Assembly (NCBI GenBank): GCA_958448165.1 | Contig: CAUDCW010000004.1 | Coordinates: 63,130-127,129 of the forward strand | DNA: 64,000 bases | Direction: 5' to 3' | DNA from: an uncultured Oscillospiraceae bacterium | GTDB taxonomy: Bacteria; Bacillota; Clostridia; Oscillospirales; Acutalibacteraceae | Shown: positions 1 to 64,000 of the stretch, piece by piece | How the letters are laid out: the number at the start of each line of letters is the position of its first letter | Position numbering within the stretch: the first letter of the stretch is position 1 | The notes under the pieces: generated by a model | What the model saw: the letters and a program-made list of their open reading frames with translations, nothing else | What the model was told of the DNA's origin: nothing | Databases searched by the model: none | Program-made: the position numbers and the translations under genes

Positions 1-832
1 CCGTTCTCGGCGTGACTGCCTGAAAAAGAGAGGTGAGTATCCTGCTGACCATAGGCTCGTCGCTGTATTGGAAGAAAAAGAAATACAGCGCAGGAACAGC
101 GATAAGAATAGCCGATATAGTCAGGATAACCTTGCTCTGCATACGGTACTGCCGCAAGTGGAAACGGTGAGTTTTGATGTCCTCCCAGGTAAGAAAACCG
201 ATGCCGCCGACGATAATAAGCAGAATAACCGTGATGTTGATAACAGGGTCGTTGACATAAGAGGTGAGGGACTGGTATTGGTTGTCCGGTGTTCCCATAA
301 TATCAAAGCCAGCGTTGCAGAAAGCCGAGATAGAGTGAAAAACAGCCATCCATATGCCCCTTAGTCCGTAATCCCTGCAAAAAACGGGAGCCATCGCAAC
401 TGCGCCGATAAGCTCAATTGCAACAGTCAGCTTGATGATAAAGCCGGTGAGTTTGACAATACCGCCAACCTTAGGTGCGGAAATTGCCTCCTGCATTGTG
501 CTTCTCTGCATAAGAGTTATTTTTCTGCCCGATATGAGGGCGATTGACGCCGCAACCGTAACAACGCCCATACCGCCTATCTGAATCAGTATAAGAATAA
601 CGGCTTGACCGAATGACGACCAGTAGCTTGCGGTGTCGTGAACAATAAGTCCCGTTACGCATACCGCCGAGGTCGAGGTGAATAAGGCTTCGTTAAACGG
701 CGTCACGCTTCCGTTCTGCGCCGAAATCGGAAGCATCAGCAAAAGTGTGCCGAGTAGAATAACGCCGGCAAACCCGAATATGATAATCTGAAAAGAGGTC
801 AGATGCCTCCTCCTGTGCAAAGCATTTAACAT
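1..832 (-). CDS. TrkH/KtrB-family K+ uptake transporter membrane subunit, partial (C-terminus lies beyond window start)
   Basis: Reverse-strand reading from ATG (complement of 830-832) with AAGGAG RBS gives MLNALHRRRHLTSFQIIIFGFAGVILLGTLLLMLPIS... Multiple hydrophobic helices and the overall pattern are typical of TrkH/KtrB. Missing from the ORF track only because there is no stop inside the window. Confidence 0.7.
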   Translation of the reverse strand, partial: MLNALHRRRHLTSFQIIIFGFAGVILLGTLLLMLPISAQNGSVTPFNEALFTSTSAVCVTGLIVHDTASYWSSFGQAVILILIQIGGMGVVTVAASIALISGRKITLMQRSTMQEAISAPKVGGIVKLTGFIIKLTVAIELIGAVAMAPVFCRDYGLRGIWMAVFHSISAFCNAGFDIMGTPDNQYQSLTSYVNDPVINITVILLIIVGGIGFLTWEDIKTHRFHLRQYRMQSKVILTISAILIAVPALYFFFFQYSDEPMVSRILTSLFQAVTPRT

Positions 833-951
833 AATGTTCTCCTTGATAGCTTTGATATAATTTTCATTATATGGTAATTGATTTTAAGAGTGCGTAAAAC
901 TATTATCGTCCGTATTAAGATGATATAAAGATTTTGTGAAAAGATGTATTC

Positions 952-1130
952 TTAAGGAAACACTGATTAAATCGTTTGTGCATATTGCGCTGTCAGGTTT
1001 TTCGTTAGATTGGACAAATAAACCGCAGTAATGCTGCCGCATTACGAGAATTTTTTGGTCAGGCTGACGGAAAATATGGGGGGAAGATGTGCAAACAGCT
1101 TTCATCGTGATTTATTCAGTGTTTCCTTAA
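952..1130. repeat. ~180-bp element with terminal inverted repeats (TTAAGGAAACACTGATTAAATC ... GATTTATTCAGTGTTTCCTTAA), copy 1 of 3
   Basis: Near-identical copies at 48722-48901 (same orientation) and 57383-57561 (inverted). Perfect ~22-nt terminal inverted repeat and a long imperfect internal palindrome. Lies in the divergent intergenic region, 124 bp upstream of the ABC ATPase start. Confidence 0.8.
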
Positions 1131-1253
1131 TAATAACACGGCAGAAAAAATTTTGCAATTCAGTTTATCTGTCACTTTAAAGTCACTTTGAGCCTTTATA
1201 ATGACTTTGTAGTTGAAAGATCTTTTACAAATAATAATTTCGGAGGTAATGAT

Positions 1254-1925
1254 ATGGAAATTTTAAGAGTAGAAAACCTGACAAAAACCTACGGCTCGGG
1301 TGCAAACACGGTGAACGCCGTTGATGATGTTTCATTCACTGTCGGGCAGGGCGAGTTCGTCGCCATTGTCGGCGCAAGCGGCAGCGGCAAATCAACGCTT
1401 TTACATATGATAGGCGGCGTTGACAGACCGACAAAGGGTCAGATTTTTATTGACGGCAACGAAATCAACACAATGAACAACGACAAGCTTGCAATCTTCC
1501 GCCGCAGGCAGATTGGCATTGTTTATCAGTTTTACAACCTGATACCTATTCTGACGGTCGAGGAGAATATCACTCTGCCGTGTGACCTCGACGGCTGTGC
1601 GGTTGACAAGCAGCGGCTTGACGAAATGCTTGTCACCTTCGGACTGAAATCAAGGCGGAACGCACTGCCGAACCAGCTTTCAGGCGGCCAGCAGCAGAGA
1701 ACCTCAATCGCCAGGGCGCTCATAAACCGTCCGGCGCTTCTGCTTGCAGACGAGCCGACAGGCAACCTTGACTCAAAGGCGTCTGAGGAGATAATGAGCG
1801 TACTCAAGCTGTCCAACAAAAGCTATAATCAGACGATAATAATGATAACGCACGACCCGGATCTGGCAAATCAGGCTGATCGTGTTATAACAATAAATGA
1901 CGGTAAAATTGTGGGGGAGGCGTAA
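1254..1925 (+). CDS. ABC transporter ATP-binding protein (MacB/FtsE/BceA-like)
   Basis: GGAGG RBS then [16 protein letters not shown]. Walker [13 protein letters not shown] signature LSGGQQQR, Walker [13 protein letters not shown]. Confidence 0.9.
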
Positions 1926-1928
1926 GGA

Positions 1929-4586
1929 ATGAAAATTCTGAATAAGCTCACCCTGAAAAACCTCAGGCTCAATAAAAGCCGTACAATAGTGACGGTCATC
2001 GGCATTATGCTCTCAACGGCACTTATTACGTTTGTTGCGGGAATAGCCTCAAGCGCACAGCAGACGCTTGTTAATATGCAGATTTACAGCGTCGGCGACT
2101 ATGAATTCCGCTTTTCGGGAAATGTAAACAACAAGAATATCGAAACAACGCAGAACAACCGCAATGTTGGAACGGTCTATTTTACCGACTCAATAGGCTG
2201 TGCAAAAATGCCAAGTCCTGAGCTGAAGAATAAGCCTTATGTGTTCATTAAGGCGTTGAGTACAAATTCCTTTGAAAACTGCTTCAAAACAAAGCTTTCC
2301 GAGGGCAGATATCCGCAAAACGAAAACGAGCTTTTAGTGTCGTACGATTATGTCAAATGGTCAAAGGACAAGCCGAAAATCGGCGACACGATAACGCTCG
2401 AAATCGGCGACCGTGTGTCTGAAAACGGCGATGCTATTGACTATAATTCGATTTATGGTTTTTCGTATAAGACGAATGAAAGCATTGAGGAAAATATAAA
2501 GGTCAGACTGCAAAGAACATACAAGATTGTCGGTGTTCTTGCAGAGGACTCTACAAACGCCGTTATGGTTGAACAGAACTCCGCCTGCATATCCGTATTC
2601 ACAGCCGCAGATATAAACAAGCTGTCGGAAAATGCTGAAATGTATGTTGACCTGACGCCGGACGGCGAGAAAAACTATATTTCTGCGGCGGCTGAAATCT
2701 CGGGCCTTGACGAGGAGCAGGTGAGCGCATATCTAAGTCAAAGCACTGATTTCAGCGAAGAGGAATGGAAGGAATTTTATCAAAAGCTGACTTATGAATT
2801 CTTTTCCGTTAACAGTACCCTGCTTTCCTACAAGGGCATAGGAATGAGCGACGTTAACATGCGAATGGTTACATTTATAGCAATTATTGTCATAGCAATA
2901 ATCATTATAGCAAGTGTGTTTACGATACGCAACAGCTTTGCAATATCAATAACAGAAAAAACAAGGCTTTACGGTATGATAGCGTCAGTCGGCGCAACCT
3001 CAAAGCAGATAAGGAAAAATGTGCTGTTCGAGGGCTTTGTACTCGGCTTAATCGGCATACCTCTCGGCTTGTTGCTCGGCGTTGGTGTTGCGGCACTTAT
3101 TTTGCTTTTCCTCAATATGATACTGAAAGACGGTTTAAACGGTATGGCGCTTATTTATTCAATGCCGATTTTAGCTGTATTGCTGTCTGTGCTTCTGTCG
3201 GCGGCGACAATATTCTTCTCGACAATTTCAAGCGCAATCCGTGCGTCAAGAATTGCCCCGATTGACGCTATAAGAAGCAGTAACGATGTTAAGCTCGGCA
3301 AGAAACAGAGAAGTCTGCGCTCGCCGAAGCTTATCAAAAAGCTTTTCGGCGTAGGCGGCGATGTAGCGTATAAAAACCTCAAGCGAAGCAGAAAGAAATA
3401 CCGCACAACGGTAATATCAATAATTGTCAGCGTTGCACTGTTCATCTCTATTTCCTGCTTTATGGACTACGGCACAAGGGAGATTGATGAGCATTATCAG
3501 ACAGTTGATTATAATATGAGTGTTAACTCCAATGGGGATTATCAATATGAGAATGTTAAGAAGTCGTTAGAAAGCATCAGCAGGCTTGAGGGGGTTAAAT
3601 CGTCACGGTTATATACCTCAGCAGGCTATGAGGTCAGAACAGACAGTTTAGCTTTTTCAGAAGAAGCAAAAAATCAGACAGCGCCGGATATTGACGGGTA
3701 TTATTTCGGCGAGTTTTTCGGAATTACAGACGATGAATTTAAAGAATATACCGATAAGCTCGGCTTGAATTACGATGATGTCAAGGACAAGGGAATACTT
3801 TATAATGTATTTGAGTATAAGGACGCAGACGGAAAATCCCACAAAGCAAAATACTTCGATATTGAAAAGGGCACTGTATTTGAGTGTGTTTCAACATTTG
3901 AAGAAAGCGACCCTGATTACTCGGAAATGAGTATTGAAATTGCCTGCGATACCGATATGCTCCCATATGACATTCCCTATACAATGCAAAGCGTAACAGT
4001 GTTTGTCAGACAGGAATGGATGGAGAAGAACTGTGAAAACGGCGGTATATCGCTTTCGCTTAATATCAACGCCGAAAACGCCGACAAGCTGGAGCAGAAT
4101 ATACTCGACCTCGGATATACGGGCATATCTGTGTTTAATATGGACAAAACAGCACGAATTATGAATTCTATGTATCTTGCAATCTCTATCTTTATTTACG
4201 GCTTTATCATCGTTATAACGCTGATAGGCGTGACAAATATATTCAACACAATAACAACCAATATGCGCCTGAGAAGCAAGGAGTTTGCTATGCTCAAATC
4301 AATCGGTATGACAAAGCGTGAGTTCAACCGTATGGTTCGCCTTGAAAGCATATTCTACGGACTTAAATCGCTGATTATCGGCATACCGCTCGGTACAATC
4401 GGCGGCTATTTGATTTTTCTTGCGTTCAATGCCAACAATCGGAAATATGAATTTATCTTCCCGTGGCTTGCGATACTCATCAGCATTGTGTTCGTGTTTG
4501 CGATAGTCTGGCTTATTATGCGCTTCTCGATTGCAAAGGTTCAGAAGCAGAATATCATCGAAACCATCAGAAAAGACAATATATGA
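1929..4586 (+). CDS. ABC transporter permease with duplicated FtsX-type domains and two large extracytoplasmic loops (885 aa)
   Basis: Two repeats of (N-terminal TM, ~270-aa hydrophilic loop, three clustered TMs with FtsX-like motifs, e.g. LKSIGMTKREF). Immediately follows the ATPase. Confidence 0.8.
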   Translation: MKILNKLTLKNLRLNKSRTIVTVIGIMLSTALITFVAGIASSAQQTLVNMQIYSVGDYEFRFSGNVNNKNIETTQNNRNVGTVYFTDSIGCAKMPSPELKNKPYVFIKALSTNSFENCFKTKLSEGRYPQNENELLVSYDYVKWSKDKPKIGDTITLEIGDRVSENGDAIDYNSIYGFSYKTNESIEENIKVRLQRTYKIVGVLAEDSTNAVMVEQNSACISVFTAADINKLSENAEMYVDLTPDGEKNYISAAAEISGLDEEQVSAYLSQSTDFSEEEWKEFYQKLTYEFFSVNSTLLSYKGIGMSDVNMRMVTFIAIIVIAIIIIASVFTIRNSFAISITEKTRLYGMIASVGATSKQIRKNVLFEGFVLGLIGIPLGLLLGVGVAALILLFLNMILKDGLNGMALIYSMPILAVLLSVLLSAATIFFSTISSAIRASRIAPIDAIRSSNDVKLGKKQRSLRSPKLIKKLFGVGGDVAYKNLKRSRKKYRTTVISIIVSVALFISISCFMDYGTREIDEHYQTVDYNMSVNSNGDYQYENVKKSLESISRLEGVKSSRLYTSAGYEVRTDSLAFSEEAKNQTAPDIDGYYFGEFFGITDDEFKEYTDKLGLNYDDVKDKGILYNVFEYKDADGKSHKAKYFDIEKGTVFECVSTFEESDPDYSEMSIEIACDTDMLPYDIPYTMQSVTVFVRQEWMEKNCENGGISLSLNINAENADKLEQNILDLGYTGISVFNMDKTARIMNSMYLAISIFIYGFIIVITLIGVTNIFNTITTNMRLRSKEFAMLKSIGMTKREFNRMVRLESIFYGLKSLIIGIPLGTIGGYLIFLAFNANNRKYEFIFPWLAILISIVFVFAIVWLIMRFSIAKVQKQNIIETIRKDNI

Positions 4587-4595
4587 CCGGGCTTG

Positions 4596-4623
4596 TTGAC
4601 AAGCACACTGCCGATGATATAAT
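4596..4623 (+). promoter_or_regulatory. sigma-A-type promoter (TTGACA-16 nt-TGaTATAAT) for the two-component system genes
   Basis: TTGACA at 4596-4601 and extended -10 TGATATAAT ending at 4623. Followed by a ~165-nt structured leader with hairpins and four tandem TTAGTGA heptads (4681-4708). Confidence 0.55.
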
Positions 4624-4791
4624 TTAAGAGAGTAAAGAGGTGCGGCTGCGCCGCAGTTTTGAGTTTTGAGTGGGCAGTGGTTAGTGATTAGTGATTAGTG
4701 ATTAGTGGATAGAGAGTGGTTGTAGGGAACGGTCTTGACCGTTCCGGCTCGCTGTGCTGAACACAAATTTATCACCCAAATGGAGAACCGT

Positions 4792-5439
4792 ATGAAAATC
4801 TTGCTTGTTGAGGACAACAAAACAATATCAAAGGGTCTTGTATATACTCTGTCACAAAACGGCTATGAGGTCACGCTTTGCGAAAGCTGTGAGGCGGTGC
4901 TTGCCGCCGCACCGTTTGAGTTTGATTTATCCGTTATTGATATTTCACTGCCGGACGGCAACGGCTTTGAGCTTTATACACAGATAAAACACATGTCGGT
5001 TTTTCCGACGGTGTTTTTGACAGCGTGTGACGACGAGGACAGCGTTGTAAAGGCTTTTGACCTCGGCGCAGACGACTACATAACAAAACCGTTTTCAATG
5101 CGTGAGCTGCTTGCAAGAATACGGCGGCTTGTCGCAAACGGCAAAGGCTCTGCGGTAAAAATCGGCGATATTGAGGTTGACCTTGACAAAAAAACGGTGC
5201 TGAAAAGCGGAGAGCCGGTGGAGCTCACTGCGCTTGAATACAGAATTTTTTCAATGCTTGTGCAGAATGCAGGCAAAACCGTAACCCGTGAGCTTATCCT
5301 CGAAAGGATATGGGATTTAGCCGGGAATTATGTCAACGATAACACGCTGACCGTATATATCAGGCGCATCAGAAAAAAGCTGGGAAGCGACTGTATTAAA
5401 ACGGTCAAGGGTCTTGGCTACAGACTGGAGGATGTATGA
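4792..5439 (+). CDS. OmpR-family response regulator (receiver + winged-helix DNA-binding domain)
   Basis: GGAGA RBS then MKILLVEDNKTISKGL. Conserved D in VIDISLPDGNG and a C-terminal trans_reg_C-like LTVYIRRIRKKL. Confidence 0.9.
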   Translation: MKILLVEDNKTISKGLVYTLSQNGYEVTLCESCEAVLAAAPFEFDLSVIDISLPDGNGFELYTQIKHMSVFPTVFLTACDDEDSVVKAFDLGADDYITKPFSMRELLARIRRLVANGKGSAVKIGDIEVDLDKKTVLKSGEPVELTALEYRIFSMLVQNAGKTVTRELILERIWDLAGNYVNDNTLTVYIRRIRKKLGSDCIKTVKGLGYRLEDV

Positions 5440-6656
5440 AACGCTCATATAAATTTCTCGTTGCCTTTCTTGTGCTTGCACTGCTGTTTTCATCGGCGGC
5501 TGCTGCCGTAACTGCTTTTGAGCTTAACAGTATCCGCAGAAGTGCTAACGAGAGCATTATGGCTGTAATTTCGGCTGTAAAGCAAAAATACCCCGAGGTA
5601 AGCGACAATGAAATTGCACGGATTTTAAACAGTAAGGACAGCGGCGAGAGTTACGGCGACAGCCTTAAAAAATACGGAATATCGATTGACAGCGATTGGG
5701 CGCTTTACAAAAACGAGGAACAGGAAAGGCTCATAACAGTCGCAAACACCGTCCTGTGCGCTGCTTGTTGCCTTGTTATATGCGCAGTGTTTGTGCTGTA
5801 TTGCAAAATGCGGAAGAAAGAAACAAAACGGCTCACGCAGTATGTTGAGAGAATCAACAAAAAGGACTACGATTTGATGATTGAGGAAAACAGCGAGGAC
5901 GAAATGTCGCTGCTGCGCAATGAGATATACAAAACCACCGTTATGCTCAAGGAACAGCGTGACAGCTCACAAAGGGACAAGGAAAGCCTCAAGGACTCGC
6001 TTTCTGATATTTCGCATCAGCTCAAAACTCCGCTAACGTCAATTCTTGTAATGCTCGACACGATTCTTGACGATGACAATATGCCGCCCGAAATTCGCCG
6101 TGAATTTCTCTGCGACATACGCAGGAGCGCCGCCTCAATGGGCTTTCACATTCAGTCAATTCTTACGCTTTCAAAGCTTGACGCTGATTCGATAATACTA
6201 AAGTCAAACGAAGAGGACATTAGACGGATTTTAGACGAATGTGTGCAAAACACCGAGGTGTTGTCGGAGCTTAAGGGTGTATCGGTGAGCGTTGAGGTCG
6301 ATGATGATTTTACGCTTTTGTGTGATTTCAAATGGCTTTGCGAGGCTCGGACGAATATTGTGAAAAACTGTATTGAACACACAGAAAGCGGAGGAGTTGT
6401 CAGCGTTAAAGCCGCTAAAACAAAGCTTTATTCAAAAATCACCGTAAGCGACAACGGAGAGGGAATGTCACCCGAGGATTTGCCGCACATTTTTGAACGC
6501 TTTTATAAATGCCGGAATTCGAGCGATGAAAGCGTTGGAATCGGTCTTGCGATTACAAAAGCAATCATTGATAAGACAGGAGGAATTATATCCGTTTATT
6601 CAACGGTCGGAAGCGGCACGACCTTTGATATACGCTTTTTTGATAACCGCCTGTGA
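5436..6656 (+). CDS. Sensor histidine kinase (2 TM, ~80-aa extracytoplasmic loop, HisKA + HATPase)
   Basis: H-box SDISHQLKTPLTSI, N-box region and G-box GIGLAITKAII, DxGxG-like motif VSDNGEGM. Start overlaps the response-regulator stop. Confidence 0.85.
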   Translation: MKRSYKFLVAFLVLALLFSSAAAAVTAFELNSIRRSANESIMAVISAVKQKYPEVSDNEIARILNSKDSGESYGDSLKKYGISIDSDWALYKNEEQERLITVANTVLCAACCLVICAVFVLYCKMRKKETKRLTQYVERINKKDYDLMIEENSEDEMSLLRNEIYKTTVMLKEQRDSSQRDKESLKDSLSDISHQLKTPLTSILVMLDTILDDDNMPPEIRREFLCDIRRSAASMGFHIQSILTLSKLDADSIILKSNEEDIRRILDECVQNTEVLSELKGVSVSVEVDDDFTLLCDFKWLCEARTNIVKNCIEHTESGGVVSVKAAKTKLYSKITVSDNGEGMSPEDLPHIFERFYKCRNSSDESVGIGLAITKAIIDKTGGIISVYSTVGSGTTFDIRFFDNRL

Positions 6657-6703
6657 GCAATTTAAACACCCCGTTTATCGGACCTGATAAACGGGGTGAA
6701 GCT

Positions 6704-7123
6704 TTATAATTTCTTTTCCATATGGATATGTTCGCAGTATTCGTCAAAGTATGTTTCGCCGCTTGCGGAAAAGCCGAGTTTTTCGTAGAATTCCTTTACT
6801 CTTAGCTGTGCCGACAGCGACAGTGTGTTTCCGCCGAGCGACCTGATATATCTTTCAGCCTCGTTCATCATCAGAGAACCAAGCTGTCTGCCGCGGTGCT
6901 CTTTCAGCACTGCAAGCCTGCCGATGATAAATTCGTCCGGCGACTCGCCCTTGAAAAAGCGGCAGCAGGCAATCGGCGTTTCTTCATCGTAAACCACCAG
7001 ATGCCATGCATGTGCATCAATATCGTCAAATTCATTTACAAACCCCTGCTCTTTTACAAAAACCTCCTGACGGATATCCTTTGCGCATTGCGGCAGGGCA
7101 GAGCATATTTCAACCTTTATCAA
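6704..7123 (-). CDS. GNAT family N-acetyltransferase
   Basis: 139 aa with acetyl-CoA-binding motif RGRQLGSLMMNEAERY typical of GNAT. Confidence 0.75.
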   Translation of the reverse strand: MIKVEICSALPQCAKDIRQEVFVKEQGFVNEFDDIDAHAWHLVVYDEETPIACCRFFKGESPDEFIIGRLAVLKEHRGRQLGSLMMNEAERYIRSLGGNTLSLSAQLRVKEFYEKLGFSASGETYFDEYCEHIHMEKKL

Positions 7124-7147
7124 GCGTATTCCCCCACAGAAATCTTG

Positions 7148-7942
7148 TTATTCATCAACGGTGAATCTGTAATTGTGCAGCAGCGGACCGCTGCCCTTTC
7201 CGATATTGAAATTGACCCTCAATGCTCCGTTGATATATTTTTTTGCGTTCTGAACGCTGTCGTATATATTGCAGCCGCCGGCAAGACCGCAGGCTATCGC
7301 CGATGACAAAGTGCAGCCTGTGCCGTGGGTGTTGCTGTTGTCAATTTTCGGCGAATAGAACCACTTTAATTTGTTTCCGTCAAAAAGCAGGTCGTTGGCG
7401 TCGCCGACACTGTGACCGCCCTTTATCAGAACGGCAGAGCCGCACAGTTCAAATATCTTTTTTGCCGCAAGCTCGGTGTCGTCTTTGGTTCGGATTTTTA
7501 TCCCGCTCAACACCTCAGCCTCAGGAATATTCGGTGTTACAACGGCTGCAAGCGGCAATAGGGAAGAGGTCAGCTCGTCAATGGCGTCCTGCTGTAAAAG
7601 CGGACTGCCGCTGGTTGAAATCATAACGGGGTCAACGACAATATTCTTGGCGTTGTGCTTTTTAAGGCACTGCGCAATTGTTTTGATTATATCGGCGTTT
7701 GACACCATGCCTATTTTCACGCTGTCAGGTACTATGTCGTCAAATACACAGTCAATCTGCTTTGCGACAAATTCGGGGTCTGTGTCGGCAACGCCGTAAA
7801 CTCCTGTGGTGTTCTGTGCCGTAAGCGAGGTTATGGCGCTCATAGCGTACATACCGAAGCAGGTTATAGTCTTGATGTCAGCCTGAATTCCTGCTCCGCC
7901 GCTTGAGTCTGAGCCTGCAATTGTAAGCACTGCTTTAATCAT
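7148..7942 (-). CDS. thiD: Hydroxymethylpyrimidine/phosphomethylpyrimidine kinase
   Basis: [25 protein letters not shown]... matches the ThiD/PdxK ribokinase-like fold. Sits in an operon with thiC. Confidence 0.85.
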   Translation of the reverse strand: MIKAVLTIAGSDSSGGAGIQADIKTITCFGMYAMSAITSLTAQNTTGVYGVADTDPEFVAKQIDCVFDDIVPDSVKIGMVSNADIIKTIAQCLKKHNAKNIVVDPVMISTSGSPLLQQDAIDELTSSLLPLAAVVTPNIPEAEVLSGIKIRTKDDTELAAKKIFELCGSAVLIKGGHSVGDANDLLFDGNKLKWFYSPKIDNSNTHGTGCTLSSAIACGLAGGCNIYDSVQNAKKYINGALRVNFNIGKGSGPLLHNYRFTVDE

Positions 7943-8609
7943 AAATTTTCTTCCATTCTTTCATCGAGTTAAGATACACGTCGGCTGTCTTTTCAAGCTC
8001 GCTTATGTGTTCGGCTGAATATTCATCATATACAGCCGCAACCCTGAAGCCGCCCGATTTTGCGGATTTTACCGCAAAGATTGAATCCTCAAAAACCCAT
8101 GTGTTTTCTTTCTTTGTTCCGAGATGCTCAAGCGCAAGCTCATAAATTCTTGGCGTGTCTTTGTTTATATCCAGCTCTGTTCCCGAAAAATAAGCGGAAA
8201 AATACCTGTCAAGTCCGCATCTTTGCGCCGCCGCCCTGACAAGAAATGTGACGTTGGTTGTTGCAACACACATTTTTATTCCTTGCCTGTGCATTTCCTC
8301 CAAGGCTTCAATGACGCCGCATTTCGGCTGAACCTTGTCCGTGTATTCAACCTGAGCCATCCGGTTGATATCATTTATTATTTCGGGAACGGTTCGGTCT
8401 ATTCCGTAGCTTGTTTTTAAATACTCTGCCGCCTGTCTGATGTTCATGGCGGCGACCTCTTGGTTCAATGTTTTGCTTGGTTCCTTGGACAAGCTGATAA
8501 GATAGTTGCTTGCGGCACAATACCAGACATACATTGAGTCGAAAAGCGTGCCGTCAAAGTCGAATATTATTCCGTCAACACTCATACCGTTCTCCGCATT
8601 ATTCATCAA
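7935..8609 (-). CDS. HAD-superfamily hydrolase (beta-phosphoglucomutase-like subfamily)
   Basis: Motif [13 protein letters not shown]. Embedded between thiD and thiC with overlapping start/stop codons. Confidence 0.7.
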
Positions 8610-9906
8610 AGATAGATACGATTTCGCCGTCGAGTATGCGGTTCATATTCTTAACGGCGCAGAAGTTACCGCACATACTGCAGGTGTCCTCTTTTTCGGG
8701 CTTAGCCTCGGCTCTGTATCGCCTTGCTTTCTCGGGGTCTATTGATATGTCAAACATCTTCTCCCAGTCAAGCTTCTTTCTCGCCTTGTCCATTTCAAGA
8801 TCCCAGTCGATAGCGCCCTTGATGCCTTTTGCAATGTCGGCTGAATGTGCGGCGATTCTTGTTGCGATGATGCCTTCCTTAACGTCGTTTACGTCAGGCA
8901 GTCTTAAATGCTCGGCAGGCGTTACATAGCACAGGAAAGAAGCTCCGTTTGATGCGGCTATAGCGCCGCCGATTGCAGATGTGATGTGGTCGTAGCCCGG
9001 CGCAATATCGGTGACTATCGGACCGAGAACATAAAACGGTGCGCCGTGGCACAGTGTTTTCTGAATTTCCATATTTGCCGCAATCTGGTTTATCGGCATA
9101 TGACCCGGACCCTCAATCATAACCTGAACGTCCTTTTCCCATGCTCTTTTTGTCAGCTCGCCGAGGGTGATAAGCTCCTCAATCTGTGAAGCGTCTGTTG
9201 CGTCCATAAGGCATCCCGGACGGCAGGCGTCGCCAAGACTTATTGTAACATCATATTCACGGCAGATGTCGAGGATTTCGTCATAGTACTGATAAAACGG
9301 GTTCTCTTCGCCTGTCATCTCCATCCATGCGAAGATGATAGAGCCGCCTCTTGACACGATATTCATAAGCCTTTTGTTCTTCTTGAACTTCTTTGCGGTT
9401 TCCTTGTTGATGCCGCAGTGTATTGTCATAAAGTCAACGCCGTCCTCAGCGTGCATACGAACAATGTCGATCCACTGTCTTGCGGTTATCGCCTTGAGAG
9501 CCTTGTGATAATATACAACAGCGTCATAAATCGGCACTGTTCCTATCATTGCAGGACACTCTGCGGTGAGCTTTCTTCTGAATTTCTGTGTGTCGCCGTA
9601 TGAGCTTAAGTCCATAATAGCCTCTGCACCCATATCAACCGCACTTTTAACCTTTTCAAGCTCCATGTCAAGGTCGGTCCAGTCACGGGATGTACCGAGG
9701 TTTACGTTGATTTTTGTTTTAAGCATCGAGCCAAGACCGTTCGGGTCGATACACTTGTGGTTTTTGTTGCAGGGGATAATAACCTTACCCTCGGACATAA
9801 GCTTCAAAAGCTCGTCACGTTCCATATGCTCCTTGTCTGCGACAGCTTGCATTTCTTTTGTGAAGATGCCTTTTCTTGCGGCATCCATCTGAGTTGTGTA
9901 TTGCAT
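8599..9906 (-). CDS. thiC: Phosphomethylpyrimidine synthase
   Basis: AGGAGG RBS then [20 protein letters not shown]...; C-terminal CSMCGNFCA radical-SAM-like cluster motif of ThiC. The track's longer ORF (to 9990) is an upstream read-through. Confidence 0.9.
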
Positions 9907-9924
9907 AAAAGACCTCCTGAAAAA

Positions 9925-10050
9925 ATAAGGTATGCATACCTGATATGCATACCTAAAGTTTACATTAATTCCTACGTTGGCATTATCCAAATCAGGTTTA
10001 TGGGTCGAAGCCGAACTTCCTCTCAGCCAAAAAAGCTCCCCGTATTCTAT
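9925..10050 (-). ncRNA. TPP (THI-box) riboswitch in the thiC leader
   Basis: Reverse strand reads ...GGGGAGC...GGCTGAGAGG...AACCTGATTTGGATAATGCCAACGTAGGAA..., matching the conserved CUGAGA and ACCUGAUnUGGAUAAUGCCAnCGUAGGAA cores. Followed by AGGTATGCATACCT hairpins (expression platform) before the thiC RBS. Confidence 0.85.
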
Positions 10051-10087
10051 TTATTCTTACTCTATCATTTTAGTATGAATTTGTCAA

Positions 10088-10131
10088 TAAAAAAAGACTG
10101 CGGCAAAGCGGATTGACCGCAATTGCCGCAG
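10088..10131 (-). terminator. Rho-independent terminator of the L,D-transpeptidase gene
   Basis: Minus-strand hairpin CTGCGGCAA...TTGCCGCAG followed by TCTTTTTTTATTG. Confidence 0.6.
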
Positions 10132-10141
10132 GAAAGAACTG

Positions 10142-11239
10142 CTAATATCCGTATTCTTCGGGTGTGTCGCTGCTGTAATAGTCGGTTGAGCTATCGTAGT
10201 CATAATTGCCGTCACTGTCAGAGGATGTGTAGTCGGGCGAATAATCCGATGTGTCGCCGTCGGGGTCGTCATAGTCGCTTGGCTGCGAATCAGTCGCTAT
10301 TATGGTGTCAGGCGTAGTTTCAAGCTCATACCCGTTGTCGCCTGCCGAATAGTAGCTCTGCACAGAGCCGCTGATAACTACCGGAGTGCCGATTGAGATG
10401 TTCTCGTATATTTTTTTCATTGCGTCAAGCGGTGTGTTGATGCAGCCGTTTGAACCGCTGTAGGTGTAAATATCGCCGCCGTAGCCGGTGTCGCGCCAAG
10501 GGGAATCGTGCATACCGATGTCGTTTGAAAGGTTGATTCCGACCCAGTATTCGGTTGTTACGTCCCATGTCGGGCCGACAAGATGTGCGGGAGCAGCCAT
10601 TGTCCTGACTTCAAAATAACCCGTCGGGGTGTCGCAGGCGCCGGCTGTGCCGGTAACAACCGGTGTTTCTACAATCAGCTTGTTGTTTTTATAGAACCAG
10701 AGCGTCTGCTTGTCAATGTCAATGTGAACATAAGTATCGCCGACGTCATAACCGTCAATCTGCTGGCTTTCAATGCAGGTTACGGATTTGTCGGTTGATT
10801 CGCCGTAAACGGTCTTACAGCCTGCCCTAGAATTATAGGGCTTTATCCTGAAATAGTATGTATCGCCCGGGGTAAGCTCCTGTGTTTCGTATTCAAGCTG
10901 GTTTGTTGATACAAGGTGGTCATAGCCTGAGCCGTCCTTTGACATATACACCTCGTAACCCGTTGCATTTTCCGCCTTGCTCCAGCTCAGCTTGATTTTT
11001 CTTTTGTCCGAGCTTAAATCAAGCTTAACGGCAGACGGTGCCGCAAGCTCCTCTCCGTCAGAATTTACCGAGTTTGAAGCCACCATGATAGCGCCCTCGT
11101 TCTGAGTGCTGCAGCAGGCGGTCAGCAAAACGGTAAAAGAAATAACGGCTATCAGCAAAAAAAGAGTCCGAAAAACAGCTGCGGATTTTTTGCCGCCGAA
11201 ATAAAAAACCTTCCTATCCTTCTTCATAAAATTCACCAA
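10142..11239 (-). CDS. L,D-transpeptidase (YkuD domain) with fibronectin-III-like domain and acidic Asp/Ser/Tyr-rich C-terminal tail; probable lipoprotein
   Basis: Catalytic region GMHDSPWRDTGYGGDIYTYSGSNGCINTP (His...Cys of YkuD). FN3-like SWSKAENATGYEVY. N-terminal TM with LLTAC lipobox-like site. C-terminal DYDDPDGDTSDYSPDYTSSDSDGNYDYDSS. Confidence 0.8.
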   Translation of the reverse strand: MVNFMKKDRKVFYFGGKKSAAVFRTLFLLIAVISFTVLLTACCSTQNEGAIMVASNSVNSDGEELAAPSAVKLDLSSDKRKIKLSWSKAENATGYEVYMSKDGSGYDHLVSTNQLEYETQELTPGDTYYFRIKPYNSRAGCKTVYGESTDKSVTCIESQQIDGYDVGDTYVHIDIDKQTLWFYKNNKLIVETPVVTGTAGACDTPTGYFEVRTMAAPAHLVGPTWDVTTEYWVGINLSNDIGMHDSPWRDTGYGGDIYTYSGSNGCINTPLDAMKKIYENISIGTPVVISGSVQSYYSAGDNGYELETTPDTIIATDSQPSDYDDPDGDTSDYSPDYTSSDSDGNYDYDSSTDYYSSDTPEEYGY

Positions 11240-11433
11240 GATGCTTTCGTTAAATAATAGTTAGATTATAGCATATGTTTTTTGCAAATAAAAGCATAAT
11301 TTTAAGATTTATGGAAAATATATGAATTAATTTGTCGCTTGACTGTCCGCAAGCGCAAAATACCGAAAAAGAGAATTCCGCAATGTCGGCGGGACATTAC
11401 GGAAGCTTGTCTTAGATTATTATTTTAAGTTTG

Positions 11434-11880
11434 TTATATCGAATAGTTGTCAAAGCCGGATTCGTTCTGCCTGTCAATCAGATCCTGCAGGGTAATGCCG
11501 TCCAGATAGTCTGTCATTACCTTATAAAGACCCTTCCACATATCAAGCGTAATACATTCTCCGCTTCTTTCGCAGCGGTTAGGCTCCTGCTCAAGACAGG
11601 CAACAGGGGCAATGCCGCCCTCGGTTGTGCGGAGAATATCGCCGACGGTATAGCAGTCAGGCGATTTTGAGAGCATATATCCGCCCTGATATCCTCTGTT
11701 GGTTTGCAGAAAGTCGGCGCTGTTCAGAAGCGGTACAATCTGCTCAAGATATTTTTTTGAAACTCCCTGTCTTTTTGCAACATCCTTTAAAGCCACATAT
11801 CCGCTGTTTCCGTGTATTGCAAGGTCAAGCATCATTCGCAGTGCATAACGACCTTTTGTTGAAATCTTCATTGGATTCAC
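11434..11880 (-). CDS. Rrf2-family transcriptional regulator (IscR/CymR-like, three-Cys cluster motif)
   Basis: MKISTKGRYALRMMLDLA wHTH; CLEQEPNRCERSGEC cysteine triad typical of Fe-S-binding Rrf2 regulators. Confidence 0.85.
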   Translation of the reverse strand: MNPMKISTKGRYALRMMLDLAIHGNSGYVALKDVAKRQGVSKKYLEQIVPLLNSADFLQTNRGYQGGYMLSKSPDCYTVGDILRTTEGGIAPVACLEQEPNRCERSGECITLDMWKGLYKVMTDYLDGITLQDLIDRQNESGFDNYSI

Positions 11881-12076
11881 CTCTTTTTACATTATATCAC
11901 ATATTTTGCAGTAAAAGCAACATATTTTGTTCTGCGCTTACGGTTAAATTGTGTATATTAAGTCGATATTGACGGAATTGCTGTTTAAAGCTCATTTTTA
12001 AATTTGACGGCGCACGGTACGGTGTTATATTATTTGTATAGAAAAATTCGTTTGTCTGAACACAAAATACTTTTGA

Positions 12077-12865
12077 ATTTTACAACTCTGTAACAACCGT
12101 GTTGAAATAAAAAGCAGTGACGAGCTTGGTCAGCTTGCAAAAAGCTTTAATCATATGGCTGAGTCGGTTGAGAAAAATATGATAAGCCTGAAAAAATCGG
12201 CGGAGGACAAGCAACAGTTTATAGATGATCTGGCGCACGAGATGAAAACGCCGATTACGTCGGTCATAGGCTATTCGGAGTACCTTAAAAATACCAACAG
12301 CAGCAAGGAAAATCAGATTATTGCACTGGAACATCTGAGCGATTCAATGCATAGATTGCAGAACCTTTCCTCGCAACTGCTTAAATTAACGCTTCTCAGA
12401 GAGAAAGAAGTTGAATTCAAGCGGATAGAAGCCGCTCACTTGCTTGATGAGCTGTCGGCAACAATGAAGCCAAGCCTTGATACACGCAATATAAAATTGC
12501 GGACAGAAGCAACGATTGAATATATCGTCGGTGACGAAGCCCTGCTGTTATCCTTGCTTACAAATCTTGTCGAAAATGCGGCGAGAGCGTCAAAAAGCGG
12601 AGATTGTGTTACAGTCAGAGTGTATAAAGGCGGGTCTGCTGTTATAGAAGTTGAGGACTGCGGAATCGGAATGGAGCAGGAGGAAATAGAAAAAATAACC
12701 GCCCCGTTTTACAGAATTGATAAGTCCCGTTCACGTCAGTTCGGCGGAGTAGGACTCGGAATGAGCATTGTCAGCAGAATTGCGGCACTGCACAATGCAC
12801 GTCTTGAAATCAAGTCTGAAAAAGGAAAAGGAACGGTTGTGAGAATAATTTTTACAACTTTATAA
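12077..12865 (+). pseudogene. N-terminally truncated histidine kinase (only the HAMP end, HisKA and HATPase remain; no sensor/TM domain, no start codon until 12155)
   Basis: Frame opens right after a stop at 12074-12076 as ILQLCNNRVEIKSSDELGQLAKSFNHMAESVE (HAMP tail). H-box LAHEMKTPITSV and G-box GGVGLGMSIV are intact. First ATG is at 12155; upstream is non-coding. Confidence 0.55.
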
Positions 12866-12932
12866 TAAGTCAGTAGCCACTGCAAAACATTTCGGCTTTA
12901 TTATGATTGCAAAATGAAAGGTGGTTTTATTA

Positions 12933-13565
12933 ATGAAAAAGACTGTTGCAGTGTCAGTGTTTGTTCTTGTGTTGGGTTTGGCGGCGGTTTTGAACTTTGT
13001 CGTGTTTCCCAATATATTAAGTGCGGCACCGGAATCGGGCAAAATCAAAAGCGTTCCGAATGAGTCTGTAAATATTGAAAAAACAAACGAGTTACTCAAC
13101 AATGTTATTTCTGAAAAGAAAGCAATTCAGCTTGCGCTTGATAAAGCGCACGATTTGCCCGGGGTAAGCGAGGATTTCGACTTTGAAAGCGCATCGGTTC
13201 ACGCCGAATATATGAACGGAGAAGCCCCGACTGATACGCCGAAATGGTATGTCGTTTTCCTGATAAGGCAAGAGGATTATATCGAGCAAATGCCCAACGA
13301 AATTACACCCGATATGATTGATGAGCTTGCGTGGGAAAAGGGCTTGGTATGGATGCAGGACGGCAAAATCTTTGCGCACTATGATTTTAAGGATGATTTT
13401 GTTGTCGTCGGTATTAATGCAATTTCGGGTGAAATTATATATAATAAATATTTATGTTCATATGACGAGCACGATGAAATGGATATATTTGAGAAGTGGA
13501 AAGAGGTTTACGGTGTGGATATTCAGTTGAGCGATTTTGAAAATGCGGAAGATACATCAGAGTAA
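12933..13565 (+). CDS. Secreted hypothetical protein (signal peptide; PepSY-like)
   Basis: AAAGGTGG RBS then MKKTVAVSVFVLVLGLAAVL signal sequence. No catalytic motif recognised. Confidence 0.5.
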   Translation: MKKTVAVSVFVLVLGLAAVLNFVVFPNILSAAPESGKIKSVPNESVNIEKTNELLNNVISEKKAIQLALDKAHDLPGVSEDFDFESASVHAEYMNGEAPTDTPKWYVVFLIRQEDYIEQMPNEITPDMIDELAWEKGLVWMQDGKIFAHYDFKDDFVVVGINAISGEIIYNKYLCSYDEHDEMDIFEKWKEVYGVDIQLSDFENAEDTSE

Positions 13566-14125
13566 TCAGGCTTTTTCTGCATCTTTTCAAGCTTCCTCTT
13601 AAGCTCTGCAATCGGTAAGCCGACTACATTGTAGTAATCGCCGGTTATCCCTTTGACAAGCACAGCGCCCTTCCCCTGAATACCGTATGCGCCTGCCTTG
13701 TCCATCGGCTCGCCTGTTTCAACATATGCCTTGATTTCGTCCTTTGTCAGAGTGTAAAACTCGACCTCTGTTTCCTGCGAAAAGGATAAAACCCTGTCCT
13801 TATAAAATATCGCACAGCCTGTGATAACCTTGTGCTTTCTGCCCGAGAGCATTTCAAGGATTTCGCAGGCTTCATCTTTTGTTTTTGGCTTGCCGAGCAT
13901 AAGACTGTCAATAAACACGCCTGTGTCACAGCCGATGACAATATCGTCATAGTGCTTGCAGTGTATGTGTCCTGCCTTTTTAAGCGCAAGATATCCGGGT
14001 GTTTTTTCAAGCGGAATATCCTCGGTTACTGCCTCGTCTATGTCGGCAGGCTCAACTGTAAAGCTGTCACAGATTAGCGACAAAAGCTCCTGCCTGCGAG
14101 GAGATGCCGATGCAAGAATTATCAT
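13523..14125 (-). CDS. maf: Maf-like nucleoside triphosphate pyrophosphatase / septum formation protein
   Basis: MIILASASPRRQELL... is the canonical Maf N-terminus. Confidence 0.85.
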   Translation of the reverse strand: MIILASASPRRQELLSLICDSFTVEPADIDEAVTEDIPLEKTPGYLALKKAGHIHCKHYDDIVIGCDTGVFIDSLMLGKPKTKDEACEILEMLSGRKHKVITGCAIFYKDRVLSFSQETEVEFYTLTKDEIKAYVETGEPMDKAGAYGIQGKGAVLVKGITGDYYNVVGLPIAELKRKLEKMQKKPDYSDVSSAFSKSLN

Positions 14126-14142
14126 ATTAACCCTCCGTAATA

Positions 14143-15099
14143 TTACTTCATCACAAAATGAACGTTCTCAGCCTCAAATTCCCTGCCGTTTAAATAGTCA
14201 AGCACACCGCCGCTTTCCTTAAAATCAAACTTAAGCTTATAAGCATACAGCGCCTGATACTTGTACGGACTGTTTTCGTTCTCTTTTTTGCCGTACTTTA
14301 AGTCGCCGCAAAGAGGGTGATTTATGCTTGCAAGGTGCGCTCTTATCTGGTGCGTTCTGCCTGTGATTAGCTCAACCTCTAAAAGCGAGGTGTTATCGGG
14401 GAGTTCCTCTAAAACACGGTACTTTGTTATCATACTTTTACTGCCATCGACAGGCTTTTTCAGCACCTTGACCTTGTTCTGCTTTTCGTTCTTAACCATA
14501 TAGCCGCTTAGGGTGTCCTCTTTAACGTCAAAAATCCCGTGAGCCACACAGAGATACAGCTTGATAATTTCACGGTTCTTGATTTTAAGGTTAAGCTCAC
14601 GCAGTGCCTCGGCGTTCTTTGCGCCGATAACAAGTCCGCCTGTGTTTCTGTCAATCCTGTTTGCAAAAGCAGGGGAGAAGCTCTGCTCGCTTTCGGGGTC
14701 GTATTCGCCCTTGCTGTAGAGATAGTGCTTCAGCCTTGTAACAAGGCTGTCAAAATGGTAGCTCTCGTCAGGGTGAACTATCACGCCCTGCTTTTTGTCA
14801 ACGATTATTATATTCTCGTCCTCATAAATTATGTCGAGCTGCTTTGGCGCTTTCATAAAGTCATACTGCTTTTTCTTCGGCTTCGCATCAAAGAATTCGT
14901 CCTTGATATACAGCGTGATAACGTCGCCCTCACAAAGCTTCAGCGCAATATCCGGCTTTTTGCCGTTTACCTTTATGCACTTTTTTCTTATATACATATA
15001 CATCATCGACTTGGGCATTGTCGTAAAATGCTTTGACAGGAATTTGTCAAGCCGCTGTCCCGAGTCGTTTTTATTTATTATAATTTCTCTCATAATCAC
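14143..15099 (-). CDS. RluA-family 23S rRNA pseudouridine synthase (RluD-like, N-terminal S4 domain)
   Basis: S4-like N-terminus QRLDKFLSKHF; catalytic RIDRNTGGLVIGAKN motif. Confidence 0.8.
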   Translation of the reverse strand: MIMREIIINKNDSGQRLDKFLSKHFTTMPKSMMYMYIRKKCIKVNGKKPDIALKLCEGDVITLYIKDEFFDAKPKKKQYDFMKAPKQLDIIYEDENIIIVDKKQGVIVHPDESYHFDSLVTRLKHYLYSKGEYDPESEQSFSPAFANRIDRNTGGLVIGAKNAEALRELNLKIKNREIIKLYLCVAHGIFDVKEDTLSGYMVKNEKQNKVKVLKKPVDGSKSMITKYRVLEELPDNTSLLEVELITGRTHQIRAHLASINHPLCGDLKYGKKENENSPYKYQALYAYKLKFDFKESGGVLDYLNGREFEAENVHFVMK

Positions 15100-15141
15100 C
15101 GTAAAAAGGCGAGTGCAGAAGCACTCGCCGCATTTTGTTTA

Positions 15142-15879
15142 TCAGTCTTCCATTTCCCAGTTGTGCCAAACATTCTGCACGTCGTCGTTGTCCTCAAGCA
15201 TATCAAGAAGCTTCTGCATCTTTGTCTGCTGCTCTTCATCGGCAAGCTTTGTGTATGTGTTCGGCACCATCTCGACCTCCGCTGACGCAAAGGTGTAGCC
15301 CTTGCCGCTTAAGTCTTCGTTTACACCCGAGAAATCGTCAGGCTCGGTGAAGATTTCAAATACATCGTCGTCAGCCTGAAAATCAGCCGCACCTGCCTCA
15401 AGTGCGTCCTCCATAACCTTGTCCTCGTCAAGGTCACATTCCTCACGGTCAATAACAAGAACACCCTTTTGCTCAAACATAAAGGTAACACAGCCCGGTG
15501 TGCCCATGTTGCCGCCGTTCTTGTCAAAGTAGTGGCGAACGTCAGCCGCTGTTCTGTTCTTGTTGTCTGTCAGAGTTTCAACTATAACGGCAATTCCGCC
15601 CGGACCGTAGCCTTCATATGTAATAGCCTCATAGTTGTTTGCGTTGCCCTCGCCGGACGCTTTCTTGATGATTCTTTCAATGTTGTCGTTAGGCACATTG
15701 TTAGCCTTTGCTTTTGCAATGCAGTCACGAAGCTTTGAATTTACCGTCGGGTCTGCACTGCCGCCGTCACGAACCGCAACGGCAAGCTCTCTGCCGATTT
15801 TTGTAAAAATCTTTGCTCTTGCGGCATCGTTCTTGCCTTTCTTCTGTTTGATTGTACTCCATTTATTATGTCCTGACAT
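15142..15879 (-). CDS. YebC/PmpR-family DNA-binding regulatory protein
   Basis: [31 protein letters not shown] is diagnostic of YebC. Confidence 0.9.
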
Positions 15880-15969
15880 ATATGTTAATCCTCCCGAAAA
15901 ATTGTCACTGATTATTTTATCACATATTTTTTATCTTTGCAACTGTTGAAAAGTGTTGATTAAAGCGTT

Positions 15970-16965
15970 TTACAGCGTTCCGATTTCGCCGCATATGTTC
16001 ATTGTGAACAATCGGCGTGTTCTTTCCTTATCCTTGCTGACGCTGAGAAGCCACAAAAGCTTGCAGTATGCGCTTTCAAGCGTCATATCGCAGGCAGGGA
16101 TAATTCCAAGCCGCTCAATTCCGCTTGCGACTGCATATCTCGACGGAATTATAACACCGTGTCGGCATTGCGAGGTCATAACAAGCAACACGCCTTTTTG
16201 CGCGGCATATTCAACTGCGTTTTCCCATTCCTTGTCCGGCAGTCCTCCTGTGCCGTATGCACACAGCACAATGCCGTCATAGCCGCAGTCGGCACATTGT
16301 TTTATGATAGTGCCGTCGTCGCCTGGAGTGATGTTGACTGATGCGACTTTTGCGTTCAGCTTTGCGTCTGTAATAAGCGGCAAGCCGTCAATAAATAAAG
16401 CGGTGCGGCTTTCGCAAAAGAAATTTACCTTGCCGTCCTTTATCTGTCCTGCATATTCACGGTTTGCGGATATAAAGCCGTCGCTTATGCCTGTTTCCTC
16501 CTTGTATCCTCTTGTTCCGTAAATTATCCGTGTGCCGAACAGAATATATACTCCTGCAATATCACAGCAGGCGGCTTTTATTGCGTTTGAAAGGTTTGTC
16601 TGTGCGTCGCTGTTTTCTTCAAACATAGTTTTCTGCGAGCCTGTGATGATAATCGGCTTATTGATACGGCACAGCAGAAAAGACAGCATCGCTGCGGTGT
16701 ATGCAAGAGTGTCTGTGCCGTGTGTTATGACAAAGCCGTCATAAATATCCGCCTTGTCCGTTATCTCCTTGGCGATAAGCTCCCAGTGCTGCGGCTTTAC
16801 GGAGGTGCTGTCGATGAATAAAAGGTCACTGCACTCAATGCTGACTTCGTTTTCAATTGATATAAAATTAAGAAGCTCCTTGCCGTAAAGAGCGGGAGAA
16901 AGAGAGAGCGTACCGCTGCCGCACGAAATTGTGCCGCCGGTTGTAATAAGCAGTATTTTTTTCAT
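15970..16965 (-). CDS. ansA: L-asparaginase, type I
   Basis: MKKILLITTGGTISC threonine active-site motif; HGTDTLAYTAAML. The track ORF extends upstream to 17241, but the real start is the MKKILL ATG (complement of 16963-16965). Confidence 0.85.
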   Translation of the reverse strand: MKKILLITTGGTISCGSGTLSLSPALYGKELLNFISIENEVSIECSDLLFIDSTSVKPQHWELIAKEITDKADIYDGFVITHGTDTLAYTAAMLSFLLCRINKPIIITGSQKTMFEENSDAQTNLSNAIKAACCDIAGVYILFGTRIIYGTRGYKEETGISDGFISANREYAGQIKDGKVNFFCESRTALFIDGLPLITDAKLNAKVASVNITPGDDGTIIKQCADCGYDGIVLCAYGTGGLPDKEWENAVEYAAQKGVLLVMTSQCRHGVIIPSRYAVASGIERLGIIPACDMTLESAYCKLLWLLSVSKDKERTRRLFTMNICGEIGTL

Positions 16966-17154
16966 ACAACACCTCGCTGAAAAAAGCATAATACCATAAT
17001 ACAGGATTAAAGAGGTTTTATCAATATTTATTTTGCCCCGACGGAAAAATGTTAACACTTTTCCCTGCGAACAGCCCTTGCATTTGTTGTTAAGAAGTGA
17101 TAAAATTATCGTATATAAATTGGTGTACTGCGCCATAACGATAGGGATGATAAA

Positions 17155-18033
17155 ATGGTAAGGAGTATGACGGGCTTCGGCAGAAGTGAGCAGAAAGTTG
17201 ACGGACGTGAAATTACGGTTGAAATCAAGTCGGTTAATCACCGGTATTTTGAATTCGGCTGCCGTGTGTCAAGGGGTTATGCTTTTCTGGAGGAAAAATT
17301 AAAGGCGCATATTCAAAAGGCGGTTGCAAGGGGAAAGATTGATGTTTATGTATCTATAAGCGACTGCGATGAAAAGCAAGCTGAGGTGACGGTCAATCAT
17401 TCGCTTGCGGCAGGTTATGTTGCCGCGCTCAAGGAGCTTAAAGATACCTATGCACTCTCCGGCGAAATATCCGTAAGCGATATTACACGCTTTAACGATA
17501 TTTTCACCGTCCACAGAACCCCCGAGGACGAGGACGCAGTGTGGGCAAGTGTTCGCACCGTTCTTGACAGCGCACTCGAAAGCTTTATTGCAATGCGTGA
17601 GCAAGAGGGCGTCAAAATGAAGGAGGATATTCTTCTTCGCAGCAAAAGTATTCTGTCGCTTGTGTCAAGCGTTGAAGAAAAGTCGCCCGAAACCGTTGCT
17701 AAATACCGCCAGAAGCTTGAAGAAAGGCTTAAGGAGGTTTTAAACGGATTCAATATAGACGAGCAGAGGCTCCTCACCGAGGCGGCTATTTTTGCCGATA
17801 AGGTTGCCGTGGCAGAAGAAACGGTAAGACTTCGCAGTCATTTTGACCAGATGTTTCAGATGCTTGAAAGCGGCGAGGCAATAGGACGAAAGCTTGACTT
17901 TATTCTGCAGGAGATGAACCGTGAAACAAACACGATCGGCTCAAAGGTTCAGGACGCCGAGCTTGCACATATTGTTGTTGAAATCAAGGGCGAGCTTGAA
18001 AAAATCAGGGAACAGCTTCAGAACATTGAATAA
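17155..18033 (+). CDS. yicC: YicC-family stress-induced protein (B. subtilis yloC equivalent)
   Basis: [13 protein letters not shown]-terminus typical of YicC. Confidence 0.85.
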
Positions 18034-18047
18034 TCCGGGGTGAATTT

Positions 18048-18299
18048 ATGAGGCTAATTAATATCGGCTTTGGCAATCTCGTTTCCGCAGATAAAATAGT
18101 GGCTATTGTTTCGCCAGATTCCGCACCGATCAAGCGAATGGTGCAGGACGCAAAGGAGCAGGGAACGCTGGTTGACGCAACCTACGGCAGAAAGACAAAA
18201 TCGGTTATTATAACCGACTGCGATATGATTGTTCTGTCGGCAAAAACTGCGGAAAGCTTTGAAAATAAAAGTGCAAAGGTGGTAGATGACAATGGATAA
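18048..18299 (+). CDS. remA: RemA/YlzA (DUF370) biofilm/matrix regulatory protein
   Basis: [35 protein letters not shown] closely resembles B. subtilis RemA. Conserved position between yicC and gmk. Confidence 0.85.
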
Positions 18300-18894
18300 A
18301 AAGGGTCGGGCAATTATCATTTCCGGTCCGTCGGGCTCGGGCAAGGGTACAACCGTAAAGGCACTGCTTGAAGCAAGAGAGAATCTGAGGCTTTCAATTT
18401 CTGCGACAACACGCCTGCCAAGACCCGGCGAAGAGGACGGAGTGAATTATTTTTATATCACCCGTGAGGAATTCAATAATAAGATAGAAAACGGCGATAT
18501 GCTCGAATATGCCGCGTACTGCGACAATCTTTACGGTACGCCGAGGGAATATATCGAGCAGTGCATAAATAACGGCGAGGACATTATTCTTGAAATCGAG
18601 GTTCAGGGCGGTTCGCAGGTTAAAGCAAAAATGCCCGATGCAATTTCGATTTTCCTGATTCCGCCTGACAGAAAGTCGCTTGAAAAACGTCTGAGAGGCA
18701 GAGGAACAGAGCCCGAGGAGGTTATTCTTGATCGCCTTGCCCGATCCTATGAAGAGCTGGAATACGCCGACAAATACGACTATGTTGTTATCTGCGGCGA
18801 AATGGGTAAATGTGTAAGCGATATTCTGAATATCATAGACAGCGAAAAACTTAAAAGCGAATATATGCAGGATTATATAAAGGAGAATTTTTAA
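18286..18894 (+). CDS. gmk: Guanylate kinase
   Basis: P-loop [12 protein letters not shown] and gmk context. Confidence 0.9.
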
Positions 18895-18895
18895 T

Positions 18896-19105
18896 ATGAA
18901 TATGATAAGACCTTCAATTGACGATATGCTGGCAAACAGAACAACAAGATACGCACTCGTTGTGGGTGTGGCAAAAAGAGCAAGAGAAATTGCCGCAGAG
19001 TTTGAAGCGGACGGCATTGTAACCGATAAAAAGCCTGTTCTGATGGCTGTTGAGGATTTCAAACAGCATCGCTACAGCATCCTTGAGCCGGACGTAGATG
19101 ACTGA
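18896..19105 (+). CDS. rpoZ: DNA-directed RNA polymerase subunit omega
   Basis: 69 aa; NRTTRYALVVGVAKRAREI is the RpoZ signature. Confidence 0.9.
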   Translation: MNMIRPSIDDMLANRTTRYALVVGVAKRAREIAAEFEADGIVTDKKPVLMAVEDFKQHRYSILEPDVDD

Positions 19106-21566
19106 TATCAATAAGATGATTTGCAAGGTGGCGGTTGAAAACGCCGCCTTTGGCTTTGATAAGCTGTTTGATTATGAATTTGAATGTAAAACAGAAGCAC
19201 AGGCCGACAAAGAAATGCTCGTCGGCTGCCGTGTGTTGATACCGTTTGGTAATTCAAAAAAACAGCGGCAGGGAATTGTCTTTGACGTTTACAACAGCGA
19301 TTACGGCGGTACAAAGCGGCTGAAGAAGATTTCTACTGTTCTTGACCGTGAACCCCTGCTGTCAAAAGAAATGCTGAATCTTGCCTGTTTTATGAAATCG
19401 CAGTATTTCTGCACATATTATGAGGCGGCAAGGACAATGCTTCCGGCAGGGTTTAATTATAAAATCAAAGAGGTTTACAATGCCTGTGCTGATTTTAAGG
19501 ATATCGGGCAGCTTGACGAAACGGAAAAGGCGGTTTTTTCATTCGTCAATTCCGCCGTCCATCCGCTTTCAAGGCAGGAAATATGCTCTGCCTTTGAGCT
19601 TGACTTCAACACCAAGCTGCTTGACGGACTGTGCGCTAAGGGCGCTCTTGAATCAAGCGAAAGCGCAGTAAGACGTGTGGGCGATTTGAGCGAAAAAATG
19701 GTTGAGCTGTGCGATGACGGTGACGGTGCATCTCTGACCCCAAAGCAGAAAGAGGTTCTGGAGCTTCTGAAAATGGCAGGTGAAATTTCTTTAAAGGAAA
19801 TAACATATTTCACCGGCTACACAAAAGCCGTTGTTGACGCTCTTGTAAAAAAAGGTATTGTGCGTTATTTTGACCGTGAGGTCATAAGGCACGCCGAGGT
19901 GGCGGCTGATTGTGAAAGCGCAAGGGAAATCCGCCTGACGGAGGAGCAGAATACGGCTTATCACGGTCTGTGCGAAAAATACGAAAGCGGAAAGCCCTGT
20001 GTATCTCTGCTTTACGGCGTCACCGGCTCGGGTAAAACGTCCGTCTTTATGAAGCTTATCGACCGTGTGTCGGGTGACGGCAAGGGTATAATTGTGATGG
20101 TGCCCGAAATTGCCCTTACTCCGCAGATTATCAATATTTTCAAGGCACGCTACGGCGGCGATGTCGCTGTTTTTCACAGTGCATTGTCGCTTGGCGAGCG
20201 CCTGAACGAATGGAAAAGGGTCCGCAGCGGCGAGGCTAAGATTGCCATAGGCACAAGGAGTGCGGTTTTTGCACCCGTTGCGAATTTAGGACTTATTATA
20301 ATTGACGAGGAGCAGGAATATACCTATAAATCCGAGGGAGCACCGAGGTATCACGCTCGTGAGGTTGCGAAGTTCAGATGCAATGAAAATTCGTGTATGC
20401 TGCTCTTGTCCTCTGCAACGCCGAGCATAGAAAGCTACTATAAGGCTCAGACAGGCGTGTATTCACTGTTTACTCTCAGCAAACGCTACGGCAGGGCACA
20501 GCTTCCGCCTGTGCTTGTGGCTGATATGAATATTGAGCAGGAGCAAGGCAACAAAACAGTTGTATCATCTGTTCTTCTTCAGAGTCTGCAGGAGAACTTA
20601 GCCGACGGAAAACAGTCGATACTGCTTCTGAACCGACGGGGTTATAACACATTTGTCGCCTGCCGCCATTGCAAAGAGGTCGTGAGCTGTCCCAACTGTT
20701 CAATTTCGCTTACTTATCATTCGGCTAACAACCGTCTTATGTGCCACTACTGCGGTTATTCGATAAGTATGACCGATGAATGCCCAAGCTGTCACGAGCA
20801 CGGACTCCGTTTTTCGGGTACAGGCACACAGAAAGCGGAGGAAACGCTGGCGGCGCTTCTTCCCGGAGCAAAAATACTTCGCCTTGACGCTGACGCAACG
20901 ATGAGAAAAAATTCCCACGAAATGCTTCTCGGTGCTTTTAAAAGGGGGGAGTATGATATCCTCGTTGGCACTCAGATGGTGGCAAAGGGACTTGATTTTC
21001 CGAATGTTACTCTCGTCGGCGTTTTGTCGGCGGACCAGATTTTATACAGCGACGATTACAGAAGCTTTGAGCGCAGCTTTTCTCTGCTGACGCAGGTTGT
21101 CGGCAGAGCCGGCAGGGGCGATTGCCCCGGCAGAGCCGTTATACAGACCTTCACTCCCGACAGCCACGTTATTAACCTTGCGGCTATGCAGGATTATATT
21201 GCGTTTTATAATACCGAGATTGCAATGCGCAAGGGGCTTTTATATCCGCCTTTTTCCGATATATGTATGCTGGGCTTTGTCGGTGATAACGAGCTTTTAA
21301 CGGCAAACGCCGCAAGGGAGTTCACTCGCCTTTTGTGCAGAAACGCCGGCGAAAATTATTCTCATCTGCCGCTTCGGGTTCTCGGACCGACTGCGGCAAC
21401 GGTTAAAAAGGTGAGCAATAAATTCAGATACAAAACGGTTTTAAAATATAAAAACAGCAGGGAATTCCGCAAAATGCTGTCGCAGCTGCTTATCGACTTC
21501 GGTAAAATAAGCAAATATTCCCGTGTGACGGTGTATGTTGACGTGAATCCCGATTCAATATTGTAA
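19098..21566 (+). CDS. priA: Primosomal protein N' (replication restart helicase PriA)
   Basis: Walker A GVTGSGKT, DEEQE box, and a Cys4 zinc-finger pair (CRHCKEVVSCPNC...CHYCGY...CPSC) unique to PriA. Confidence 0.9.
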   Translation: MTDINKMICKVAVENAAFGFDKLFDYEFECKTEAQADKEMLVGCRVLIPFGNSKKQRQGIVFDVYNSDYGGTKRLKKISTVLDREPLLSKEMLNLACFMKSQYFCTYYEAARTMLPAGFNYKIKEVYNACADFKDIGQLDETEKAVFSFVNSAVHPLSRQEICSAFELDFNTKLLDGLCAKGALESSESAVRRVGDLSEKMVELCDDGDGASLTPKQKEVLELLKMAGEISLKEITYFTGYTKAVVDALVKKGIVRYFDREVIRHAEVAADCESAREIRLTEEQNTAYHGLCEKYESGKPCVSLLYGVTGSGKTSVFMKLIDRVSGDGKGIIVMVPEIALTPQIINIFKARYGGDVAVFHSALSLGERLNEWKRVRSGEAKIAIGTRSAVFAPVANLGLIIIDEEQEYTYKSEGAPRYHAREVAKFRCNENSCMLLLSSATPSIESYYKAQTGVYSLFTLSKRYGRAQLPPVLVADMNIEQEQGNKTVVSSVLLQSLQENLADGKQSILLLNRRGYNTFVACRHCKEVVSCPNCSISLTYHSANNRLMCHYCGYSISMTDECPSCHEHGLRFSGTGTQKAEETLAALLPGAKILRLDADATMRKNSHEMLLGAFKRGEYDILVGTQMVAKGLDFPNVTLVGVLSADQILYSDDYRSFERSFSLLTQVVGRAGRGDCPGRAVIQTFTPDSHVINLAAMQDYIAFYNTEIAMRKGLLYPPFSDICMLGFVGDNELLTANAAREFTRLLCRNAGENYSHLPLRVLGPTAATVKKVSNKFRYKTVLKYKNSREFRKMLSQLLIDFGKISKYSRVTVYVDVNPDSIL

Positions 21567-21579
21567 GGATGTGATTTGA

Positions 21580-22050
21580 TTGGCTATAAGAAATATTGTA
21601 AAAGAGGGCGACAGTGTACTCACCAAAAAGTGCCGTACGGTTGAAAAGTATGACGCACGGCTTTTTGAATTGCTCGACGATATGAAAGAAACATTGATCA
21701 AGTCCGGCGGAGTCGGTCTTGCCGCACCGCAGGTCGGTGTTCTGAAAAGAGCTGTCGTTATAGATACGGGAGAGAAAATTGTTGAGTTCATCAACCCCGA
21801 AATTATAAAAACAAAGGGAACACAGCAGTCTATCGAGGGTTGTCTTTCCTGCCCCGATGTGTGGGGAATTACAAACAGACCGATGTATGCGACGATAAAA
21901 GCACAGGACAGGCACGGCAATGAATTCACAATGAACGGCGAGGGACTTCTTGCCAAGGCGTTTTGCCACGAATGTGACCATCTTGACGGAATACTGTTTA
22001 CAAAATATATCATCAAAAAGGTTAATCCTGCCGAGCTTTCGGGAAAGTGA
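21580..22050 (+). CDS. def: Peptide deformylase
   Basis: GVGLAAPQVG, EGCLS and HECDHLDG motifs. Confidence 0.9.
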   Translation: MAIRNIVKEGDSVLTKKCRTVEKYDARLFELLDDMKETLIKSGGVGLAAPQVGVLKRAVVIDTGEKIVEFINPEIIKTKGTQQSIEGCLSCPDVWGITNRPMYATIKAQDRHGNEFTMNGEGLLAKAFCHECDHLDGILFTKYIIKKVNPAELSGK

Positions 22051-22058
22051 GGATAAAG

Positions 22059-22976
22059 ATGAAGATTGTTTTTATGGGTACGCCCGATTTTGCAGTGCCG
22101 TGTCTTGAAGCGCTCATAAAATCAGGCTATGACGTATGCGGCGTTTTCACTCAGCCGGATAAGCCAAAGGGCAGGGGCTATGCGCTTGCACCGCCGCCTG
22201 TCAAGGTTACGGCTCTTGAGAATAATATCCCGGTGTATCAGCCGACAACGCTCAAGGACGGCGAGGCTTTGAAAATTCTTAATGAGCTTTCGCCCGACTG
22301 CATAGTTGTTGTGGCTTACGGAAAAATACTTCCAAAGGATATTCTTGATTTGCCAAGGTACGGCTGTATCAATGTTCACGCATCACTGCTGCCGAAGTAT
22401 CGCGGCGCCGCACCTATCCAGTGGAGTGTGATAAACGGCGAAACGGAAACAGGCGTAACAACAATGTATATGGACGTCGGTCTTGATACCGGCGATATGA
22501 TAATGAAACGCACCTGTGAAATCGGCGAAAACGAAACCGCAGGACAGCTTCACGACAAGCTGTCCTCCTTGGGAGCACAGCTTATTGTTGACACTCTCAA
22601 AGCGCTTGAAAACGGCAGTGCGACACGAGAAAAGCAGGATGACAGCCAATCGTGCTACTCACCGATGCTTGATAAGAGCCTGTGCAGAATTGACTGGAAT
22701 CAGACGGCACAGCAGGTGCATAATAAGGTGAGGGGATTAAGCCCGTGGCCTGTTGCGGTTGCATCAATAAACGGTAAGAAGGTGAAAATACATCAGACCG
22801 TCAAGTGTGCTGACAGCGGCACACCGGGCGAGATAATTTCTCTTTCGCCGCTTACTGTGGCGTGCGGCTGCGGCAGTGTTATTATAAATGAGCTTCAGCT
22901 TGAGGGCAAAAAAAGAATGGACAGCGGTTCGTTTCTGAACGGACACAAGCTAAGTATAGGAGATAAATTTGAATAA
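22059..22976 (+). CDS. fmt: Methionyl-tRNA formyltransferase
   Basis: MKIVFMGTPDFAVP... and INVHASLLPKYRGAAPIQ formyltransferase core. Follows def. Confidence 0.9.
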   Translation: MKIVFMGTPDFAVPCLEALIKSGYDVCGVFTQPDKPKGRGYALAPPPVKVTALENNIPVYQPTTLKDGEALKILNELSPDCIVVVAYGKILPKDILDLPRYGCINVHASLLPKYRGAAPIQWSVINGETETGVTTMYMDVGLDTGDMIMKRTCEIGENETAGQLHDKLSSLGAQLIVDTLKALENGSATREKQDDSQSCYSPMLDKSLCRIDWNQTAQQVHNKVRGLSPWPVAVASINGKKVKIHQTVKCADSGTPGEIISLSPLTVACGCGSVIINELQLEGKKRMDSGSFLNGHKLSIGDKFE

Positions 22977-22987
22977 GAGGTGTTTGT

Positions 22988-23695
22988 ATGAGCCTTTATT
23001 ATTTTGACATAACCTATCTGATTTTTATTGTTCCGGCTATTATCATTTCGTTTATAGCGTCAGCAAGAGTCAATTCTGCCTTCGACAAGTATTCCAAAAT
23101 CGGCAACCGCAGAGCAATAACGGGCGCACAGGCGGCTTATAATCTTCTTGCGGCACACGGCATTACAAATGTGCGTATTGAACACGTCAGCGGCAAGCTT
23201 ACCGACCACTATGACCCAAGGACTAATACGATAAGACTTTCCGACGCTGTTTATAACTGCACAACAATAGCGGCAGTCGGCGTTGCCTGCCATGAGGCAG
23301 GTCATGCCGTGCAGCACGCCGTCGGATATGTTCCCAACAAGATACGCAGTGCAATTGTGCCGGTTGTCAATATAGGGTCAAAGCTTTCGTGGATTGTTAT
23401 TTTGGTAGGCCTTTTTCTGCCGGTTCAGTACGATTTTGTTCTCTATATCGGCATTGCACTTTTCTCACTGACCGTTGTGTTTTCACTTGTAACTCTTCCT
23501 GTTGAGTTCAACGCCAGCAGACGAGCATTGCAGACGATAAAATCGACCAATATGCTCAGCGCAGACGACGAATATTCGGGTGCAAAATCCGTTCTTTCGG
23601 CAGCGGCTATGACTTATGTTGCGTCTGCGTTCTCGTCAATAATGAGCCTTCTGCGCCTGCTTGTCATAGCGGCAGGCAGATCAAGAAGAGATTGA
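22988..23695 (+). CDS. Membrane-anchored putative neutral zinc metallopeptidase (YugP/Zn_peptidase_2-like)
   Basis: HEAGHAVQH HExxH motif. N- and C-terminal TM helices. Confidence 0.7.
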   Translation: MSLYYFDITYLIFIVPAIIISFIASARVNSAFDKYSKIGNRRAITGAQAAYNLLAAHGITNVRIEHVSGKLTDHYDPRTNTIRLSDAVYNCTTIAAVGVACHEAGHAVQHAVGYVPNKIRSAIVPVVNIGSKLSWIVILVGLFLPVQYDFVLYIGIALFSLTVVFSLVTLPVEFNASRRALQTIKSTNMLSADDEYSGAKSVLSAAAMTYVASAFSSIMSLLRLLVIAAGRSRRD

Positions 23696-23728
23696 CTTGC
23701 AATAAACTAAAAAGGAGCTTGCACCTAA

Positions 23729-25063
23729 ATGGCAGACAGCAGAAAAACGTCTTTCAAGGCACTTTATAATGTGCTGTATAACAAAGCTTATTCAAATATA
23801 GAGATTAACAGAGCTATAAAAGCGTCACAGCTTGACCGCCGTGACGCTGCTCTTGCGTCTGCCATATTTTACGGCGTGCTTGAGCGTAAACTCACTCTTG
23901 ACAGGATAATAAGGCAGTATTCAAGCCTACCGATAAGAAAAATTGAGGACAAGGTGCTGATATTGCTTGAGCAGGCGCTTTATCAGATTTTGTATCTTGA
24001 TAAAATCCCGGACAGCGCCGCAGTGAACGAGGCTGTTAACCTCTGCAAAAAGCTGAGGCTTTCAAAATCCTCAGGCTTTGTCAACGGAGTCCTGCGCTCT
24101 TTTCTGCGTGCGGACAAAGCATATAAAGCTCCGGATATAAGTCAGAACCGTGAGGAAAGTCTGTCTTTTACATATTCCTGCCCGCTTGAGATAATCAGAA
24201 TTCTTGATAAATCCTACGGCAAGAAACACACCGAGGATATATTAAAATCTCTTTTCGGCAGACCTCCTGTGACTGCGGCGGTGAATACGCTGAAAACAAC
24301 GCCCGACAAGCTGATTGAAGCCTTGTCACAGCAGGGCGTTAAAGCGGTGAAATCTGCGATTGCAGGCAATTCCGTCGGGCTGTTCGACACAGGCTCTATT
24401 GAAGAGCTTGACTCATTCAGACAGGGTCTTTTTTATGTTCAGGATGAAGCCTCTCAGATAGCAATAGAGCTTTTAAATCCGCAAAGCGGCGAAACAGTGA
24501 TTGATGTTTGCTCTGCCCCCGGCGGCAAAAGCTTCAAAGCCGCCGTGATGATGGGCAATAAGGGGGAAATTTATTCCTATGACCTGCATCCTCACAAAAT
24601 TGAGCTTATTTTAAAAACAGCTAAAAGGCTCGGTATTGATATCATAAGTGCGTCGGTGAGGGACGCTTTATCGGACGAAAAAACACCCTTGGCAGACAAG
24701 GTAATCTGCGATGTTCCGTGTTCGGGACTCGGTGTTATCAGGCGCAAGCCTGAGATAAGATATAAAAATACGGACGATTTTGAAGAATTGACGGACGTTC
24801 AGTACAAAATCCTAATAAAAACTTCACAGCTTGTTAAAAAATATGGAGTATTATTATACTCTACCTGTACGCTCAACAAGGCGGAAAATAACGATATTGC
24901 AGAAAAATTTCTCCGTGAGAATAAAAGCTTCAAGCCGCTTCCGCTTAAATTGCCCGAAAATATCAAAAGGGTAATTGAGGAAAACGATAACTGTCTGACG
25001 CTTCTGCCGAGTGAACACAACACGGACGGCTTTTTTGTCAGCGCATTTGTAAGGTGTGAATGA
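23729..25063 (+). CDS. rsmB: 16S rRNA (cytosine967-C5)-methyltransferase
   Basis: NusB-like N-terminal domain, FYVQDEASQ, SAM motif DVCSAPGGKS, catalytic DVPCSGLGV. Confidence 0.9.
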   Translation: MADSRKTSFKALYNVLYNKAYSNIEINRAIKASQLDRRDAALASAIFYGVLERKLTLDRIIRQYSSLPIRKIEDKVLILLEQALYQILYLDKIPDSAAVNEAVNLCKKLRLSKSSGFVNGVLRSFLRADKAYKAPDISQNREESLSFTYSCPLEIIRILDKSYGKKHTEDILKSLFGRPPVTAAVNTLKTTPDKLIEALSQQGVKAVKSAIAGNSVGLFDTGSIEELDSFRQGLFYVQDEASQIAIELLNPQSGETVIDVCSAPGGKSFKAAVMMGNKGEIYSYDLHPHKIELILKTAKRLGIDIISASVRDALSDEKTPLADKVICDVPCSGLGVIRRKPEIRYKNTDDFEELTDVQYKILIKTSQLVKKYGVLLYSTCTLNKAENNDIAEKFLRENKSFKPLPLKLPENIKRVIEENDNCLTLLPSEHNTDGFFVSAFVRCE

Positions 25064-26099
25064 TTTGCAGGATATTAAATCGCTCAGCTTAAATGAGCTT
25101 GAACAGGCGCTCGCAGATATAGGCGAGCCGAAATACAGGGCGAAACAGATTTTTCAGTGGCTTCATAAAAAATATGTAAATTCTTTTGATGAAATGCTTA
25201 ATTTATCCAAGGATTTAAGGCAGAAACTCAAAGAAAATTACTATATATCGTGTTCAGCTATTGAAAAAAAGTTGATTTCTTGTTATGATAGTACAGTAAA
25301 GTATCTTTTTTCGCTGAATGACGGGGAATATGTCGAGGCTGTGCTTATGAGCTATCATCACGGCTATTCGGCGTGTATTTCGACTCAGGCGGGCTGCAAA
25401 ATGGGCTGTACCTTCTGTGCAACAGGGCAGGGCGGCTTCAGACGCAACCTGACGGCAGGCGAAATGCTCTCTCAGCTTCAGACGATGGAGAAAGACCGGG
25501 GCGTGCGCATTTCAAACGTTGTTTTAATGGGAATGGGCGAGCCGCTTGATAATTTTGACAATGTTGTCAGGTTTTTAAGGCTTGTGTCAAGCGCCGACGG
25601 TATGAATATCGGTATGCGCCACCTTGCTTTGTCAAGCTGCGGGCTTGCCGATAAAATAAGGCAGCTTGCTGAGCTGAAGCTTCAGATTACGCTTTCGATT
25701 TCTCTCCATGCGCCTAACGACGAAATAAGAAACAGAACAATGCCGGTGAACAAGCGCTTCCCGATAGACGAGCTTCTGAGCGCCTGCAGGGAATATATAG
25801 AAAAAACCGGCAGAAGAATAACCTTTGAATATGCAATGATAGACGGCGTCAACGACTCGATTGACTGTGCCCGACAGCTTGCTTCAAGGCTTCGGGGAAT
25901 GCTTTGTCACATTAACCTTATCCCGGTAAACGAGGTTGACAAAACCGGCTACAAAAAAAGCGGCAAAAAAAGCCTCAACGCTTTTTGCGCCTATCTTAAC
26001 AACCACGGCATAACGGCGACAATACGCCGCACCCTTGGTTCGGATATAAACGCCTCGTGCGGTCAGCTCAGGGGTAAAGCAAAGGAAACAACAGATTAA
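25056..26099 (+). CDS. rlmN: 23S rRNA (adenine2503-C2)-methyltransferase, radical SAM
   Basis: CKMGCTFCATGQ CxxxCxxC motif, MGMGEPLDN. Confidence 0.9.
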   Translation: MNDLQDIKSLSLNELEQALADIGEPKYRAKQIFQWLHKKYVNSFDEMLNLSKDLRQKLKENYYISCSAIEKKLISCYDSTVKYLFSLNDGEYVEAVLMSYHHGYSACISTQAGCKMGCTFCATGQGGFRRNLTAGEMLSQLQTMEKDRGVRISNVVLMGMGEPLDNFDNVVRFLRLVSSADGMNIGMRHLALSSCGLADKIRQLAELKLQITLSISLHAPNDEIRNRTMPVNKRFPIDELLSACREYIEKTGRRITFEYAMIDGVNDSIDCARQLASRLRGMLCHINLIPVNEVDKTGYKKSGKKSLNAFCAYLNNHGITATIRRTLGSDINASCGQLRGKAKETTD

Positions 26100-26135
26100 A
26101 ATAGAAATACTGTTTAACCAAAAGGAGGTAACAGC

Positions 26136-26885
26136 TTGGAAGTATTTTTAAAAAGCGATATAGGGCTTGTGAGGTCAACAAATCAGGACGCCTGCACAGG
26201 CGGAGTCTTTTCGGGTGATGCTGCTTGGGCTGTTGTATGTGACGGTATGGGCGGCGCAAACGGCGGCAACGTTGCAAGCTCTGTTGCGGTTAAAGAAATA
26301 TCACGCAGACTTAAAAGAGGATACAGGGACAGCTTAACCGACGATGAGATTGTTGACCTGCTCACCGAAATCGTTCAGAAAGCCAACAGCAAGCTCTATA
26401 AGATTCAGAAAAACGATCCCGAGCTTCGCGGTATGGGCACAACGGTTGAGCTTGTATTGGTAAAGGGGAATAAGCTTCATGTTGTTCATGCGGGCGACAG
26501 CCGTGTTTACAGTATTCGCGGCAGACGCATAAAGCAGCTTACAATTGACCATTCCGTTGTTCAGGAAATGGTCGAAAAGGGTGAGATCACCTCTGAACAG
26601 GCGATGGCTCATCCTAACAAAAACATCATCACCCGTGCTCTCGGCATTGTTCCCGAGATACATCTTGACTATATCGAGAGTGACTTTAAAGAGAACGATT
26701 ATGTTGTTATATGCACAGACGGGCTTTCAAACTACATAAAGCCTGCTGAATTTGTCAGAATGGCAAGAACAAACTACGGCGAGCAATACACCCAGGCGCT
26801 TGTGGACTCTGCCAAGGAGTTGGGCGGCAGTGATAACATCACGGTCGCAGTAATTGCAAATTCATCAGAAGTGGGAGAAGATTAA
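26136..26885 (+). CDS. stp: PP2C-family Ser/Thr protein phosphatase (Stp/PrpC)
   Basis: DIGLVRSTNQDA and VCDGMGG PP2C motifs. Precedes prkC. Confidence 0.9.
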   Translation: MEVFLKSDIGLVRSTNQDACTGGVFSGDAAWAVVCDGMGGANGGNVASSVAVKEISRRLKRGYRDSLTDDEIVDLLTEIVQKANSKLYKIQKNDPELRGMGTTVELVLVKGNKLHVVHAGDSRVYSIRGRRIKQLTIDHSVVQEMVEKGEITSEQAMAHPNKNIITRALGIVPEIHLDYIESDFKENDYVVICTDGLSNYIKPAEFVRMARTNYGEQYTQALVDSAKELGGSDNITVAVIANSSEVGED

Positions 26886-26888
26886 TCT

Positions 26889-28946
26889 ATGGATAAATAT
26901 TCGGGCAAAAAGCTTGACGGAAGATATGAAATACACGAGCTTATCGGCGCCGGCGGAATGGCGATGGTTTACCGTGCTTATGATACGCTTGACGACAGAA
27001 CGGTTGCGATAAAGATTTTGAAGGATGAGTTTTCTGCAAACGACGAATTCATCCGCAGATTTAAAAATGAATCCAAGGCAATTGCCGTGCTCAATCATCC
27101 TAACATTGTTAAGGTTTACGATGTCAGCTTCGGCGATGTTATACAGTATATCGTAATGGAATATATCGACGGCATCACGCTTAAGGAATATATTGAATTA
27201 CAGGACAATAAAATAAGCTGGAAAGAGGCAGTACTCTTTACAACACAGATTCTGCAGGCTCTTGAGCACGCACACAGCAAGGGCATTGTTCACCGTGACA
27301 TAAAGCCGCAGAACATTATGCTTTTGCAGGACGGCACAATAAAAGTAACGGATTTCGGCATTGCACGCTTCAGCAGCGTTGAAACAAGAACAATGACCGA
27401 CAAGGCGATAGGCTCTGTTCACTATATTGCGCCCGAGCAGGCTAAGGGTGAGCTGACCGACGGCAAAACCGACATATATTCGGTCGGCGTTATGCTGTAT
27501 GAAATGCTTGCAGGCAGACTTCCGTTTGAGGCAGACAACGCCGTGTCGGTTGCCATTATGCAGCTTCAGGAGGCACCCAAGCCGATAAAAGAGGTTAACC
27601 CCGACGTTCCCGACGGACTTGCCGAAATAACAATAAAGGCAATGCAGAAGGACCCGTCACTGCGCTATCAGAGTGCAAAGGAAATGCTTGATGATATCGA
27701 GCTTTTCAAGCAGAATCCGTCAATAGTATTTGAATATAAATATATGACGCCGAATTCCGGCGGCGACGACGACACCAAGGTGTTTGACGACAACGGCGGC
27801 TCTGTTGCCGACAATGCTTATAAGGACGAATACGGCAAATATGCCGCAGACGCAGAAAAAGCAAAGTCACCGGCCGGCTCGGTTATAGCAGGTATAATCT
27901 CTGCCTTTGTGCTTGTTGCCATAGTGTGCTGTATTCTCGGCGCATTCCGGGCGTGCCAGAGTCAGAACACAATTTCCGTTGATATACCGAACTTTGTCGG
28001 TATGAACTCCGACGAGGTTATCAACAACGACAAGTATGACTTTAAATTTGAAACAGTCAATTCGTTTGACCCGAACCAGGCTATCGGCACTATATTGAAG
28101 CAGTCGCCTGAGTCCGGCTCAAAGCAGATAAAAGAGGGCTCAACAATTACTCTTACGGTCAACAGCACAAGTACGGTTGTTTCTGTGCCGTATGTAAACG
28201 GCTATTCTGCGGATAACGCCCTCACAAAGATGAACGACAAGAACCTCAAAGCTCAGATTGTTTATGTTGAGGACGAGAACACCGCCGTTGATATGGTTCT
28301 TGACACATCGCCAAAGGCGGGTTCAGAGGTTGAGGTTGACTCTCCTATCAAGATTTTTGTCAGCCGTGAGCGCACAACAGACACTGTGACACTGCCGAAT
28401 GTTGTCGGTCAGTCGCTTGACGAAGCAAAATACACTCTCGAATCGCTCGGATTTGAGGTGGATTACGAATACAACGAAAAGGTTGATAAAGAGAAAGACA
28501 CTGTCATGGCACAGAGTCCGGGATATGACGTTGAATATAAGACGGGAGAAAAGGTAAAGCTTATTGTAGCAAAGGGTCTTGATAAGACAAGAACCTGCAC
28601 GCTCAATATTGACCTTCCGGCTGATGTCGAAAAAGAAGTATTTGTCCGCGTAACCGTTGACGGCGTTGTGGATGAAGAATACTCGCAGAACGTCATTCCG
28701 AAATATAACAGCACATATAAGGTTAAGCTTACCGCAGAAGGAACGGTTTATGTTCAGGTATCAATAAACGATAACCTTTACCGTGAATATCAGATTGACT
28801 TTACAAAGGGTGAGATTGTCAACTCGGCAAAATATGACTATGTACCCGATTCGACACTTCCGACCGAGGATGAGCCTGAAACCGAACCGGAGTCCGAAAC
28901 TCAGGAGGAAACCTGGTGGACGGACCCTGAGGATTATTCGTGGTAA
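26889..28946 (+). CDS. prkC: Ser/Thr protein kinase with extracellular PASTA repeats (PrkC/StkP-type)
   Basis: GAGGMAMVYRA, VAIKIL, HRDIKPQN, DFGIA, APEQ motifs; TM helix; three PASTA-like repeats; acidic C-terminus. Confidence 0.9.
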   Translation: MDKYSGKKLDGRYEIHELIGAGGMAMVYRAYDTLDDRTVAIKILKDEFSANDEFIRRFKNESKAIAVLNHPNIVKVYDVSFGDVIQYIVMEYIDGITLKEYIELQDNKISWKEAVLFTTQILQALEHAHSKGIVHRDIKPQNIMLLQDGTIKVTDFGIARFSSVETRTMTDKAIGSVHYIAPEQAKGELTDGKTDIYSVGVMLYEMLAGRLPFEADNAVSVAIMQLQEAPKPIKEVNPDVPDGLAEITIKAMQKDPSLRYQSAKEMLDDIELFKQNPSIVFEYKYMTPNSGGDDDTKVFDDNGGSVADNAYKDEYGKYAADAEKAKSPAGSVIAGIISAFVLVAIVCCILGAFRACQSQNTISVDIPNFVGMNSDEVINNDKYDFKFETVNSFDPNQAIGTILKQSPESGSKQIKEGSTITLTVNSTSTVVSVPYVNGYSADNALTKMNDKNLKAQIVYVEDENTAVDMVLDTSPKAGSEVEVDSPIKIFVSRERTTDTVTLPNVVGQSLDEAKYTLESLGFEVDYEYNEKVDKEKDTVMAQSPGYDVEYKTGEKVKLIVAKGLDKTRTCTLNIDLPADVEKEVFVRVTVDGVVDEEYSQNVIPKYNSTYKVKLTAEGTVYVQVSINDNLYREYQIDFTKGEIVNSAKYDYVPDSTLPTEDEPETEPESETQEETWWTDPEDYSW

Positions 28947-28966
28947 TTATATGACAATAATAAATC

Positions 28967-29863
28967 TTGGGTGATTTTGTGGTAACTGAAAAGGGCATTA
29001 TAACAAAATTAATCGGCGGCTTCTATTATGTGGAAGCCGCCGAAAAGGTATATGAGTGTAAGGCGAGAGGTGCGTTCAGAATCAAGGGCAGCTCTCCGTG
29101 TGTCGGAGATTATGTTGAAATCGGTGTTCCGGACGATGGCTACTGCGTTATAGAGAAGGTTTTGCCGAGGAAGAACAGTATTGTCCGTCCTGCCTTGGCG
29201 AATATCGACAGGCTTGTCATCGTTTCGTCAATAATCTCACCGTCGCCGAACACACTGATAATTGATAAAATGATTGCGACAGCCGTCAAGAAGAATATTG
29301 AACCTATGCTGGTGATAAGCAAAACGGATTTAGAATCCCCGGACGGGCTTTATAAAATCTATTCAAACTCAGGCATAAATACGTTTTGCTTTTCATCAAA
29401 GGACTTTAACGCTGATGAGCTGAAAAGTCGCATTTTAACAAACGGCATCACAGCCTTCACCGGCAATTCCGGCGTCGGCAAGTCAACTCTGCTCAACGCA
29501 ATGTTCCCGGGTATTGCCGCCGAAACGGGCGATATAAGCAAAAAGCTCGGCAGGGGACGCCACACAACAAGAACCGTTGAGCTTTATAAAACCGATTCGG
29601 GTTATGTTGCAGACACGCCGGGATTTTCTACCGTTGATCTGCAGAGATACGAAATAATAAAAAAAGACGAGCTGGCAGGCTGTTTTACTGAATTTGAGCC
29701 GTATCTTGACGACTGCCGTTTTACCTCCTGCTCACACACAAAGGAGATTGGCTGTGCTGTGCTTAGGGCGGTTGAAGAGGGCAAAATTGAAAAGTCAAGA
29801 CATCAGAGCTATGTGACAATGTATAACGAGGTCAAAGACCTTAAGGAATGGGAGTTGAAATGA
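28967..29863 (+). CDS. rsgA: Ribosome small-subunit-dependent GTPase A
   Basis: Non-ATG (TTG/GTG) start; G motifs VISKTD, GNSGVGKSTL; C-terminal zinc knuckle CRFTSCSHTKEIGC. Confidence 0.85.
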   Translation: MGDFVVTEKGIITKLIGGFYYVEAAEKVYECKARGAFRIKGSSPCVGDYVEIGVPDDGYCVIEKVLPRKNSIVRPALANIDRLVIVSSIISPSPNTLIIDKMIATAVKKNIEPMLVISKTDLESPDGLYKIYSNSGINTFCFSSKDFNADELKSRILTNGITAFTGNSGVGKSTLLNAMFPGIAAETGDISKKLGRGRHTTRTVELYKTDSGYVADTPGFSTVDLQRYEIIKKDELAGCFTEFEPYLDDCRFTSCSHTKEIGCAVLRAVEEGKIEKSRHQSYVTMYNEVKDLKEWELK

Positions 29864-30483
29864 ATCGCTGTGTAATAATTTCAGGAGCGCCGTCTGCTGA
29901 TATAGCTTTTTTTAAAAACCGCATATCCGATGATGATTTTGTCATCTGTGCCGACGCAGGCTATGTTTACGCCGTGAACGCAGGGATCACGCCTGATTTG
30001 ATTGTGGGTGATTTTGATTCCTCACCTGTACCGGATAACGATATTGAAACAATCATTCTGCCTGTGCATAAGGACGACACCGACACGATGTCTGCCGTGC
30101 GTGAGGGGATAAAAAGAGGCTGCGACCGTTTTGTTTTTCTTGCCGCAACAGGCGGCAGGGAGGACCACACCTTTGCTAACCTTTCTATTCTTCTTTATTT
30201 AAAGCACCGCAATTGTTCAGGTGAAATTCTTACGGATAAAACAAGGATTTTCATTGTCGAAAACGAGCAGGTAACCATTGAAAATCAGAAGGACAGGACC
30301 TTTTCAATTTTTCCTTTTGCCTGCAAAAGCTGCGGAGTTTCTCTTTCCGGCTTTTATTATCCTCTGTCTTGCTACACCTTAACGGCTGAATTTCCTCTTG
30401 GCGTAAGCAATGTTATAACATCGGACAAAGCGTCTGTAAATGTCAGCGGCGGAGCCGCAATAATCTGTATAACCGACCTGTGA
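29860..30483 (+). CDS. thiN: Thiamine diphosphokinase (thiamine pyrophosphokinase)
   Basis: MNRCVIISGAP...GDFDS...GGRED TPK motifs. Overlaps the rsgA stop. Confidence 0.8.
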   Translation: MNRCVIISGAPSADIAFFKNRISDDDFVICADAGYVYAVNAGITPDLIVGDFDSSPVPDNDIETIILPVHKDDTDTMSAVREGIKRGCDRFVFLAATGGREDHTFANLSILLYLKHRNCSGEILTDKTRIFIVENEQVTIENQKDRTFSIFPFACKSCGVSLSGFYYPLSCYTLTAEFPLGVSNVITSDKASVNVSGGAAIICITDL

Positions 30484-30518
30484 TATTATTTATTACTTGT
30501 GGTAACGGAGGTGAAAAA

Positions 30519-31223
30519 ATGTTTCTGCGTGTTTCAACAAAAAATATCAATAAATCTGATACGTTTTTCATTGAATGTGAGGGCAAGAAAAGACCGATAG
30601 ACAGATATTCTCCCACGGCTTCTTTTGACTGCGGCGAGCAGATAAACTGTCACGCAAATATTGAATTTGTTCCGCAAAATCTCACAATGCGACCGATAAA
30701 CCGTGTGATGTTTGTGCTTAAAGAGATAATAACCGCAATTTTGTTCTTCCTTGTTTTTGACAAGGGCGCATGGTACGAAAATATTGACCCGATAAGAATA
30801 AAGAAAAAAATTGCATTCAAGCCTTCGTCACCGCAGACAGGTGAGATGAGCTTTGAATTCAGCCGCAGCGTTTTTGATAAAGAAAAGGGCAGATACACAC
30901 TGCCGCAGCTTTTCGTGAGCACAAACGGCGTTATACTGACAGAGGAAATAGGGTATCTGCCGAACCTCGGCGGAGTTCAGCTTGGCTTTATCCACTATGT
31001 TTTTCAGATATCGGTGCCGTGTGCGGTGCTGTTTGCTCTTTGTGTAATCGGCATTATTTCTGCAATACAGCCAATGAATATGCCGCTGCTTGTTCTGCTT
31101 TCGGCTTGCAGCCTTGTTATCATCGGATTTGCCGTTGTTATGCTGTACCGCGGCTCAAAAATGAAGAAAAGTGTCGAAAACATAATTCTCCTGCAAATCA
31201 GAAAGCTAAGAAATAATTCCTGA
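30519..31223 (+). CDS. Hypothetical membrane protein (3 predicted TM)
   Basis: GGAGGTG RBS then MFLRVSTKN...; hydrophobic segments in the C-terminal half; no recognisable motif. Confidence 0.5.
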   Translation: MFLRVSTKNINKSDTFFIECEGKKRPIDRYSPTASFDCGEQINCHANIEFVPQNLTMRPINRVMFVLKEIITAILFFLVFDKGAWYENIDPIRIKKKIAFKPSSPQTGEMSFEFSRSVFDKEKGRYTLPQLFVSTNGVILTEEIGYLPNLGGVQLGFIHYVFQISVPCAVLFALCVIGIISAIQPMNMPLLVLLSACSLVIIGFAVVMLYRGSKMKKSVENIILLQIRKLRNNS

Positions 31224-31287
31224 ATTTGCAATACGGACAGTATGTTGATATAATATATACATTGCTCAGAGAACAAGGAGGTTTTAA

Positions 31288-31794
31288 ATGAAGTATTATT
31301 GCAATAAATGCCACAGGCTTTATGAGGACAAAAGAACTTGTCCGTCGTGCAAGAATGAAATTTTAACAAAGAAGATAAGCAATTCAAGCCCGGTTACAAC
31401 GGTAACTGCCTTTGGCATTGAAAAGGATAGAATAACTGCGGCGCTTGAGGACGCCGATATCCCATATGCAACAAGAGCCGACAAGAAGGAATCTTCTGCA
31501 AAGGCGGTAACCGGTGTTGACAACGCAAGATACCGCATTGAGGTGCCTTATTCATATTACGGCAAGGCTATGGAAATACTTATCGGCATAAACGCTGCCA
31601 ATCCCGACGAAACGGCGCCGGAGGATGAGCTTGAAATCGAGAACACGCCCGAAGCCGAGGAGTTTGAAGAAATGTCCTCGGGCAAGCGTATTGCCGTGAG
31701 AATAGTTTCGATAGTTCTCTTTATTCTTCTTGTTGCACTTGTTGTCGGCGGCGTTGATTTTATAACAGGTGCAATTAAAAATCTTTTCGTATGA
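31288..31794 (+). CDS. Hypothetical protein with N-terminal zinc ribbon (CxxC...CxxC), acidic linker and C-terminal TM anchor
   Basis: MKYYCNKCHRLYEDKRTCPSCKNE; C-terminal IVSIVLFILLVALVVGGV. Only a ~30-bp gap to metY suggests co-transcription. Confidence 0.55.
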   Translation: MKYYCNKCHRLYEDKRTCPSCKNEILTKKISNSSPVTTVTAFGIEKDRITAALEDADIPYATRADKKESSAKAVTGVDNARYRIEVPYSYYGKAMEILIGINAANPDETAPEDELEIENTPEAEEFEEMSSGKRIAVRIVSIVLFILLVALVVGGVDFITGAIKNLFV

Positions 31795-31825
31795 ATATAA
31801 ATAACTTGGAAATGAGGTTGAAATA

Positions 31826-33097
31826 ATGGACAAAAAATTAAGCACAATATGTGTGCAGGGCTGTTATGAGCCGGGTGACGGTGAACCGCGCGTAATACCG
31901 ATTGTGCAAAGCACAACATATAAATACAACAGCGCAGAAACAATGGGAAAGCTTTTTGACCTTGAAACAGACGGCTTTTTCTATACAAGGCTTGCCAACC
32001 CTACTCTTGATGCGGTGGAAAAGAAAATCGCCGCTCTTGAGGGCGGCGTGGGCGCAATGCTCACAGCATCGGGTCAGGCGGCTTCGATGATGTCGATAAC
32101 AAACATCTGTAAGGCAGGCGACCATGTTGTATGCGCCAGTGCAATCTACGGCGGCACATTCAATCTGTTCAACAAAACCCTTCGTGACTTGGGCATAGAA
32201 TTTACATTTATGAGCCCGACAGCCACAGAGGAAGAAATTATGGCGGCGTTCAAGGATAACACAAGAGCTGTTTTTACAGAGAGCCTTGCAAATCCGTCAC
32301 TTGTCGTAACCGACATTGAGATGTACGCACGCTGTGCGCACGCTCACAACGTACCTCTCATTGTTGACAACACCTTCCCGACGCCGATAAACTGCCGTCC
32401 GATTGAGTTCGGCGCAGACATTGTTGTTCACTCGACCACAAAGTATATGGACGGTCACGCAGTTGCGCTCGGCGGAGTAATTGTTGACAGCGGCAAGTTC
32501 GACTGGGTAAAGGGCGGCTACGAAATGCTGACAACGCCTGACGAAACCTACCACGGCGTTGTTTATACCGACACCTTCGGCAATGCGGCTTATATTGTTA
32601 AGGCGAGAGTGCATCTTATGAGGGATATGGGCGCACAGGCGGCTCCGATGAACGCATTTTTGCTGAATATCGGGCTTGAAACTCTGCACCTCAGAGTTCC
32701 CCGTCACTGTGACAATGCGCTTACACTTGCAAAGTTCCTTGATGAGAACGATAAAATAGAGTGGGTAAATTACCCCGGACTGGAGAATAATGAATATTAC
32801 AGCCTCGCTCAGAAATATATGCCGAACGGAAGCAGCGGTGTTGTTTCCTTCGGCGTCAGGGGCGGAAGAAAAGCCGCAGAAAAGCTGATGGAATCGCTCG
32901 AGCTTGCGGCGATGGTGGTTCACGTTGCCGACGCAAGAACAAGCGTTTTGCACCCGGCAAGCACAACACACAGGCAGATGACAGACGAGCAGCTTCACGA
33001 ATGTGGTATAAGCCCGAATATGATAAGACTGTCCGTCGGAATTGAAGATATTGACGATATACTTGCTGATTTCAAGCAGGCTCTGGAAAAGATTTGA
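31826..33097 (+). CDS. metY: O-acetylhomoserine aminocarboxypropyltransferase (PLP-dependent, Cys/Met-metabolism family)
   Basis: 423 aa; CVQGCYEPGDGEPRVIPIVQSTTYKY and HSTTKYMDGH (PLP-Lys) are typical of MetY/OAH sulfhydrylase. Confidence 0.85.
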   Translation: MDKKLSTICVQGCYEPGDGEPRVIPIVQSTTYKYNSAETMGKLFDLETDGFFYTRLANPTLDAVEKKIAALEGGVGAMLTASGQAASMMSITNICKAGDHVVCASAIYGGTFNLFNKTLRDLGIEFTFMSPTATEEEIMAAFKDNTRAVFTESLANPSLVVTDIEMYARCAHAHNVPLIVDNTFPTPINCRPIEFGADIVVHSTTKYMDGHAVALGGVIVDSGKFDWVKGGYEMLTTPDETYHGVVYTDTFGNAAYIVKARVHLMRDMGAQAAPMNAFLLNIGLETLHLRVPRHCDNALTLAKFLDENDKIEWVNYPGLENNEYYSLAQKYMPNGSSGVVSFGVRGGRKAAEKLMESLELAAMVVHVADARTSVLHPASTTHRQMTDEQLHECGISPNMIRLSVGIEDIDDILADFKQALEKI

Positions 33098-33101
33098 TTT
33101 A

Positions 33102-33764
33102 ATGATTGATTTTAAACGTTTAACAATAGTGCTTGGGCATTACGGCTGCGGCAAAACAAATTTGTCGCTCAATATTGCCCTCGATTTAGCCGCAAGAGGT
33201 AAAAGGGTGACGATAGCCGACCTTGACGTTGTCAACCCTTACTTCCGCACAGGCGACTATAAAGAGCTTTTGCAGGCGAAGGGGATAAAGGTTGTCGCTC
33301 CTGTGTTTGTTTCGACAAACCTTGACAATCCGTCACTGCCTGCCTCTATGGACTCGATATTTGAAAATCGTGATGATTATGTTGTTGTCGATGTCGGCGG
33401 CGACGATGCCGGTGCATACGCACTGGGCAGGTATGCCAAAAAAATCAATGCGCATCCCGACAAGGATATTTTCTATGTTGTCAACAAGTTCCGTTCACTT
33501 ACATCAACCCCGTCTGAATGTGCGGAAATCCTGTATGAGATAGAAAACGCCGCAAGGATAAAAGCAACGGCAGTTGTCAACAATTCTCATCTTCAGCATC
33601 TCACGACAAAAGAGGATATCTTGTCCTCAATGAATTTTGCAAGGCAGACAGCCGATATTCTGAAGCTGCCGCTTGCTTTTACAACTGCCAAGTCAGAAAT
33701 TTTCAGCGAACTTAACTCTGAACGCCTTTATAAGGTGGAGCAGATTGTTAAGCCTCCGTTTTGA
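33102..33764 (+). CDS. P-loop NTPase of unknown function (MinD/CobQ-like fold)
   Basis: MIDFKRLTIVLGHYGCGKTNLSLNIALDLAARGKRVTIADLD; true start is downstream of the track's 33042 because that overlaps metY. Confidence 0.5.
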   Translation: MIDFKRLTIVLGHYGCGKTNLSLNIALDLAARGKRVTIADLDVVNPYFRTGDYKELLQAKGIKVVAPVFVSTNLDNPSLPASMDSIFENRDDYVVVDVGGDDAGAYALGRYAKKINAHPDKDIFYVVNKFRSLTSTPSECAEILYEIENAARIKATAVVNNSHLQHLTTKEDILSSMNFARQTADILKLPLAFTTAKSEIFSELNSERLYKVEQIVKPPF

Positions 33765-33801
33765 AAAATATAATTATTAATGTGATTGGAGGTAAAGTGT
33801 T

Positions 33802-34008
33802 ATGGCAAAAATTACCGTTAATGAAAATCTTTGCAAGGGTTGTGAGCTTTGTGTAAACTCATGTCCGAAGCATATCATTGCGCTTAAGCTTGATGTAATC
33901 AACGCCAAGGGCTATCATCCCGCTTCTCTAATTAACGAGGAGGAATGTATAGGCTGCAAGGCGTGCGCTACAATGTGCCCCGATCTTGCAATAACGGTTG
34001 AAAGATAA
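33802..34008 (+). CDS. 4Fe-4S ferredoxin-type delta subunit of 2-oxoacid:ferredoxin oxidoreductase
   Basis: Two CxxCxxCxxxCP motifs in 68 aa. Confidence 0.85.
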   Translation: MAKITVNENLCKGCELCVNSCPKHIIALKLDVINAKGYHPASLINEEECIGCKACATMCPDLAITVER

Positions 34009-34080
34009 TCAGGAGGTATCTGAAAACTCAGAAAGCATTTTTCTATTTTCAGATGTTTCCAAACGAAAGGAAAGGTTACA

Positions 34081-35142
34081 ATGGCAGAAAGATTTTTAAT
34101 GAAGGGTAACGAAGCTCTTGCCGAAGCCGCCATTCAGGCAGGCTGCCGCCATTTCTTCGGTTATCCTATAACTCCTCAGACAGAGCTTGCCGCCTATATG
34201 TCAAAGAAAATGCCAAAAATCGGCGGTACATATCTTCAGGCTGAGTCTGAGCTTGCGGCTGCAAATATGGTTCTGGGCTGTGCAAGCGCAGGCTGCAGAG
34301 CGATGACATCGTCAAGCTCGCCGGGAATCAGCCTTAAAACAGAGGCTATTTCTTATATGGCAGGCTCGGACGTACCGGCGCTTATCATAAATGTTCAGAG
34401 AGGCGGTCCGGGTCTTGGCGGAATTCAGCCGTCACAGGCTGACTACTGGCAGGCTACAAAGGCAACAGGTCACGGCGATTTCCAGATTCTTGTTTTTGCT
34501 CCTGCAACTGTTCAGGAAATGGTAAACCTTGTCGGCAAGGCTTTTGATCTCGGCGACAAATACAGAATGCCGGCTATGATTTTAGCCGACGGTATGCTCG
34601 GTCAGATGATGGAGCCTGTTGAAATTCCCGACGGCAGCAATATCGAGCTTCCCGAAAAGCCTTGGGCAACCAACGGACATCAGAACAAGAGAAAGCACAA
34701 TATCATAAATTCGCTTTATCTCACACCGCAGGCGCTTGAACAGCTTGTTAAAGAGAGATTTGAGAGATACGAGATTATAAAGCAGAACGAGCAGATGGCA
34801 GAGGAATATCTCGCAGATGACGCCGATATCATTGTTGTGGCATACGGTGCGTCTGCAAGAGTTTCGCACAGTGCCGTTGACGCTGCAAGAGCACAGGGCA
34901 TCAAGGCAGGTCTTATCCGCCCGATAACACTCTGGCCGTTCCCGACCGACGTTATCAGCAAGGCGGCAACGCACGCAAAGGCATTTTTAAGCGTTGAAAT
35001 GTCAATGGGACAGATGGTTGACGACGTTAAGCTTGCAATCAACTGCTCAAAGCCGGTATCTTTCTACGGCAGAACAGGCGGTATGATCCCGACGCCTGAT
35101 GAGATTTTACAAGAGATTATTAAGCTTGGAGGCGAAAAATAA
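34081..35142 (+). CDS. 2-oxoacid:ferredoxin oxidoreductase alpha subunit (KorA/VorA/PorA-like)
   Basis: MAERFLMKGNEALAEAAIQAGCRHFFGYPITPQTE is the conserved N-terminus of this family. Confidence 0.85.
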   Translation: MAERFLMKGNEALAEAAIQAGCRHFFGYPITPQTELAAYMSKKMPKIGGTYLQAESELAAANMVLGCASAGCRAMTSSSSPGISLKTEAISYMAGSDVPALIINVQRGGPGLGGIQPSQADYWQATKATGHGDFQILVFAPATVQEMVNLVGKAFDLGDKYRMPAMILADGMLGQMMEPVEIPDGSNIELPEKPWATNGHQNKRKHNIINSLYLTPQALEQLVKERFERYEIIKQNEQMAEEYLADDADIIVVAYGASARVSHSAVDAARAQGIKAGLIRPITLWPFPTDVISKAATHAKAFLSVEMSMGQMVDDVKLAINCSKPVSFYGRTGGMIPTPDEILQEIIKLGGEK

Positions 35143-35897
35143 TGGCAGTTGTTTTTGAAAAGCCGCACGCACTTACAGATGCTCCGTTTCATTACTGCCC
35201 CGGCTGCACACACGGCATTATTCACCGTCTTGTTGCCGAGGTTATTGACGAGCTGGGCGTTGAGGGCAAAACAGTCGGTGTTTCACCGGTTGGCTGCGCC
35301 GTTATGAACTATGATTATTTTAACTGTGATATGGTCGAGGCTCCGCACGGCAGAGCGCCGGCTGTTGCAACGGGTCTTAAAAGAGCAAAGCCCGACAACG
35401 TAATCTTTACATATCAGGGCGATGGCGACCTTGCCGCTATCGGTACGGCTGAAACGGTTCACGCCGCCACAAGAGGCGAGAATATCACCGTTATATTTGT
35501 AAACAACACAATCTACGGTATGACAGGCGGTCAGATGGCTCCGACATCACTGCCGGGTCAGGTAACGCAGACAACTCCTTACGGACGTGACGTCAACACA
35601 GCCGGCTACCCGGTAAGAGTGTGTGAGATGCTCTCAACACTTGACGGTGTTGCACTTGCACAGCGTGTTGCCGTTGACTGCGTAAAGAATGTAAACGCCG
35701 CAAAAAAAGCTATCAAGAAGGCGTTCCAGAATCAGATAGACAAAAAGGGCTTCTCAATTGTCGAGGTGCTTTCAACCTGCCCGACAAACTGGGGCTTGTC
35801 GCCTGTTGAGGCTCTTGACTGGCTCAGAGAAAAGATGATTCCGTATTATCCTCTCGGAGTTTATAAAGACGGGGAGAAGGGAGACAGACTGAAATGA
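35142..35897 (+). CDS. 2-oxoacid:ferredoxin oxidoreductase beta subunit (TPP-binding)
   Basis: CPGCTHG and GDGD TPP-binding motifs. Confidence 0.85.
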   Translation: MAVVFEKPHALTDAPFHYCPGCTHGIIHRLVAEVIDELGVEGKTVGVSPVGCAVMNYDYFNCDMVEAPHGRAPAVATGLKRAKPDNVIFTYQGDGDLAAIGTAETVHAATRGENITVIFVNNTIYGMTGGQMAPTSLPGQVTQTTPYGRDVNTAGYPVRVCEMLSTLDGVALAQRVAVDCVKNVNAAKKAIKKAFQNQIDKKGFSIVEVLSTCPTNWGLSPVEALDWLREKMIPYYPLGVYKDGEKGDRLK

Positions 35898-36430
35898 GCA
35901 AAAATTATAATATGATTCTTGCCGGCTTCGGCGGACAGGGCATACTCTTTGCAGGAAAGGTTATAGCCTACGGCGGACTTTTTGACGAAAAGGAAATTTC
36001 GTGGCTTCCGTCATACGGTCCGGAGATGAGAGGCGGCACTGCAAACTGCAGCGTTTGTATATCCGACAAGGCAATCGGTTCTCCGCTTGTTACGGCTCCC
36101 GATACACTTATCGCAATGAATCTTCCGTCATTTGATAAATTTATCGACAGCGTTAAGCCGGGCGGCACGGTTGTTGTTGACAGCTTCCTTATCGACAAAA
36201 AGGTCGAGCGTGACGATGTGAATGTTTATTATGTTCCTGCAACAAAGCTTGCAGAGGAAAACGGACTCAAGGGCCTTGCAAACATCATTCTTGTCGGCAA
36301 GCTGTTCAAGGAAACAGGCTTCTGCACAGAGGAGTCGCTTTACAAGGCGATTGAGAAGTGTGTTCCGGCACGAAAAGCCAATATGCTTGATGCAAACAAA
36401 AATGCAATAAAGCTTGGTATGGAGCAATAA
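35894..36430 (+). CDS. 2-oxoacid:ferredoxin oxidoreductase gamma subunit
   Basis: MILAGFGGQGILFAGK motif; overlapping start/stop with the beta subunit. Confidence 0.85.
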   Translation: MSKNYNMILAGFGGQGILFAGKVIAYGGLFDEKEISWLPSYGPEMRGGTANCSVCISDKAIGSPLVTAPDTLIAMNLPSFDKFIDSVKPGGTVVVDSFLIDKKVERDDVNVYYVPATKLAEENGLKGLANIILVGKLFKETGFCTEESLYKAIEKCVPARKANMLDANKNAIKLGMEQ

Positions 36431-36431
36431 A

Positions 36432-37085
36432 ATGATAAAGCCATCCTGTGTGTTATGGGATTATAACGGCACTCTTATTGACGATGTAGGCACTGCGCTT
36501 GAATCTGTCAACGATATGCTCAGAAAAAGAGATATGCCGTGTATCAATATGGAACAGTATAAAAGCTATATCGACACACCGATATCAAAGTTCTACGAGC
36601 ATCTTTTTGATTTGAACGAGATTCCTTTTGATATCATAGCAAATGAATTTGCTGTCGGCTATGAAAAGCACATCGCCGCCGACCCGGTGATGGATGGTGC
36701 AAAGGAGCTTCTTGGATATTTCTCGGCACAAGGCGCTTTTCAGGCGATTGTTTCAGGCTCACAGCAAAGTGTTATTGAAAACGGCGCAAAGCGATACGGC
36801 TTGTATGATTATTTTGATTTGATTTCCGGCGCAGACGACCGCTACGTTCACAGCAAGGTTAAAAGAGCAGAAAATATAGCAAGACTCCGCTGTAAGAGCA
36901 GTGACGAGATTCTCGTTATCGGCGACTGTGTTCAGGATTTTGAGGTGTCAAAGGCTCTTGGAGCACAGTGTATATTGCTGACGGCAGGCCACCAGAGCCG
37001 CAGCGATTTGCAACAGACAGGAGCAACGGTTGTTGACAGCCTCTTGGAGATCAAGGATATCATTGGAAGAGGAAAAATAATATAA
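36432..37085 (+). CDS. HAD-like hydrolase (motif I reads DYNGT)
   Basis: MIKPSCVLWDYNGTLIDD...; HAD fold with Asn at the second Asp position of motif I. Confidence 0.65.
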   Translation: MIKPSCVLWDYNGTLIDDVGTALESVNDMLRKRDMPCINMEQYKSYIDTPISKFYEHLFDLNEIPFDIIANEFAVGYEKHIAADPVMDGAKELLGYFSAQGAFQAIVSGSQQSVIENGAKRYGLYDYFDLISGADDRYVHSKVKRAENIARLRCKSSDEILVIGDCVQDFEVSKALGAQCILLTAGHQSRSDLQQTGATVVDSLLEIKDIIGRGKII

Positions 37086-37091
37086 ACTTTT

Positions 37092-37128
37092 ATCACCGCA
37101 CAGACTGCTTGTGCGGTGATTTGCTGTG
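37092..37128 (+). terminator. Rho-independent terminator after the kor/HAD operon
   Basis: ATCACCGCACAGACTGCTTGTGCGGTGAT hairpin followed by TTGCTGTG. Confidence 0.5.
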
Positions 37129-37206
37129 CATATACAGTGCTTTTCGACAGATTTGCGGCAGTGCTTGAAAAAGCCATATTGTAATGCTAAAATAATATGG
37201 GTGATT

Positions 37207-38472
37207 ATGATGAATCTTAACCTGAAAAAGCATATATACACGATAAGGGATTTTTCCCTTGCTTTTTTAAAGTGGGTGCTTGTTGCGGCTCTGTGCGGAG
37301 CAATCGGCGGTCTTATCGGTGCGGCGTTTGACAAAAGCGTAGGCTTTGTTTCAGACCTTTTCGGCACATATTCATGGCTGCTTTACCTGCTGCCGCTCGG
37401 CGGTGTTGTTATAGTGTTTTTGTACCGCATTTGCAAAATGGACGAAAGCGTGGGTACAAATAATATCATCAATTCTGTAAGAACAGGCAACGGCGTGCCT
37501 ATAATTTTAGCACCGCTGATTTTTGTCAGCACAGTTATCACTCATCTTTTCGGCGGCTCGGCAGGACGTGAGGGTGCGGCTTTGCAGCTTGGCGGTACGC
37601 TCGGCGCAAAAATCGGCACTCAGCTTAAAATGAAGCAGAAGGATGAGAATATAGCCATAATGTGCGGTATGAGCGCAGTTTTTTCGGCTTTGTTCGGTAC
37701 TCCGGTTACGGCGTCGGTATTGGCGATGGAGGTTACAAGCGTAGGCGTTATGTATTACGCAGGCTTTCTGCCGTGTGTGTTTTCGTCGGTTATCTCCGTC
37801 AGCGTGTCCTCGTTTTTCGGTGTGAAGCCGTTTGCACTCAGAATTATGTCTGTGCCCGACTTTAATATTATTGCGGCGCTTCAGGTTCTTGCGATAGCCG
37901 CAGTGTGCGCCGGAGTGAGCATTGTGTTCTGCTTTGTTATGAAAACGGCTCACAAATATGCAGTGCGTTATTTGAAAAATCAGTATATTCGAGCCATAGT
38001 AGGCGGCTGTGTGATAATTTTGCTGACGCTCATTCTGAATACAAGAGATTATAACGGCATCGGCGTGAGTGTTATCGAGCAAGCTGTAAATCTGGGTCAG
38101 GTCAGGCCCGAGGCTTTTGCGCTGAAGCTGATATTTACCGTGATAACAATCAGCAGCGGCTACAAGGGCGGCGAAATTGTCCCGACATTTTTCATCGGCG
38201 CAACACTCGGCGGTCTTGTCGGCTCTCTTATCGGCGCTGATATCAGCTTTGCCGCCGCAATCGGCTTGATTTCGCTTTTCTGCGGCGTCACAAACTGTCC
38301 GATAGCGTCACTGATTTTAAGCGTTGAAATTTTCGGTGCGCAGGGCATACTTTATTTCGTCCTCGCCTGTGCAGTCAGCTATATGCTGTCGGGTTATTAC
38401 GGGCTTTACAGCAGTCAGAAAATTATGTATTCAAAGCTCAGAGCGGAGCTTATCAATATCAACACAAAGTAA
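37207..38472 (+). CDS. ClC-family voltage-gated chloride channel / H+-Cl- antiporter
   Basis: GGSAGREGAALQLGG selectivity-filter motif; about 10 TM helices. Confidence 0.85.
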   Translation: MMNLNLKKHIYTIRDFSLAFLKWVLVAALCGAIGGLIGAAFDKSVGFVSDLFGTYSWLLYLLPLGGVVIVFLYRICKMDESVGTNNIINSVRTGNGVPIILAPLIFVSTVITHLFGGSAGREGAALQLGGTLGAKIGTQLKMKQKDENIAIMCGMSAVFSALFGTPVTASVLAMEVTSVGVMYYAGFLPCVFSSVISVSVSSFFGVKPFALRIMSVPDFNIIAALQVLAIAAVCAGVSIVFCFVMKTAHKYAVRYLKNQYIRAIVGGCVIILLTLILNTRDYNGIGVSVIEQAVNLGQVRPEAFALKLIFTVITISSGYKGGEIVPTFFIGATLGGLVGSLIGADISFAAAIGLISLFCGVTNCPIASLILSVEIFGAQGILYFVLACAVSYMLSGYYGLYSSQKIMYSKLRAELININTK

Positions 38473-38490
38473 TTCAAGGGGGTTGCTGCA

Positions 38491-39402
38491 ATGAAGTATA
38501 TTAATTTCGGCGGTAAAAGCGTTTCATCGGTTGTTATGGGTTGTATGCGGATTAATCAGATGAACCGCAGTGAGGCTTTTTCTCTGATTGATGCGGCGGT
38601 GGAGCTTGGTATAAATCACTTTGACCATGCGGATATTTACGGCGGCGGAGAGTGTGAAAGCATCTTCGGCGAGTATATGCTAAGAAACCCGTCAAATAGG
38701 GATAAGCTTTTTATCCAGAGTAAATGCGGAATAAGAGAAGGGTACTATGATTTTTCGGGAGAGCATATTTTAAAAAGCGTGGAGCAAAGCCTGAACCGGC
38801 TTCATATCGACAGCCTTGACTGCCTTTTGCTGCACCGTCCCGACGCCCTTTTTGAGCCTGAGGAAATCGCACAGACCTTTGAACGTCTTTTCACGGACGG
38901 CAAGGTGAAAGCCTTTGGTGTCAGCAATATGAATTCAATGCAGCTTGAGCTGCTCCGAAAATACGTCAAGGCTCCAATAATTGCAAATCAGCTTCAATTC
39001 GGACCGATGTTCGCCGGTATGATTGACTTTGCCTTAAATGAAAATATGACAAAGCCGGAGTCTGTTGACCGGGACGGAATGATACTTGACTATTGCCGCT
39101 TGAACAATATCACAATACAGGCGTGGTCGCCGTTTCAGTACGGCTTCTTTGAGGGCGTATTTGTTGATAACGATAAGTTCCCACTTCTTAACGAATGCCT
39201 TGGGAATATCGCCGAGATTTACGGCGTGACGAAAAACGCCGTGGTTAGTGCATGGGTTCTTCGCCATCCGGCGAATATGCAGATAATCGCCGGTACAACA
39301 AAAATCAACAGGCTTGCGGAGATTGCACAGGGAGCAGACATCACCCTGACGAGGAAGCAATGGTACGAAATATACACCGCAACGGGAAAAACACTGCCGT
39401 AA
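38491..39402 (+). CDS. Aldo/keto reductase
   Basis: INHFDHADIYGGGECE AKR motif; about 300 aa. Confidence 0.85.
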   Translation: MKYINFGGKSVSSVVMGCMRINQMNRSEAFSLIDAAVELGINHFDHADIYGGGECESIFGEYMLRNPSNRDKLFIQSKCGIREGYYDFSGEHILKSVEQSLNRLHIDSLDCLLLHRPDALFEPEEIAQTFERLFTDGKVKAFGVSNMNSMQLELLRKYVKAPIIANQLQFGPMFAGMIDFALNENMTKPESVDRDGMILDYCRLNNITIQAWSPFQYGFFEGVFVDNDKFPLLNECLGNIAEIYGVTKNAVVSAWVLRHPANMQIIAGTTKINRLAEIAQGADITLTRKQWYEIYTATGKTLP

Positions 39403-39430
39403 TACGCCTTGACTGTGCCTTTTTGACAAT

Positions 39431-39458
39431 TTACTTTTTTACGGCTATGTGATATAAT
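39431..39458 (+). promoter_or_regulatory. Candidate promoter (TTACTT-16-TGaTATAAT) for the glycosyltransferase gene
   Basis: Extended -10 TGATATAAT ending at 39458. A perfect TTGACA at 39423 is spaced too far (24 nt), so the -35 assignment is uncertain. Confidence 0.4.
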
Positions 39459-39535
39459 ACGACAGGCTGAAAAACAATAAAGTCAAAGCAAAAGCAGATA
39501 TGCGATAATTTATGTATATATGAGGCGATTATAAT

Positions 39536-42274
39536 ATGAGAGAACTCAAAGAAAAAGAAGTGACCGCTGTTATTATTGCGGATGACGATAGTGTTATGAA
39601 GCTTCAAAAAACAATTTCATCTGTCGAAGCCTGCAGCACACCCGGCTGTGCGCTGACAAAAATATTTGTTATTGACGCTACATCAAAGGGCTTTACCTCG
39701 GCAGAATCAAAAGTGAATTATGAGATAATAAAAAAACATCAGGATGAGTTTACCGGTGCGGCTCTGAACAGGGCAGTGGATATGCTCTCGACTGAGTATG
39801 TAACCTTTTTTGACAGCGGTGATTTTGTTACTCCGGGATTTTTCGGTAAAGCCGCTCAGAATATAAAAAAGAACGGCGTCAGCTTTGCCTGCTGCAGCTC
39901 GGCTTGCTTTATTCCGTCGCTCGACCGTGAGGAGCAAAGCGCACTTAACAAAGCCGGCAGATTTTTAAAGGACGGCACCGTATCGGTTGAGGAAAACTGC
40001 AATTATATTCAGCCGAGCGCAAATGCCTGCCTTTTCCTTTCTGATGTGTTCAATACTCGTATGTTTAATTCCAACATCAAGTATGAGTACTATCAGGATT
40101 ATATGATGAAGCTTCTGCTTGATAACCCTGTTTACGGTGTTGTTGCAGACGAGCAGTATAACTTCTTTAAGCCGCAGGAGGACAACGCTCTTTATCACAT
40201 CAATGCGATTTACAAGGATTGGTATATTGACTCGATTGTTGATTTTCTCATTCCGTTAATGGAATACACACAGCAGCAAAAGGGTGAAATACCGCTTTTT
40301 ATCAGCTTTTATTTTATGTACTATTTTCAGGCGAGATTCCTGTCAAATATGAATAACCGCAACAAGCGTGCAATGACAGACAATGAGCTGAAAGCGTATT
40401 TTGTTATGGTTCGCCATGTGCTGAAAAACACAAATGACGGAATTATTCTGAACAAAAACAGGTTCCCTGCAATTATGTACAGCCTTGAGTGCGCTTTGAT
40501 GTTCAAGGAGCTTAAAAACGGAACATCTGAGCTTAACCGTGTTCTTGTCGAGGATAAAAACGACGCAATTCTCAGCATTAACGAAACAGACAGCAACGTG
40601 TTTGTATCCCGCCTGTCAAGTATGCATATAGGTATTCATGTGCTTGACTACAGCGACGGAAGGCTCTTGCTTGACGGCTCGTTCAGAAATGTGTTTATCG
40701 CCGAAAAGCTCAGTCTTTATGCGCAGTTCAACGGCAAGAAGTATTATCTTGAGAACAACGACCGTTATTCGCTGACTAAGTATTTCGGCATAAGTGCCTA
40801 CAAGAAGTTCACCTTCCATCTGGAGCTGCCGCTTAACAGCTCAAAACCGGAGCAGAAGCTTCGCTTCTTTGCGCAGGTCGGCTCAACGCTTGTGCCGCTC
40901 AATTTTTCATTCCTGCATCACTGGGCTAAGCTTGCTGTTAAACCAAAGGACAGCTATTGGTGCTTTAATCAGTACATCGCAAAACACAATGCATATGAAA
41001 AGGCGATTGTCATTGAAAGGGCAAGCCGTCTGAAAAAGCTTAAATCCGAGCTTAAGTATCTTCCGCAGCTTTTCTGCGAGAGCAAAAAGTATTTTCTGTT
41101 CCGCCTTTTATATGATGTTACCATTCCTTTCTTCAAAAACAAGAAGATATGGCTTATGTATGATAAGCTTTACAAGGGCGGCGACAGCTGTGAATATCTG
41201 TACCGTGCAACGGCAAAGAACAACGACGGAATAACAAAGTATTATATCATCGACAAAAACACTCCCGACTATAAGTCGCTTAAGGCAGACGGTTATAAGC
41301 CTGTTGCGACCCGTTCGCTCAAGCACCGCCTTGCGTTTTTACACTCTGATATTGTGCTTATCACAAATTCAAACCTTTTCCCGTTCAACGGTTACAATAT
41401 GGACCGCTCACGCTTCATCAGGGGACTTTGCAACTTCGGCTCAATGTGCCTGCAGCACGGCCTTACTGTGCAGAAATGCGCAATGGCACAGCAAAGAATT
41501 ATTGATAATACGAAGATGTATTTTATTGCGTCAAAGTATGAAAAGGGCAATCTGGAGCATCACGCATACAACTACAAGGGCTTTGACATTATCAGGCTCA
41601 CGGGTATAGGAAGATATGACGGATTGAAGAACAATGACCGCAAGCAGATCCTGCTTTCTCCGACATGGCGAATGTATAACGCAATGCCGGTTACATCAAG
41701 CGAGGGCGTTCAGCGTGAATATAATCCCGAATTCAAGCATACCGTTTATTACAAGATATATAATGACCTGATCAACAACGAAAAGCTTTTAAGCTGTGCA
41801 AAGAAAAACGGATATAAGATAAAATACCTGCTGCACCCGATTTTAAGCGCCCAGCTAAAGGACTTTACACCGGGCGACGGGGTAGAGGTAATAGCCTCTG
41901 TCGGGAACCTTAGCTATGAAAAAATCCTTACCGAGTCAAGCCTTATGGTGACTGACTACTCAGGCGTTCAGTTTGACTTTGCCTATATGAAAAAGCCGCT
42001 CGTGTATTTTCACCCGTCACAGCTTCCGGCGCACTATGACGACGGCTGCTTCTTCTATGACACGATGGGCTTCGGCGAAATCTGCACCGAAAGCGAGCAG
42101 CTTGTGAATACGCTTTGCGCTTACATGGAAAACGGCTGCAAAATGAGCCAAAAGTATATTGACAGGGTAGATGATTTTTATAACTATCACGACCACAACA
42201 ACTGCGAAAGAATCTACAAGGAAATTCTTTCTTTCCAGAAGCAGGTTGACCGTGATAAGATGAGAAAAAAATAA
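39536..42274 (+). CDS. Bifunctional teichoic-acid-type protein: N-terminal GT2-like glycosyltransferase domain + C-terminal CDP-glycerol glycerophosphotransferase (TagB/TagF) domain
   Basis: 912 aa. N-terminal VTAVIIADDD...FFDSGD (GT-A like). C-terminal TagF-like block (IWLMYDKLYKGGDSCEYLY ... HPSQLPAHYDDGCFFYD). Confidence 0.7.
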   Translation: MRELKEKEVTAVIIADDDSVMKLQKTISSVEACSTPGCALTKIFVIDATSKGFTSAESKVNYEIIKKHQDEFTGAALNRAVDMLSTEYVTFFDSGDFVTPGFFGKAAQNIKKNGVSFACCSSACFIPSLDREEQSALNKAGRFLKDGTVSVEENCNYIQPSANACLFLSDVFNTRMFNSNIKYEYYQDYMMKLLLDNPVYGVVADEQYNFFKPQEDNALYHINAIYKDWYIDSIVDFLIPLMEYTQQQKGEIPLFISFYFMYYFQARFLSNMNNRNKRAMTDNELKAYFVMVRHVLKNTNDGIILNKNRFPAIMYSLECALMFKELKNGTSELNRVLVEDKNDAILSINETDSNVFVSRLSSMHIGIHVLDYSDGRLLLDGSFRNVFIAEKLSLYAQFNGKKYYLENNDRYSLTKYFGISAYKKFTFHLELPLNSSKPEQKLRFFAQVGSTLVPLNFSFLHHWAKLAVKPKDSYWCFNQYIAKHNAYEKAIVIERASRLKKLKSELKYLPQLFCESKKYFLFRLLYDVTIPFFKNKKIWLMYDKLYKGGDSCEYLYRATAKNNDGITKYYIIDKNTPDYKSLKADGYKPVATRSLKHRLAFLHSDIVLITNSNLFPFNGYNMDRSRFIRGLCNFGSMCLQHGLTVQKCAMAQQRIIDNTKMYFIASKYEKGNLEHHAYNYKGFDIIRLTGIGRYDGLKNNDRKQILLSPTWRMYNAMPVTSSEGVQREYNPEFKHTVYYKIYNDLINNEKLLSCAKKNGYKIKYLLHPILSAQLKDFTPGDGVEVIASVGNLSYEKILTESSLMVTDYSGVQFDFAYMKKPLVYFHPSQLPAHYDDGCFFYDTMGFGEICTESEQLVNTLCAYMENGCKMSQKYIDRVDDFYNYHDHNNCERIYKEILSFQKQVDRDKMRKK

Positions 42275-42328
42275 TCCACTGATCATCAGGTGAGTTCACG
42301 AATTACTTGATATTGTTTTAATAATATA

Positions 42329-42357
42329 TTGACAAATTGTTAATTTTGTGGTATCAT
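42329..42357 (+). promoter_or_regulatory. sigma-A-type promoter (TTGACA-17-TGgTATCAT)
   Basis: TTGACA at 42329-42334, extended -10 TGGTATCAT ending at 42357, GGAGGT RBS before 42374/42389. Confidence 0.5.
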
Positions 42358-42373
42358 TTTAACATCTTAAAAA

Positions 42374-42733
42374 ATGGAGGTATATCTTATGGTTCAGCAG
42401 AGAAGTATTGCACTTTATATCGTATTGTCAATTGTTACATGCGGCATCTTCGGACTTGTTTGGTTTGTTATGATTACAAACGACCTGAGAGCTCTTTCAG
42501 GCGACCAGTCATCAACTTCCGGCGGCGTTGCATTGCTGTTGACAATTGTAACTTGCGGTATTTATGGCCTTTATTGGGCTTATAAATGCGGTGAGACTCT
42601 TGACAACATCAAGACATCTCGCGGTATTCCTGCAAGCAACGGCGGTGTGCTGTATCTCATTCTTTACTTGTTTGCAGGCATTATTACATATGCACTTGTT
42701 CAGAATGAAATTAACAAGCTCGTTCAGCAGTAA
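42374..42733 (+). CDS. Small membrane protein with duplicated IVTCGI(F/Y)GL(V/Y)W motif (DUF4234-like)
   Basis: Two copies of SIVTCGIFGLVW and TIVTCGIYGLYW. The start may be the internal MVQQR ATG at 42389. Confidence 0.6.
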   Translation: MEVYLMVQQRSIALYIVLSIVTCGIFGLVWFVMITNDLRALSGDQSSTSGGVALLLTIVTCGIYGLYWAYKCGETLDNIKTSRGIPASNGGVLYLILYLFAGIITYALVQNEINKLVQQ

Positions 42734-42739
42734 TTTTAT

Positions 42740-43132
42740 TTGATGAAGAAGAGAGCAAAAAATGTTCTGATTCTGTTTGGAATCATTATTGCGGTCGGCA
42801 TAATATACATTATCTTCAATTCTCTGACGGGAATAGGAATACCGTGTGTGTTCCACCTTATAACCGGACTTAACTGTCCGGGATGCGGAGTGTCAAGGAT
42901 GATTATTTCAATAATTAATCTTGATTTTGAAGCTGCCTTTCGCTATAATGCTGCATTATTTGTTCTTTCGCCCGTGTTCTTGATTCTGGCGATTACAATT
43001 ATCGTAAGATATATAAGAACGGGTTCACAAAAGCTAAGTCGAGGGCAGTCAGCGGTGGTTATCACGCTGATTGTCCTTTTGCTTTTGTTTGGAATAGTCA
43101 GAAATCTTCCTTTTGTTGATTTTATCAATTAA
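42740..43132 (+). CDS. Small membrane protein with CPGCG motif (DUF2752-like)
   Basis: GLNCPGCGVSRM between TM helices; 6-bp gap after the preceding gene. Confidence 0.6.
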   Translation: MMKKRAKNVLILFGIIIAVGIIYIIFNSLTGIGIPCVFHLITGLNCPGCGVSRMIISIINLDFEAAFRYNAALFVLSPVFLILAITIIVRYIRTGSQKLSRGQSAVVITLIVLLLLFGIVRNLPFVDFIN

Positions 43133-43257
43133 TTCTCATATGCAAATAAAGAATTTATTGACTTTTTGTATAAAAAATTCTTATTTTCAAACAATAACTT
43201 TTGCAAAAATCTTTCTGATTTTGCCAAGCGATTATTGAAAATAAGGAGCTAATATAT

Positions 43258-43800
43258 ATGAAAGCAACAGGAATTGTTAGGCGCATTGACGACCTCGGCA
43301 GAGTTGTAATACCCAAGGAAATCCGACGTACTCTCAGAATAAAAGAGGGTGCGCCGCTTGAAATTTACACCGACGGCAACGGAGAGGTCATCTTCAAAAA
43401 ATATCTGCCGATGGGTGAGCTTGTCAATCTTGCGGTTCTTTACACAGAGGTGTTATACAAGGTTTCGGGTATGCCGACGATAATAAGCGACAGCGAGCAT
43501 ATTGTTGCCGCATCCGGTGTGCCTAAGCGTGACTATCTTGAACGCAGGGTGTCGCCTGTGATTGATGAATTTATGGAGATGCGCCGCAGCTATGCGGCTC
43601 ACGATACCCAGATCAACGATATCCACCCGGTTGAGGGGCTTGACGGTGTAGCGGCGGTAATGTATCCGATAATTTCTTCGGGCGATGTTATGGGCAGCGT
43701 TATAATGCTGTTCGGCGACAGCAAAAATATGCCGACAGAAACAGAAATAAAGCTTGTGCAATCTGCCGCTGTTTTTCTCGGAAAGCAGATGGAGGAATAA
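43258..43800 (+). CDS. spoVT: Stage V sporulation protein T (AbrB-type N-domain + GAF-like C-domain)
   Basis: MKATGIVRRIDDLGRVVIPKEIRRTLRIKEGAPLEIYTD is a SpoVT/AbrB swapped-hairpin domain; length 180 aa as in SpoVT. Confidence 0.85.
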   Translation: MKATGIVRRIDDLGRVVIPKEIRRTLRIKEGAPLEIYTDGNGEVIFKKYLPMGELVNLAVLYTEVLYKVSGMPTIISDSEHIVAASGVPKRDYLERRVSPVIDEFMEMRRSYAAHDTQINDIHPVEGLDGVAAVMYPIISSGDVMGSVIMLFGDSKNMPTETEIKLVQSAAVFLGKQMEE

Positions 43801-43955
43801 TTGCAGTCATCGCGTTATGGCTTTGCCGGAACGGTAAGACCATAACGCGTTTATTATAATTTACAAAAATGTTATAACTTAGAGAGCCTTAAAACTTGAA
43901 TTCACAACTGCATTTATGTTATAATACTTACGATAATGTGAAAGAAGGTGTTTTA

Positions 43956-45716
43956 ATGCCTGAACTATGCTATGGATGTATGAAAGAAAGCAGCGGCGAA
44001 AAAATCTGCCCCAACTGCGGCTTTGATAAAAATACACAGCAGAAAGCGCCCTTTTTGCCATTGGGCAAAAGGCTTCAGGATAGGTACATTGTCGGAAAAA
44101 TACTCGTTAACAGCACTGATTCTGCTACATATATCGGATATGACGATAAGAACGGTACTGTTGTAAACATTCGCGAGTTCCTTCCGGCAGGTCTTTGCAC
44201 AAGGGATTCGAGCAATGATTCGCTTGTGCCGAACAACGGCAGTGATGCTATATATTCAGAATATCTTGAAGAATTCAAGAATATTTACACAAAGGTCAAA
44301 AAATACAGCGAGCTTACCGCTATCACAAATATCCTCGATATTTTTGAAGAGAATAACACGGTTTATGCCATTGAAGAGGTTGACGATGTTATTCCGTTTG
44401 AGGAGTATATTGAGCGCAGCGGCGATAATATGGAGTGGGACACGGCAAGACCGTTGTTTATGCCGCTTTTGTCTGCTCTTTCACAGCTCAACAGCGACGG
44501 CCTTTATCATCTCGGTGTTGCGCCGGACAACCTTGTGGTGACATCGGCAGGCAAGATAAGACTTGTTAATTTTGCAATTAACGAGGTCCGTCAGAAGGGC
44601 AACAAGGTTGCAGACGTGCTTTACTCCGGCTGCAGTGCGCCTGAGCAGTATGACGAGGACGGCGTTATTGATGAGCAGACCGAAATTTACGGCTTCACGG
44701 CAACTCTTTTTTACGCTCTTGCAGGTAAGCTCCCTGCTGACGCAGTAAAAAGAAAAGAGGACGGCAGACTTCTTATCAGCACCAATGTTGTAAAAAAGCT
44801 TCCTCCTCATGTTGTTTCCGCACTTGCAAATGGTTTGCAGGTTGACAAGGAGCAGAGAATTCCCGATTTTGAAACAATGCGGGCACAGCTCAGCGCAGCT
44901 CCGACAGTTAAGGCGATACAGGAAGAAATAGCAAGGCCTGCTGTTGTTCCTATGATAGAAGAGGATGTTGAAGAGAAAAAGGGAGTTTCAAACTTCACAT
45001 GGGGTGTTATAGCCGCAATAATTGCTCTTGTTGTGTTTTCTGCGGCAGGCTTCTGGTGGATTTCAACAAACCCGTTCGAGGGCTTGTTCCAACCGGGCGA
45101 AGCACCGACCGACCCCACTTCTGCCACCTCAATAACCGAGCCTGAGGGCGAGGACTTCACATATCCGCGCGACAGCGAGTTCTTCCGTGTGCCGAGCTTT
45201 ATCGGCTTAAAGCTTGAGGACGCTCAGAAAAAGGCGGAGGAAAGCGACGGCGAATACACTGTTATCAGAACAATCGACGATGCGTTCAGCGATACAGTTG
45301 CCGAGGGCTTTATATGTGAGCAGACGCCGGAGGGCAGAACAACAATCAATCGCGGCAAGGACGGCGTTACGATAGCCGTTACGATAAGTAAAGGCTCAAA
45401 GCAGAGAGTTCTCCCGAAAATTGACAATATGACATATGAGCAGGCTCTCAAAGCTCTTACAAATGAGCATCTCCTCACCGATGTCGTTATGGAGTTCAGC
45501 GACGATATTCCGGAAAACACGGTTATTTCCTATAAGGATAAAAAAGAGGGCGACAAGGTTGAATACGGCTCGTCTGTTACTGTTGTGGTAAGTCTGGGAC
45601 CTGAACCGACTTCTTCAGATTCTTCTGCATCGAGCAACACATCAAGCGAATTCACATACAGCGATGCAATTTCATTTGAGGATTCAAGCAGTTCAAGCAG
45701 TTCTGATTCCGAATAA
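43956..45716 (+). CDS. Membrane protein: N-terminal zinc ribbon + degenerate (pseudo)kinase domain + TM + two extracellular PASTA domains + Ser-rich tail
   Basis: GAAGGTG RBS then MPELCYGCMKESSGEKICPNCGFD. Kinase-like fold with HLGVAPDN in place of HRDxKxxN, NFA in place of DFG, NIRE in place of VAIK, no Gly loop, APE retained (CSAPEQ). TM VIAAIIALVVFSAAGFWWI; PASTA-like FRVPSFIGLKLEDAQKKA and LPKIDNMTYEQALKAL. Confidence 0.7.
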   Translation: MPELCYGCMKESSGEKICPNCGFDKNTQQKAPFLPLGKRLQDRYIVGKILVNSTDSATYIGYDDKNGTVVNIREFLPAGLCTRDSSNDSLVPNNGSDAIYSEYLEEFKNIYTKVKKYSELTAITNILDIFEENNTVYAIEEVDDVIPFEEYIERSGDNMEWDTARPLFMPLLSALSQLNSDGLYHLGVAPDNLVVTSAGKIRLVNFAINEVRQKGNKVADVLYSGCSAPEQYDEDGVIDEQTEIYGFTATLFYALAGKLPADAVKRKEDGRLLISTNVVKKLPPHVVSALANGLQVDKEQRIPDFETMRAQLSAAPTVKAIQEEIARPAVVPMIEEDVEEKKGVSNFTWGVIAAIIALVVFSAAGFWWISTNPFEGLFQPGEAPTDPTSATSITEPEGEDFTYPRDSEFFRVPSFIGLKLEDAQKKAEESDGEYTVIRTIDDAFSDTVAEGFICEQTPEGRTTINRGKDGVTIAVTISKGSKQRVLPKIDNMTYEQALKALTNEHLLTDVVMEFSDDIPENTVISYKDKKEGDKVEYGSSVTVVVSLGPEPTSSDSSASSNTSSEFTYSDAISFEDSSSSSSSDSE

Positions 45717-45738
45717 CAAAAATAATATCAATATATCA

Positions 45739-45780
45739 AGAGACGGAGTCTTTTCCGTCTCTTTGTATTATTGTATATTT
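45739..45780 (+). terminator. Rho-independent terminator after the PASTA pseudokinase gene
   Basis: AGAGACGGAGTCTTTTCCGTCTCT hairpin followed by TTGTATTATTGTATATTT. Confidence 0.7.
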
Positions 45781-45898
45781 AAATACAGGCTTGTGTAAAT
45801 ACAGACTTGTGCCTACTTCAATTTCGTGTGTTGCCTTTGTAGCCAATACTGTATATATGTTCACACTGCCATTGCCAAGCGGACTGTTTTAATAGAAA

Positions 45899-45921
45899 AG
45901 CGGCGCACCAAAAGTGCGCCG
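45899..45921 (-). terminator. Terminator hairpin for the convergent minus-strand XRE gene (possibly bidirectional)
   Basis: GCGGCGCACCAAAAGTGCGCCGC hairpin; on the minus strand it is followed by a TTTTCTATT run. Confidence 0.55.
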
Positions 45922-46014
45922 CAGATAAATATAAAAATTTTAGTAAGCTAAACCTTAATTTAGTTTGGGGCTGTAAGATTTAAGTTTTAATAACTCAAAA
46001 CTCAAAACTAAACT

Positions 46015-46710
46015 TTATTTCTTGTTTGCCTTGTCCTCGCACACCTTGATTAAATTGAACAGCGAGGAAAAGTAGAGCGGATATTTCTTGGCGATGATTT
46101 CGGGGGAAAGGCTAGGAACTCTGTCGATAGGCACGCCGTCAAAGCCGTCACAGCCGTTGCCGCCTGCAAGAGAGCCTGCGTATGCCTCGGCAAGGCTTTG
46201 CAAAGCGCTGAAAACACCGCCTGCTACGTTTTCATCGACCGAGAACACGCCTTTGGGGTTTTTGTTGCCGCTGCTGTATATTATCCTGAACATCTTATAA
46301 ACCGAAAGCATCAGATAATCCGAAACCTCGGTTGTCAGTCCCTTGCTGCCTGTTTCTTCAAGCAGGTCAAATATCAGCTCGATTGAATTGATGATAAGAC
46401 GTTTGTTAAGGACAGACAGCAAATTGCTTTTTACAACATTCGGCTTTATTTCGGGCGAGGAAATTTCCGGTAAATCATTTATCGCAATTTTTGCGCCGTT
46501 GCGCTGTACGGTTCTGCCGAGCAAATAGTCCGTTGACACGTCATAATATTCGGCAACCTTGATTACAAAGTCAAGTCCGCATTCTCTTATTCCTTTTTCA
46601 TAGTGGGATAAAAGAGCCTGTGAAACGCCGAGGTCAGCCGCAACCTGCTTCTGGCTCAAGCCCTTTTCTTTGCGCAGCAAAGAGATTATTCTTGAAAAGT
46701 CCTTGTTCAT
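46015..46710 (-). CDS. XRE-family HTH transcriptional regulator with ~165-aa C-terminal domain of unknown function
   Basis: MNKDFSRIISLLRKEKGLSQKQVAADLGVSQALLSHYEKG HTH_3 motif; start taken at MNKDF. Confidence 0.75.
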   Translation of the reverse strand: MNKDFSRIISLLRKEKGLSQKQVAADLGVSQALLSHYEKGIRECGLDFVIKVAEYYDVSTDYLLGRTVQRNGAKIAINDLPEISSPEIKPNVVKSNLLSVLNKRLIINSIELIFDLLEETGSKGLTTEVSDYLMLSVYKMFRIIYSSGNKNPKGVFSVDENVAGGVFSALQSLAEAYAGSLAGGNGCDGFDGVPIDRVPSLSPEIIAKKYPLYFSSLFNLIKVCEDKANKK

Positions 46711-46874
46711 ACCAACACCTGAATTTAAAAAATAACAAAATGTTATACAGATTAAAATTTTAAAACAAAACAATTACAACGCTGTAATCAATATACGAAT
46801 AGTATATAATAAAATCAACAATTTGTAAAGTAGGCGTTGTTCGTCATTATTACAGTATTTTAGAGGAGTTATTT

Positions 46875-47507
46875 ATGAAAACTTACCAAATTCACCTTAT
46901 TCGACACGGTTTGACCGACGAAAACGAAAAAGGAAAGTACATAGGCTCAACCGATGTTCCCTTGTCGCAAAAGGGAATAAAGCTTTTGAAAAAATACTCT
47001 GAGGAGTACGATTATCCCGGTGCGCCCATTGTGTATTCAAGTCCGCTTCAGCGCTGCGTTCAGACAGCAGGCATACTTTATCCGGCGATTACCCCAAAAA
47101 TAATCGGCGGTCTTGCTGAATGCAGCTTCGGCGACTGGGAGGGAAAAACAGTTGCAGATCTGGCAAAGGAGGACAATTTTGCAAAATGGCTGGCTAACTC
47201 AAAGAATGAATTCACTCCGCCGAACGGTGAAAGCGGCGAGGCGTTCCTGCGCAGAATCTGTCGTGCGTTTGAAAAAATTGTCAGCGACCTTGTTGCATCG
47301 GGAGAAACAAGCGCAGTCGTTATAACTCACGGCGGCGTGATAATGAATTTACTGTCTGTTTACGGCTTGCCGCACGCAGACCCGTATGATTGGCGAATGG
47401 ACAACGGCTTTGGCTATTCACTCAGAATAAACACTCTTTTGTGGCAGCGTGACAAGGTGTGCGAGGTTTATGCTCTTGCACCCTATGAAAAAACAGAGGA
47501 AAATTGA
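46875..47507 (+). CDS. Histidine phosphatase family protein (phosphoglycerate-mutase-like)
   Basis: IHLIRHGLTDEN RHG catalytic motif. Confidence 0.8.
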   Translation: MKTYQIHLIRHGLTDENEKGKYIGSTDVPLSQKGIKLLKKYSEEYDYPGAPIVYSSPLQRCVQTAGILYPAITPKIIGGLAECSFGDWEGKTVADLAKEDNFAKWLANSKNEFTPPNGESGEAFLRRICRAFEKIVSDLVASGETSAVVITHGGVIMNLLSVYGLPHADPYDWRMDNGFGYSLRINTLLWQRDKVCEVYALAPYEKTEEN

Positions 47508-47588
47508 CAAATTGTAGCATAGTTTACATTTTTATTTTTGCCGCTGTGGCATACTTTTAATATCAAATTCGGATTGGAGATAATAGCG

Positions 47589-48659
47589 ATGAAAAATTAT
47601 AAGCTTGTTTTACTCAAGGGCGACGGAATAGGCCCTGAAATCGTTGACGAGGCAGTTAAGGTCCTCAATAAAGCGGCTGAAAAGTTCAACTTCACGGTTG
47701 AGTATGAGGAGGCTCTGCTCGGTGGCTGTGCAATTGATGCAACAGGTGTTCCGCTTCCGGAGGAAACCGTTACAAAGTGTAAGGCGGCCGATTCTGTAAT
47801 TCTCGGTGCTGTAGGCGGTCCTAAGTGGGATACTCTTCCGGGTAACCTTCGTCCGGAAGCTGGACTTCTCGGCATCAGAGGTGCTCTCGGACTTTTTGCA
47901 AACCTGCGTCCGGCGGTTATCTTTGAGCCGCTCAAGAACGCATCACCGCTCAAGGACGAAATCATCGGCAAGGCTCTTGACATTATGGTGGTAAGGGAGC
48001 TTACAGGCGGCATCTACTTCGGCGAAAGAGGCAGAAAAGACGTTGACGGCAAACCTGCCGCATATGATACCGAGATGTACACTGTTCCCGAGATTGAGAG
48101 AATCGCAAGAGTAGCCTTTGATATGGCTATGAACAGAAACAAGAAGCTCACAAGCGTTGACAAGGCGAATGTTCTCGAGTCGTCAAGACTCTGGAGAGAA
48201 ACCGTTATCAGGGTTTCAAAGGATTATCCCGAGGTTGAGCTTAACCACCTTTATGTTGATAACTGCGCAATGCAGCTTGTCCGCAACCCGGGTCAGTTTG
48301 ACGTTATCGTTACATCTAACATCTTCGGCGACATTCTCTCTGATGAGGCTTCAATGATCAGCGGCTCTATCGGTATGCTCGCATCAGCAAGCCTTAACGA
48401 GAACAAGGCAGGTCTTTATGAGCCTATTCACGGTTCTGCTCCCGACATTGCAGGTCTTGGCATTGCAAATCCGCTTGCAACAATTCTTTCCGTTGCAATG
48501 ATGCTCAAGCATTCTCTTGACCAGCCGGAGGCAGCAGACGCAATTGAAAACGCAGTTGCAAAGGCTCTTGAAACCTACAGAACACCCGATATCTATACAG
48601 AGGGAACAAAGAAGGTAAATTGTAAGGAAATGGGCGACGTTGTTTGCTCGCTCCTTTAA
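47589..48659 (+). CDS. leuB: 3-isopropylmalate dehydrogenase
   Basis: [20 protein letters not shown]-terminus; [20 protein letters not shown] isocitrate/isopropylmalate dehydrogenase signature. Confidence 0.9.
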
Positions 48660-48721
48660 TCCGATAAACAAACATATTTTGCGGCACCGAAGCAACAGCT
48701 GTATTCGGCGCCGTTTCTTTT

Positions 48722-48901
48722 TTAAGGAAACACTGATTAAATCGTTTGTGCATATTGCGTCGTCAGATTTTTCGTTAGGTTGGACAAATAAAACGCAGTA
48801 ATGCTGACGCATTGCGAGGATTTTTTGGTCAGGCTGACGGAAAATATGCAAGCAAGATGTGTAAACAGCTTTTAAGCGTGATTAATTCAGTGTTTCCTTA
48901 A
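48722..48901. repeat. TIR-bounded ~180-bp element, copy 2 of 3
   Basis: ~90% identical to 952-1130 in the same orientation; lies between the leuB stop and the fhs promoter, 98 bp upstream of the fhs start. Confidence 0.8.
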
Positions 48902-48998
48902 ATATCGTAAATTCACACTTGTTAATATCTGCGCCGTATGATATAATTTTTTAATGTAGTAATCCCATATTTTTTATTATATATAGGAGGAACGGAAA

Positions 48999-50666
48999 AT
49001 GCTAACAGATATCGAAATAGCCCAGCAGACAAAGCTCAGACCTATTAAGGAGATTGCAGATTCAATAGGAATAAAAGAGGAGGAGCTTGAGCCTTACGGA
49101 AGATATAAGGCAAAGCTCAACGAAAGCCTTTTTGAGCGTGTAAAGGACAACAAGGATGGCAAGCTGATTCTTGTAACAGCTATCAATCCCACTCCGGCAG
49201 GCGAGGGCAAAACAACAACCTCGGCAGGACTCGGACAGGCTATGGCTAAGATAGGCAAGAATGCGATTATTGCTCTGCGTGAGCCGTCGCTCGGACCGGT
49301 TTTCGGTATCAAGGGCGGTGCAGCAGGCGGCGGATATGCACAGGTGCTCCCGATGGAGGACATCAACCTGCACTTCACGGGCGATATGCACGCCATCACC
49401 TCGGCAAATAACCTGCTTTGTGCAATGCTGGACAACCATCTTCAGCAGGGCAATTCACTCAGAATTGACCAGCGCAGAATTCTTATAAAAAGATGCCTCG
49501 ATATGAACGACCGTGCGCTTCGCAACATTGTTGTCGGTCTTGGCGGCAAAATCAACGGCGTTCCCAGGGAGGACGGATTTATTATAACGGTAGCCAGTGA
49601 GGTTATGGCGATTCTCTGTCTTGCAAGCGATATTAAGGACTTGAAAGAAAGACTCGGCAGAATTCTTGTCGCATATAATCTTGACGGTGAGCCGGTTTAC
49701 GCAAGGGATTTAAACGCACAGGGCTCAATGGCGGCACTGCTTAAAGACGCAATTATGCCGAACCTCGTTCAGACTATCGAGGGCACTCCTGCGATTATGC
49801 ACGGCGGACCGTTTGCAAATATTGCACACGGCTGTAACTCGGTAAGAGCGACTAAGCTTGCCCTGAAGCTTGCCGATTACTGCATCACAGAGGCAGGCTT
49901 CGGCTCGGACCTCGGCGCAGAAAAGTTCCTCGACATCAAGTGCCGCTACGCAGGACTTAACCCGAGCGCAATTGTAATTGTCGCAACCTGCCGTGCGCTT
50001 AAATACAACGGCGGCGTTCCAAAGGCGAATGTCGGCGAGGAAAATTTAGACGCTCTTAAAGCGGGTATCTGCAACTTGGGCGTTCATATTGAGAATATGA
50101 AGAGCTTCGGCGTGCCCGTTGTTGTAGCTATCAATAAGTTCCCGACCGATTCAGATGCAGAGCTTGCATATATTGAGAAGTACTGCAACGAAAACGGTGC
50201 CGACTTTGCCTTGTCAGAGGTATTCTCAAAGGGCGGCGAAGGCGGCAAAGAGCTTGCACAGAAGGTTGTTGAAGCCTGCGAAAAGCCGAATGACTTCCAC
50301 TTCTGCTATGATAGCAGCCTTACGATCAAAGAAAAGCTGGGTGCGATTGCAACTAAAATCTATCACGCAAACAATGTTGTGTTTACCGCACAGGCTGAAA
50401 AGGCTCTAAAGGAGATTGAGAAGCTCGGCGGCAACTCACTGCCTGTCTGCGTTGCAAAAACTCAGTACAGCCTGTCTGACGACCCGACTCTGCTCGGCGC
50501 ACCAAAGGACTTTACAATCACCGTTCGTGATCTCACGCTTTCAAACGGCGCAGGCTTTGTTGTAGCATTAACAGGCAGCATTATGACAATGCCGGGACTT
50601 CCGAAGCTTCCTGCCGCCGAGAGAATAGACGTTGACGACAACGGAGTTATTTCGGGATTATTCTAA
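48999..50666 (+). CDS. fhs: Formate--tetrahydrofolate ligase
   Basis: [20 protein letters not shown] and [11 protein letters not shown] motifs; 555 aa. Confidence 0.9.
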
Positions 50667-50681
50667 AACAGAGATGATAAT

Positions 50682-51125
50682 TTGATGATAAAATATTATT
50701 CCGATTCGCCCGAAGCGACCGAGCAGCTCGGACAGCGGATAGCCAAAACATTAAAGGGCAATGAAGTAATAGCTATGTTCGGCGGACTCGGTATGGGCAA
50801 AACAGCTATAACAAGAGGAATTGCCGCAGGGCTTGGAGCGCAGGACTGTGTTTCAAGCCCGACCTTTGCGCTCGTCAATGAGTATGAGGGCAGATGTAAA
50901 ATCTATCATTTTGATATGTACCGCATAAACGGCATTGACGATTTGTATGCAATCGGCTTTTTTGATTATCTTGACACAGGCGTGCTGATAATCGAGTGGA
51001 GCGAAAATATAGCTGATGCTCTGCCCGATGACAGTATAATAGTCAGGTTTGAACGCGGCGAAGACGAGAACAGCCGTGTGATTACGGTAGAGGGGGAGAG
51101 GTTTGATGAAAATTTTAGCGTTTGA
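50682..51125 (+). CDS. tsaE: tRNA threonylcarbamoyladenosine biosynthesis ATPase TsaE
   Basis: GGLGMGKT P-loop in a ~150-aa protein; precedes tsaB. Confidence 0.85.
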   Translation: MMIKYYSDSPEATEQLGQRIAKTLKGNEVIAMFGGLGMGKTAITRGIAAGLGAQDCVSSPTFALVNEYEGRCKIYHFDMYRINGIDDLYAIGFFDYLDTGVLIIEWSENIADALPDDSIIVRFERGEDENSRVITVEGERFDENFSV

Positions 51126-51816
51126 TTCATCTGCGGTTTCCGCCTCGGTAGCCTTGGTTGAGGACGGCAAGCTGCTTGCAGAATCATTTCTAAATGTCGG
51201 TCTTACCCACAGTGCAACGCTGATGCCGATGACACAGCAGCTATTGCAGGCGTCGAACTGCAAGCTTGAAGATGTTGATGCCCTCGCTGTGTCGGCAGGT
51301 CCCGGCTCTTTTACGGGGCTTCGCATTGCGGTAAGCTGTGTAAAGGGCATTGCGGCGGCGCTCAATAAAAAGTGCGTTGCAGTATCAACGCTTGAGGCTA
51401 TGGCTTGTAACCTGCCGCCGATTGGCGAATTTACAATCTGCGCCGTTATGGACGCCCGTTGCAAGCAGTTTTACAATGCGCTTTTCAAGGTGCAAAACGG
51501 CGAGATTACAAGACTGTGTGACGACAGGGCAATAATGGTTGACAAGCTTGGCGAGGAGCTTAAAAATATAAGCGGAGACATAGTTCTTGTCGGCGACGGA
51601 TCACCTCTTGCCTTCAGTATGCTTGCCGATAACAATAACGTCAAATTGCCGCCCGATAACCTGCGCTTTCAGAAAGCGTCGTCGGTTGCGGCGGCTGCAA
51701 TAAAGAAGTATAATAATAACGAAACAGTCAGCGCAGCGGCATTGATGCCGTCATATCTGCGCCTGTCTCAGGCGGAGCGAGAGCTGATTGCCAAAAACAA
51801 GGGGGAGAAAAAATGA
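51103..51816 (+). CDS. tsaB: tRNA threonylcarbamoyladenosine biosynthesis protein TsaB
   Basis: MKILAFDSSAVSASVALVEDGKLL YeaZ-type N-terminus. Confidence 0.85.
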   Translation: MMKILAFDSSAVSASVALVEDGKLLAESFLNVGLTHSATLMPMTQQLLQASNCKLEDVDALAVSAGPGSFTGLRIAVSCVKGIAAALNKKCVAVSTLEAMACNLPPIGEFTICAVMDARCKQFYNALFKVQNGEITRLCDDRAIMVDKLGEELKNISGDIVLVGDGSPLAFSMLADNNNVKLPPDNLRFQKASSVAAAAIKKYNNNETVSAAALMPSYLRLSQAERELIAKNKGEKK

Positions 51817-52253
51817 TAGCACTTGGATGCGATCACGGTGGATTTGCCATTAAGGAAGCAATAAAAAAGTATCTTGATGAAAGCGGAATTGAGTACAACG
51901 ATTTCGGTTGCTACAGCGAGGAATCTGTTGATTATCCGGTTTATGCAAAAAAGGTTGCCGACGCAGTAGCAAGCGGCGAATGTGAAAAGGGTGTTCTTTG
52001 CTGCGGTACGGGTATCGGAATTTCGATTGCCGCAAACAAGGTCAAGGGTATCAGAGCCGCCGTTGTCACAAACGAGTTCTGTGCAGAGATGACGCGCCGC
52101 CACAATGATGCTAACATAATTGCAATGGGAGGCAGAGTTATATCCGAGGAGCAGGCGGTTAAGTTCACAAGAATATTCCTCGAAACCCCGTTTGACGGCG
52201 ACCGCCATGTCAAGAGAGTTCAGATGATAACAGATATCGAAAACGAGAATTAA
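51813..52253 (+). CDS. rpiB: Ribose-5-phosphate isomerase B
   Basis: MIALGCDHGGFAIKE...GVLCCGTGIGISIAANK RpiB/LacAB signature. Confidence 0.9.
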   Translation: MIALGCDHGGFAIKEAIKKYLDESGIEYNDFGCYSEESVDYPVYAKKVADAVASGECEKGVLCCGTGIGISIAANKVKGIRAAVVTNEFCAEMTRRHNDANIIAMGGRVISEEQAVKFTRIFLETPFDGDRHVKRVQMITDIENEN

Positions 52254-52455
52254 AAATTTGAAATTGCGAAGGAAATTTGAAATTGCGCCGACTCATAGCC
52301 ATAGTGGGTCGGCGCTTGATTTCTCTTAATCAATTTATCTTTGTATTTTGAAATTTTGATTATCTTGATTTCTTGTTATGATTATCTTGATTTCTGGACT
52401 TGCTTTTTTCTCAAATTTGTTGTATAATAGCCGATGTTATATTCAATTGATATAT

Positions 52456-52540
52456 GCGGGCGTGGCGGAATTGGCAGACGCGCTAGATTTAGGTTCTAGT
52501 GTCAACCGATGTGCAGGTTCAAGTCCTGTCGCCCGCACCA
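52456..52540 (+). tRNA. tRNA-Leu(TAG), class II with long variable arm, CCA encoded
   Basis: GCGGGCG acceptor paired with CGCCCGC-ACCA; D-arm GGCGGAATTGGCAGACGC; anticodon loop TTTAGGT (anticodon TAG); long variable arm; T-arm GGTTCAAGTCC. Own promoter (TGTATAAT at ~52414-52422). Confidence 0.85.
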
Positions 52541-52544
52541 AATA

Positions 52545-52599
52545 AGAACGAAAGTTATGATACCATTGGTATTGCAACTTTCGTTCTTTTTCTTTTTTC
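52545..52599 (+). terminator. Rho-independent terminator after tRNA-Leu
   Basis: AAGAACGAAAGTT...AACTTTCGTTCTT hairpin followed by TTTTCTTTTTT. Confidence 0.75.
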
Positions 52600-53006
52600 A
52601 AAAATGCCTGTAACACAAGGCTTTTTGGCTGTGGGGCATAAAAGATAAGTTTCAGTGTGGGAAATTTTCTCCGCTCTATGATCCTTGCAAAACTGAAAAA
52701 AAGACGGAATTATGAACCCGAATACCAAAATGAAACTTTTCTCAAAATAGATTAGTTTCATTGTATAGAAAAGTTTCACTGTCAAAAAGAATACACAAAG
52801 ACAACAGAATAACCTTCCGATTCAAGAACGGAAGGGACATCGAGGTTGGGGTTGAATAAACCCCGCCTTTTTTGTTTGGGTGGAAAAATTCATATTTATG
52901 TGATATAATCTGTTCGATAAATAAGAATTTGTCTAACTGATAGCAACAGCGAGTTGCTTGTAAACTTGAACATCCTGCATTACAATTATAGTGAGGTGAT
53001 GATTCT

Positions 53007-53771
53007 ATGGAAACAAAGGATATTATAGTAGAGTTGAGAACTAAAAACGGGCTTTCACAAGAAGCTCTTGCAGAAAAAATATTCGTAACAAGACAGGCGG
53101 TTTCTCGTTGGGAAACCGGAGAAACGGTGCCAAATACTGAAACACTAAAATTGTTATCAAAACTGTTTGATGTATCTATCAATACGCTTCTCGGTTCTCC
53201 AAGACAGCTTATCTGCCAATGCTGCGGTATGCCTTTGGAAGATTCTAATATCAGCAAGGAAACCGATGGTTTCTTTAATGAAGAATATTGCAAATGGTGC
53301 TATGCAGACGGAGAATATATGTATCATAATATTGATGACCTGATTGATGTTTGTGTAAAGCATATGGCAAATGAGGAACATCCGGAGGAAGAAGTTCGTT
53401 CTTATTTACAGGAAACTCTACCGAAATTAGATTATTGGAAGAGATACAAAGAGCTTGGCGGTGATGGAGCTTTTGAAGAATTCAAAAAACTCTTGATTAC
53501 GGAAATCAATGAATTGAACATTGAAGGAATGCCAAAGCTTCAAAAGCTTAATGCCTTAGTTGGCGGATATGTCAATCTTGAATACAGACTTCCAAACGGA
53601 AAAAGTGTGAAGTTTTTAGATGACGGAGTAACCTATTTAGGGAATCAGTTGGAATGCGAATTCGGAGAAAACAGATGTTTTGGCATTGTCTGCAATATGG
53701 ATTTTATTCTTATTGCAACCTATGAAGAAAATGGCGAAAATCCAGAGTTGGTTATTTATAAAAAGAGATAG
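53007..53771 (+). CDS. XRE-family HTH regulator fused to a Cys-rich (zinc-ribbon-like) domain and C-terminal domain of unknown function
   Basis: LRTKNGLSQEALAEKIFVTRQAVSRWETGE HTH_3 motif; CQCCGMPLED...CKWCYADGEY. Confidence 0.7.
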   Translation: METKDIIVELRTKNGLSQEALAEKIFVTRQAVSRWETGETVPNTETLKLLSKLFDVSINTLLGSPRQLICQCCGMPLEDSNISKETDGFFNEEYCKWCYADGEYMYHNIDDLIDVCVKHMANEEHPEEEVRSYLQETLPKLDYWKRYKELGGDGAFEEFKKLLITEINELNIEGMPKLQKLNALVGGYVNLEYRLPNGKSVKFLDDGVTYLGNQLECEFGENRCFGIVCNMDFILIATYEENGENPELVIYKKR

Positions 53772-54053
53772 TCAAATTCCAATTTTTCGGTCGGTTGCAT
53801 ACACTTCTTGGGTTGCATTTCAATGCAACTTTGCAACCGCTTGCAACCCGTACCAAAATATGCGTTATAATTCAAATCGAGGGTAGTTTTTACTGCCCTC
53901 GTTTTTTTTGCGTTTGCCCGGAATGGGCAGTAACTTGGTGGTGGGAGTCCACTACAGGCTTGGCAGTAGGAACTGTTAGCTGAGGGCAAGTGCGTCCATC
54001 GTGAGGTGGAGTATGAAATAAGCCTAAAGCAAACTCTCGGTCTGACGAACAGA

Positions 54054-54375
54054 AATCACATATAAGGCATATGCAGAGCGGACGAGCTTGGCTCATTTGG
54101 GTGATATTGTATTGTTCCGTTATGTTGTTCGACAATACTTTTTACAATAGCTAATCCTAAGCCGGCACCGCCGACTTTTTTAGTCATTTGCTTGTTTTCA
54201 CGGTAGAAAGGTTAAAAAATATGCGCAGAGCGTCAGGGGAGATGCCAATTCCTGTATCGGATACGATAATCAAAAGTTGGTTGTTTGCCTTTTTAGTTTT
54301 GATATGTACTTTGCCATTTTCTGTATTATATTTAATTGCATTTTGAATAAGGTTTGATACAGCGTGTTTAAGCAT
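54054..54375 (-). pseudogene. Histidine kinase C-terminal remnant (HATPase domain only, frameshifted)
   Basis: 54375-54184 encodes N/G1 boxes (NLIQNAIKYN...IIVSDTGIGISPDALRIFF) and ends in TGA; an overlapping ATG in another frame continues as MTKKVGGAGLGLAIVKSIVEQHNGTI (G2 box). No HisKA or sensor domain upstream (stop immediately 5'). Confidence 0.6.
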
Positions 54376-54489
54376 TTCATCTTCTATTTATCTGTTTTCA
54401 AATTAAAACGCTTAAATATATTGCAATTTAATCATATGTATGTTATGCTTTTATTCAGAACGAACGATTTGAATGAATGGGGTGATTAG

Positions 54490-55095
54490 GTGGCGAATTA
54501 TACAGAAGAACAATGGAATGTCAAAAAAAATAAGCTTATGGAAACGTGCTTTAACGGTTTTGCCGATTTAGGACTTCACGGCACCGGTATTCGGGTGTTG
54601 GCAAAGCATTGCGGATATAACACATCTATGATCTATACATACTTTGAAAGCCTGGATGACCTTATCATACAATCTACGGAGTACTGTATGAGTAAGGTAG
54701 AAGATGATTTTATGGCGAAAGCTCCCACAGATGTTAAGGACTTATGGCGGTTTATAGACGAGATACCCTACTGGACTGCAAAAAAACACGGAAAGAAATA
54801 CCGCCTTATGTATCAGGTCTATACACACCCGAAATACAGAGAATACGGTCAGAAATTCTTTGCGGGTGTTGATAAGCGTTACACCGAATACGCAAAAAGC
54901 TTAGAGGGTAAGCTGGGAATTCCTTATCAAAAGCTGACGCCGCTGATATTCATTCTAATCAGAGCCTGCGTGCATTACGCATTATTTGAGGACGAATTTT
55001 ACCTGAAATCACAGATTACTGTGCTGAAAGAATCTATTGAACTCTTTGTTATGAAATATAACCCGAAAGCAAGGTCGGGTGCTAATACAGAATAA
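54490..55095 (+). CDS. TetR/AcrR-family transcriptional regulator
   Basis: GTGIRVLAKHCGYNTSMIYTYFES TetR_N HTH; ~200 aa all-helical. Confidence 0.75.
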   Translation: MANYTEEQWNVKKNKLMETCFNGFADLGLHGTGIRVLAKHCGYNTSMIYTYFESLDDLIIQSTEYCMSKVEDDFMAKAPTDVKDLWRFIDEIPYWTAKKHGKKYRLMYQVYTHPKYREYGQKFFAGVDKRYTEYAKSLEGKLGIPYQKLTPLIFILIRACVHYALFEDEFYLKSQITVLKESIELFVMKYNPKARSGANTE

Positions 55096-55270
55096 GTTAA
55101 ATTCAAAAATAAGAACATAACAAATCTGCCAACAGCCTGCTTTTGCGGATAAAAACGTAACTCATTAAGTGCCCCGTCTGTTATAATTCTCCGGTGCTGA
55201 ACGCCGGAAAGATCTTTTCCACCTTCGGTTATTTTATAACTAAAAAATATTTGACCTTGGAGGTATCATT

Positions 55271-55579
55271 ATGCAGATCACAACTAATATCAGTAATCAG
55301 AATCTTATAATTTCAATAAGCGGCAGACTTGATACTATTTCCTCACCGCAGTTAGAGGAGGAGATTAACCGCAATTCTTTTGATGAAATTGAAACGGTTA
55401 CTCTTAATATGAGAGCGCTTGAGTATATATCAAGTACAGGACTCAGGGTTATTTTAATGCTTTATAAGAAACTGACAAGTGTCGGAGTTAAGCTCAGGCT
55501 TGTTAATGTAAATGATATGGTTATGGAAATATTCACTATGACAGGAATGGATAGTTTTCTTGAGATAGATTATGCATAA
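55271..55579 (+). CDS. STAS-domain anti-sigma-factor antagonist (SpoIIAA/RsbV-like)
   Basis: 102 aa; LEYISSTGLRVILMLYKK, with the conserved phosphorylatable Ser/Thr in the ISSTGL context. Confidence 0.8.
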   Translation: MQITTNISNQNLIISISGRLDTISSPQLEEEINRNSFDEIETVTLNMRALEYISSTGLRVILMLYKKLTSVGVKLRLVNVNDMVMEIFTMTGMDSFLEIDYA

Positions 55580-57362
55580 TATTTTTAATGAGAGTGATGT
55601 TATGAGTGAAACAGCGTTAAAACGTAATTCTGTCACAATAAACAGGAAGTATTCGGAATATTTTTTGCCTACTGTTCTTACGGCTATGGCTACAAATATT
55701 GCAATGATTGTCGATTCAATAATAGCCGGCAATATTCTCGGCAAGAATGCTTTGGCTGCAATAAACCTATTATCTCCTGTTGCTCAGCTTTATTTTTCGC
55801 TGACAATTTTGTTCGGACTCGGAGCTTCAAGTGTTATAGCCGTTGCAAAAGGAAAGAATGACAGAACGCTTGTAAACCGCATTTTTACGACAACATTTAT
55901 TGCAGTTGTGTTATTATGTATCGTGCTGATGGCAATACAGCTTCCGCTTGCAGGCGGAATATGCTCTTTGTTTACTAAGGATAAGGTTTTGAATCCGCTT
56001 CTATATCAGTATTACATACCGTATATAATCGGAACACCTCTTAATCTGATGCTGCTGTGTTCAACTTATTTTATCAGAACTGATAACAGACCGAGATTTG
56101 CTTCAAATATAATAATTGTGGCAAACATAATAAATCTGATTATGGATTATGTGTATATGGGCGTTTTCGATATGGGTATTGCAGGCTCGTCAATAGCCAC
56201 TGTTACCGGCTACGCTGTAGGATTTATTATGATGATTACACATTTCACTTCAAAAAAGAGCACGCTGCATTTTGACTTTTCAATTCTGAAAGCCCCAAAG
56301 AAATTTTTTGAAATATTCTCTGATCTGATTACGGTCGGCTTATCCGGTGCGCTGGGAACGCTTCTTATAACGGTCAAAATGCTGTTCCTTAACTGGATTA
56401 TCATGAGTACAGGCGGAAGGGACGCAATGGCTTCGTATTCAATATGCTCATCAAGTCAGATTTTTATGTCTATGTTCATAACAGGTGCGTCGCAGACAAT
56501 GATACCGATTGTCGGTGTTTGTTTGGGCGAAAAGGATTTTGATGGAATACGGTATGCATTCAGACGGGCATTTACAATTCTTGCCGTAGTAAGCGTTGTA
56601 ACTATGCTGTTTATTTTGGCTGCGCCCGAACCTGTAATAAGACTGTTTGGAATAACTGCTGAAAACGATATTTCAAATGCAGTTCCCACACTCAGGATAA
56701 ACGCTCTGTCGTTTCCTGCGCTTGCTTTTTCTTTTCTGTTTCTGTATTACTATATGGCAACTCAGAGAAAGACAATATCAACAACCATTGCAGTTCTTAA
56801 CGGAATTGTAATACTCATTCCATCGGCACTTATTTTGTCAAAGCTTTTCGGAATAACAGGTGTGTGGATTTCACTTGTGGCGGCTCAGGTCGGCACGTTG
56901 ATTGTATTATCTTTTATAATTCTCGTTATTAAAAGAAAATCAAAAGGTAAGTATGATAGCTTTTATCTTATTGAATCCAATGATAATAATGAGATTGTTT
57001 CATTGTCTTTCAAAGGCTCAAAGGAAAACGCCTCCGGTGTTTCTTTATATTTAACATCGTTTCTTACATGTCACGGTATTGAAAAAAACATTGCTAACAG
57101 GATAGCTGTAGCTGTTGAAGGAATTTCGGCAGATATCGCAGAGCGTACCGGTGAGAAGAAAAAAGCGGATATTGATATTCGTATTATGATTGACGGCGGT
57201 GACACAATAATTTCTATTCGTGATAACGGAGAGGCGTATGATATTGTTTCAAATGACAGTGTAGATAAAACACTTTCGGAAATTGAGGTAGTAAAAGCTA
57301 TTTCAAAAAGAGTTGAATATTCAAATGTACTGGGCTTTAACAGATTGGTAATTAGAATTTAA
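55572..57362 (+). CDS. MATE-family efflux transporter (12 TM) fused to a C-terminal anti-sigma-factor-kinase-like HATPase (GHKL) domain
   Basis: N-terminal ~455 aa hydrophobic with a MATE-like duplication. C-terminal ~140 aa NIANRIAVAVEGISADIAERTG...DIDIRIMIDGGDTIISIRDNGEAYD...NVLGFNRLVIRI resembles SpoIIAB/RsbW-type HATPase_c_2. Start overlaps the STAS gene stop. Confidence 0.7.
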   Translation: MHNIFNESDVMSETALKRNSVTINRKYSEYFLPTVLTAMATNIAMIVDSIIAGNILGKNALAAINLLSPVAQLYFSLTILFGLGASSVIAVAKGKNDRTLVNRIFTTTFIAVVLLCIVLMAIQLPLAGGICSLFTKDKVLNPLLYQYYIPYIIGTPLNLMLLCSTYFIRTDNRPRFASNIIIVANIINLIMDYVYMGVFDMGIAGSSIATVTGYAVGFIMMITHFTSKKSTLHFDFSILKAPKKFFEIFSDLITVGLSGALGTLLITVKMLFLNWIIMSTGGRDAMASYSICSSSQIFMSMFITGASQTMIPIVGVCLGEKDFDGIRYAFRRAFTILAVVSVVTMLFILAAPEPVIRLFGITAENDISNAVPTLRINALSFPALAFSFLFLYYYMATQRKTISTTIAVLNGIVILIPSALILSKLFGITGVWISLVAAQVGTLIVLSFIILVIKRKSKGKYDSFYLIESNDNNEIVSLSFKGSKENASGVSLYLTSFLTCHGIEKNIANRIAVAVEGISADIAERTGEKKKADIDIRIMIDGGDTIISIRDNGEAYDIVSNDSVDKTLSEIEVVKAISKRVEYSNVLGFNRLVIRI

Positions 57363-57382
57363 AGCAGAAGAATACGTTTAAG

Positions 57383-57561
57383 CTAAGGAAACACTGAATA
57401 AATCACGCTGAAAGCTGTTTGCACATCTTGCTTGCATATTTTCCGTCAGCCTGACCAAAAAATCCTCGTAATGCGACAGCATTACTGCGGTTTATTTGTC
57501 CAACCTGACGAAAAAATTGACGGCGCAATATGCACAAACGATTTAATCAGTGTTTCCTTAA
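57383..57561. repeat. TIR-bounded ~180-bp element, copy 3 of 3 (inverted relative to copies 1 and 2)
   Basis: Reverse complement matches 952-1130 and 48722-48901 at ~90%; ends 25 bp upstream of the NRPS start codon. Confidence 0.8.
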
Positions 57562-57585
57562 AAATAATTCTTAGGGGTGAATGGA

Positions 57586-60500
57586 ATGAATATACCCAAA
57601 AAGGCTTCTCTTTCAAAGACAGAATACGGAATTTATTTTGATTATCTGAACAATCCGAGCAGTATTGCTTACAATATTCCGTTGTTTTTAAAGCTTGACA
57701 AGGATATCGACATTACAAGACTTAAGCAGGCGGTTGAAGCGGTTATTGAAAATCATCCGTACATTAAATCACGCTTAACTGCCGATATCGACGGAGCTGT
57801 TTACAAGCTTTCGTCCGATGAACCGGCAGTTGTGGAAGTTAAAGAGCTGCACGACGCCGATTTTGACAAAAAAAGCCTTGTTTATCCTTTCGAGTTACTA
57901 AGCGAAAGACTTTATCGGTGCTGTATTATTAGTCTTGATTCATATGTGATGCTTTTCTGCGATTTTCACCATATTATCTTTGACGGCTCGTCAGCCAAAA
58001 TCTTTTTGAATGATGTTTCAAGAGCCTACAATGGTTTGCCGCTTGAACCGGAGCATTTTACAGGAAACGACGTTTCGTATGAAGAAGAGGAAAGATTAAA
58101 GACAGACGAGTTTAATTCTGCTAAGGAATATTATCGTTCGCATTTCAGCGGCATTGAGCTTGATTCTGTTATGATGAATGACAAAAACGACGGAAAACCA
58201 CTTGCAAAAGCAATTGAATACGAGTTTACATCCTTTAATGCTGACGATATAAGAAAATTCTGCCGCAAAAACGGCATAAAAACAAGCACATTCTTCTGCG
58301 GCGTTTACGGCTTTTTGCTTGCAAAATTTTCGGGAGCTGAAGAAAGCCTTTTTGCGACTATTCATAACGGACGAAACGAAAAGCTCGCAAATTCCTGCGG
58401 AATGTTTGTTAAGACATTGCCTGTTTACTGTAATTTCAGTAAGAATGAAAGTATTGTGCAATTTCTGAAGAGTCTTGATTTACAGCTTCAAAACAACAGA
58501 AAAAATGACTTGTATTCATATGCAGATATATGTTCTGATTTACAGATAAATCCACCGACCATTTTTGCCTATCAGGGTGATATATTCAGAAACATTAACT
58601 TCTGCGGAAAGGAAATATTTGCTGACAGCATAGATGTTCCCGATGCAAAGGCAAATATTTCGGCAGAGCTTTCAAGAATTAACGGAAGATTTTCAATGAG
58701 ATTTGAATACAGAGCCGATTTGTATGAGGAAAAGTCGGCAGAAAGCTTCCTGAAATCATTTGAAAAAGCGGTAACTGAATTTATCGGGAAAGAAAAAATA
58801 AATGACATTGACATAACCGACAGCGAACAGCTTGCACTTCTTGACAGCTTTAACAATACTGAAAGAGATTACGAAAAGACCGATATTGTAACGCTGTTCA
58901 GACGTCAGGCAGAACAGAACCCTGACAACACAGCAGTTGTATATCTTGACAAAAGCTATACATACAAAGAGGTTGACGAGATTTCGGAAAAAATAGGTGC
59001 ATATATTTCCTCTCTCGGAATCGGAAGAGAAGACGTTGTTTCCGTACTTATTCCGAGGTGTGAATATATGGTGCTTGCGTCATTGGGTGTTTTGAAATCG
59101 GGTGCGGCATATCAGCCGCTTGACCCGTCATATCCGCAGGAGCGCCTTGAATTTATGATGCAGGATGCATCGGCAAAGCTTCTGATAGCCGACAAAGACT
59201 TGCTTGAGCGTGTGCCGAATTACAAGGGTAAGGTGCTTATTCTTGAGGATATTCCTGCACTTCCGAGCTGTGAAAAAATCAGCACAAATCCCAATTCCGA
59301 GGATTTGTTTATTATGCTCTACACCTCAGGCTCAACAGGCACACCAAAGGGCTGTATGCTTGAACATAGAAATATAGTTTCCTTTTGCAACTGGTACAGA
59401 AATTATTACAATCTTACTTCTCAGTCAAGGGTAGCGGCTTATGCAAGCTACGGCTTTGACGCAAATATGATGGATATGTACCCTGCGCTGACAACAGGGG
59501 CAACAATACATATCATTGACGAGTCAATCCGTCTTGACCTGCTGGCGATTGACAAATACTTTAATGAAAATAAAATAACCCACAGCTTTATGACAACGCA
59601 GGTCGGCAGACAGTTTGCTGTTGAAATTGACAACAGCACCATAACCGAATTGTCTGTTGGCGGCGAAAAGCTTGTGCCGCTTGCTCCTCCGAAAAATCAT
59701 AAGATGATAAATCTTTACGGTCCTACCGAAAGCACCGTTTGTATAACAGCATTTGAGCTTGACAGGCTTTATGACAGAGTGCCGATAGGAAAGGCACTTG
59801 ACAATACAAAGCTTTATGTTGTGGATAAGCAAGGCAGGAGATTGCCGCCTTGTGTTCCCGGTGAATTGTGGGTTGCAGGTCACGGAGTGTCAAGAGGTTA
59901 CTTAAACCGCCCCGAACAGAATGAAAAAGCCTTTATCAGAAATCCGTTTACCGATGAAAAAGGCTATGAAAGAGTTTACAGAACAGGCGATATAGTGAGA
60001 TATTTGCCAGACGGCAATATCGACTTTGTCGGCAGAAACGACGGTCAGGTTAAAATCAGAGGCTTCAGAATCGAGCTTCCCGAGGTTGAGCGCATTATCC
60101 GTGAATTTGAGGGAATAAAAGACGCAACTGTTGCGGCATTTGATGAAGCAGGCGGAGGAAAATTTATTGCGGCTTACGTTGTATCTGACAGCAAGGTAGA
60201 TATTCAGAAGCTCAATGAATTTATACTTGCTAACAAACCTCCGTATATGGTTCCTGCAGTAACAATGCAGATTGACAGAATTCCTCTTAATCAGAATCAG
60301 AAGGTCAACAAGCGTGCATTGCCCAAGCCTGAAAAGAAAGCGCACAACGGCGAACCGTCATCAAAGCCTATGACCCTGCTTGAAAAGAAAATTCACTCAA
60401 TCGTTGCTGAAATTCTCGGTAACGATAATTTCAGTGTTACTGAAAATCTTTTGTTTGCAGGACTCAATTCCTTGTCGGTAATTAAGCTTGCGGTTGAACT

Positions 60501-63500
60501 CCATAAGGAATTCGGCTTTGAGGCTAATGTGAAGCAGATGATGAAGGAATGCTCTGTTATTTCTATTGAAGACCGGCTTCAGGAATACCTTATTAGCGGA
60601 GCATTGGCAAAGAGTACAGCCGAGCAAAAGCAAAAAGGCTACAAGTCTTTATATCCGCTGTCAAAGACGCAGTTGGGCGTATATTTTGACTGTATGAAAA
60701 ATCCGTACACTACGCTATATAACATTCCGTCATTTCTTAAATTCACAAAGTCTATAAACGCAGAAAAGCTTGCTGACAGTGTTAAAAAGGTTATTCTTGC
60801 GCATCCGTACATATTCACTCATCTTACAACGCAAAACGATGATGTAGAGCAGGCTTTTCCTGATAACACACAGATTGATATTCCTGTAAAGAAAATGACT
60901 GAAAATGAGCTTGAACTCTTTAAAAAAGACTTTGTCAAGCCGTTTAACTTCTCTAAAGCTCCGCTTTTCAGAATCCTTGTTGTTGAAACAGAGAGAAATA
61001 TCTATCTGTTTGCTGATTTTCATCATATTATTTTTGACGGTGCGTCTTACAACATATTTTTGAATCAGCTCAAAGCAGCATATGAGGGTGCTGAAATCAG
61101 GCCGGAGAATTATACATATTTTGACTATATTGAAGACGAAATCAAAGCTGAAAGCAGCGAAGAATACCTCAAAGCAGAAAAATTCTTTGATGATATGATG
61201 AAGAATTTTGAGTCGGCGTCCGAAATAACTCCTGATTCAGGCTCACAGGGAGATAACGGCAGGCTTGCAGAAGTAAATGTTCCCTTTGATTTAGCGCAGA
61301 TAGAAGCTTTCTGTAATAAAAACGGTGTTACACCTGCACAGCTTTTCCTTGCAGCCGCTTTCTATTCAGTGTCACGCTTTACAAATTCAAGAAACGTATT
61401 TCTCAGCACAATCAGCAACGGCAGAAGCGATATGCGTCTGACGGATTGTTTTGGTATGTTTGTTAAAACATTACCTCTCGGAATTGAGATTGAAGATATT
61501 TCGGCACTTGAATTTGTTAAAAAGAGCAAGTCTGTTTTTACGGGCGCAATAGAAAATGAAATTTATCCTTATTCAAAGATTTGTTCAAAATTCGGATTTG
61601 CACCGAATATAATGTACGAATATCAGATTGGTGTAACGGACGATTTGAAAATTGACGGCGAAGCTGTTGAAAGAAATTTCTTTGATATGAAAATCACAAA
61701 GTTTAAAACTGCAATTTATATTGAAAATTATAAAAATCAGCCCTGCATTGTTGTCCGTTACAATGAAGCGCTTTACAGTAAAGAGCTTATGCAAACGCTT
61801 GTAAAATCAATTTTCAATGCGGCTATGCACGTTATTTCTGCGCCGGATTGTAAGATAAGAAAAATTTCTCTGCTTGATGACAGTCAGCTTGATGAGCTGA
61901 ACAGCTTTTCTTTTACACGTATTGCTCCTGTTGAAACAAAGCTTTTGCATAAAATGTTTGAGAACCAGGTTGAAAAAACTCCCGACAACAATGCAATTAC
62001 TGCCTGTGACGGAACTCTTACATACAGAGAGCTTAACCGCCGTGCAAATGTTACTGCAAACGAGCTTATTGCAAGAGGCTTGAAAAAGGGTGGAAGGGTT
62101 GTGGTGCTGCTTAGCAGAACAACAAAAATTTTCTCAACCATTTTCGGTATCCTCAAAGCAGGCGGAGCATTTATTCCTACCTGCCCCGACTATCCGCAGG
62201 AAAGAATCAACAGTATTATCGAGGACAGTGAGGCTGATTTCGTAGTAACCGAGGGCGAGCTTGTCAGGATTTATGATAAAACGATAGATGTAGATTTACT
62301 TCTCGGCGGTGAAAACAGCGAAACACCCGATGTTGATGTAAGTCCCGAGGATCTGGCTTATCTAATTTACACATCAGGCTCAACAGGAAAGCCTAAGGGC
62401 GTTATGCTAAAGCATATTGGAATTGCAAACTATTTAAGCTATAATGACGCAAACCCTCAGGTAAAGTATGTTGTTGATAATTGCAAGGCTTACGGCTCTG
62501 TAACGACAGTATCATTTGATATGTCACTTAAGGAAACAGTACTTTCATTATGCAGCGGTCTGACGCTTGTCTTTGCAAGCGATGAGCAGACGGTTAACCC
62601 GATTGCTCTTGCAAAATTTCTTAAAGAAAATAACGCTGATGCGTTCAACGCAACTCCTTCAAGGCTTTTGCAGTATATGGAGCTTGATGAATTTGCAGAA
62701 GCGATGGCTGACTGTAAGGTTATTCTTTCGGGCGGTGAGAAATATCCCTATAAGCTCCTGAAGCTTCTCCGTGAAAAAACCAATGCAAAAATTCTTAATA
62801 CTTACGGTCCTACCGAAATAACGGTTTCGTCAAACTGTAAAGACCTGACAAACGCTGATGAAATTTCAGTCGGAAAGCCGCTTTTGAACTATGTTGAACA
62901 TATAGTTGACGTTGACAACAACCTTCTTCCTGTAGGAGTTGTCGGCGAGCTTCTGATTTCAGGGTGCGCAGTTGCACTTGGCTACAATAAACTTCCCGAG
63001 CAGACGAAAAAGGCGTTTGTTGAGTTTAACGGCGAAAGAACCTACCGTTCGGGCGACTATGCCAAGTGGACGAAGAACGGTGATGTTGTAATACTCGGCA
63101 GAACCGACAATCAGGTTAAGCTCAGAGGTCTGAGAATTGAGCTGGGCGAAATCGAAAAGTGCCTGACAGACATCAACGGCATTAAGAGTGCAGTTGCTTT
63201 GATAAGAAAGGTAAATAACGCTGACGCTTTATGTGCCTACTACACATCGAATATTCAGCTTGATTCGGAATTTATCAAAAATGAGCTTAAAAAATCTTTA
63301 ACTGATTATATGGTGCCTGCGGCATATGTTCAGCTTTCTGAAATGCCGCTGACCCCTAACGGCAAAATCAACACGAAGCTTTTGCCTGAGCCTCAGTCGT
63401 CCGAAAAGAAAACAGGAGTTAAACCGACAACTGCTCTTGAAAAAACTATGTGCGATATATTTGCCAAGGTTCTGGAGCTTGATAAGGTTTATGCCGATGA

Positions 63501-64000
63501 TAATTTCTTTGATATAGGCGGAAGCTCGCTGACCGTTACAAGGGTGATTATTCTTGCCAATAAAAGCGGTATAGAGATTGCGTACGGCGACGTATTTGAA
63601 AACCCGACTCCTGCCGCACTTGCAAGGCTGTGCGGAAAAGATGTGCCGAAGAACGACTTTGAAGATCTGGGTAACTATGATTACAGTAATATAGAAAATG
63701 TGTTGCTTAAAAATAATCTTGAGAGCTTCAAAAACGGAGATATGCAGGAGATAGGCGATGTACTCCTTACGGGTGCCGCAGGCTTCCTTGGAATTCATAT
63801 TCTTTATGAGCTGCTCCACAGATACAGCGGCAAGGTTTACTGCCTGCTGCGTGACAAGAATAACAATCCCGCAGAGGACAGACTTAATATGATTTTCTTC
63901 TATTATTTTGAAGAAAGTCTGAAAGAAAGCTATTCCGATAGATTGACTGTCTTGAGCGGAGATGTCACAGACAGAGAATCATTTGACAAGTTCCTTGAGT
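57586..64000 (+). CDS. Non-ribosomal peptide synthetase, two modules: C-A-T-C-A-T-R (terminal thioester reductase); 3' end beyond window
   Basis: AGGGGTGA RBS then MNIPKKASLSKTEYGIYFDY. The open frame continues to the window end. Motifs: HHIIFDGSS (C1), LYTSGSTGTPKG/YRTGD/GRNDGQVKIRGFRIEL (A1), FAGLNSLSVI (T1), HHIIFDGAS (C2), LIYTSGSTGKPKG/YRSGD/GRTDNQVKLRGLRIEL (A2), FFDIGGSSLTV (T2), VLLTGAAGFLGIHIL (R). Confidence 0.85.
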   Translation, partial: MNIPKKASLSKTEYGIYFDYLNNPSSIAYNIPLFLKLDKDIDITRLKQAVEAVIENHPYIKSRLTADIDGAVYKLSSDEPAVVEVKELHDADFDKKSLVYPFELLSERLYRCCIISLDSYVMLFCDFHHIIFDGSSAKIFLNDVSRAYNGLPLEPEHFTGNDVSYEEEERLKTDEFNSAKEYYRSHFSGIELDSVMMNDKNDGKPLAKAIEYEFTSFNADDIRKFCRKNGIKTSTFFCGVYGFLLAKFSGAEESLFATIHNGRNEKLANSCGMFVKTLPVYCNFSKNESIVQFLKSLDLQLQNNRKNDLYSYADICSDLQINPPTIFAYQGDIFRNINFCGKEIFADSIDVPDAKANISAELSRINGRFSMRFEYRADLYEEKSAESFLKSFEKAVTEFIGKEKINDIDITDSEQLALLDSFNNTERDYEKTDIVTLFRRQAEQNPDNTAVVYLDKSYTYKEVDEISEKIGAYISSLGIGREDVVSVLIPRCEYMVLASLGVLKSGAAYQPLDPSYPQERLEFMMQDASAKLLIADKDLLERVPNYKGKVLILEDIPALPSCEKISTNPNSEDLFIMLYTSGSTGTPKGCMLEHRNIVSFCNWYRNYYNLTSQSRVAAYASYGFDANMMDMYPALTTGATIHIIDESIRLDLLAIDKYFNENKITHSFMTTQVGRQFAVEIDNSTITELSVGGEKLVPLAPPKNHKMINLYGPTESTVCITAFELDRLYDRVPIGKALDNTKLYVVDKQGRRLPPCVPGELWVAGHGVSRGYLNRPEQNEKAFIRNPFTDEKGYERVYRTGDIVRYLPDGNIDFVGRNDGQVKIRGFRIELPEVERIIREFEGIKDATVAAFDEAGGGKFIAAYVVSDSKVDIQKLNEFILANKPPYMVPAVTMQIDRIPLNQNQKVNKRALPKPEKKAHNGEPSSKPMTLLEKKIHSIVAEILGNDNFSVTENLLFAGLNSLSVIKLAVELHKEFGFEANVKQMMKECSVISIEDRLQEYLISGALAKSTAEQKQKGYKSLYPLSKTQLGVYFDCMKNPYTTLYNIPSFLKFTKSINAEKLADSVKKVILAHPYIFTHLTTQNDDVEQAFPDNTQIDIPVKKMTENELELFKKDFVKPFNFSKAPLFRILVVETERNIYLFADFHHIIFDGASYNIFLNQLKAAYEGAEIRPENYTYFDYIEDEIKAESSEEYLKAEKFFDDMMKNFESASEITPDSGSQGDNGRLAEVNVPFDLAQIEAFCNKNGVTPAQLFLAAAFYSVSRFTNSRNVFLSTISNGRSDMRLTDCFGMFVKTLPLGIEIEDISALEFVKKSKSVFTGAIENEIYPYSKICSKFGFAPNIMYEYQIGVTDDLKIDGEAVERNFFDMKITKFKTAIYIENYKNQPCIVVRYNEALYSKELMQTLVKSIFNAAMHVISAPDCKIRKISLLDDSQLDELNSFSFTRIAPVETKLLHKMFENQVEKTPDNNAITACDGTLTYRELNRRANVTANELIARGLKKGGRVVVLLSRTTKIFSTIFGILKAGGAFIPTCPDYPQERINSIIEDSEADFVVTEGELVRIYDKTIDVDLLLGGENSETPDVDVSPEDLAYLIYTSGSTGKPKGVMLKHIGIANYLSYNDANPQVKYVVDNCKAYGSVTTVSFDMSLKETVLSLCSGLTLVFASDEQTVNPIALAKFLKENNADAFNATPSRLLQYMELDEFAEAMADCKVILSGGEKYPYKLLKLLREKTNAKILNTYGPTEITVSSNCKDLTNADEISVGKPLLNYVEHIVDVDNNLLPVGVVGELLISGCAVALGYNKLPEQTKKAFVEFNGERTYRSGDYAKWTKNGDVVILGRTDNQVKLRGLRIELGEIEKCLTDINGIKSAVALIRKVNNADALCAYYTSNIQLDSEFIKNELKKSLTDYMVPAAYVQLSEMPLTPNGKINTKLLPEPQSSEKKTGVKPTTALEKTMCDIFAKVLELDKVYADDNFFDIGGSSLTVTRVIILANKSGIEIAYGDVFENPTPAALARLCGKDVPKNDFEDLGNYDYSNIENVLLKNNLESFKNGDMQEIGDVLLTGAAGFLGIHILYELLHRYSGKVYCLLRDKNNNPAEDRLNMIFFYYFEESLKESYSDRLTVLSGDVTDRESFDKFLE

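What the first reader, a model, noticed from the sequence alone, without database searches (positions are those of the whole stretch)
952..1130. Three copies of a ~180-bp TIR-bounded intergenic element (MITE-like or structured RNA family)
The segments 952-1130, 48722-48901 and 57383-57561 are ~90% identical; the third is inverted. Each begins TTAAGGAAACACTGAWTAAATC and ends with its reverse complement (GATTTAWTCAGTGTTTCCTTAA). The interior is an imperfect long palindrome. It includes GTCAGGCTGAC and GCAGTAATGC..GCATTAC arms, so the whole unit can fold into one long hairpin. All three copies sit in intergenic DNA immediately upstream of a + strand gene start (ABC ATPase, fhs, NRPS). The short ORFs the track finds inside them (MHIFRQPDQKIL...) are conserved only because the DNA is. 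Size, TIRs, TTAA-containing ends and intergenic location fit a miniature inverted-repeat transposable element. A family of cis-regulatory RNAs or an sRNA gene is an alternative.
Basis: seen in the sequence. Interest (0 to 1): 0.65.

Follow-up and report, generated by a model that had tools for sequence, protein, structure and literature searches.

The report
IS5-type miniature transposon with conserved hairpin
The three repeats are copies of a small non-coding "hitch-hiker" transposon moved by an IS5-family transposase; that is ordinary, but its internal hairpin is unusually well conserved, on one strand only, and also occurs with quite different ends.

Summary
There are three 171-172 bp copies, about 91% identical, one of them inverted, and no others in the window. 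The element proper is GGAAACACTGATTAAATC...GATTTATTCAGTGTTTCC. The outer TTAA is a 4-bp target-site duplication of the YTAR type. Complete 1.21-kb insertion sequences with the same 18-bp left end, YTAR duplications and an IS5-family DDE transposase (NF033581, E 7e-90) occur in gut metagenomes and phage contigs. Relatives of the element sit at unrelated intergenic sites in Ruminococcus, other Oscillospirales, Dialister, Veillonellaceae and Paludibacteraceae. Orientation relative to flanking genes is random. Copy 1 is missing in some strains of the same species.

The unexpected part is the interior:
- It is a long hairpin with covarying stems and conserved unpaired bases.
- It has a 7.6-fold excess of G·U over A·C pairs on one strand, the strand reading left end to right end.
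- About 100 nt of this interior also occurs in elements with at least six other end types.

So the interior is constrained as a single strand, probably RNA. Its function is unknown. Verdict: a real, previously undescribed IS5-type MITE family with an unexplained conserved core.

The parts
956..1126 (+). MITE copy 1 (element proper, 171 bp). The structurally favoured strand is +.
   Evidence: 179.6 bits on +, 56.9 on -. RNA MFE -63.2 (+) against -46.3 (-).
952..955 (.). Left target-site duplication of copy 1 (TTAA)
   Evidence: Family-wide 4-bp direct duplications.
1127..1130 (.). Right target-site duplication of copy 1 (TTAA)
956..973 (+). Left inverted repeat of copy 1, GGAAACACTGATTAAATC. 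Identical to the left end (IRL) of the full-length IS.
1109..1126 (-). Right inverted repeat of copy 1. Read inward it is GGAAACACTGAATAAATC. The AAT in place of ATT matches the right end (IRR) of related IS copies.
992..1008 (+). U/T-rich 5' arm (GTCAGGTTTTTCGTTAG). It pairs with 1064-1078 and includes conserved U·G wobbles.
1024..1049 (+). Conserved apical module CGCAG-TAATGC-TGCC-GCATTA-CGAGA. Family consensus is CGCAGGAATAC-NNNN-GTATTTCAAGG. The stem covaries and the flanking unpaired bases are conserved.
1064..1078 (+). A-rich 3' arm (CTGACGGAAAATATG), the partner of 992-1008.
48726..48897 (+). MITE copy 2 (172 bp, favoured strand +). It lies between the terminator of the isocitrate/isopropylmalate dehydrogenase-family gene (Pfam Iso_dh) and the fhs promoter. 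The flanks 48722-48725 and 48898-48901 are both TTAA.
   Evidence: 189.9 bits.
57387..57557 (-). MITE copy 3 (171 bp, favoured strand -). It lies between a MatE gene and the NRPS start at 57586. The flanks are CTAA (57383-57386) and TTAA (57558-57561).
   Evidence: (190.8 bits).

Best explanation
The three segments are copies of a non-autonomous miniature inverted-repeat transposable element derived from, and mobilised in trans by, an IS5-family (IS5-group) DDE transposase.

Shown:
- The transposase's element is a 1.21-kb IS with the same 18-bp left end. It is not present in this window.
- Insertions sit at YTAR (mostly TTAA) sites in AT-rich intergenic DNA, and the 4 bp are duplicated.
- Copies are intergenic and randomly oriented. 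At locus 1 the copy can be lost again.

Inferred:
- The transposase binds the 18-bp ends GGAAACACTGA(T/A)TAAATC.
- The loss at locus 1 occurred by slippage across the base of the hairpin.

Beyond the ends, the interior is not filler. It is a ~100-nt hairpin made of a U-tract arm, an A-tract arm and an apical stem-loop flanked by conserved unpaired GCA and AA. It is maintained by compensatory changes, and only on the strand that reads IRL to IRR. It is also shared by elements with other end types.

My reading, which is inference, is that this core acts as a single-stranded nucleic acid. RNA made when a copy is transcribed in that direction is the most likely form. The selection would act on the element lineage rather than on the neighbouring host genes. 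What the core does is unknown.
For: Ends and partner IS:
- L117:133-1345 is a complete IS flanked by TTAA/TTAA. Its IRL is identical to the MITE end, and its 331-aa transposase hits NF033581 (IS5 family, E 7e-90) and Pfam DDE_Tnp_1 plus DUF772.
- 66 further complete IS copies from metagenomes have ends GGAAAC(A/G)CTGATTAAAT / GGAAAC(A/G)CTGA(A/T)(C/T)AAA. Their duplications are CTAA x12, TTAG x9, CTAG x5 and TTAA x3.
- Relatives in Subdoligranulum (70% aa identity) and Ralstonia (IS1021-like, 51%) have related ends, with ATAA and CTAG duplications.
- IS5 is known to duplicate YTAR (PMC5009759).

Family behaviour:
- More than 114 loci were found in representative genomes.
- Only the element, not its flanks, is shared with the window.
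- 58 of 96 elements have identical 4-nt flanks, 22 of them non-palindromic.
- All are intergenic, and orientation relative to genes is 24:25.
- Copy 1 is absent from 4 of 7 spanning contigs that encode an identical ABC ATPase protein next to the site.

Structure:
- 97.3% of cells are paired and 18 of 48 pairs show double changes on a sequence-only alignment. Slid controls give about 40% paired.
- On 55 sequences from all subfamilies, 95.9% are paired and 38 of 48 pairs show double changes.
- There are 183 G·U cells against 24 A·C cells. Each subfamily consensus has 2-5 G·U and 0-1 A·C.
- The favoured strand is 10-40 kcal/mol more stable in every subfamily.

Core with other ends.
Against: - No IS5-type transposase gene lies in the 64-kb window. 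The rest of the source genome could not be examined, so current mobility in this organism is unproven.
- The 'empty' allele at copy 1 keeps 7 nt of the right end (TGTTTCC). It is better read as a deletion across a TGT microhomology than as a pristine target, so it shows loss, not insertion.
- For the RNA reading, no conserved promoter or terminator was found in the element (and inspection). Insertion orientation is random with respect to genes.
- 117-nt variants lacking the apex are still multicopy, so the apex is not needed for mobility.
- DNA energy parameters also favour the same strand (-38.9 against -32.0), so ssDNA cannot be excluded.
- The covariation counts come from related sequences, and partly from a model-fitted alignment.
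Confidence: 0.85

Rival explanations
1. It is an ordinary MITE whose interior is neutral filler. On this view the hairpin reflects a palindromic origin, and the strand asymmetry and conserved apex are inherited from one ancestor and have no function.
For: - Apex-less 117-nt derivatives still multiply.
- Orientation relative to genes is random.
- No promoter or terminator was found.
- All subfamilies could share ancestry, so the G·U positions are partly inherited.
Against: - Arms differ heavily between subfamilies yet stay 96-97% paired, and 18-38 pairs show double changes.
- Unpaired apex bases are more conserved than the stems, the opposite of neutral decay.
- Intermediates are G·U on one strand 7.6 times more often than A·C. 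Strand-symmetric dsDNA mutation does not predict this.
- The interior is better conserved than the ends across at least seven end types.
Confidence: 0.3
2. The conserved hairpin functions as single-stranded DNA rather than RNA. Examples would be a priming or RNA-polymerase entry site like a rolling-circle plasmid single-strand origin, or a strand-specific transposition intermediate.
For: - It has the same size class (~160 nt) and strand specificity as ssoA (PMC5703833).
- The favoured strand is also favoured with DNA parameters.
- The Dialister-type loop TAGCGAG equals the pT181 palA loop heptamer.
- A GACGGAAAAT motif loosely resembles RSB, TTATGCCGAGAAAATTT.
Against: - The covariance model does not hit pT181 palA.
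- The RSB-like motif lies in the opposite arm, and is paired rather than in an internal loop as in palA.
- Chromosomal copies are randomly oriented, so half would be on the wrong strand.
- As far as I know, IS5-family DDE transposases are not known to use ssDNA.
Confidence: 0.1
3. It is a non-mobile conserved cis-regulatory RNA or sRNA gene family that merely looks like a repeat.
For: - The fold is stable.
- All three window copies are upstream of + strand genes.
Against: - There are 4-bp direct target duplications.
- Flanking genes are unrelated and orientation is random.
- Copy 1 is absent in near-identical strains.
- The ends are identical to those of an IS.
- There is no Rfam match.
Confidence: 0.03

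Closest known systems
IS5-group insertion sequences of the IS5 family (E. coli IS5, Ralstonia IS1021-like, and the 1.21-kb gut IS found here)
   Same: They have the same terminal sequence class (GGAAAC[A/G]CTGA...), the same 4-bp YTAR target duplication, and the same IRL/IRR difference (ATT against AAT) (PMC5009759).
   Different: The window element has no transposase. Beyond nt 18 it shares nothing with the IS, and the apical module is absent from 80 IS loci.
bcr1 of the Bacillus cereus group (a MITE-like repeat with an RNA-level structure)
   Same: It is a ~155-bp intergenic mobile repeat with a direct target duplication. It is transcribed, and compensatory changes maintain its structure at the RNA level (PMC3184786).
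   Different: The duplication is 5 bp and the fold is a double hairpin. As far as I know, no cognate IS is known, and no shared core across different end types has been reported.
Correia/NEMIS (Neisseria), ERIC (enterobacteria) and RUP (pneumococcus)
   Same: They are 100-170-bp TIR-bounded intergenic hairpin repeats. RUP is linked to an IS by TIR similarity. Some affect mRNA processing in an orientation-dependent way (PMC3049150).
   Different: There is no sequence similarity. The target is TA (Correia and RUP, from my own knowledge) rather than YTAR. The partner families differ (IS630 for RUP).
ssoA/palA single-strand origins of rolling-circle plasmids
   Same: They are ~160-nt, orientation-specific, imperfect hairpins with conserved loop bases (PMC5703833).
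   Different: No homology was detected. The motif arrangement differs. ssoA has no TIRs or target duplications and is not dispersed in chromosomes.

Membership tests
Bacterial MITE (non-autonomous TIR element) | Terminal inverted repeats bounding a short unit | tested here: met
   The ends are 18 bp, matching 17 of 18 between the two ends (T/A at position 12) in copies 1 and 3; in copy 2 the second mismatch lies at position 14 instead.
Bacterial MITE (non-autonomous TIR element) | No coding capacity | tested here: met
   Stop-free stretches equal those of dinucleotide shuffles. Differences between copies are mostly non-synonymous. The window has no transposase hit.
Bacterial MITE (non-autonomous TIR element) | Direct target-site duplication | tested here: met
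   Copies 1 and 2 have TTAA/TTAA; copy 3 has CTAA/TTAA. Across the family, 58 of 96 have identical flanks, and 22 of these are non-palindromic against 3.2 expected by shuffling.
Bacterial MITE (non-autonomous TIR element) | Multiple copies at non-orthologous sites; insertion polymorphism | tested here: met
   There are 3 copies in 64 kb and more than 114 loci in other genomes, with only the element shared. Copy 1 is absent in L137 and L140-142, although that allele looks like a secondary deletion.
Bacterial MITE (non-autonomous TIR element) | Ends match those of an autonomous IS able to act in trans | tested here: met
   The IRL of L117 and L149-L160 is identical over 18 nt. Actual mobilisation was not tested.
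IS5 family, IS5 group (as the parent of the MITE) | DDE_Tnp_1 transposase of the IS5 type | tested here: met
   The partner IS hits NF033581 (301 bits, E 7e-90), PF01609 and PF05598. The gene is not in the window itself.
IS5 family, IS5 group (as the parent of the MITE) | 4-bp YTAR target duplication | tested here: met
   MITEs: TTAA 36, TTAG 7, CTAA 6. IS copies: CTAA 12, TTAG 9, CTAG 5, TTAA 3. Literature: PMC5009759.
   Duplications are 4 bp and include CAAG and CTGT, which contain no TA. The partner transposase is IS5-type.
   TIRs and duplications are present, and the partner is a DDE enzyme.
Any curated RNA family (Rfam 15) | Covariance-model match at the gathering threshold | tested here: not met
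   There is no match at gathering. At E<=10 only generic long-hairpin miRNA models match, at 22 bits against 140 needed.
cis-regulatory leader or riboswitch | Fixed orientation upstream of a recurrent gene class | tested here: not met
   Orientation relative to upstream and downstream genes is 24:25 and 24:25, and the neighbours are unrelated.
ssoA-type single-strand origin | RSB motif in the 5' arm and CS-6 (TAGCGT) in the terminal loop; homology to palA | tested here: not met
   Model R1 does not hit pT181 palA. The RSB-like motif is in the 3' arm. A CS-6-like loop occurs only in the Dialister subfamily.
Functional structured RNA (generic) | Covarying stems, conserved loops, strand-specific G·U | tested here: met
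   Transcription itself could not be tested with these tools.

The most novel reading that the evidence does not exclude
The real conserved unit is not the transposon ends but a ~100-nt strand-specific hairpin. It comprises a U-tract/A-tract stem with fixed U·G wobbles and an apical stem-loop flanked by invariant GCA and AA. On this reading it is a mobile non-coding RNA (or ssDNA) module that has been carried, or re-captured, by at least seven different IS5-family end types (both 4-bp YTAR and 3-bp TAA/TCA targets). It occurs across Oscillospirales, Negativicutes, Bacteroidota and phage contigs, and it gives an as yet unknown advantage to the element or its host.
Probability: 0.35. Interest if true: 0.7.

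Novelty: new variant of a known kind. Interest (0 to 1): 0.45.

Why it matters
Practically, this repeat breaks short-read assemblies of a common gut Oscillospirales species. Several contigs end inside it. It also marks a possible rearrangement breakpoint (L129). Annotating it removes spurious ORFs and explains these contig ends.

Biologically, it links a widespread gut IS5 clade to its MITEs. More interestingly, the passenger sequence of a bacterial MITE is here under stronger and strand-specific constraint than the transposase-binding ends, and it is shared by elements with different ends. If the core is a functional RNA, MITEs would be acting as vehicles that spread a structured RNA across phyla. 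That is testable with strand-specific RNA-seq and transposition assays.

Tried and rejected
- Rfam at gathering and at E<=10: no family matched.
- Coding potential of the internal ORFs: rejected.
- IS630/Tc1 and IS200/605 parentage: rejected on duplication length and partner transposase.
- Internal promoter or intrinsic terminator: the consensus scan found only the apical hairpin followed by a T-run. That T-run is missing in the Dialister and T2 types, so it is not a conserved terminator.
- Orientation bias relative to genes: none.
- ssoA homology: fetched pT181, located RSB and palA, folded it and searched with model R1. No match; it is an analogy only.
- BLAST of the element against PLSDB plasmids: no match.
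- Literature searches for the end sequence and for IS5-derived MITEs in Firmicutes: nothing relevant.
- My recollection that Croucher et al. 2011 reported G-U evidence was not borne out by the text and is not used.
- Empty-site searches for copies 2 and 3: in every contig that spans the copy-2 site the copy is present, and the remaining contigs at both loci end in or next to the MITE.
- MAFFT structural modes were unavailable.
- RNAalifold on the all-subfamily sequence alignment recovered only the basal and apical stems, because indels misalign the arms.

Full report
**1. Observation**

The three segments are real. Positions 952-1130 and 48722-48901 on the + strand, and 57383-57561 inverted, align end to end with 91% mean column identity. 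Similarity stops exactly at the outer tetranucleotides. The terminal 15-mer occurs six times in the window, twice per copy, against 0.17 expected. A covariance model built later from relatives finds these three copies at 180-191 bits and nothing else credible in 64 kb. A 12.7-bit match at 58253-58331 inside the NRPS gene has E 0.22. The unit folds into one long hairpin, with RNA MFE -68 kcal/mol and z = -7.1. Rfam has no family for it.

**2. What the ends are**

The hosts include:
- Ruminococcus, other Oscillospiraceae, Acutalibacteraceae, Dialister, Veillonellaceae, Lachnospiraceae and Paludibacteraceae;
- Treponema and Desulfovibrionaceae;
- a few environmental Proteobacteria.

The window shares only the element with these loci, never the flanks.

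Elements fall into size classes of about 27-31, 43-48, 100-122, 159-163 and 171-176 bp. The 4 nt outside GGAAAC...GTTTCC are identical on both sides in 58 of 96 elements. The counts are TTAA 36, TTAG 7 and CTAA 6, plus TAAA, TTTA, ATAA, ATAG, CAAG and CTGT. That gives 22 non-palindromic identical pairs against 3.2 expected by shuffling. The outer TTAA is therefore a 4-bp direct target-site duplication of the YTAR type, not part of the inverted repeat.

**3. The autonomous partner**

In a phage contig, L117:133-1345 is a complete 1213-bp insertion sequence:
- Its ends read TTAA|GGAAACGCTGAACAAAAGC ... GATTTAATCAGTGTTTCC|TTAA.
- The end upstream of the transposase gene (IRL) is identical to the MITE end over 18 nt.
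- The 331-aa protein hits NCBIfam NF033581 (IS5 family transposase, 301 bits, E 7e-90) and Pfam DDE_Tnp_1 plus DUF772.

A metagenome scan with this protein returned 389 relatives. Of the best 80 loci, 66 hold complete 1.21-1.22-kb IS copies:
- The IRL is GGAAAC(A/G)CTGATTAAAT and the IRR is GGAAAC(A/G)CTGA(A/T)(C/T)AAA.
- The duplications are CTAA x12, TTAG x9, CTAG x5 and TTAA x3.

More distant relatives also fit. A Subdoligranulum variabile copy (70% aa identity) has ends GGAATCTCTGATTAAATC and GGAACCTCTGAATAAATA with an ATAA duplication. A Ralstonia IS1021-like element (51%) has GGAAACGCTGAT ends with a CTAG duplication. YTAR duplication is the known signature of IS5 (PMC5009759). The ATT/AAT difference between the two MITE ends mirrors the IRL/IRR difference of the IS. 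This gives the MITE a defined polarity.

No IS5-type gene lies in the window, and the rest of the genome was not available.

**4. Behaviour at the three loci**

All family members examined are intergenic. Their orientation relative to the nearest upstream and downstream genes is 24:25 and 24:25. The four gene configurations occur 12, 11, 10 and 9 times.

- **Copy 1** sits in the divergent trkH / ABC-ATPase region. Among contigs encoding an identical ABC ATPase protein, L136, L138 and L139 carry it. L137 and L140-142 are 175 bp shorter. The short allele reads GAAAAGATGTTTCCCTAATAATAAC, so it keeps TGTTTCC, the last 7 nt of the right end. One deletion between TGT microhomologies at the foot of the hairpin, plus one substitution, explains it. 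A pristine target would need four substitutions. I therefore read it as loss rather than as an empty site. It still shows the copy is dispensable and unstable.
- **Copy 2** is present in every contig carrying the same Iso_dh protein that spans the site. In L129 the DNA to the right of the element is different, which indicates recombination or misassembly at the repeat.
- **Contig ends:** several short-read contigs stop inside or next to the element.
- **Copy 3** lies 24 nt upstream of the NRPS start codon at 57586.

**5. The interior is not filler**

*Strand asymmetry.* In every long subfamily the same strand folds 10-40 kcal/mol better than its complement:

| Subfamily | Favoured strand | Complement |
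|---|---|---|
| Window type | -63 | -46 |
| NK3B98 type | -83 | -52 |
| Veillonellaceae RUG179 type | -93 | -49 |
| Dialister type | about -69 | about -58 |

The favoured strand is always the one reading IRL to IRR. It is also the one that scores higher with the covariance model.

*Covariation.* On a sequence-only MAFFT alignment of 24 elements, 97.3% of cells form pairs, 18 of 48 pairs show changes on both sides, and slid controls give about 40%. On 55 elements from all subfamilies the figures are 95.9% paired and 38 of 48 pairs with double changes.

*Wobble bias.* G·U cells outnumber A·C cells 183 to 24. Each subfamily consensus has 2-5 G·U and 0-1 A·C. Strand-symmetric mutation of a DNA palindrome predicts parity. 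Selection that sees only one strand predicts this bias.

*Apical module.* Its consensus is CGCAG-GAATAC-NNNN-GTATTTC-AAGG. The stem covaries (AAUAC/GUAUU, AAUGC/GCAUU, AUAGC/GCUAU, CAUAGC/GCUAUG). The unpaired GCA and AA flanking the stem are conserved.

*Caveats:*
- The sequences are related.
- One alignment was fitted to the model.
- DNA parameters favour the same strand, at -38.9 against -32.0.
- No conserved promoter or terminator was found.
- Apex-less 117-nt derivatives are still multicopy, so the apex is not needed for transposition.

**6. The same core with other ends**

Scanning phage contigs for the apex, and re-reading model hits that lacked the canonical end, revealed the same interior bounded by quite different inverted repeats. 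The shared features are the U-tract arm with its U·G wobbles, the A-tract arm, an almost identical apex, and the same favoured strand.

| End type | Terminal sequence | Flanks / duplication | Loci |
|---|---|---|---|
| T1 | GGAAACACTGATTAAATC | YTAR (TTAA) | window copies and relatives |
| T2 | GGTGTATCTGAAAACTC | YTAR | at least five loci |
| T3 | GAGCTTGTGTTCATCGG | TAA / TCA | L232, L234 |
| T4 | GGCAAYACCGCAYA | TTAA | L050:598-769, L069:4703-4873 |
| T5 | GGTATCTCTAAAAACC | not determined | L050:5897-6056 |
| T6 | GAACCTGTCCACATAGG | TAA / TAA | L012:6884-7045 |
| T7 | CTAAACTTCGTTTGAACGAAGG | not determined | L054:3156-3311 |

On one contig (L069) a T1 copy and a T4 copy lie 180 bp apart. 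By inspection of the alignment, their interiors are roughly 90% identical, while the terminal ~35 nt are much more divergent. The apex is absent from the 80 full-length IS loci. So the passenger is better conserved than the transposase-binding ends and moves between end types. This is the reverse of what is usual for MITEs.

**7. Mechanism**

*Shown:* it is a non-coding TIR element with IS5-group ends and YTAR duplications. It is dispersed, randomly oriented, intergenic and dispensable.

*Inferred, with high confidence:* it is mobilised in trans by the IS5-group transposase that recognises the 18-bp ends.

*Inferred, with moderate confidence:* the core functions as a single-stranded hairpin on the IRL-to-IRR strand. 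RNA is the likeliest form, because G·U is well tolerated in RNA and MITEs with RNA-level compensatory structure are known (bcr1, PMC3184786). Selection would act on the element lineage, because orientation relative to host genes is random. What the core does is unknown.

An ssDNA role was considered by analogy with ssoA/palA single-strand origins, which are ~160 nt and orientation-specific (PMC5703833). However, pT181 palA is not hit by the model, and the motif arrangement differs. That remains an analogy only.

**8. Verdict**

This is a real IS5-derived MITE family that, as far as the held literature and Rfam show, has not been described. The classification itself is ordinary. The strand-specific conserved core shared across end types is the part worth following up.

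Noticed in passing
L022:3467-3493, L045:559-585, L075:7719-7745, L106:2771-2797, L071:2397-2423, L103:4013-4039, L073:718-744: Bare 27-nt palindromes made only of the two ends (GGAAACACTGATTTAATCAGTGTTTCC) with YTAR flanks occur in Lachnospiraceae, Clostridium and Desulfovibrionaceae. They could be minimal elements or excision/deletion remnants. Treponema genomes carry 43-48-nt versions.
   Followed up: partly
L129:3571-3830 compared with window 48660-48920: One metagenome contig has copy 2 after the same Iso_dh gene, but unrelated DNA (a CN_hydrolase gene on the opposite strand) starts 3 nt beyond the right duplication. This is either recombination between copies or an assembly chimera at the repeat.
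   Followed up: partly
L023:3228-3344, L026:961-1078, L026:1562-1680, L026:5159-5275, L046:4367-4482: These are 116-119-nt derivatives that have lost the apical ~55 nt, apparently between the two ATTTTTTG repeats. They are multicopy in one Ruminococcus MAG, so the apex is not required for spread.
   Followed up: partly
window 53995-54219 (+): Rfam group-II-D1D4-3 intron match (52 bits, above gathering) in the gap between an HTH/Zn-ribbon gene (53007-53771) and a TetR gene (54490-55095). No reverse-transcriptase ORF is nearby, so it is an ORF-less intron or a fragment.
   Followed up: no
window 9951-10052 (-): TPP riboswitch (60 bits), overlapping the listed start of the - strand ORF 8599-9990 (whose real start is probably downstream).
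   Followed up: no
window 48640-48721: Copy 2 is inserted directly after the T-run of a terminator-like hairpin (CGGCACCGAAGC...GGCGCCGTTTCTTTT) that follows the Iso_dh gene. Its TTAA target abuts the terminator tail.
   Followed up: no
window 1130-1158 (-): A promoter-like site (TTGCAA-17-TGnTATTAT) abuts the right duplication of copy 1 and points through the element towards trkH. If it is real, copy 1 is transcribed on its unfavoured strand as a 5' leader.
   Followed up: no
L124, L125, L143-L145, L148, L131-L135: Many short-read contigs of this species end within or next to the element, so it is a recurrent cause of assembly breaks.
   Followed up: partly
L105:6625-6783, L113:3995-4153, L096:6391-6541: A 159-nt subfamily close to the Dialister type occurs in a MAG labelled Paludibacteraceae (Bacteroidota). 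This is either cross-phylum transfer or a binning error.
   Followed up: no

What the first reader, a model, noticed from the sequence alone, without database searches (positions are those of the whole stretch)
43956..45716. Second PASTA-domain membrane protein with N-terminal zinc ribbon and a catalytically dead kinase domain (pseudokinase), next to spoVT
Besides the canonical prkC at 26889, this gene encodes a Cys4 zinc ribbon (CYGC...CPNC) and a protein-kinase-like domain. Every catalytic signature in that domain is degenerate. There is no glycine loop. NIRE replaces VAIK. HLGVAPDN replaces HRDxKxxN (catalytic Asp changed to Gly). NFA replaces DFG. The APE helix (CSAPEQ) is retained. A single TM, two PASTA-like repeats and a Ser-rich tail follow. 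A PASTA-bearing pseudokinase paralogue could act as a muropeptide-binding scaffold or decoy that modulates PrkC signalling during sporulation or germination. I do not recognise a characterised family with this exact architecture.
Basis: partly seen in the sequence, partly recalled or inferred. Interest (0 to 1): 0.65.

Follow-up and report, generated by a model that had tools for sequence, protein, structure and literature searches.

The report
PASTA-bearing zinc-ribbon membrane pseudokinase family
This gene encodes a membrane receptor that looks like a cell-wall-sensing protein kinase but has lost its catalytic residues; it belongs to a large, conserved, unstudied family in gut Clostridia (Ruminococcus bromii and relatives) that often sits just after the true cell-wall-sensing kinase PrkC and probably tunes its signalling.

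Summary
Window 43956-45716 (+) encodes a 586-aa protein with these parts: a Cys4 zinc ribbon, a kinase-fold domain, one TM helix, two PASTA domains and a Ser-rich tail.

The kinase fold is confident (AF2 pLDDT >90; best PDB match is PpkA). All three catalytic residues are lost (VAIK-Lys to Arg, HRD-Asp to Gly, DFG-Asp to Asn) and there is no Gly-rich loop.

The loss is a family trait, not local decay. Among 134 representatives at 50% identity clustering or below, 133 lack the HRD-Asp, and all 183 closer members do too. dN/dS is about 0.05 in every folded domain.

- The kinase-like domain is not a decayed PrkC copy. It derives from a separate clade of zinc-ribbon-headed, PpkA-like kinases with an 'IKEYxP' motif, which has active members.
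- The spoVT adjacency is lineage-specific (6 of 69 species). The gene has its own conserved sigma-A-type promoter.

The recurrent contexts are a position directly downstream of stp-prkC-rsgA-tpk (15 of 44 species) and upstream of an XRE/His_Phos_1 pair (34 of 56).

Most likely function: a non-catalytic PASTA co-receptor or scaffold in the PrkC pathway. This is inferred, not shown.

No curated family or paper describes it. I rate it a new variant of a known kind.

The parts
43956..45716 (+). Whole gene: zinc-ribbon / pseudokinase / TM / 2x PASTA receptor-like protein (586 aa plus stop)
43968..44018 (+). Cys4 zinc ribbon (C5, C8, C18, C21), cytoplasmic
   Evidence: Cys conserved in 122-133 of 134 representatives; invariant in A2; pLDDT 85-92; also present in active relatives
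44085..44900 (+). Pseudokinase domain (aa 44-315). Catalytic positions: R73 for the VAIK-Lys, G187 for the HRD-Asp, N205 for the DFG-Asp. Structural core kept: H185, E230 (APE), the alpha-F acidic position 243 (Glu in this protein, Asp in most of the family) and R301. A beta3-alphaC insert is shared with PpkA.
44880..44936 (+). Conserved juxtamembrane linear motif RAQLSAAPTVKAIQEEIAR (aa 309-327; S313, T317). It runs from the last helix of the C-lobe (aa 305-313) into the AF2-disordered segment 316-344.
   Evidence: Of 183 members: L312 in 182, S313 in 182, T317 in 175, E324 in 182; pLDDT <50 for 316-344; dN/dS 0.05. The role as a phospho-acceptor or docking site is inference.
44991..45065 (+). 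Single transmembrane helix (aa 346-370), with KK on the N-terminal (cytoplasmic) side
   Evidence: sequence
45180..45593 (+). Two extracellular PASTA domains (aa 409-478 and 483-546)
   Evidence: Pfam PASTA 67.9 bits, 2 stretches; profile hits to S. aureus Stk1 and M. tuberculosis PknB PASTA structures; AF2
45600..45713 (+). Ser-rich, low-complexity extracellular tail
   Evidence: pLDDT <50; variable length and sequence; dN/dS 0.2-0.4
43896..43925 (+). Sigma-A-type promoter-like site: TTGAAT, 18-nt spacer, TG-n-TATAAT. A conserved 5' UTR and RBS follow, up to 43955.
   Evidence: both hexamers and the UTR are invariant in 6 species while the spacer varies
43811..43848 (+). Hairpin followed by a U-rich stretch, between spoVT and the target (terminator-like)
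   Evidence: dG -25.1 kcal/mol, z -4.7; other species carry different hairpins at the same place
45738..45763 (+). Terminator-like hairpin after the target
26136..30483 (+). stp (PP2C), prkC, rsgA and tpk cluster, the likely signalling partner. It lies 13.5 kb upstream here and directly adjacent in other species.
   Evidence: NF033483 548.7 bits; Stp1 256 bits; synteny
43258..43800 (+). SpoVT-like AbrB-family regulator; the adjacency is lineage-specific
   Evidence: 6 of 69 species
46015..46713 (-). XRE-family HTH protein (232 aa, with an uncharacterised C-terminal half), convergent with the target
   Evidence: syntenic in 34 of 56 species
46875..47507 (+). His_Phos_1 phosphatase (cobC-like, below cut-off), divergent from the XRE gene
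   Evidence: synteny

Best explanation
The gene encodes a receptor-like transmembrane pseudokinase.

Outside the cell, two PASTA domains most likely bind peptidoglycan-derived ligands or sites of nascent wall, as PASTA domains of PrkC, PknB and StkP do. Inside the cell, a zinc-ribbon-capped kinase fold cannot transfer phosphate. It keeps an intact structural core, the N-lobe Arg/Asp pair used for back-to-back dimers in PknB-type kinases, and a conserved Ser/Thr-containing juxtamembrane motif.

I propose it works as a non-catalytic co-receptor or scaffold of the Stp-PrkC pathway. It would be recruited to the same wall cues and then act in one of three ways:
- pair with PrkC allosterically;
- be phosphorylated by PrkC on the juxtamembrane motif and recruit effectors;
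- compete with PrkC for ligand or substrates.
Any of these would tune PrkC output in cell-wall growth and division.

Shown here: the architecture, the fold, the family-wide loss of catalytic residues, purifying selection, the origin from a zinc-ribbon PpkA-like kinase clade, the recurrent position next to the prkC operon, and its own vegetative-type promoter.

Inferred: ligand binding, lack of ATP binding or activity, and any physical or functional link with PrkC.
For: Architecture and fold.

Catalytic loss:
- In this protein.
- Across the family, at the HRD-Asp position: Gly 108, Ala 22 and Asp 1 of 134 representatives; Gly 103, Ala 80 and no Asp in 183 closer members.
- The beta3 Lys is Arg in 100 of 134. 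The DFG-Asp is Gly in 84 of 134. Only one representative, a tandem active kinase, keeps K/D/D.

Functional constraint:
- dN/dS is 0.04-0.06 for the ribbon, pseudokinase, juxtamembrane and PASTA parts.
- 2885 clusters (50% identity) reach E<=1e-30.
- The structural core is kept: H185, E230, position 243 (the alpha-F Asp) and R301 are invariant or nearly so.

Link to PrkC:
- The gene lies directly downstream of stp-prkC-rsgA(-tpk) in 15 of 44 species, including R. bromii ATCC 27255.
- Three species show stp-prkC-rsgA-(tpk)-pseudokinase-xre-hisphos. This suggests an ancestral block.

Other points:
- R43 and D128, the equivalents of the PknB N-lobe dimer pair, are conserved, and the window's PrkC has the same pair.
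- The juxtamembrane motif QLSxAxTxKAIQEEI is conserved within a disordered segment.

Precedents:
- The tail of the M. tuberculosis MviN pseudokinase is phosphorylated by PknB and recruits FhaA (PMC12599244).
- C. difficile CD2148 is an atypical, possibly pseudo-kinase. [quoted passage not shown]
Against: - There is no direct evidence of any interaction with PrkC.
- Adjacency to the prkC operon is seen in only about a third of species. It could be inherited gene order: leuB is co-syntenic too, which shows that functionally unrelated genes persist in this block.
- The kinase-like domain belongs to a different Hanks clade than PrkC, so N-lobe heterodimerisation cannot be assumed.
- More distant family members sit in unrelated contexts.
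- Nucleotide binding cannot be excluded. The beta3 Arg is conserved, as in DYD pseudokinases, which are predicted to bind ATP.
- The PASTA ligand is unknown.
Confidence: 0.5

Rival explanations
1. It is a PrkC-independent cell-envelope scaffold. The PASTA domains localise the protein to nascent peptidoglycan, and the pseudokinase and zinc ribbon recruit division, elongation or sporulation proteins, with no cross-talk with PrkC.
For: - The kinase-like domain is from another clade than PrkC.
- Two thirds of species do not have the gene next to prkC.
- It has its own promoter and terminator.
- EssB/YukC shows that membrane pseudokinases in Firmicutes can be purely structural parts of a machine (PMC12599244).
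Against: - The recurrent position directly after the prkC operon.
- The conserved Ser/Thr juxtamembrane motif.
- The precedents of MviN and CD2148, both coupled to the PASTA kinase.
Confidence: 0.2
2. It is a non-canonical enzyme. The fold still binds a nucleotide and catalyses phosphotransfer or another reaction (such as AMPylation) using migrated residues, or it acts as a nucleotide-gated switch.
For: - A beta3 Arg (100 of 134) followed by an invariant Glu.
- Asn192 is retained in this protein and in 50 of 134 representatives. DFG-Asp is retained in 25 of 134.
- DYD pseudokinases with a beta3 Arg are predicted to bind ATP.
Against: - No acidic residue at the catalytic-base position in 133 of 134 representatives.
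- Most members also lack the metal-binding Asp and the Gly-rich loop.
- No family-specific invariant Lys, Asp or Glu appears that could rebuild an active site. E74, R83 and P77 are shared with active relatives.
Confidence: 0.1
3. It is the sensor of a local regulatory module with the neighbouring XRE-family regulator and His_Phos_1 phosphatase. For example, it might sequester or release the regulator in response to wall signals.
For: An XRE gene on the minus strand plus His_Phos_1 lies within 3 kb downstream in 34 of 56 species, down to 42% protein identity.
Against: - The orientation is convergent, with terminators in between, so the genes are not co-transcribed.
- leuB is co-syntenic as well, which suggests inherited gene order.
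- R. bromii-type loci lack the pair within the 8 kb examined downstream.
- No known mechanism links these domains.
Confidence: 0.1
4. It is a sporulation/germination-specific decoy tied to SpoVT.
For: - It is adjacent to a SpoVT-like gene in the window and in five or six close relatives.
- The hosts include spore-formers such as R. bromii (my own knowledge).
Against: - The adjacency occurs in 6 of 69 species only.
- A hairpin separates the genes.
- The conserved promoter matches the sigma-A consensus with an extended -10.
- I saw no sigma-E, -F or -G-like -10 element by eye.
Confidence: 0.07

Closest known systems
PASTA Ser/Thr kinases PrkC / PknB / StkP / Stk1 (NCBIfam NF033483; 'KAPD' family of the bacterial STK atlas)
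   Same: The topology is the same: a cytoplasmic kinase fold, a disordered juxtamembrane segment, one TM helix and extracellular PASTA repeats. The PASTA part matches the Stk1 and PknB PASTA structures. The gene is often next to the stp-prkC operon.
   Different: - No catalytic Lys, Asp or Asp, and no Gly-rich loop.
- It scores 100.5 bits against the 450-bit cut-off.
- The kinase-like domain is closer to PpkA and the zinc-ribbon kinases than to PknB or PrkC.
- It has an N-terminal Cys4 ribbon and a beta3-alphaC insert.
- It has only two PASTA repeats.
Zinc-ribbon-headed 'IKE[YF]xP' Hanks kinases of Clostridia, and the T6SS kinase PpkA (PDB 5HNV, 5X1Q-T)
   Same: - They share the motifs I[KR]E[FY]xP...R, EENGTAY, G[YFC][AS]PxEQY and TD[IV]Y.
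- They share the beta3-alphaC insert.
- Active Clostridial members such as P0184 and P0137 carry the same CxxC...CxxC ribbon, and the alignment runs end to end.
   Different: - The relatives keep GxGGFG, the Lys, HRD and DFG, and are presumably active.
- PpkA has no PASTA domain. From my own knowledge, it has a periplasmic vWA-type domain and acts in T6SS activation.
- P0184, the only active relative whose domains were scanned in full, has no PASTA domain. P0137 showed none at E<=0.001.
C. difficile CD2148 (atypical STK, possible pseudokinase)
   Same: It is a membrane-anchored second Hanks-type protein in a Clostridial species. It lacks the HRD-Asp and the catalytic-loop Asn. [quoted passage not shown] It is the best functional analogue.
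   Different: CD2148 has no PASTA domains. Its substituted residues are numbered S134 and S139, which implies no 40-aa zinc-ribbon leader and no beta3-alphaC insert (inference). Sequence homology could not be tested here.
M. tuberculosis MviN (MurJ) pseudokinase domain / ActPs3 family
   Same: - It is a membrane protein with an intracellular pseudokinase degraded in all three motifs and an extracellular carbohydrate-binding domain.
- It forms a back-to-back dimer.
- Its tail is phosphorylated by the PASTA kinase PknB and recruits FhaA to regulate peptidoglycan synthesis (PMC12599244).
- This is a model for how the conserved S313/T317 motif could work.
   Different: It is actinobacterial and fused to a lipid II flippase. 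It has an activation-loop deletion, no PASTA domain and no zinc ribbon. It is an unrelated branch of the kinase tree.
EssB/YukC (T7SSb membrane pseudokinase of Firmicutes)
   Same: It is a single-pass membrane pseudokinase in Firmicutes with all catalytic motifs degraded, and it acts as a scaffold.
   Different: It is part of a secretion machine. It has no PASTA domain and no zinc ribbon. No T7SS genes lie near the target.

Membership tests
Stk1/PknB/PrkC PASTA Ser/Thr kinase (NF033483) | Full-length score at or above the curated cut-off (450 bits) | tested here: not met
   100.5 bits. The window's real PrkC scores 548.7 bits.
Stk1/PknB/PrkC PASTA Ser/Thr kinase (NF033483) | Catalytic VAIK-Lys, HRD-Asp, DFG-Asp and a Gly-rich loop | tested here: not met
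   R73, G187 and N205, and no GxGxxG. The loss is family-wide.
Stk1/PknB/PrkC PASTA Ser/Thr kinase (NF033483) | A single TM helix followed by extracellular PASTA repeats | tested here: met
   TM 346-370 and two PASTA domains
Hanks-type protein kinase fold (Pfam PF00069) | Profile match above the gathering score, and a bilobal kinase fold | tested here: met
   37.9 bits against 31.7. AF2 pLDDT >90. Foldseek top hits are PpkA, PknB and PknA, with TM-score up to 0.79.
Bacterial pseudokinase (kinase fold lacking at least one of VAIK-Lys, HRD-Asp, DFG-Asp; definition of the bSTK atlas) | Substitution of catalytic-triad residues, conserved across the family | tested here: met
   All three are substituted in the target. 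The HRD-Asp is absent in 133 of 134 representatives and in all 183 closer members.
Bacterial pseudokinase (kinase fold lacking at least one of VAIK-Lys, HRD-Asp, DFG-Asp; definition of the bSTK atlas) | Absence of phosphotransfer activity or ATP binding | not testable with these tools
   This needs biochemistry (thermal shift, radiolabel assay).
Published bacterial pseudokinase families ActPs1-3, GLW, CP1, DYD, DLHK | Family motifs, taxa and architecture: GLW in place of HRD (Proteobacteria); DYD in place of DFG with HRD kept; a COG3899 fusion (CP1); actinobacterial families with characteristic deletions (ActPs); HRD-Asp retained (DLHK) | tested here: not met
   The target has H-L-G, N-F-A, PASTA domains and a Clostridial host. 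I compared it with the published descriptions only.
Zinc-ribbon / PpkA-like 'IKEYxP' Hanks kinase clade | An N-terminal Cys4 ribbon, I[KR]E[FY]xP after beta3, a beta3-alphaC insert, and Gx[AS]PxEQY | tested here: met
   End-to-end alignment with P0184 domain 2 (157 bits, E 3e-49) and with P0137. The profile hits PpkA at E 3e-44.
Zinc-ribbon / PpkA-like 'IKEYxP' Hanks kinase clade | Catalytic competence (K, HRD, DFG) | tested here: not met
C. difficile CD2148-type atypical kinase | Sequence homology to CD2148, and dependence on PrkC | not tested
The residue numbering in PMC9674922 argues against a shared ribbon or insert.
SpoVT-linked sporulation gene | Conserved adjacency to, or co-transcription with, spoVT | tested here: not met
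   6 of 69 species. A hairpin and a separate promoter lie between the genes.

The most novel reading that the evidence does not exclude
Gut Oscillospirales, including the keystone starch degrader Ruminococcus bromii, may run a two-receptor wall-sensing system. It would resemble eukaryotic kinase/pseudokinase receptor pairs such as HER2-HER3 or plant BAK1-type co-receptors. A catalytically dead, zinc-ribbon-capped PASTA receptor would heterodimerise with, or be phosphorylated by, the active PASTA kinase PrkC, and would set its ligand sensitivity or route its output through a conserved phospho-Ser/Thr juxtamembrane docking motif. This would be the first PASTA co-receptor pseudokinase and an eighth conserved bacterial pseudokinase family, independently derived from an active zinc-ribbon kinase clade.
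Probability: 0.3. Interest if true: 0.75.

Novelty: new variant of a known kind. Interest (0 to 1): 0.6.

Why it matters
PASTA kinases are central regulators of cell-wall synthesis, division, beta-lactam tolerance and spore germination in Gram-positive bacteria. How their signalling is tuned is still open.

Bacterial pseudokinases are a young field. The 2025 atlas and review list seven conserved families. None is Clostridial, and none carries PASTA domains.

A large, strongly constrained family combines the PASTA sensor with a dead kinase, and it often sits next to prkC. That gives a directly testable candidate for a non-catalytic co-receptor or modulator of PrkC in abundant gut anaerobes.

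It also shows that a PASTA ectodomain was joined to a kinase lineage other than PknB/PrkC. Public annotation misses the kinase fold (NCBI: 'PASTA domain-containing protein') or assumes activity (JGI: 'serine/threonine protein kinase').

Tried and rejected
Searches that failed or gave nothing:
- The search for related loci with the wide alignment A2 failed because no stretch was conserved enough. I repeated it with the closer alignment A3.
- The Foldseek afdb50 library was not available, so I have no UniProt-level taxonomic survey.
- The listing of cluster members on 10 distant members gave almost no names or taxa.
- A literature search for 'zinc ribbon' + PASTA + kinase + Clostridia gave 0 papers. 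PpkA + 5HNV also gave 0. What I state about PpkA's biology and about the PknB R10/D76/L33 dimer interface rests on my own knowledge plus PDB entry titles.
- I could not obtain the CD2148 sequence or representatives of the published pseudokinase families, so those comparisons rely on published descriptions only.
- AF2 coordinates are not exposed. I therefore could not examine how the ribbon packs on the N-lobe or whether the ATP pocket is occluded.

Readings I rejected:
- A decaying pseudogene. dN/dS is about 0.05 and there are thousands of homologues.
- An upstream TTG start at 43896. It overlaps the conserved promoter, and the homologues start at the ATG.
- A simple PrkC duplicate.
- An operon with spoVT.

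A context check on a distant member (P0154) showed unrelated neighbours. The synteny argument therefore applies only to the Acutalibacteraceae / Ruminococcus / Oscillospiraceae group.
Full report

The ORF 43896..45716 (+) is listed. The functional start is the ATG at 43956. A GAAAGAAGGTG ribosome-binding site lies 6 nt upstream, and the homologues in alignment A1 begin M[PS]ELC or a close variant. The product is 586 aa.

Pfam finds the following:
- Pkinase just above its gathering score (37.9 bits against 31.7, residues 119-300).
- Two PASTA repeats (67.9 bits, E 7e-19).
- Only a faint zinc-ribbon hint.

NCBIfam's PASTA-kinase equivalog gives 100.5 bits against a 450-bit cut-off. The gene at 26889-28946 scores 548.7 bits and is preceded by an Stp1-type PP2C phosphatase (256 bits).

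**2. Are the catalytic motifs really gone?**

Three independent alignments agree: BLASTP against the window's PrkC, MAFFT alignments with homologues, and BLASTP against an active zinc-ribbon kinase.
- GIGGFGITY becomes VNSTDSATY.
- A(V/I)K becomes NIR.
- HRDIAPDN becomes HLGVAPDN.
- DFG becomes NFA.
- The APE Glu, the alpha-F acidic position (243; Glu in this protein, Asp in most members) and the subdomain-XI Arg (R301) are kept.

An AlphaFold2 model built on a 36-sequence alignment is confident. pLDDT is above 90 through residues 1-315, and the mean is 83.6. It shows a bilobal kinase fold, a disordered juxtamembrane segment (316-344), a TM helix (346-370), a disordered linker (379-402), two PASTA folds (409-478 and 483-546) and a disordered Ser-rich tail.

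Foldseek against the PDB returns only protein kinases. PpkA comes first (E 3e-19, TM-score 0.79), followed by PknB and PknA.

**3. One-off decay or a family?**

It is a family.
- The word-indexed search finds 2201 homologues. The top 120 are all 540-600 aa with 42% identity or more over at least 93% of the query.
- The exhaustive HMMER search of 1.84 billion cluster representatives gives 2885 clusters at E<=1e-30. The best 150 (E<=1e-62, down to 28% identity) are mostly full-length matches that start at the zinc ribbon.

In 134 such representatives:
- The four Cys are present in 122-133.
- The beta3 Lys position is Arg in 100 and Lys in 16.
- The HRD-Asp position is Gly in 108, Ala in 22 and Asp in 1.
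- The DFG-Asp position is Gly in 84, Asp in 25 and Asn in 13.
- A GxGxxG-like loop appears in 1 of the 134. The script's count of 2 of 135 includes the PrkC reference row.
- The single K/D/D sequence is a tandem of two active kinases.

In 183 closer members the HRD-Asp position is Gly in 103 and Ala in 80, never Asp.

Against an 88%-identical orthologue, dN/dS is 0.04 for the ribbon, 0.057 for the pseudokinase, 0.052 for the juxtamembrane segment and 0.047 for the PASTA region. The tail gives 0.20. The protein is under strong purifying selection as a non-catalytic kinase fold.

**4. Where does it come from?**

A profile of the family hits the solved kinase domain of PpkA at E 3.4e-44. That is far better than Stk1, StkP or PknB kinase domains (1e-26 to 1e-17). 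The PASTA part hits the Stk1 and PknB PASTA structures.

The shared features are:
- the motif I(K/R)E(Y/F)xP...R right after beta3;
- an insert of about 20 residues before helix C;
- EENGTAY;
- Gx(A/S)PxEQY.

Among the distant hits are active Clostridial kinases (P0184, P0137). They carry the same N-terminal CxxC...CxxC ribbon and the same motifs, with GQGGFGITY, IKE, HRD and DFG intact. The target's residues 5-320 align with them without large gaps at 157 and 130 bits. Its own PrkC kinase domain gives 66.6 bits.

So the pseudokinase is not a decayed PrkC duplicate. It is a catalytically dead branch of a zinc-ribbon-headed, PpkA-like Hanks clade that carries a PASTA ectodomain. The ribbon is an ancestral trait of that clade. 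Variants exist in which the same ribbon-pseudokinase module is fused to RCC1 repeats or BspA-type LRRs instead of PASTA.

**5. Who has it, and what surrounds it?**

A scan of one genome per GTDB species returned 247 loci, of which 80 were kept. They come from Acutalibacteraceae, Ruminococcus (including R. bromii ATCC 27255 at 44% identity), Pseudoruminococcus massiliensis and other Oscillospiraceae/Ruminococcaceae MAGs. The closest is an Acutalibacteraceae MAG (91%) and then Ruminococcus sp. zg-924 (88%).

I mapped the window's neighbouring proteins onto these loci by tblastn.
- SpoVT lies directly upstream in only 6 of 69 loci, all at 75% identity or more.
- The stp-prkC-rsgA(-tpk) cluster lies directly upstream on the same strand in 15 of 44 loci, with gaps of 138-1969 bp.
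- A convergent XRE-family gene plus a divergent His_Phos_1 gene lie within 3 kb downstream in 34 of 56 loci.
- Three loci (L059, L079, L086) have both arrangements. This suggests an ancestral order stp-prkC-rsgA-(tpk)-pseudokinase-xre-hisphos-leuB.

In the window the prkC cluster ends at 30483, 13.5 kb upstream on the same strand. A more distant member (P0154) has unrelated neighbours.

**6. Transcription**

- Between spoVT and the target lies a strong hairpin followed by a U-rich stretch (dG -25.1 kcal/mol, z -4.7).
- 30 nt upstream of the ATG lies TTGAAT, an 18-nt spacer, then TG-n-TATAAT.
- In six species whose synonymous sites are largely saturated, both hexamers, the 5' UTR and the RBS are invariant while the spacer varies.
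- A terminator-like hairpin follows the gene.

The gene thus looks monocistronic, with a vegetative sigma-A-type promoter. Nothing here supports sporulation-specific expression, although consensus scans cannot exclude it.

**7. How it most likely works**

Shown:
- The topology is N-in/C-out, with KK before the TM helix, so the PASTA domains are outside.
- The catalytic machinery is lost.
- The structural spine and salt-bridge residues are retained.
- R43 and D128 are conserved, and PrkC carries the same pair. From my own knowledge they correspond to the PknB R10/D76 back-to-back dimer pair.
- A conserved linear motif QLS(A/V)A(P/H)T(V/A)KAIQEEI runs from the last C-lobe helix into the disordered juxtamembrane segment. 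Of 183 members, S313 is present in 182 and T317 in 175.

Inferred: the protein is a non-catalytic PASTA co-receptor or scaffold of the Stp-PrkC pathway.

Two characterised systems give precedents.
- The tail of the M. tuberculosis MviN pseudokinase is phosphorylated by PknB and recruits the FHA protein FhaA to restrain peptidoglycan synthesis. The domain forms back-to-back dimers (PMC12599244).
- C. difficile CD2148 lacks the HRD-Asp and the catalytic-loop Asn. It is phosphorylated only when PrkC is present, and it modulates PrkC-dependent CwlA phosphorylation and cell separation (PMC9674922).

My confidence:
- That it is a PASTA receptor pseudokinase: about 0.9.
- That it acts through PrkC: about 0.5.
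- Rivals: a PrkC-independent scaffold 0.2, a non-canonical enzyme or nucleotide switch 0.1, a module with the XRE/His_Phos_1 pair 0.1, a SpoVT-linked sporulation decoy 0.07.

**8. Comparison with what is known**

The 2025 atlas of bacterial Ser/Thr kinases and the accompanying review define seven conserved pseudokinase families: ActPs1-3, GLW, CP1, DYD and DLHK. By their published motifs, taxa and architectures none matches this one, which is H-x-G/A, (G/N)-F-x, Clostridial, and has a ribbon and PASTA domains.

In the atlas, PASTA domains are tied to the canonical KAPD family. The text searches for pseudokinase with PASTA, and for zinc ribbon with PASTA kinases, found no description of such a protein. 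Public sources name the protein 'PASTA domain-containing protein' or 'serine/threonine protein kinase'.

I therefore class it as a new variant of a known kind, a bacterial membrane pseudokinase. The pairing of a dead kinase with the PASTA sensor is the new element.

**9. Verdict**

The gene is real, is conserved and belongs to a large uncharacterised family. The sporulation/spoVT angle should be dropped and the 'PrkC paralogue' wording corrected. The PrkC-modulator hypothesis gains circumstantial synteny support but remains untested. Interest is 0.6.

Noticed in passing
window 43861-43955: The 95 nt upstream of the target are phylogenetically footprinted in six species. Besides the -35 and -10 hexamers, an upstream block TTTACAAAA(A/T)TGTTATAA is invariant. 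It repeats the ATGTTATAA of the -10 region about 48 nt further upstream. This could be an operator or a second promoter.
   Followed up: partly
window 46015-46713 (-) and 46875-47507 (+): An XRE-family HTH protein has an uncharacterised C-terminal half of about 160 aa. It is divergent from a His_Phos_1 phosphatase that is cobC-like but below cut-off (116 bits against 163). The pair travels with the pseudokinase in 34 of 56 species, and leuB is often next to it.
   Followed up: partly
window 30480-31794: Directly after the stp-prkC-rsgA-tpk cluster lie two genes. One encodes a 247-aa membrane protein with no Pfam match. The other encodes a 168-aa protein with an N-terminal Zn_ribbon_11 (24.7 bits) and a C-terminal TM helix. 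It is another small zinc-ribbon membrane protein at the tail of the prkC cluster.
   Followed up: no
proteins P0184, P0137 (active) and P0136, P0139: The zinc-ribbon kinase module is shuffled. P0184 is a tandem of two active ribbon-kinase units, and P0137 has four kinase stretches. P0136 and P0139 carry the pseudokinase version (50% identical to the target) behind RCC1 repeats. P0139 has BspA-type LRRs in place of PASTA.
   Followed up: partly
window 42374-43132: A pair of small membrane proteins, DUF4234 (126 bits) and DUF2752 (67 bits), lies upstream of spoVT. The pair is conserved with spoVT in the close relatives L009-L011.
   Followed up: no
window 39536-42274: A 912-aa fusion of a GT2 glycosyltransferase with a CDP-glycerol glycerophosphotransferase (TagF-like). 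It suggests teichoic-acid-type polymer synthesis near the cell-wall signalling genes.
   Followed up: no
window 52456-64000: After tRNA-Leu (52456-52540) the GC content drops from about 0.45-0.48 to 0.37-0.41. The region holds an XRE-like gene (53007-53771), a 596-aa membrane protein (55572-57362), and an open reading frame of at least 2144 aa that starts near 57.57 kb and runs off the window end. The frame looks NRPS-like by eye. The region may be a horizontally acquired island.
   Followed up: partly

What the first reader, a model, noticed from the sequence alone, without database searches (positions are those of the whole stretch)
52541..64000. tRNA-Leu(TAG)-adjacent, AT-richer accessory region carrying regulators, a decayed kinase gene and the NRPS
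Everything downstream of the tRNA-Leu gene looks lower in GC by eye than the housekeeping block upstream. No GC computation was possible here. This region holds the XRE-Zn regulator, the histidine-kinase remnant, TetR, STAS, MATE-HATPase and the NRPS. It also contains a frameshifted, N-terminally deleted histidine-kinase fragment and several orphan hairpin/terminator structures. A tRNA 3' flank with a compositional shift and gene decay is the classic signature of a horizontally acquired island. No integrase/recombinase or direct repeat of the tRNA 3' end was found inside the window. Mobilisation machinery is therefore either lost or lies beyond 64000.
Basis: partly seen in the sequence, partly recalled or inferred. 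Interest (0 to 1): 0.6.

Follow-up and report, generated by a model that had tools for sequence, protein, structure and literature searches.

The report
tRNA-Leu insertion hotspot with NRPS module
The DNA after this tRNA-Leu gene is foreign-looking accessory DNA, but it is a patchwork built by several separate insertions at the tRNA's 3' end rather than one island. The newest piece is a 1.3-kb enzyme-less gene cassette of a family that sits exactly at the end of many different tRNA genes.

Summary
tRNA-Leu(TAG) ends at 52540, and GC falls from 0.454 to 0.394. That is lower than any same-length core segment, and GC3 drops from 0.50 to 0.37. The listed genes and the frameshifted kinase remnant are real.

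The tRNA 3' end is a real integration hotspot. Contigs of the same species show at least five different arrangements, all breaking at the CCA end. Two of them carry large serine recombinase elements.

The stretch is a mosaic, not one island:
- 52541-53875 is a recently inserted, recombinase-less cassette with an XRE/Zn-ribbon regulator. It is absent from most conspecific contigs.
- Next come the tRNA's own terminator, a group II intron 5' fragment and the kinase remnant.
- Then comes a TetR-STAS-MATE-NRPS(-CBAH) module. It is present in every conspecific contig that spans it and absent at this locus from all 80 related species sampled. A lower-GC organism carries it at a different chromosomal site.

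No integrase and no tRNA repeat lie within 10 kb beyond the NRPS.

The cassette family has conserved ends and variable cargo. It abuts about 12 different tRNA 3' ends. I found no description of it, so it is a candidate new variant of decayed integrative elements (CIME-like).

The parts
52456..52540 (+). tRNA-Leu(TAG). Its 3' CCA end is the breakpoint shared by all structural variants.
   Evidence: ARAGORN; Rfam. Homology of L006, L009 and L010 to the window stops at 52540-52543.
52541..53875 (+). 1,335-bp recombinase-less cassette (GC 0.36) inserted exactly after the tRNA CCA. It is absent in most conspecific contigs.
   Evidence: L001-L003, L005, L007 and L008 jump from window 52543/52547 to 53873. 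Present in L091. The same unit is 96-99% identical after tRNA-Pro(CGG) in L094, after tRNA-Leu(GAG) in L093, and in L102 and L107.
52544..52591 (+). Conserved left-end hairpin followed by a T-run. It acts as the tRNA's terminator and is the hallmark of the cassette family.
   Evidence: Inverted repeat I5. Fold -21.9 kcal/mol, z = -7.7. Found in all 17 metagenome loci hit with a 25-nt pattern from it.
52794..52859 (+). Last 21 codons plus stop of a large serine recombinase gene (HKDNRITFRFKNGRDIEVGVE*). It is a deletion scar.
   Evidence: Translation. Cassettes in L129 and L120 keep 187 and about 70 residues of the same C-terminus. Homologues carry PF13408/PF07508.
53007..53771 (+). Cassette cargo: a 254-aa XRE-type HTH + Zn_ribbon_2 regulator. 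A promoter-like site lies at 52881-52909 and a terminator at 52847-52865 upstream.
   Evidence: Pfam; consensus scan. The exact protein is listed in 883 blocks of the assembly collection, against 101 for RpiB.
53842..53875 (+). Conserved right end of the cassette (TGCAACCCGTAYC...TGCGTTATAATTCA).
   Evidence: Alignment A2; present in 16 of 24 oriented copies.
53878..53901 (+). Intrinsic terminator. In cassette-free strains it directly follows the tRNA.
   Evidence: Consensus scan; junction sequences.
53995..54219 (+). Group II intron 5' fragment with no domain V/VI and no reverse transcriptase. Only about 53995-54090 aligns convincingly. It probably begins just after the terminator T-run at about 53905 (inferred).
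   Evidence: Rfam RF02001, 52.2 bits against a gathering score of 32. No other intron family hit in 48000-58500. Conserved in all conspecific contigs.
54105..54375 (-). Histidine kinase remnant: HATPase_c only, frameshifted, with the N-terminus and HisKA missing and the C-terminus cut near the intron fragment.
   Evidence: Pfam (E = 5.8e-13); three-frame translation. Called as 63-64-aa and 43-aa stubs in conspecific contigs.
54490..55095 (+). TetR-family regulator, the first gene of the metabolite module.
   Evidence: Pfam. A 226-bp, 80%-identical copy of its promoter and 5' end lies just after the NRPS in L103 and L140.
55271..55579 (+). STAS-domain protein (anti-sigma-antagonist type).
   Evidence: Pfam. 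Linked to the MATE and NRPS genes also in L111.
55572..57362 (+). MATE efflux protein with a C-terminal tail of about 130 aa that weakly resembles HATPase_c_2.
   Evidence: Pfam (tail E = 0.0033, below the cut-off).
57384..57564 (.). 181-bp MITE-like repeat with 21-23-bp terminal inverted repeats, just upstream of the NRPS start.
   Evidence: Repeats I1, I2 and I6. Other copies at 949-1130 and 48718-48900. Polymorphic between strains.
57586..64000 (+). NRPS with domains C-A-T-C-A-T-R, 2,422 aa in full. It runs off the window; by length its stop should fall about 850 bp past the window end.
   Evidence: Translation; Pfam. Full length in L103 and L140. Graded homologues of 93% down to 67% identity.

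Best explanation
The 3' CCA end of tRNA-Leu(TAG) at 52540 is a reused attachment site. The DNA downstream of it is an island that grew by accretion, made of pieces of different ages.

1. Oldest layer. This is a secondary-metabolite module: TetR, STAS, MATE exporter, a two-module NRPS ending in a reductase domain, and probably the CBAH-family hydrolase just beyond the window. It lies between the tRNA and mntP. It is lower in GC than the host and no longer has any mobility gene. It is bordered by junk: a group II intron 5' fragment sitting after the tRNA's terminator, a histidine kinase stub, a partial repeat of the TetR 5' end, and MITE copies. I infer that it was acquired horizontally, or translocated, before the sampled strains diverged, and then became fixed in place.

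2. Youngest layer. This is the 1,335-bp cassette 52541-53875. It has a terminator hairpin at its left end, the last 21 codons of a serine recombinase gene, its own promoter-like site, one regulator gene and a conserved right end. It has no recombinase. I infer that it is a deletion derivative of a serine-recombinase element that kept both ends, and that a recombinase supplied by another element inserts it exactly after the CCA. The crossover would lie in or next to the shared CA. Shared tRNA features (T-arm and CCA) could provide the targeting.

3. In other strains, further elements have landed at the same CCA and pushed the older DNA distally.

Shown: the boundaries, the presence/absence polymorphism, the multi-tRNA distribution, the compositional difference, and the absence of mobility genes. 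Inferred: the order of events, mobilisation in trans, the identity of the recombinase, and the donor lineage.
For: Hotspot.
- Conspecific contigs are 98.7-99.5% identical upstream and then show different arrangements, all breaking at 52540-52547.
- L006 and L009 carry a 536-aa serine recombinase with Resolvase, Recombinase, Zn_ribbon_recom and DUF4368 domains.
- L010 carries the ABC-2 end of an element that has a relaxase and a 535-aa serine recombinase. That element abuts tRNA-Leu(TAG) in at least three different host contexts.
- L109 has a 52-nt repeat of the tRNA 3' part. L107 has another element to the left of the cassette, and the NRPS module is still present downstream in both.

Cassette.
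- The empty site is CACCA|AATCGAGGG in L001 and CACCA|AAAAGAGGG in L002. The filled site is CACCA[AATAAG...ATAATTCA]AATCGAGGG.
- The same 1.33-kb unit is 96-99% identical in hosts whose flanks have GC 0.54-0.57.
- There are 17 further loci with the same left end. Together the copies sit next to about 12 different tRNA 3' ends; ARAGORN types seven tRNA genes with six anticodons (Leu-TAG, Leu-GAG, Leu-CAA, Pro-CGG, Pro-GGG in two variants, Pro-TGG). Cargo varies and length is 735-2,020 bp.
- The serine recombinase tail is inside the cassette.
- Joining the right and left ends gives TGCGTTATAATT-CA-AATAAGAACGAAAG, an imperfect dyad (9 of 13) around CA (the symmetry count is by my own inspection).

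NRPS module.
- It is a compositional outlier, and GC3 returns to 0.46-0.54 from CBAH onward.
- It is absent within 10 kb of rpiB in all 80 GTDB relatives, including species 85-87% identical in the core block.
- STAS-MATE-NRPS (NRPS 85% aa identical) sits between lysA-side and upp-side genes, with no tRNA-Leu, in a 531-kb contig of GC 0.33-0.41.
- rpiB - tRNA-Leu(CAA) - mntP are adjacent in more distant relatives.

Model. The published tycheposon model describes the same pattern: the tRNA acts as a seed and degenerate elements accumulate next to it (10.1101/2020.12.28.424599). [quoted passage not shown]
Against: - No autonomous 'master' element with the cassette's ends was found. The closest relatives of the recombinase tail (70% identity or more) are all truncated, and full-length relatives reach only 49% identity or less. 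Mobilisation in trans therefore has no identified enzyme.
- The two ends share only CA, or up to CAAAT at this locus. This does not distinguish serine, tyrosine or HUH-type mechanisms.
- The NRPS module has no att repeat. It was never seen absent in a conspecific contig that spans the site, so its horizontal origin rests on composition and on comparison with other species only.
- mntP is inverted relative to the distant relatives, so the 'simple insertion' picture is incomplete.
- CBAH has host-like GC3 (0.51) although it is linked to the NRPS in L112.
- Some short recombinase fragments in the databases may be gene calls cut off by contig ends.
Confidence: 0.7

Rival explanations
1. This is a single classical tRNA-integrated genomic island. 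One integrase-mediated event brought in everything from 52541 onward, and the integrase and the displaced tRNA 3' repeat lie beyond 64000.
For: The tRNA at one end, low GC and gene decay fit the textbook picture. Integrase or recombinase genes do occur next to this tRNA in other strains and species.
Against: L140, a conspecific contig with the same arrangement except that it lacks the 1.33-kb cassette, shows 10 kb beyond the NRPS with no integrase or recombinase. Scans allowing 2 to 12 mismatches found no repeat of the tRNA 3' 16-45 nt there. The first 1,335 bp is independently present or absent, so at least two events are needed.
Confidence: 0.05
2. The region is native. Its lower GC reflects gene function or expression (membrane proteins, a giant NRPS) and it was inherited vertically. 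Relatives simply lost it.
For: The module is present in all spanning conspecific contigs. NRPS homologues form a graded identity series (93% down to 67%) with hits annotated Acutalibacteraceae. Two core genes at 42374-43132 also have GC3 of about 0.4.
Against: The tetranucleotide distance is twice the largest value for any core segment. None of the 80 relatives has the module at this locus. The closest organism whose flanking genes could be read on both sides (L111, NRPS 85% aa identical) has it at a different chromosomal site in a genome whose GC matches the module. The junctions carry mobile-element scars.
Confidence: 0.12
3. The 1.3-kb XRE/Zn-ribbon segment is not a mobile unit. It is the in-situ remnant of a larger serine-recombinase element that decayed independently at each tRNA.
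For: It contains a recombinase tail. Larger cassettes keep more of that gene. No enzyme for mobilisation in trans is known.
Against: The same deletion derivative (1,333-1,335 bp, the same internal junction, 96-99% identity) occurs after tRNA-Leu(TAG), after tRNA-Pro(CGG) and at two non-tRNA sites, in hosts of GC 0.46 and 0.57. Independent decay would not recreate identical deletion endpoints. The presence/absence polymorphism within one species is precise to the base.
Confidence: 0.1

Closest known systems
tRNA-seeded genomic islands grown by accretion (tycheposon model, Prochlorococcus; 10.1101/2020.12.28.424599)
   Same: A full-length tRNA lies at the proximal end. Different elements integrate repeatedly at the same tRNA. 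Degenerate elements and cargo accumulate distally, and tandem elements are separated by partial tRNA copies (seen in L109).
   Different: The host here is a gut Clostridia bacterium (Acutalibacteraceae). The recombinases seen at the site are mainly large serine recombinases rather than the tycheposon tyrosine recombinases. Most junctions have no partial-tRNA repeat, because the breakpoint is at or after the CCA.
CIME (cis-mobilizable elements): decayed ICE/IME that kept attL/attR (PMC5704250; Pavlovic et al. 2004 as cited there)
   Same: The cassette has lost its recombination gene (only a 21-codon tail remains) but keeps conserved ends. It sits at a tRNA site where intact elements also integrate.
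   Different: CIMEs are described at one specific site per family and are moved in cis with an adjacent ICE. This family is 0.7-2 kb, usually carries one or two genes, and is found after about 12 different tRNA genes in hosts of different GC. No partner element has been identified.
Classical tDNA islands as catalogued by Islander (PMC4383910)
   Same: Located at a tRNA 3' end, with foreign composition and accessory cargo.
   Different: There is no integrase and no displaced tRNA fragment marking the distal end.
Gut Clostridia C-A-T-C-A-T-R NRPS clusters that make dipeptide aldehydes / pyrazinones (Guo et al., Cell 2017; from my own knowledge, not checked in the library)
   Same: Two-module NRPS with a terminal reductase, about 2,400 aa, in a gut Firmicute, with hundreds of homologues in gut metagenomes.
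   Different: The product and substrate specificity were not examined here. The linkage to STAS, to a MATE protein with a kinase-like tail and to a CBAH-family hydrolase is a local feature.
Bacterial class C group II introns, which insert after intrinsic terminators (from my own knowledge)
   Same: The fragment lies directly after a terminator hairpin and T-run and matches an Rfam group II D1-D4 model.
   Different: Only about 200 nt of the 5' part remain. The intron class was not determined here.

Membership tests
Classical integrase-mediated tRNA genomic island | Abuts the 3' part of a tRNA or tmRNA gene | tested here: met
   The accessory DNA starts at 52541, one base after tRNA-Leu(TAG).
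Classical integrase-mediated tRNA genomic island | Encodes an integrase or recombinase | tested here: not met
   None in 52541-64000 (Pfam) or in the next 10 kb (L140). Only a 21-codon recombinase tail remains.
Classical integrase-mediated tRNA genomic island | A direct repeat of the tRNA 3' fragment at the distal end | tested here: not met
   No match to the tRNA's last 16, 24 or 45 nt (2, 5 and 12 mismatches allowed) in the window or in L140.
Classical integrase-mediated tRNA genomic island | Composition differs from the core genome | tested here: met
   GC 0.394 against 0.439-0.463. Tetranucleotide distance 0.0193 against a core maximum of 0.0093. GC3 p = 2e-4.
Classical integrase-mediated tRNA genomic island | Variable presence among close relatives | tested here: inconclusive
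   The cassette 52541-53875 is polymorphic within the species. The NRPS module is present in every spanning conspecific contig, absent at this locus in 80 other species, and of unknown status in strains L006, L009 and L010.
CIME-like non-autonomous integrative cassette | Lacks its own recombination and transfer genes | tested here: met
   The only complete ORF with a Pfam match is the XRE/Zn-ribbon regulator. The recombinase gene is reduced to 21 codons.
CIME-like non-autonomous integrative cassette | Retains both element ends (att-like sites) shared with relatives | tested here: met
   About 105-390 nt at the left and 55-105 nt at the right are conserved across cassettes with unrelated cargo.
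CIME-like non-autonomous integrative cassette | Derived from, and mobilised by, an identifiable autonomous element | tested here: not met
   No full-length element with these ends was found. Relatives of the recombinase tail at 70% identity or more are all truncated. Full-length relatives reach 49% or less. No hits in plasmids and none in IMG/VR; the annotated phage records gave only four weak partial hits (13-42% of the cassette at 68-74% identity, unannotated human faecal contigs).
CIME-like non-autonomous integrative cassette | Evidence of actual movement (empty and filled sites, several sites) | tested here: met
   Empty site in L001 and L002, filled site in the window and L091. The same unit sits at four or more different sites.
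Group II intron | Domains I-IV RNA structure | tested here: met
   RF02001, 52.2 bits against a gathering score of 32. Only the first half aligns with high posterior probability.
Group II intron | Catalytic domains V/VI and an intron-encoded reverse transcriptase | tested here: not met
   No RF00029-type hit at E <= 1 in 48000-58500. No RT ORF between 53772 and 54490. It is therefore a fragment.
Reductase-terminated two-module NRPS (C-A-T-C-A-T-R) | Domain order: two Condensation, two AMP-binding, two PP-binding and a terminal NAD_binding_4/Epimerase | tested here: met
   Pfam (window part); precomputed domains of the 2,422-aa protein.
Reductase-terminated two-module NRPS (C-A-T-C-A-T-R) | Product is a dipeptide aldehyde or pyrazinone | not testable with these tools
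   Needs expression and chemistry.

The most novel reading that the evidence does not exclude
The 52541-53875 cassette may represent an undescribed family of miniature integrative gene cassettes. They are recombinase-less, 0.7-2 kb, and carry one or two genes. They are inserted exactly after the CCA of many different tRNA genes (Leu, Pro and others) across gut Clostridia of very different GC. A trans-acting recombinase that reads generic tRNA features (T-arm plus CCA) rather than one specific tRNA would move them. In effect this would be a 'pan-tRNA' attachment system that spreads single regulator and accessory genes between species.
Probability: 0.3. Interest if true: 0.7.

Novelty: new variant of a known kind. 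Interest (0 to 1): 0.45.

Why it matters
For genome annotation: a tRNA flank with low GC and gene decay should not be read as one island. Here it is an accretion series with a precise, reusable attachment point.

The region places a gut-type reductase-terminated NRPS module in a pig-gut Acutalibacteraceae species. The module appears to have moved between chromosomal contexts.

The more interesting part is the small cassette family. If an enzyme moves it in trans to the CCA end of many tRNA genes, it would be a simple and widespread route for single-gene exchange between gut Firmicutes. The recombinase involved would also have an unusually generic but base-precise target, which is of interest for genome engineering. 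The exact cassette protein is listed in 883 blocks of the assembly collection, so the phenomenon is abundant even though I found no description of it.

Tried and rejected
1. I looked for a repeat of the tRNA 3' end and for an integrase, both in the window and 10 kb beyond the NRPS. There is none.

2. I tried to reach the right boundary through the TetR-like sequence after the NRPS. It is only a 226-bp degenerate copy with no usable protein. I reached the boundary instead through a cluster member of the NRPS.

3. I searched for an autonomous parent of the cassette:
- A word-index search with the 187-aa recombinase tail gave only truncated proteins.
- Their contexts were a prophage end with three tandem serine recombinases (L131) and a spot of mixed recombinase remnants (L134-L139). 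Neither has the cassette ends or a tRNA.
- An exhaustive HMMER search found full-length relatives only at 49% identity or less. The best of them (L141) is not next to a tRNA in the gene table.

4. The cassette DNA has no match in plasmids, only weak partial matches in unannotated phage contigs, and no hits to either end motif in IMG/VR.

5. I considered an IS200/IS605-like (HUH, single-strand) mechanism, because the cassette inserts 3' of a short motif, has a subterminal hairpin and makes no target duplication. I rejected it as the leading model because a 3-4-nt target would not explain the restriction to tRNA ends, and because the cassette contains a serine recombinase tail.

6. I considered priming of reverse transcription by the tRNA 3' end. 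Nothing supports it.

7. I considered L010 as the ancestral 'empty' site. I rejected this because its flank is the end of a promiscuous relaxase + serine-recombinase element found on 543 contigs.

8. I looked for an intact orthologue of the kinase remnant in all fetched loci and found none.

9. Four literature searches found no description of such cassettes. They supplied the comparators read.

Full report
**1. Checking the observation**

ARAGORN finds one tRNA in the window, tRNA-Leu(TAG) at 52456-52540 on the + strand. Rfam agrees.

GC falls after it. In 2-kb windows it is 0.40-0.49 upstream and 0.37-0.43 downstream. The 11.46-kb stretch 52541-64000 has GC 0.394. All 82 same-length segments of the upstream 52 kb have 0.439-0.463. 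Its tetranucleotide distance to the core is 0.0193, against a maximum of 0.0093 for core segments. Its dinucleotide delta* is 0.036, against a maximum of 0.032. GC3 of the five downstream genes is 0.33-0.44, against a mean of 0.50 (sd 0.04) for 51 upstream genes (Mann-Whitney p = 2e-4).

Pfam confirms the listed genes:
- HTH_3 + Zn_ribbon_2 regulator, 53007-53771.
- HATPase_c stub, 54184-54375 on the - strand. It continues in another reading frame (FYRENK...GGAGLGLAIVKSIVEQHNGTI) to about 54105 and has no HisKA or N-terminal part.
- TetR, 54490-55095.
- STAS, 55271-55579.
- MatE, 55572-57362. Its C-terminal tail gives only a sub-threshold HATPase_c_2 hit (E = 0.0033).
- NRPS with domains C-A-T-C-A-T-R from 57586, running off the window.

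Hairpin-terminators lie at 52544-52591, 52847-52865 and 53878-53901.

- a group II intron D1-D4 match at 53995-54219 (52 bits);
- a 21-codon tail of a serine recombinase gene at 52794-52859;
- a 181-bp MITE-like repeat at 57384-57564, with further copies at 48718-48900 and 949-1130;
- the modular nature of the first 1.3 kb.

**2. The same species elsewhere**

The exact RpiB protein (51813-52253) is encoded on many metagenome contigs, mostly from pig gut. These contigs are 98.7-99.5% identical to the window upstream of the tRNA. Downstream they differ, and every breakpoint is at the tRNA 3' end.

- State A (the window and L091): tRNA, then a 1,335-bp segment, then a terminator, and onward to the NRPS.
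- State B (L001-L003, L005, L007, L008, L103-L106, L110, L140): the same but without the 1,335 bp. The sequence jumps from 52543/52547 to 53873.
- State C (L006, L009): a hairpin followed by a 536-aa large serine recombinase on the - strand, with Resolvase, Recombinase, Zn_ribbon_recom and DUF4368 domains.
- State D (L010): a different terminator followed by ABC-2 permease genes.
- L107 and L109: the NRPS-side genes are preceded by yet other DNA. L107 has a methylase-bearing element to the left of the cassette. L109 has a 52-nt repeat of the tRNA 3' part, preceded by genes that include a reverse transcriptase and followed by a variant cassette.

State D is not an empty site. The exact ABC-2 protein occurs on 543 contigs. 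It is the terminal cargo of an element with this gene order: DUF6076, AAA_25, MobC/relaxase, a 535-aa serine recombinase, a LytTR two-component pair, and an ABC transporter. The ABC end of that element abuts tRNA-Leu(TAG) in at least three different host contexts, with the same flank sequence as in L010. The tRNA's 3' end is therefore a working attachment site in this population. It is used by at least two different serine-recombinase elements and by an element that duplicates 52 nt of the tRNA.

**3. Related species**

A scan of one genome per GTDB species with RpiB gave 80 loci. The closest are L011 (an Acutalibacteraceae MAG), L012 (UBA7067) and L013 (Ruminococcus sp. zg-924). They are 80-88% identical to the window at the DNA level across 43.1-52.25 kb, about 84-88% in the part nearest rpiB. 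Collinearity stops at rpiB. Each still has tRNA-Leu(TAG) nearby, but each has different genes around it. L014 has a tyrosine integrase (Phage_integrase, E = 7e-27) directly after the tRNA. L013 has a methylase-rich block of higher GC.

None of the 80 loci contains TetR, STAS, MATE or NRPS homologues within 10 kb of rpiB. In more distant relatives (L067, L037, L052 and others), rpiB, tRNA-Leu(CAA) and mntP are adjacent.

**4. The far side**

Through a cluster member of the NRPS I obtained L140. It is a conspecific state-B contig reaching 10 kb past the NRPS. After the NRPS stop, in order, come:
- a 226-bp, 80%-identical degenerate copy of the TetR promoter and 5' end;
- another MITE copy;
- a CBAH-family hydrolase (GC3 0.51);
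- mntP (inverted relative to the distant relatives), a purine nucleoside phosphorylase, adenosine deaminase, a sigma factor and RmuC, with GC3 of 0.46-0.54.

There is no integrase, and the tRNA 3' end is not repeated anywhere. The low-GC block therefore ends about 0.9 kb after the NRPS. The whole insert between the tRNA and mntP is about 13.4 kb in state B, and about 14.7 kb with the cassette.

A contig with a 90%-identical NRPS (L112) also has CBAH, 55 bp after the NRPS. CBAH probably belongs to the module.

A 531-kb contig from an organism of GC 0.33-0.41 (L111) carries STAS-MATE-NRPS (NRPS 85% aa and 84% nt identical; STAS/MATE region 73% nt identical). There the module lies between Lon/EngB/LysA-side genes and upp, with no tRNA-Leu. 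The module has therefore occupied different chromosomal sites, and its composition matches a lower-GC lineage.

NRPS homologues form a graded series of 93% down to 67% identity, all 2,422-2,428 aa. The architecture is that of the gut Clostridia reductase-terminated dipeptide NRPSs (from my own knowledge: Guo et al. 2017).

**5. The 1,335-bp cassette (52541-53875)**

Its exact 254-aa protein is listed in 883 blocks of the assembly collection, against 101 for RpiB. The DNA is 96-99% identical in four other settings:
- L094, directly after tRNA-Pro(CGG);
- L093 and L095-L101, after tRNA-Leu(GAG), with an extra 224-aa ORF inserted;
- L102, in a neighbourhood of mobile-element genes and preceded by what looks like a degenerate tRNA-Leu 3' fragment (by inspection of the alignment);
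- L107.

The hosts in L093 and L094 have flanking GC of 0.54-0.57, against 0.36 for the cassette.

In every case the shared sequence starts right after ...CCA, with AATAAGAACGAAAG... It ends at ...TGCGTTATAATTCA.

A scan of metagenome contigs with 25 nt of the left hairpin gave 17 more loci. In at least 13 of them the left end abuts a tRNA 3' end. Altogether the copies sit next to about 12 different acceptor/T-arm sequences. ARAGORN types seven tRNA genes with six anticodons: Leu-TAG, Leu-GAG, Leu-CAA, Pro-CGG, Pro-GGG (two variants) and Pro-TGG.

The cassettes are 735-2,020 bp long. They share about 105-390 nt at the left and 55-105 nt at the right, and they carry unrelated cargo:
- the XRE/Zn-ribbon regulator;
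- another XRE protein;
- a Glu-rich protein of 172-208 aa;
- a 171-aa protein that looks GrpB-like by eye (not checked against Pfam);
- ORFs of 144 and 186 aa.

L109 shows a variant cassette with different cargo in the same tRNA-Leu(TAG) site: CACCA[TATAAAAACG...ATAATTCA]AAAAGAGGG. The empty site in L002 is CACCA|AAAAGAGGG. The insertion is therefore precise, and only CA is shared.

Inside the cassettes lies the 3' end of a large serine recombinase gene. L129 keeps 187 residues, L120 about 70, and the window 21 codons. Close relatives of that tail (70% identity or more) are all 5'-truncated. Full-length relatives of about 510-560 aa exist only at 49% identity or less. No copy was found in plasmids or IMG/VR.

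**6. Interpretation**

Shown:
- a base-precise, reused breakpoint at the tRNA CCA;
- a within-species presence/absence polymorphism of the cassette;
- near-identical copies of the cassette at different tRNAs and in different hosts;
- a compositionally foreign NRPS module that has no mobility genes, is specific to this species at this locus, and sits elsewhere in another organism.

Inferred:
- The module arrived by horizontal transfer or translocation before the sampled strains diverged and then lost its vehicle. The intron fragment, the kinase stub and the TetR repeat are scars of that history.
- The cassette is a deletion derivative of a serine-recombinase element that kept both ends and is moved in trans.
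- Joining its right and left ends gives an imperfect dyad around CA. This would suit a serine recombinase with a 2-bp crossover, but it does not exclude other enzymes.

The overall picture matches two published ideas. One is the tycheposon 'tRNA as seed, elements as vectors' accretion model. The other is the definition of CIMEs. The difference is that this cassette family is not tied to a single tRNA.

**7. Verdict**

This is accessory, foreign-looking DNA at a true tRNA integration hotspot, but it is a mosaic of at least two events, and no machinery is hidden just beyond the window.

As a tRNA-flank island it is ordinary. The cassette family is the unusual part. It deserves follow-up, and its mechanism is unresolved.

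Noticed in passing
window 949-1130, 48718-48900, 57384-57564: A 181-bp MITE-like element with 21-23-bp terminal inverted repeats; the three copies are 90-95% identical. It is polymorphic between strains. L001, L002, L006, L104 and L106 have an extra copy between window positions 45925 and 45931. L109 has only a solo terminal repeat at the NRPS site. A further copy follows the NRPS in L140. Sister species L012 has one at the orthologous leuB site.
   Followed up: partly
L142-L151 (about 10995-11082, - strand) and L010:3722-6161: A mobilizable element with relaxase, a 535-aa serine recombinase, a LytTR two-component pair and a four-gene ABC transporter sits with its ABC end against tRNA-Leu(TAG) in at least three host contexts. 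L145, L148 and L151 keep only the transporter part (recombinase and relaxase lost). The exact permease is on 543 contigs annotated as Eubacterium, Ruminococcus and Oscillospiraceae.
   Followed up: partly
L103:19956-20176 = L140:17641-17861 (by extrapolation about 0.4-0.6 kb after the NRPS stop, roughly 1.2-1.5 kb past the window end): A degenerate, 80%-identical 226-bp copy of the TetR promoter and 5' coding region (window 54414-54639) lies right after the NRPS. The TetR-to-NRPS block is therefore bracketed by direct repeats. This could be a trace of a past duplication or recombination event.
   Followed up: no
proteins P0121-P0240; loci L131-L139: The serine recombinase family whose tail is in the cassette is known almost only as 5'-truncated ORFs of 103-322 aa, some of them internal to long contigs. 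In L131 one follows a prophage end with three tandem full-length serine recombinase genes. In L134 it abuts a tyrosine integrase remnant, and it is followed by variable cargo (DUF3800 or a 235-aa ORF). It is not clear whether these fragments are junk or functional DNA-binding proteins.
   Followed up: partly
L109:1900-1951 and L109:2-1710: A 52-nt partial copy of tRNA-Leu(TAG), running from the anticodon arm to the CCA, lies between an upstream block and a variant cassette. The upstream block includes an RVT_1 reverse transcriptase with no group II intron RNA hit. This is the attR-type signature of another element integrated in the tRNA.
   Followed up: no
window 55271-57362; L111:5118-9983: STAS is translationally coupled to a MATE exporter whose tail weakly resembles an RsbW/SpoIIAB-type kinase. 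In L111 the same STAS-MATE-NRPS genes sit next to a membrane SpoIIE-phosphatase/HATPase_c_2 protein. This suggests a partner-switching control of export or of the cluster.
   Followed up: no
window 9951-10052 (-): A TPP riboswitch (Rfam RF00059, 60.3 bits) lies upstream of a - strand gene in the housekeeping block.
   Followed up: no
window 52354-52395: A tandem 20-nt direct repeat (TTTTGATTATCTTGATTTCT twice, 22-nt spacing) lies about 60 nt upstream of the tRNA-Leu gene, after the rpiB terminator. It may be a duplicated promoter region.
   Followed up: no
window 52640-52790; L109:2050-2240: The left part of the cassettes carries 3-6 direct repeats of a motif close to AGTTTCAYTGT. The right part carries several GGTTGCAT / TGCAAC repeats. 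They look like protein-binding arrays (arm-type sites or operators), but nothing was tested.
   Followed up: no
L067, L037, L052, L054, L045, L072: In more distant Ruminococcus-like MAGs the order is rpiB, tRNA-Leu(CAA), mntP, with about 100 bp between the tRNA and mntP. In the window's genus the tRNA at this position has anticodon TAG, and mntP is 13-15 kb away and inverted.
   Followed up: partly
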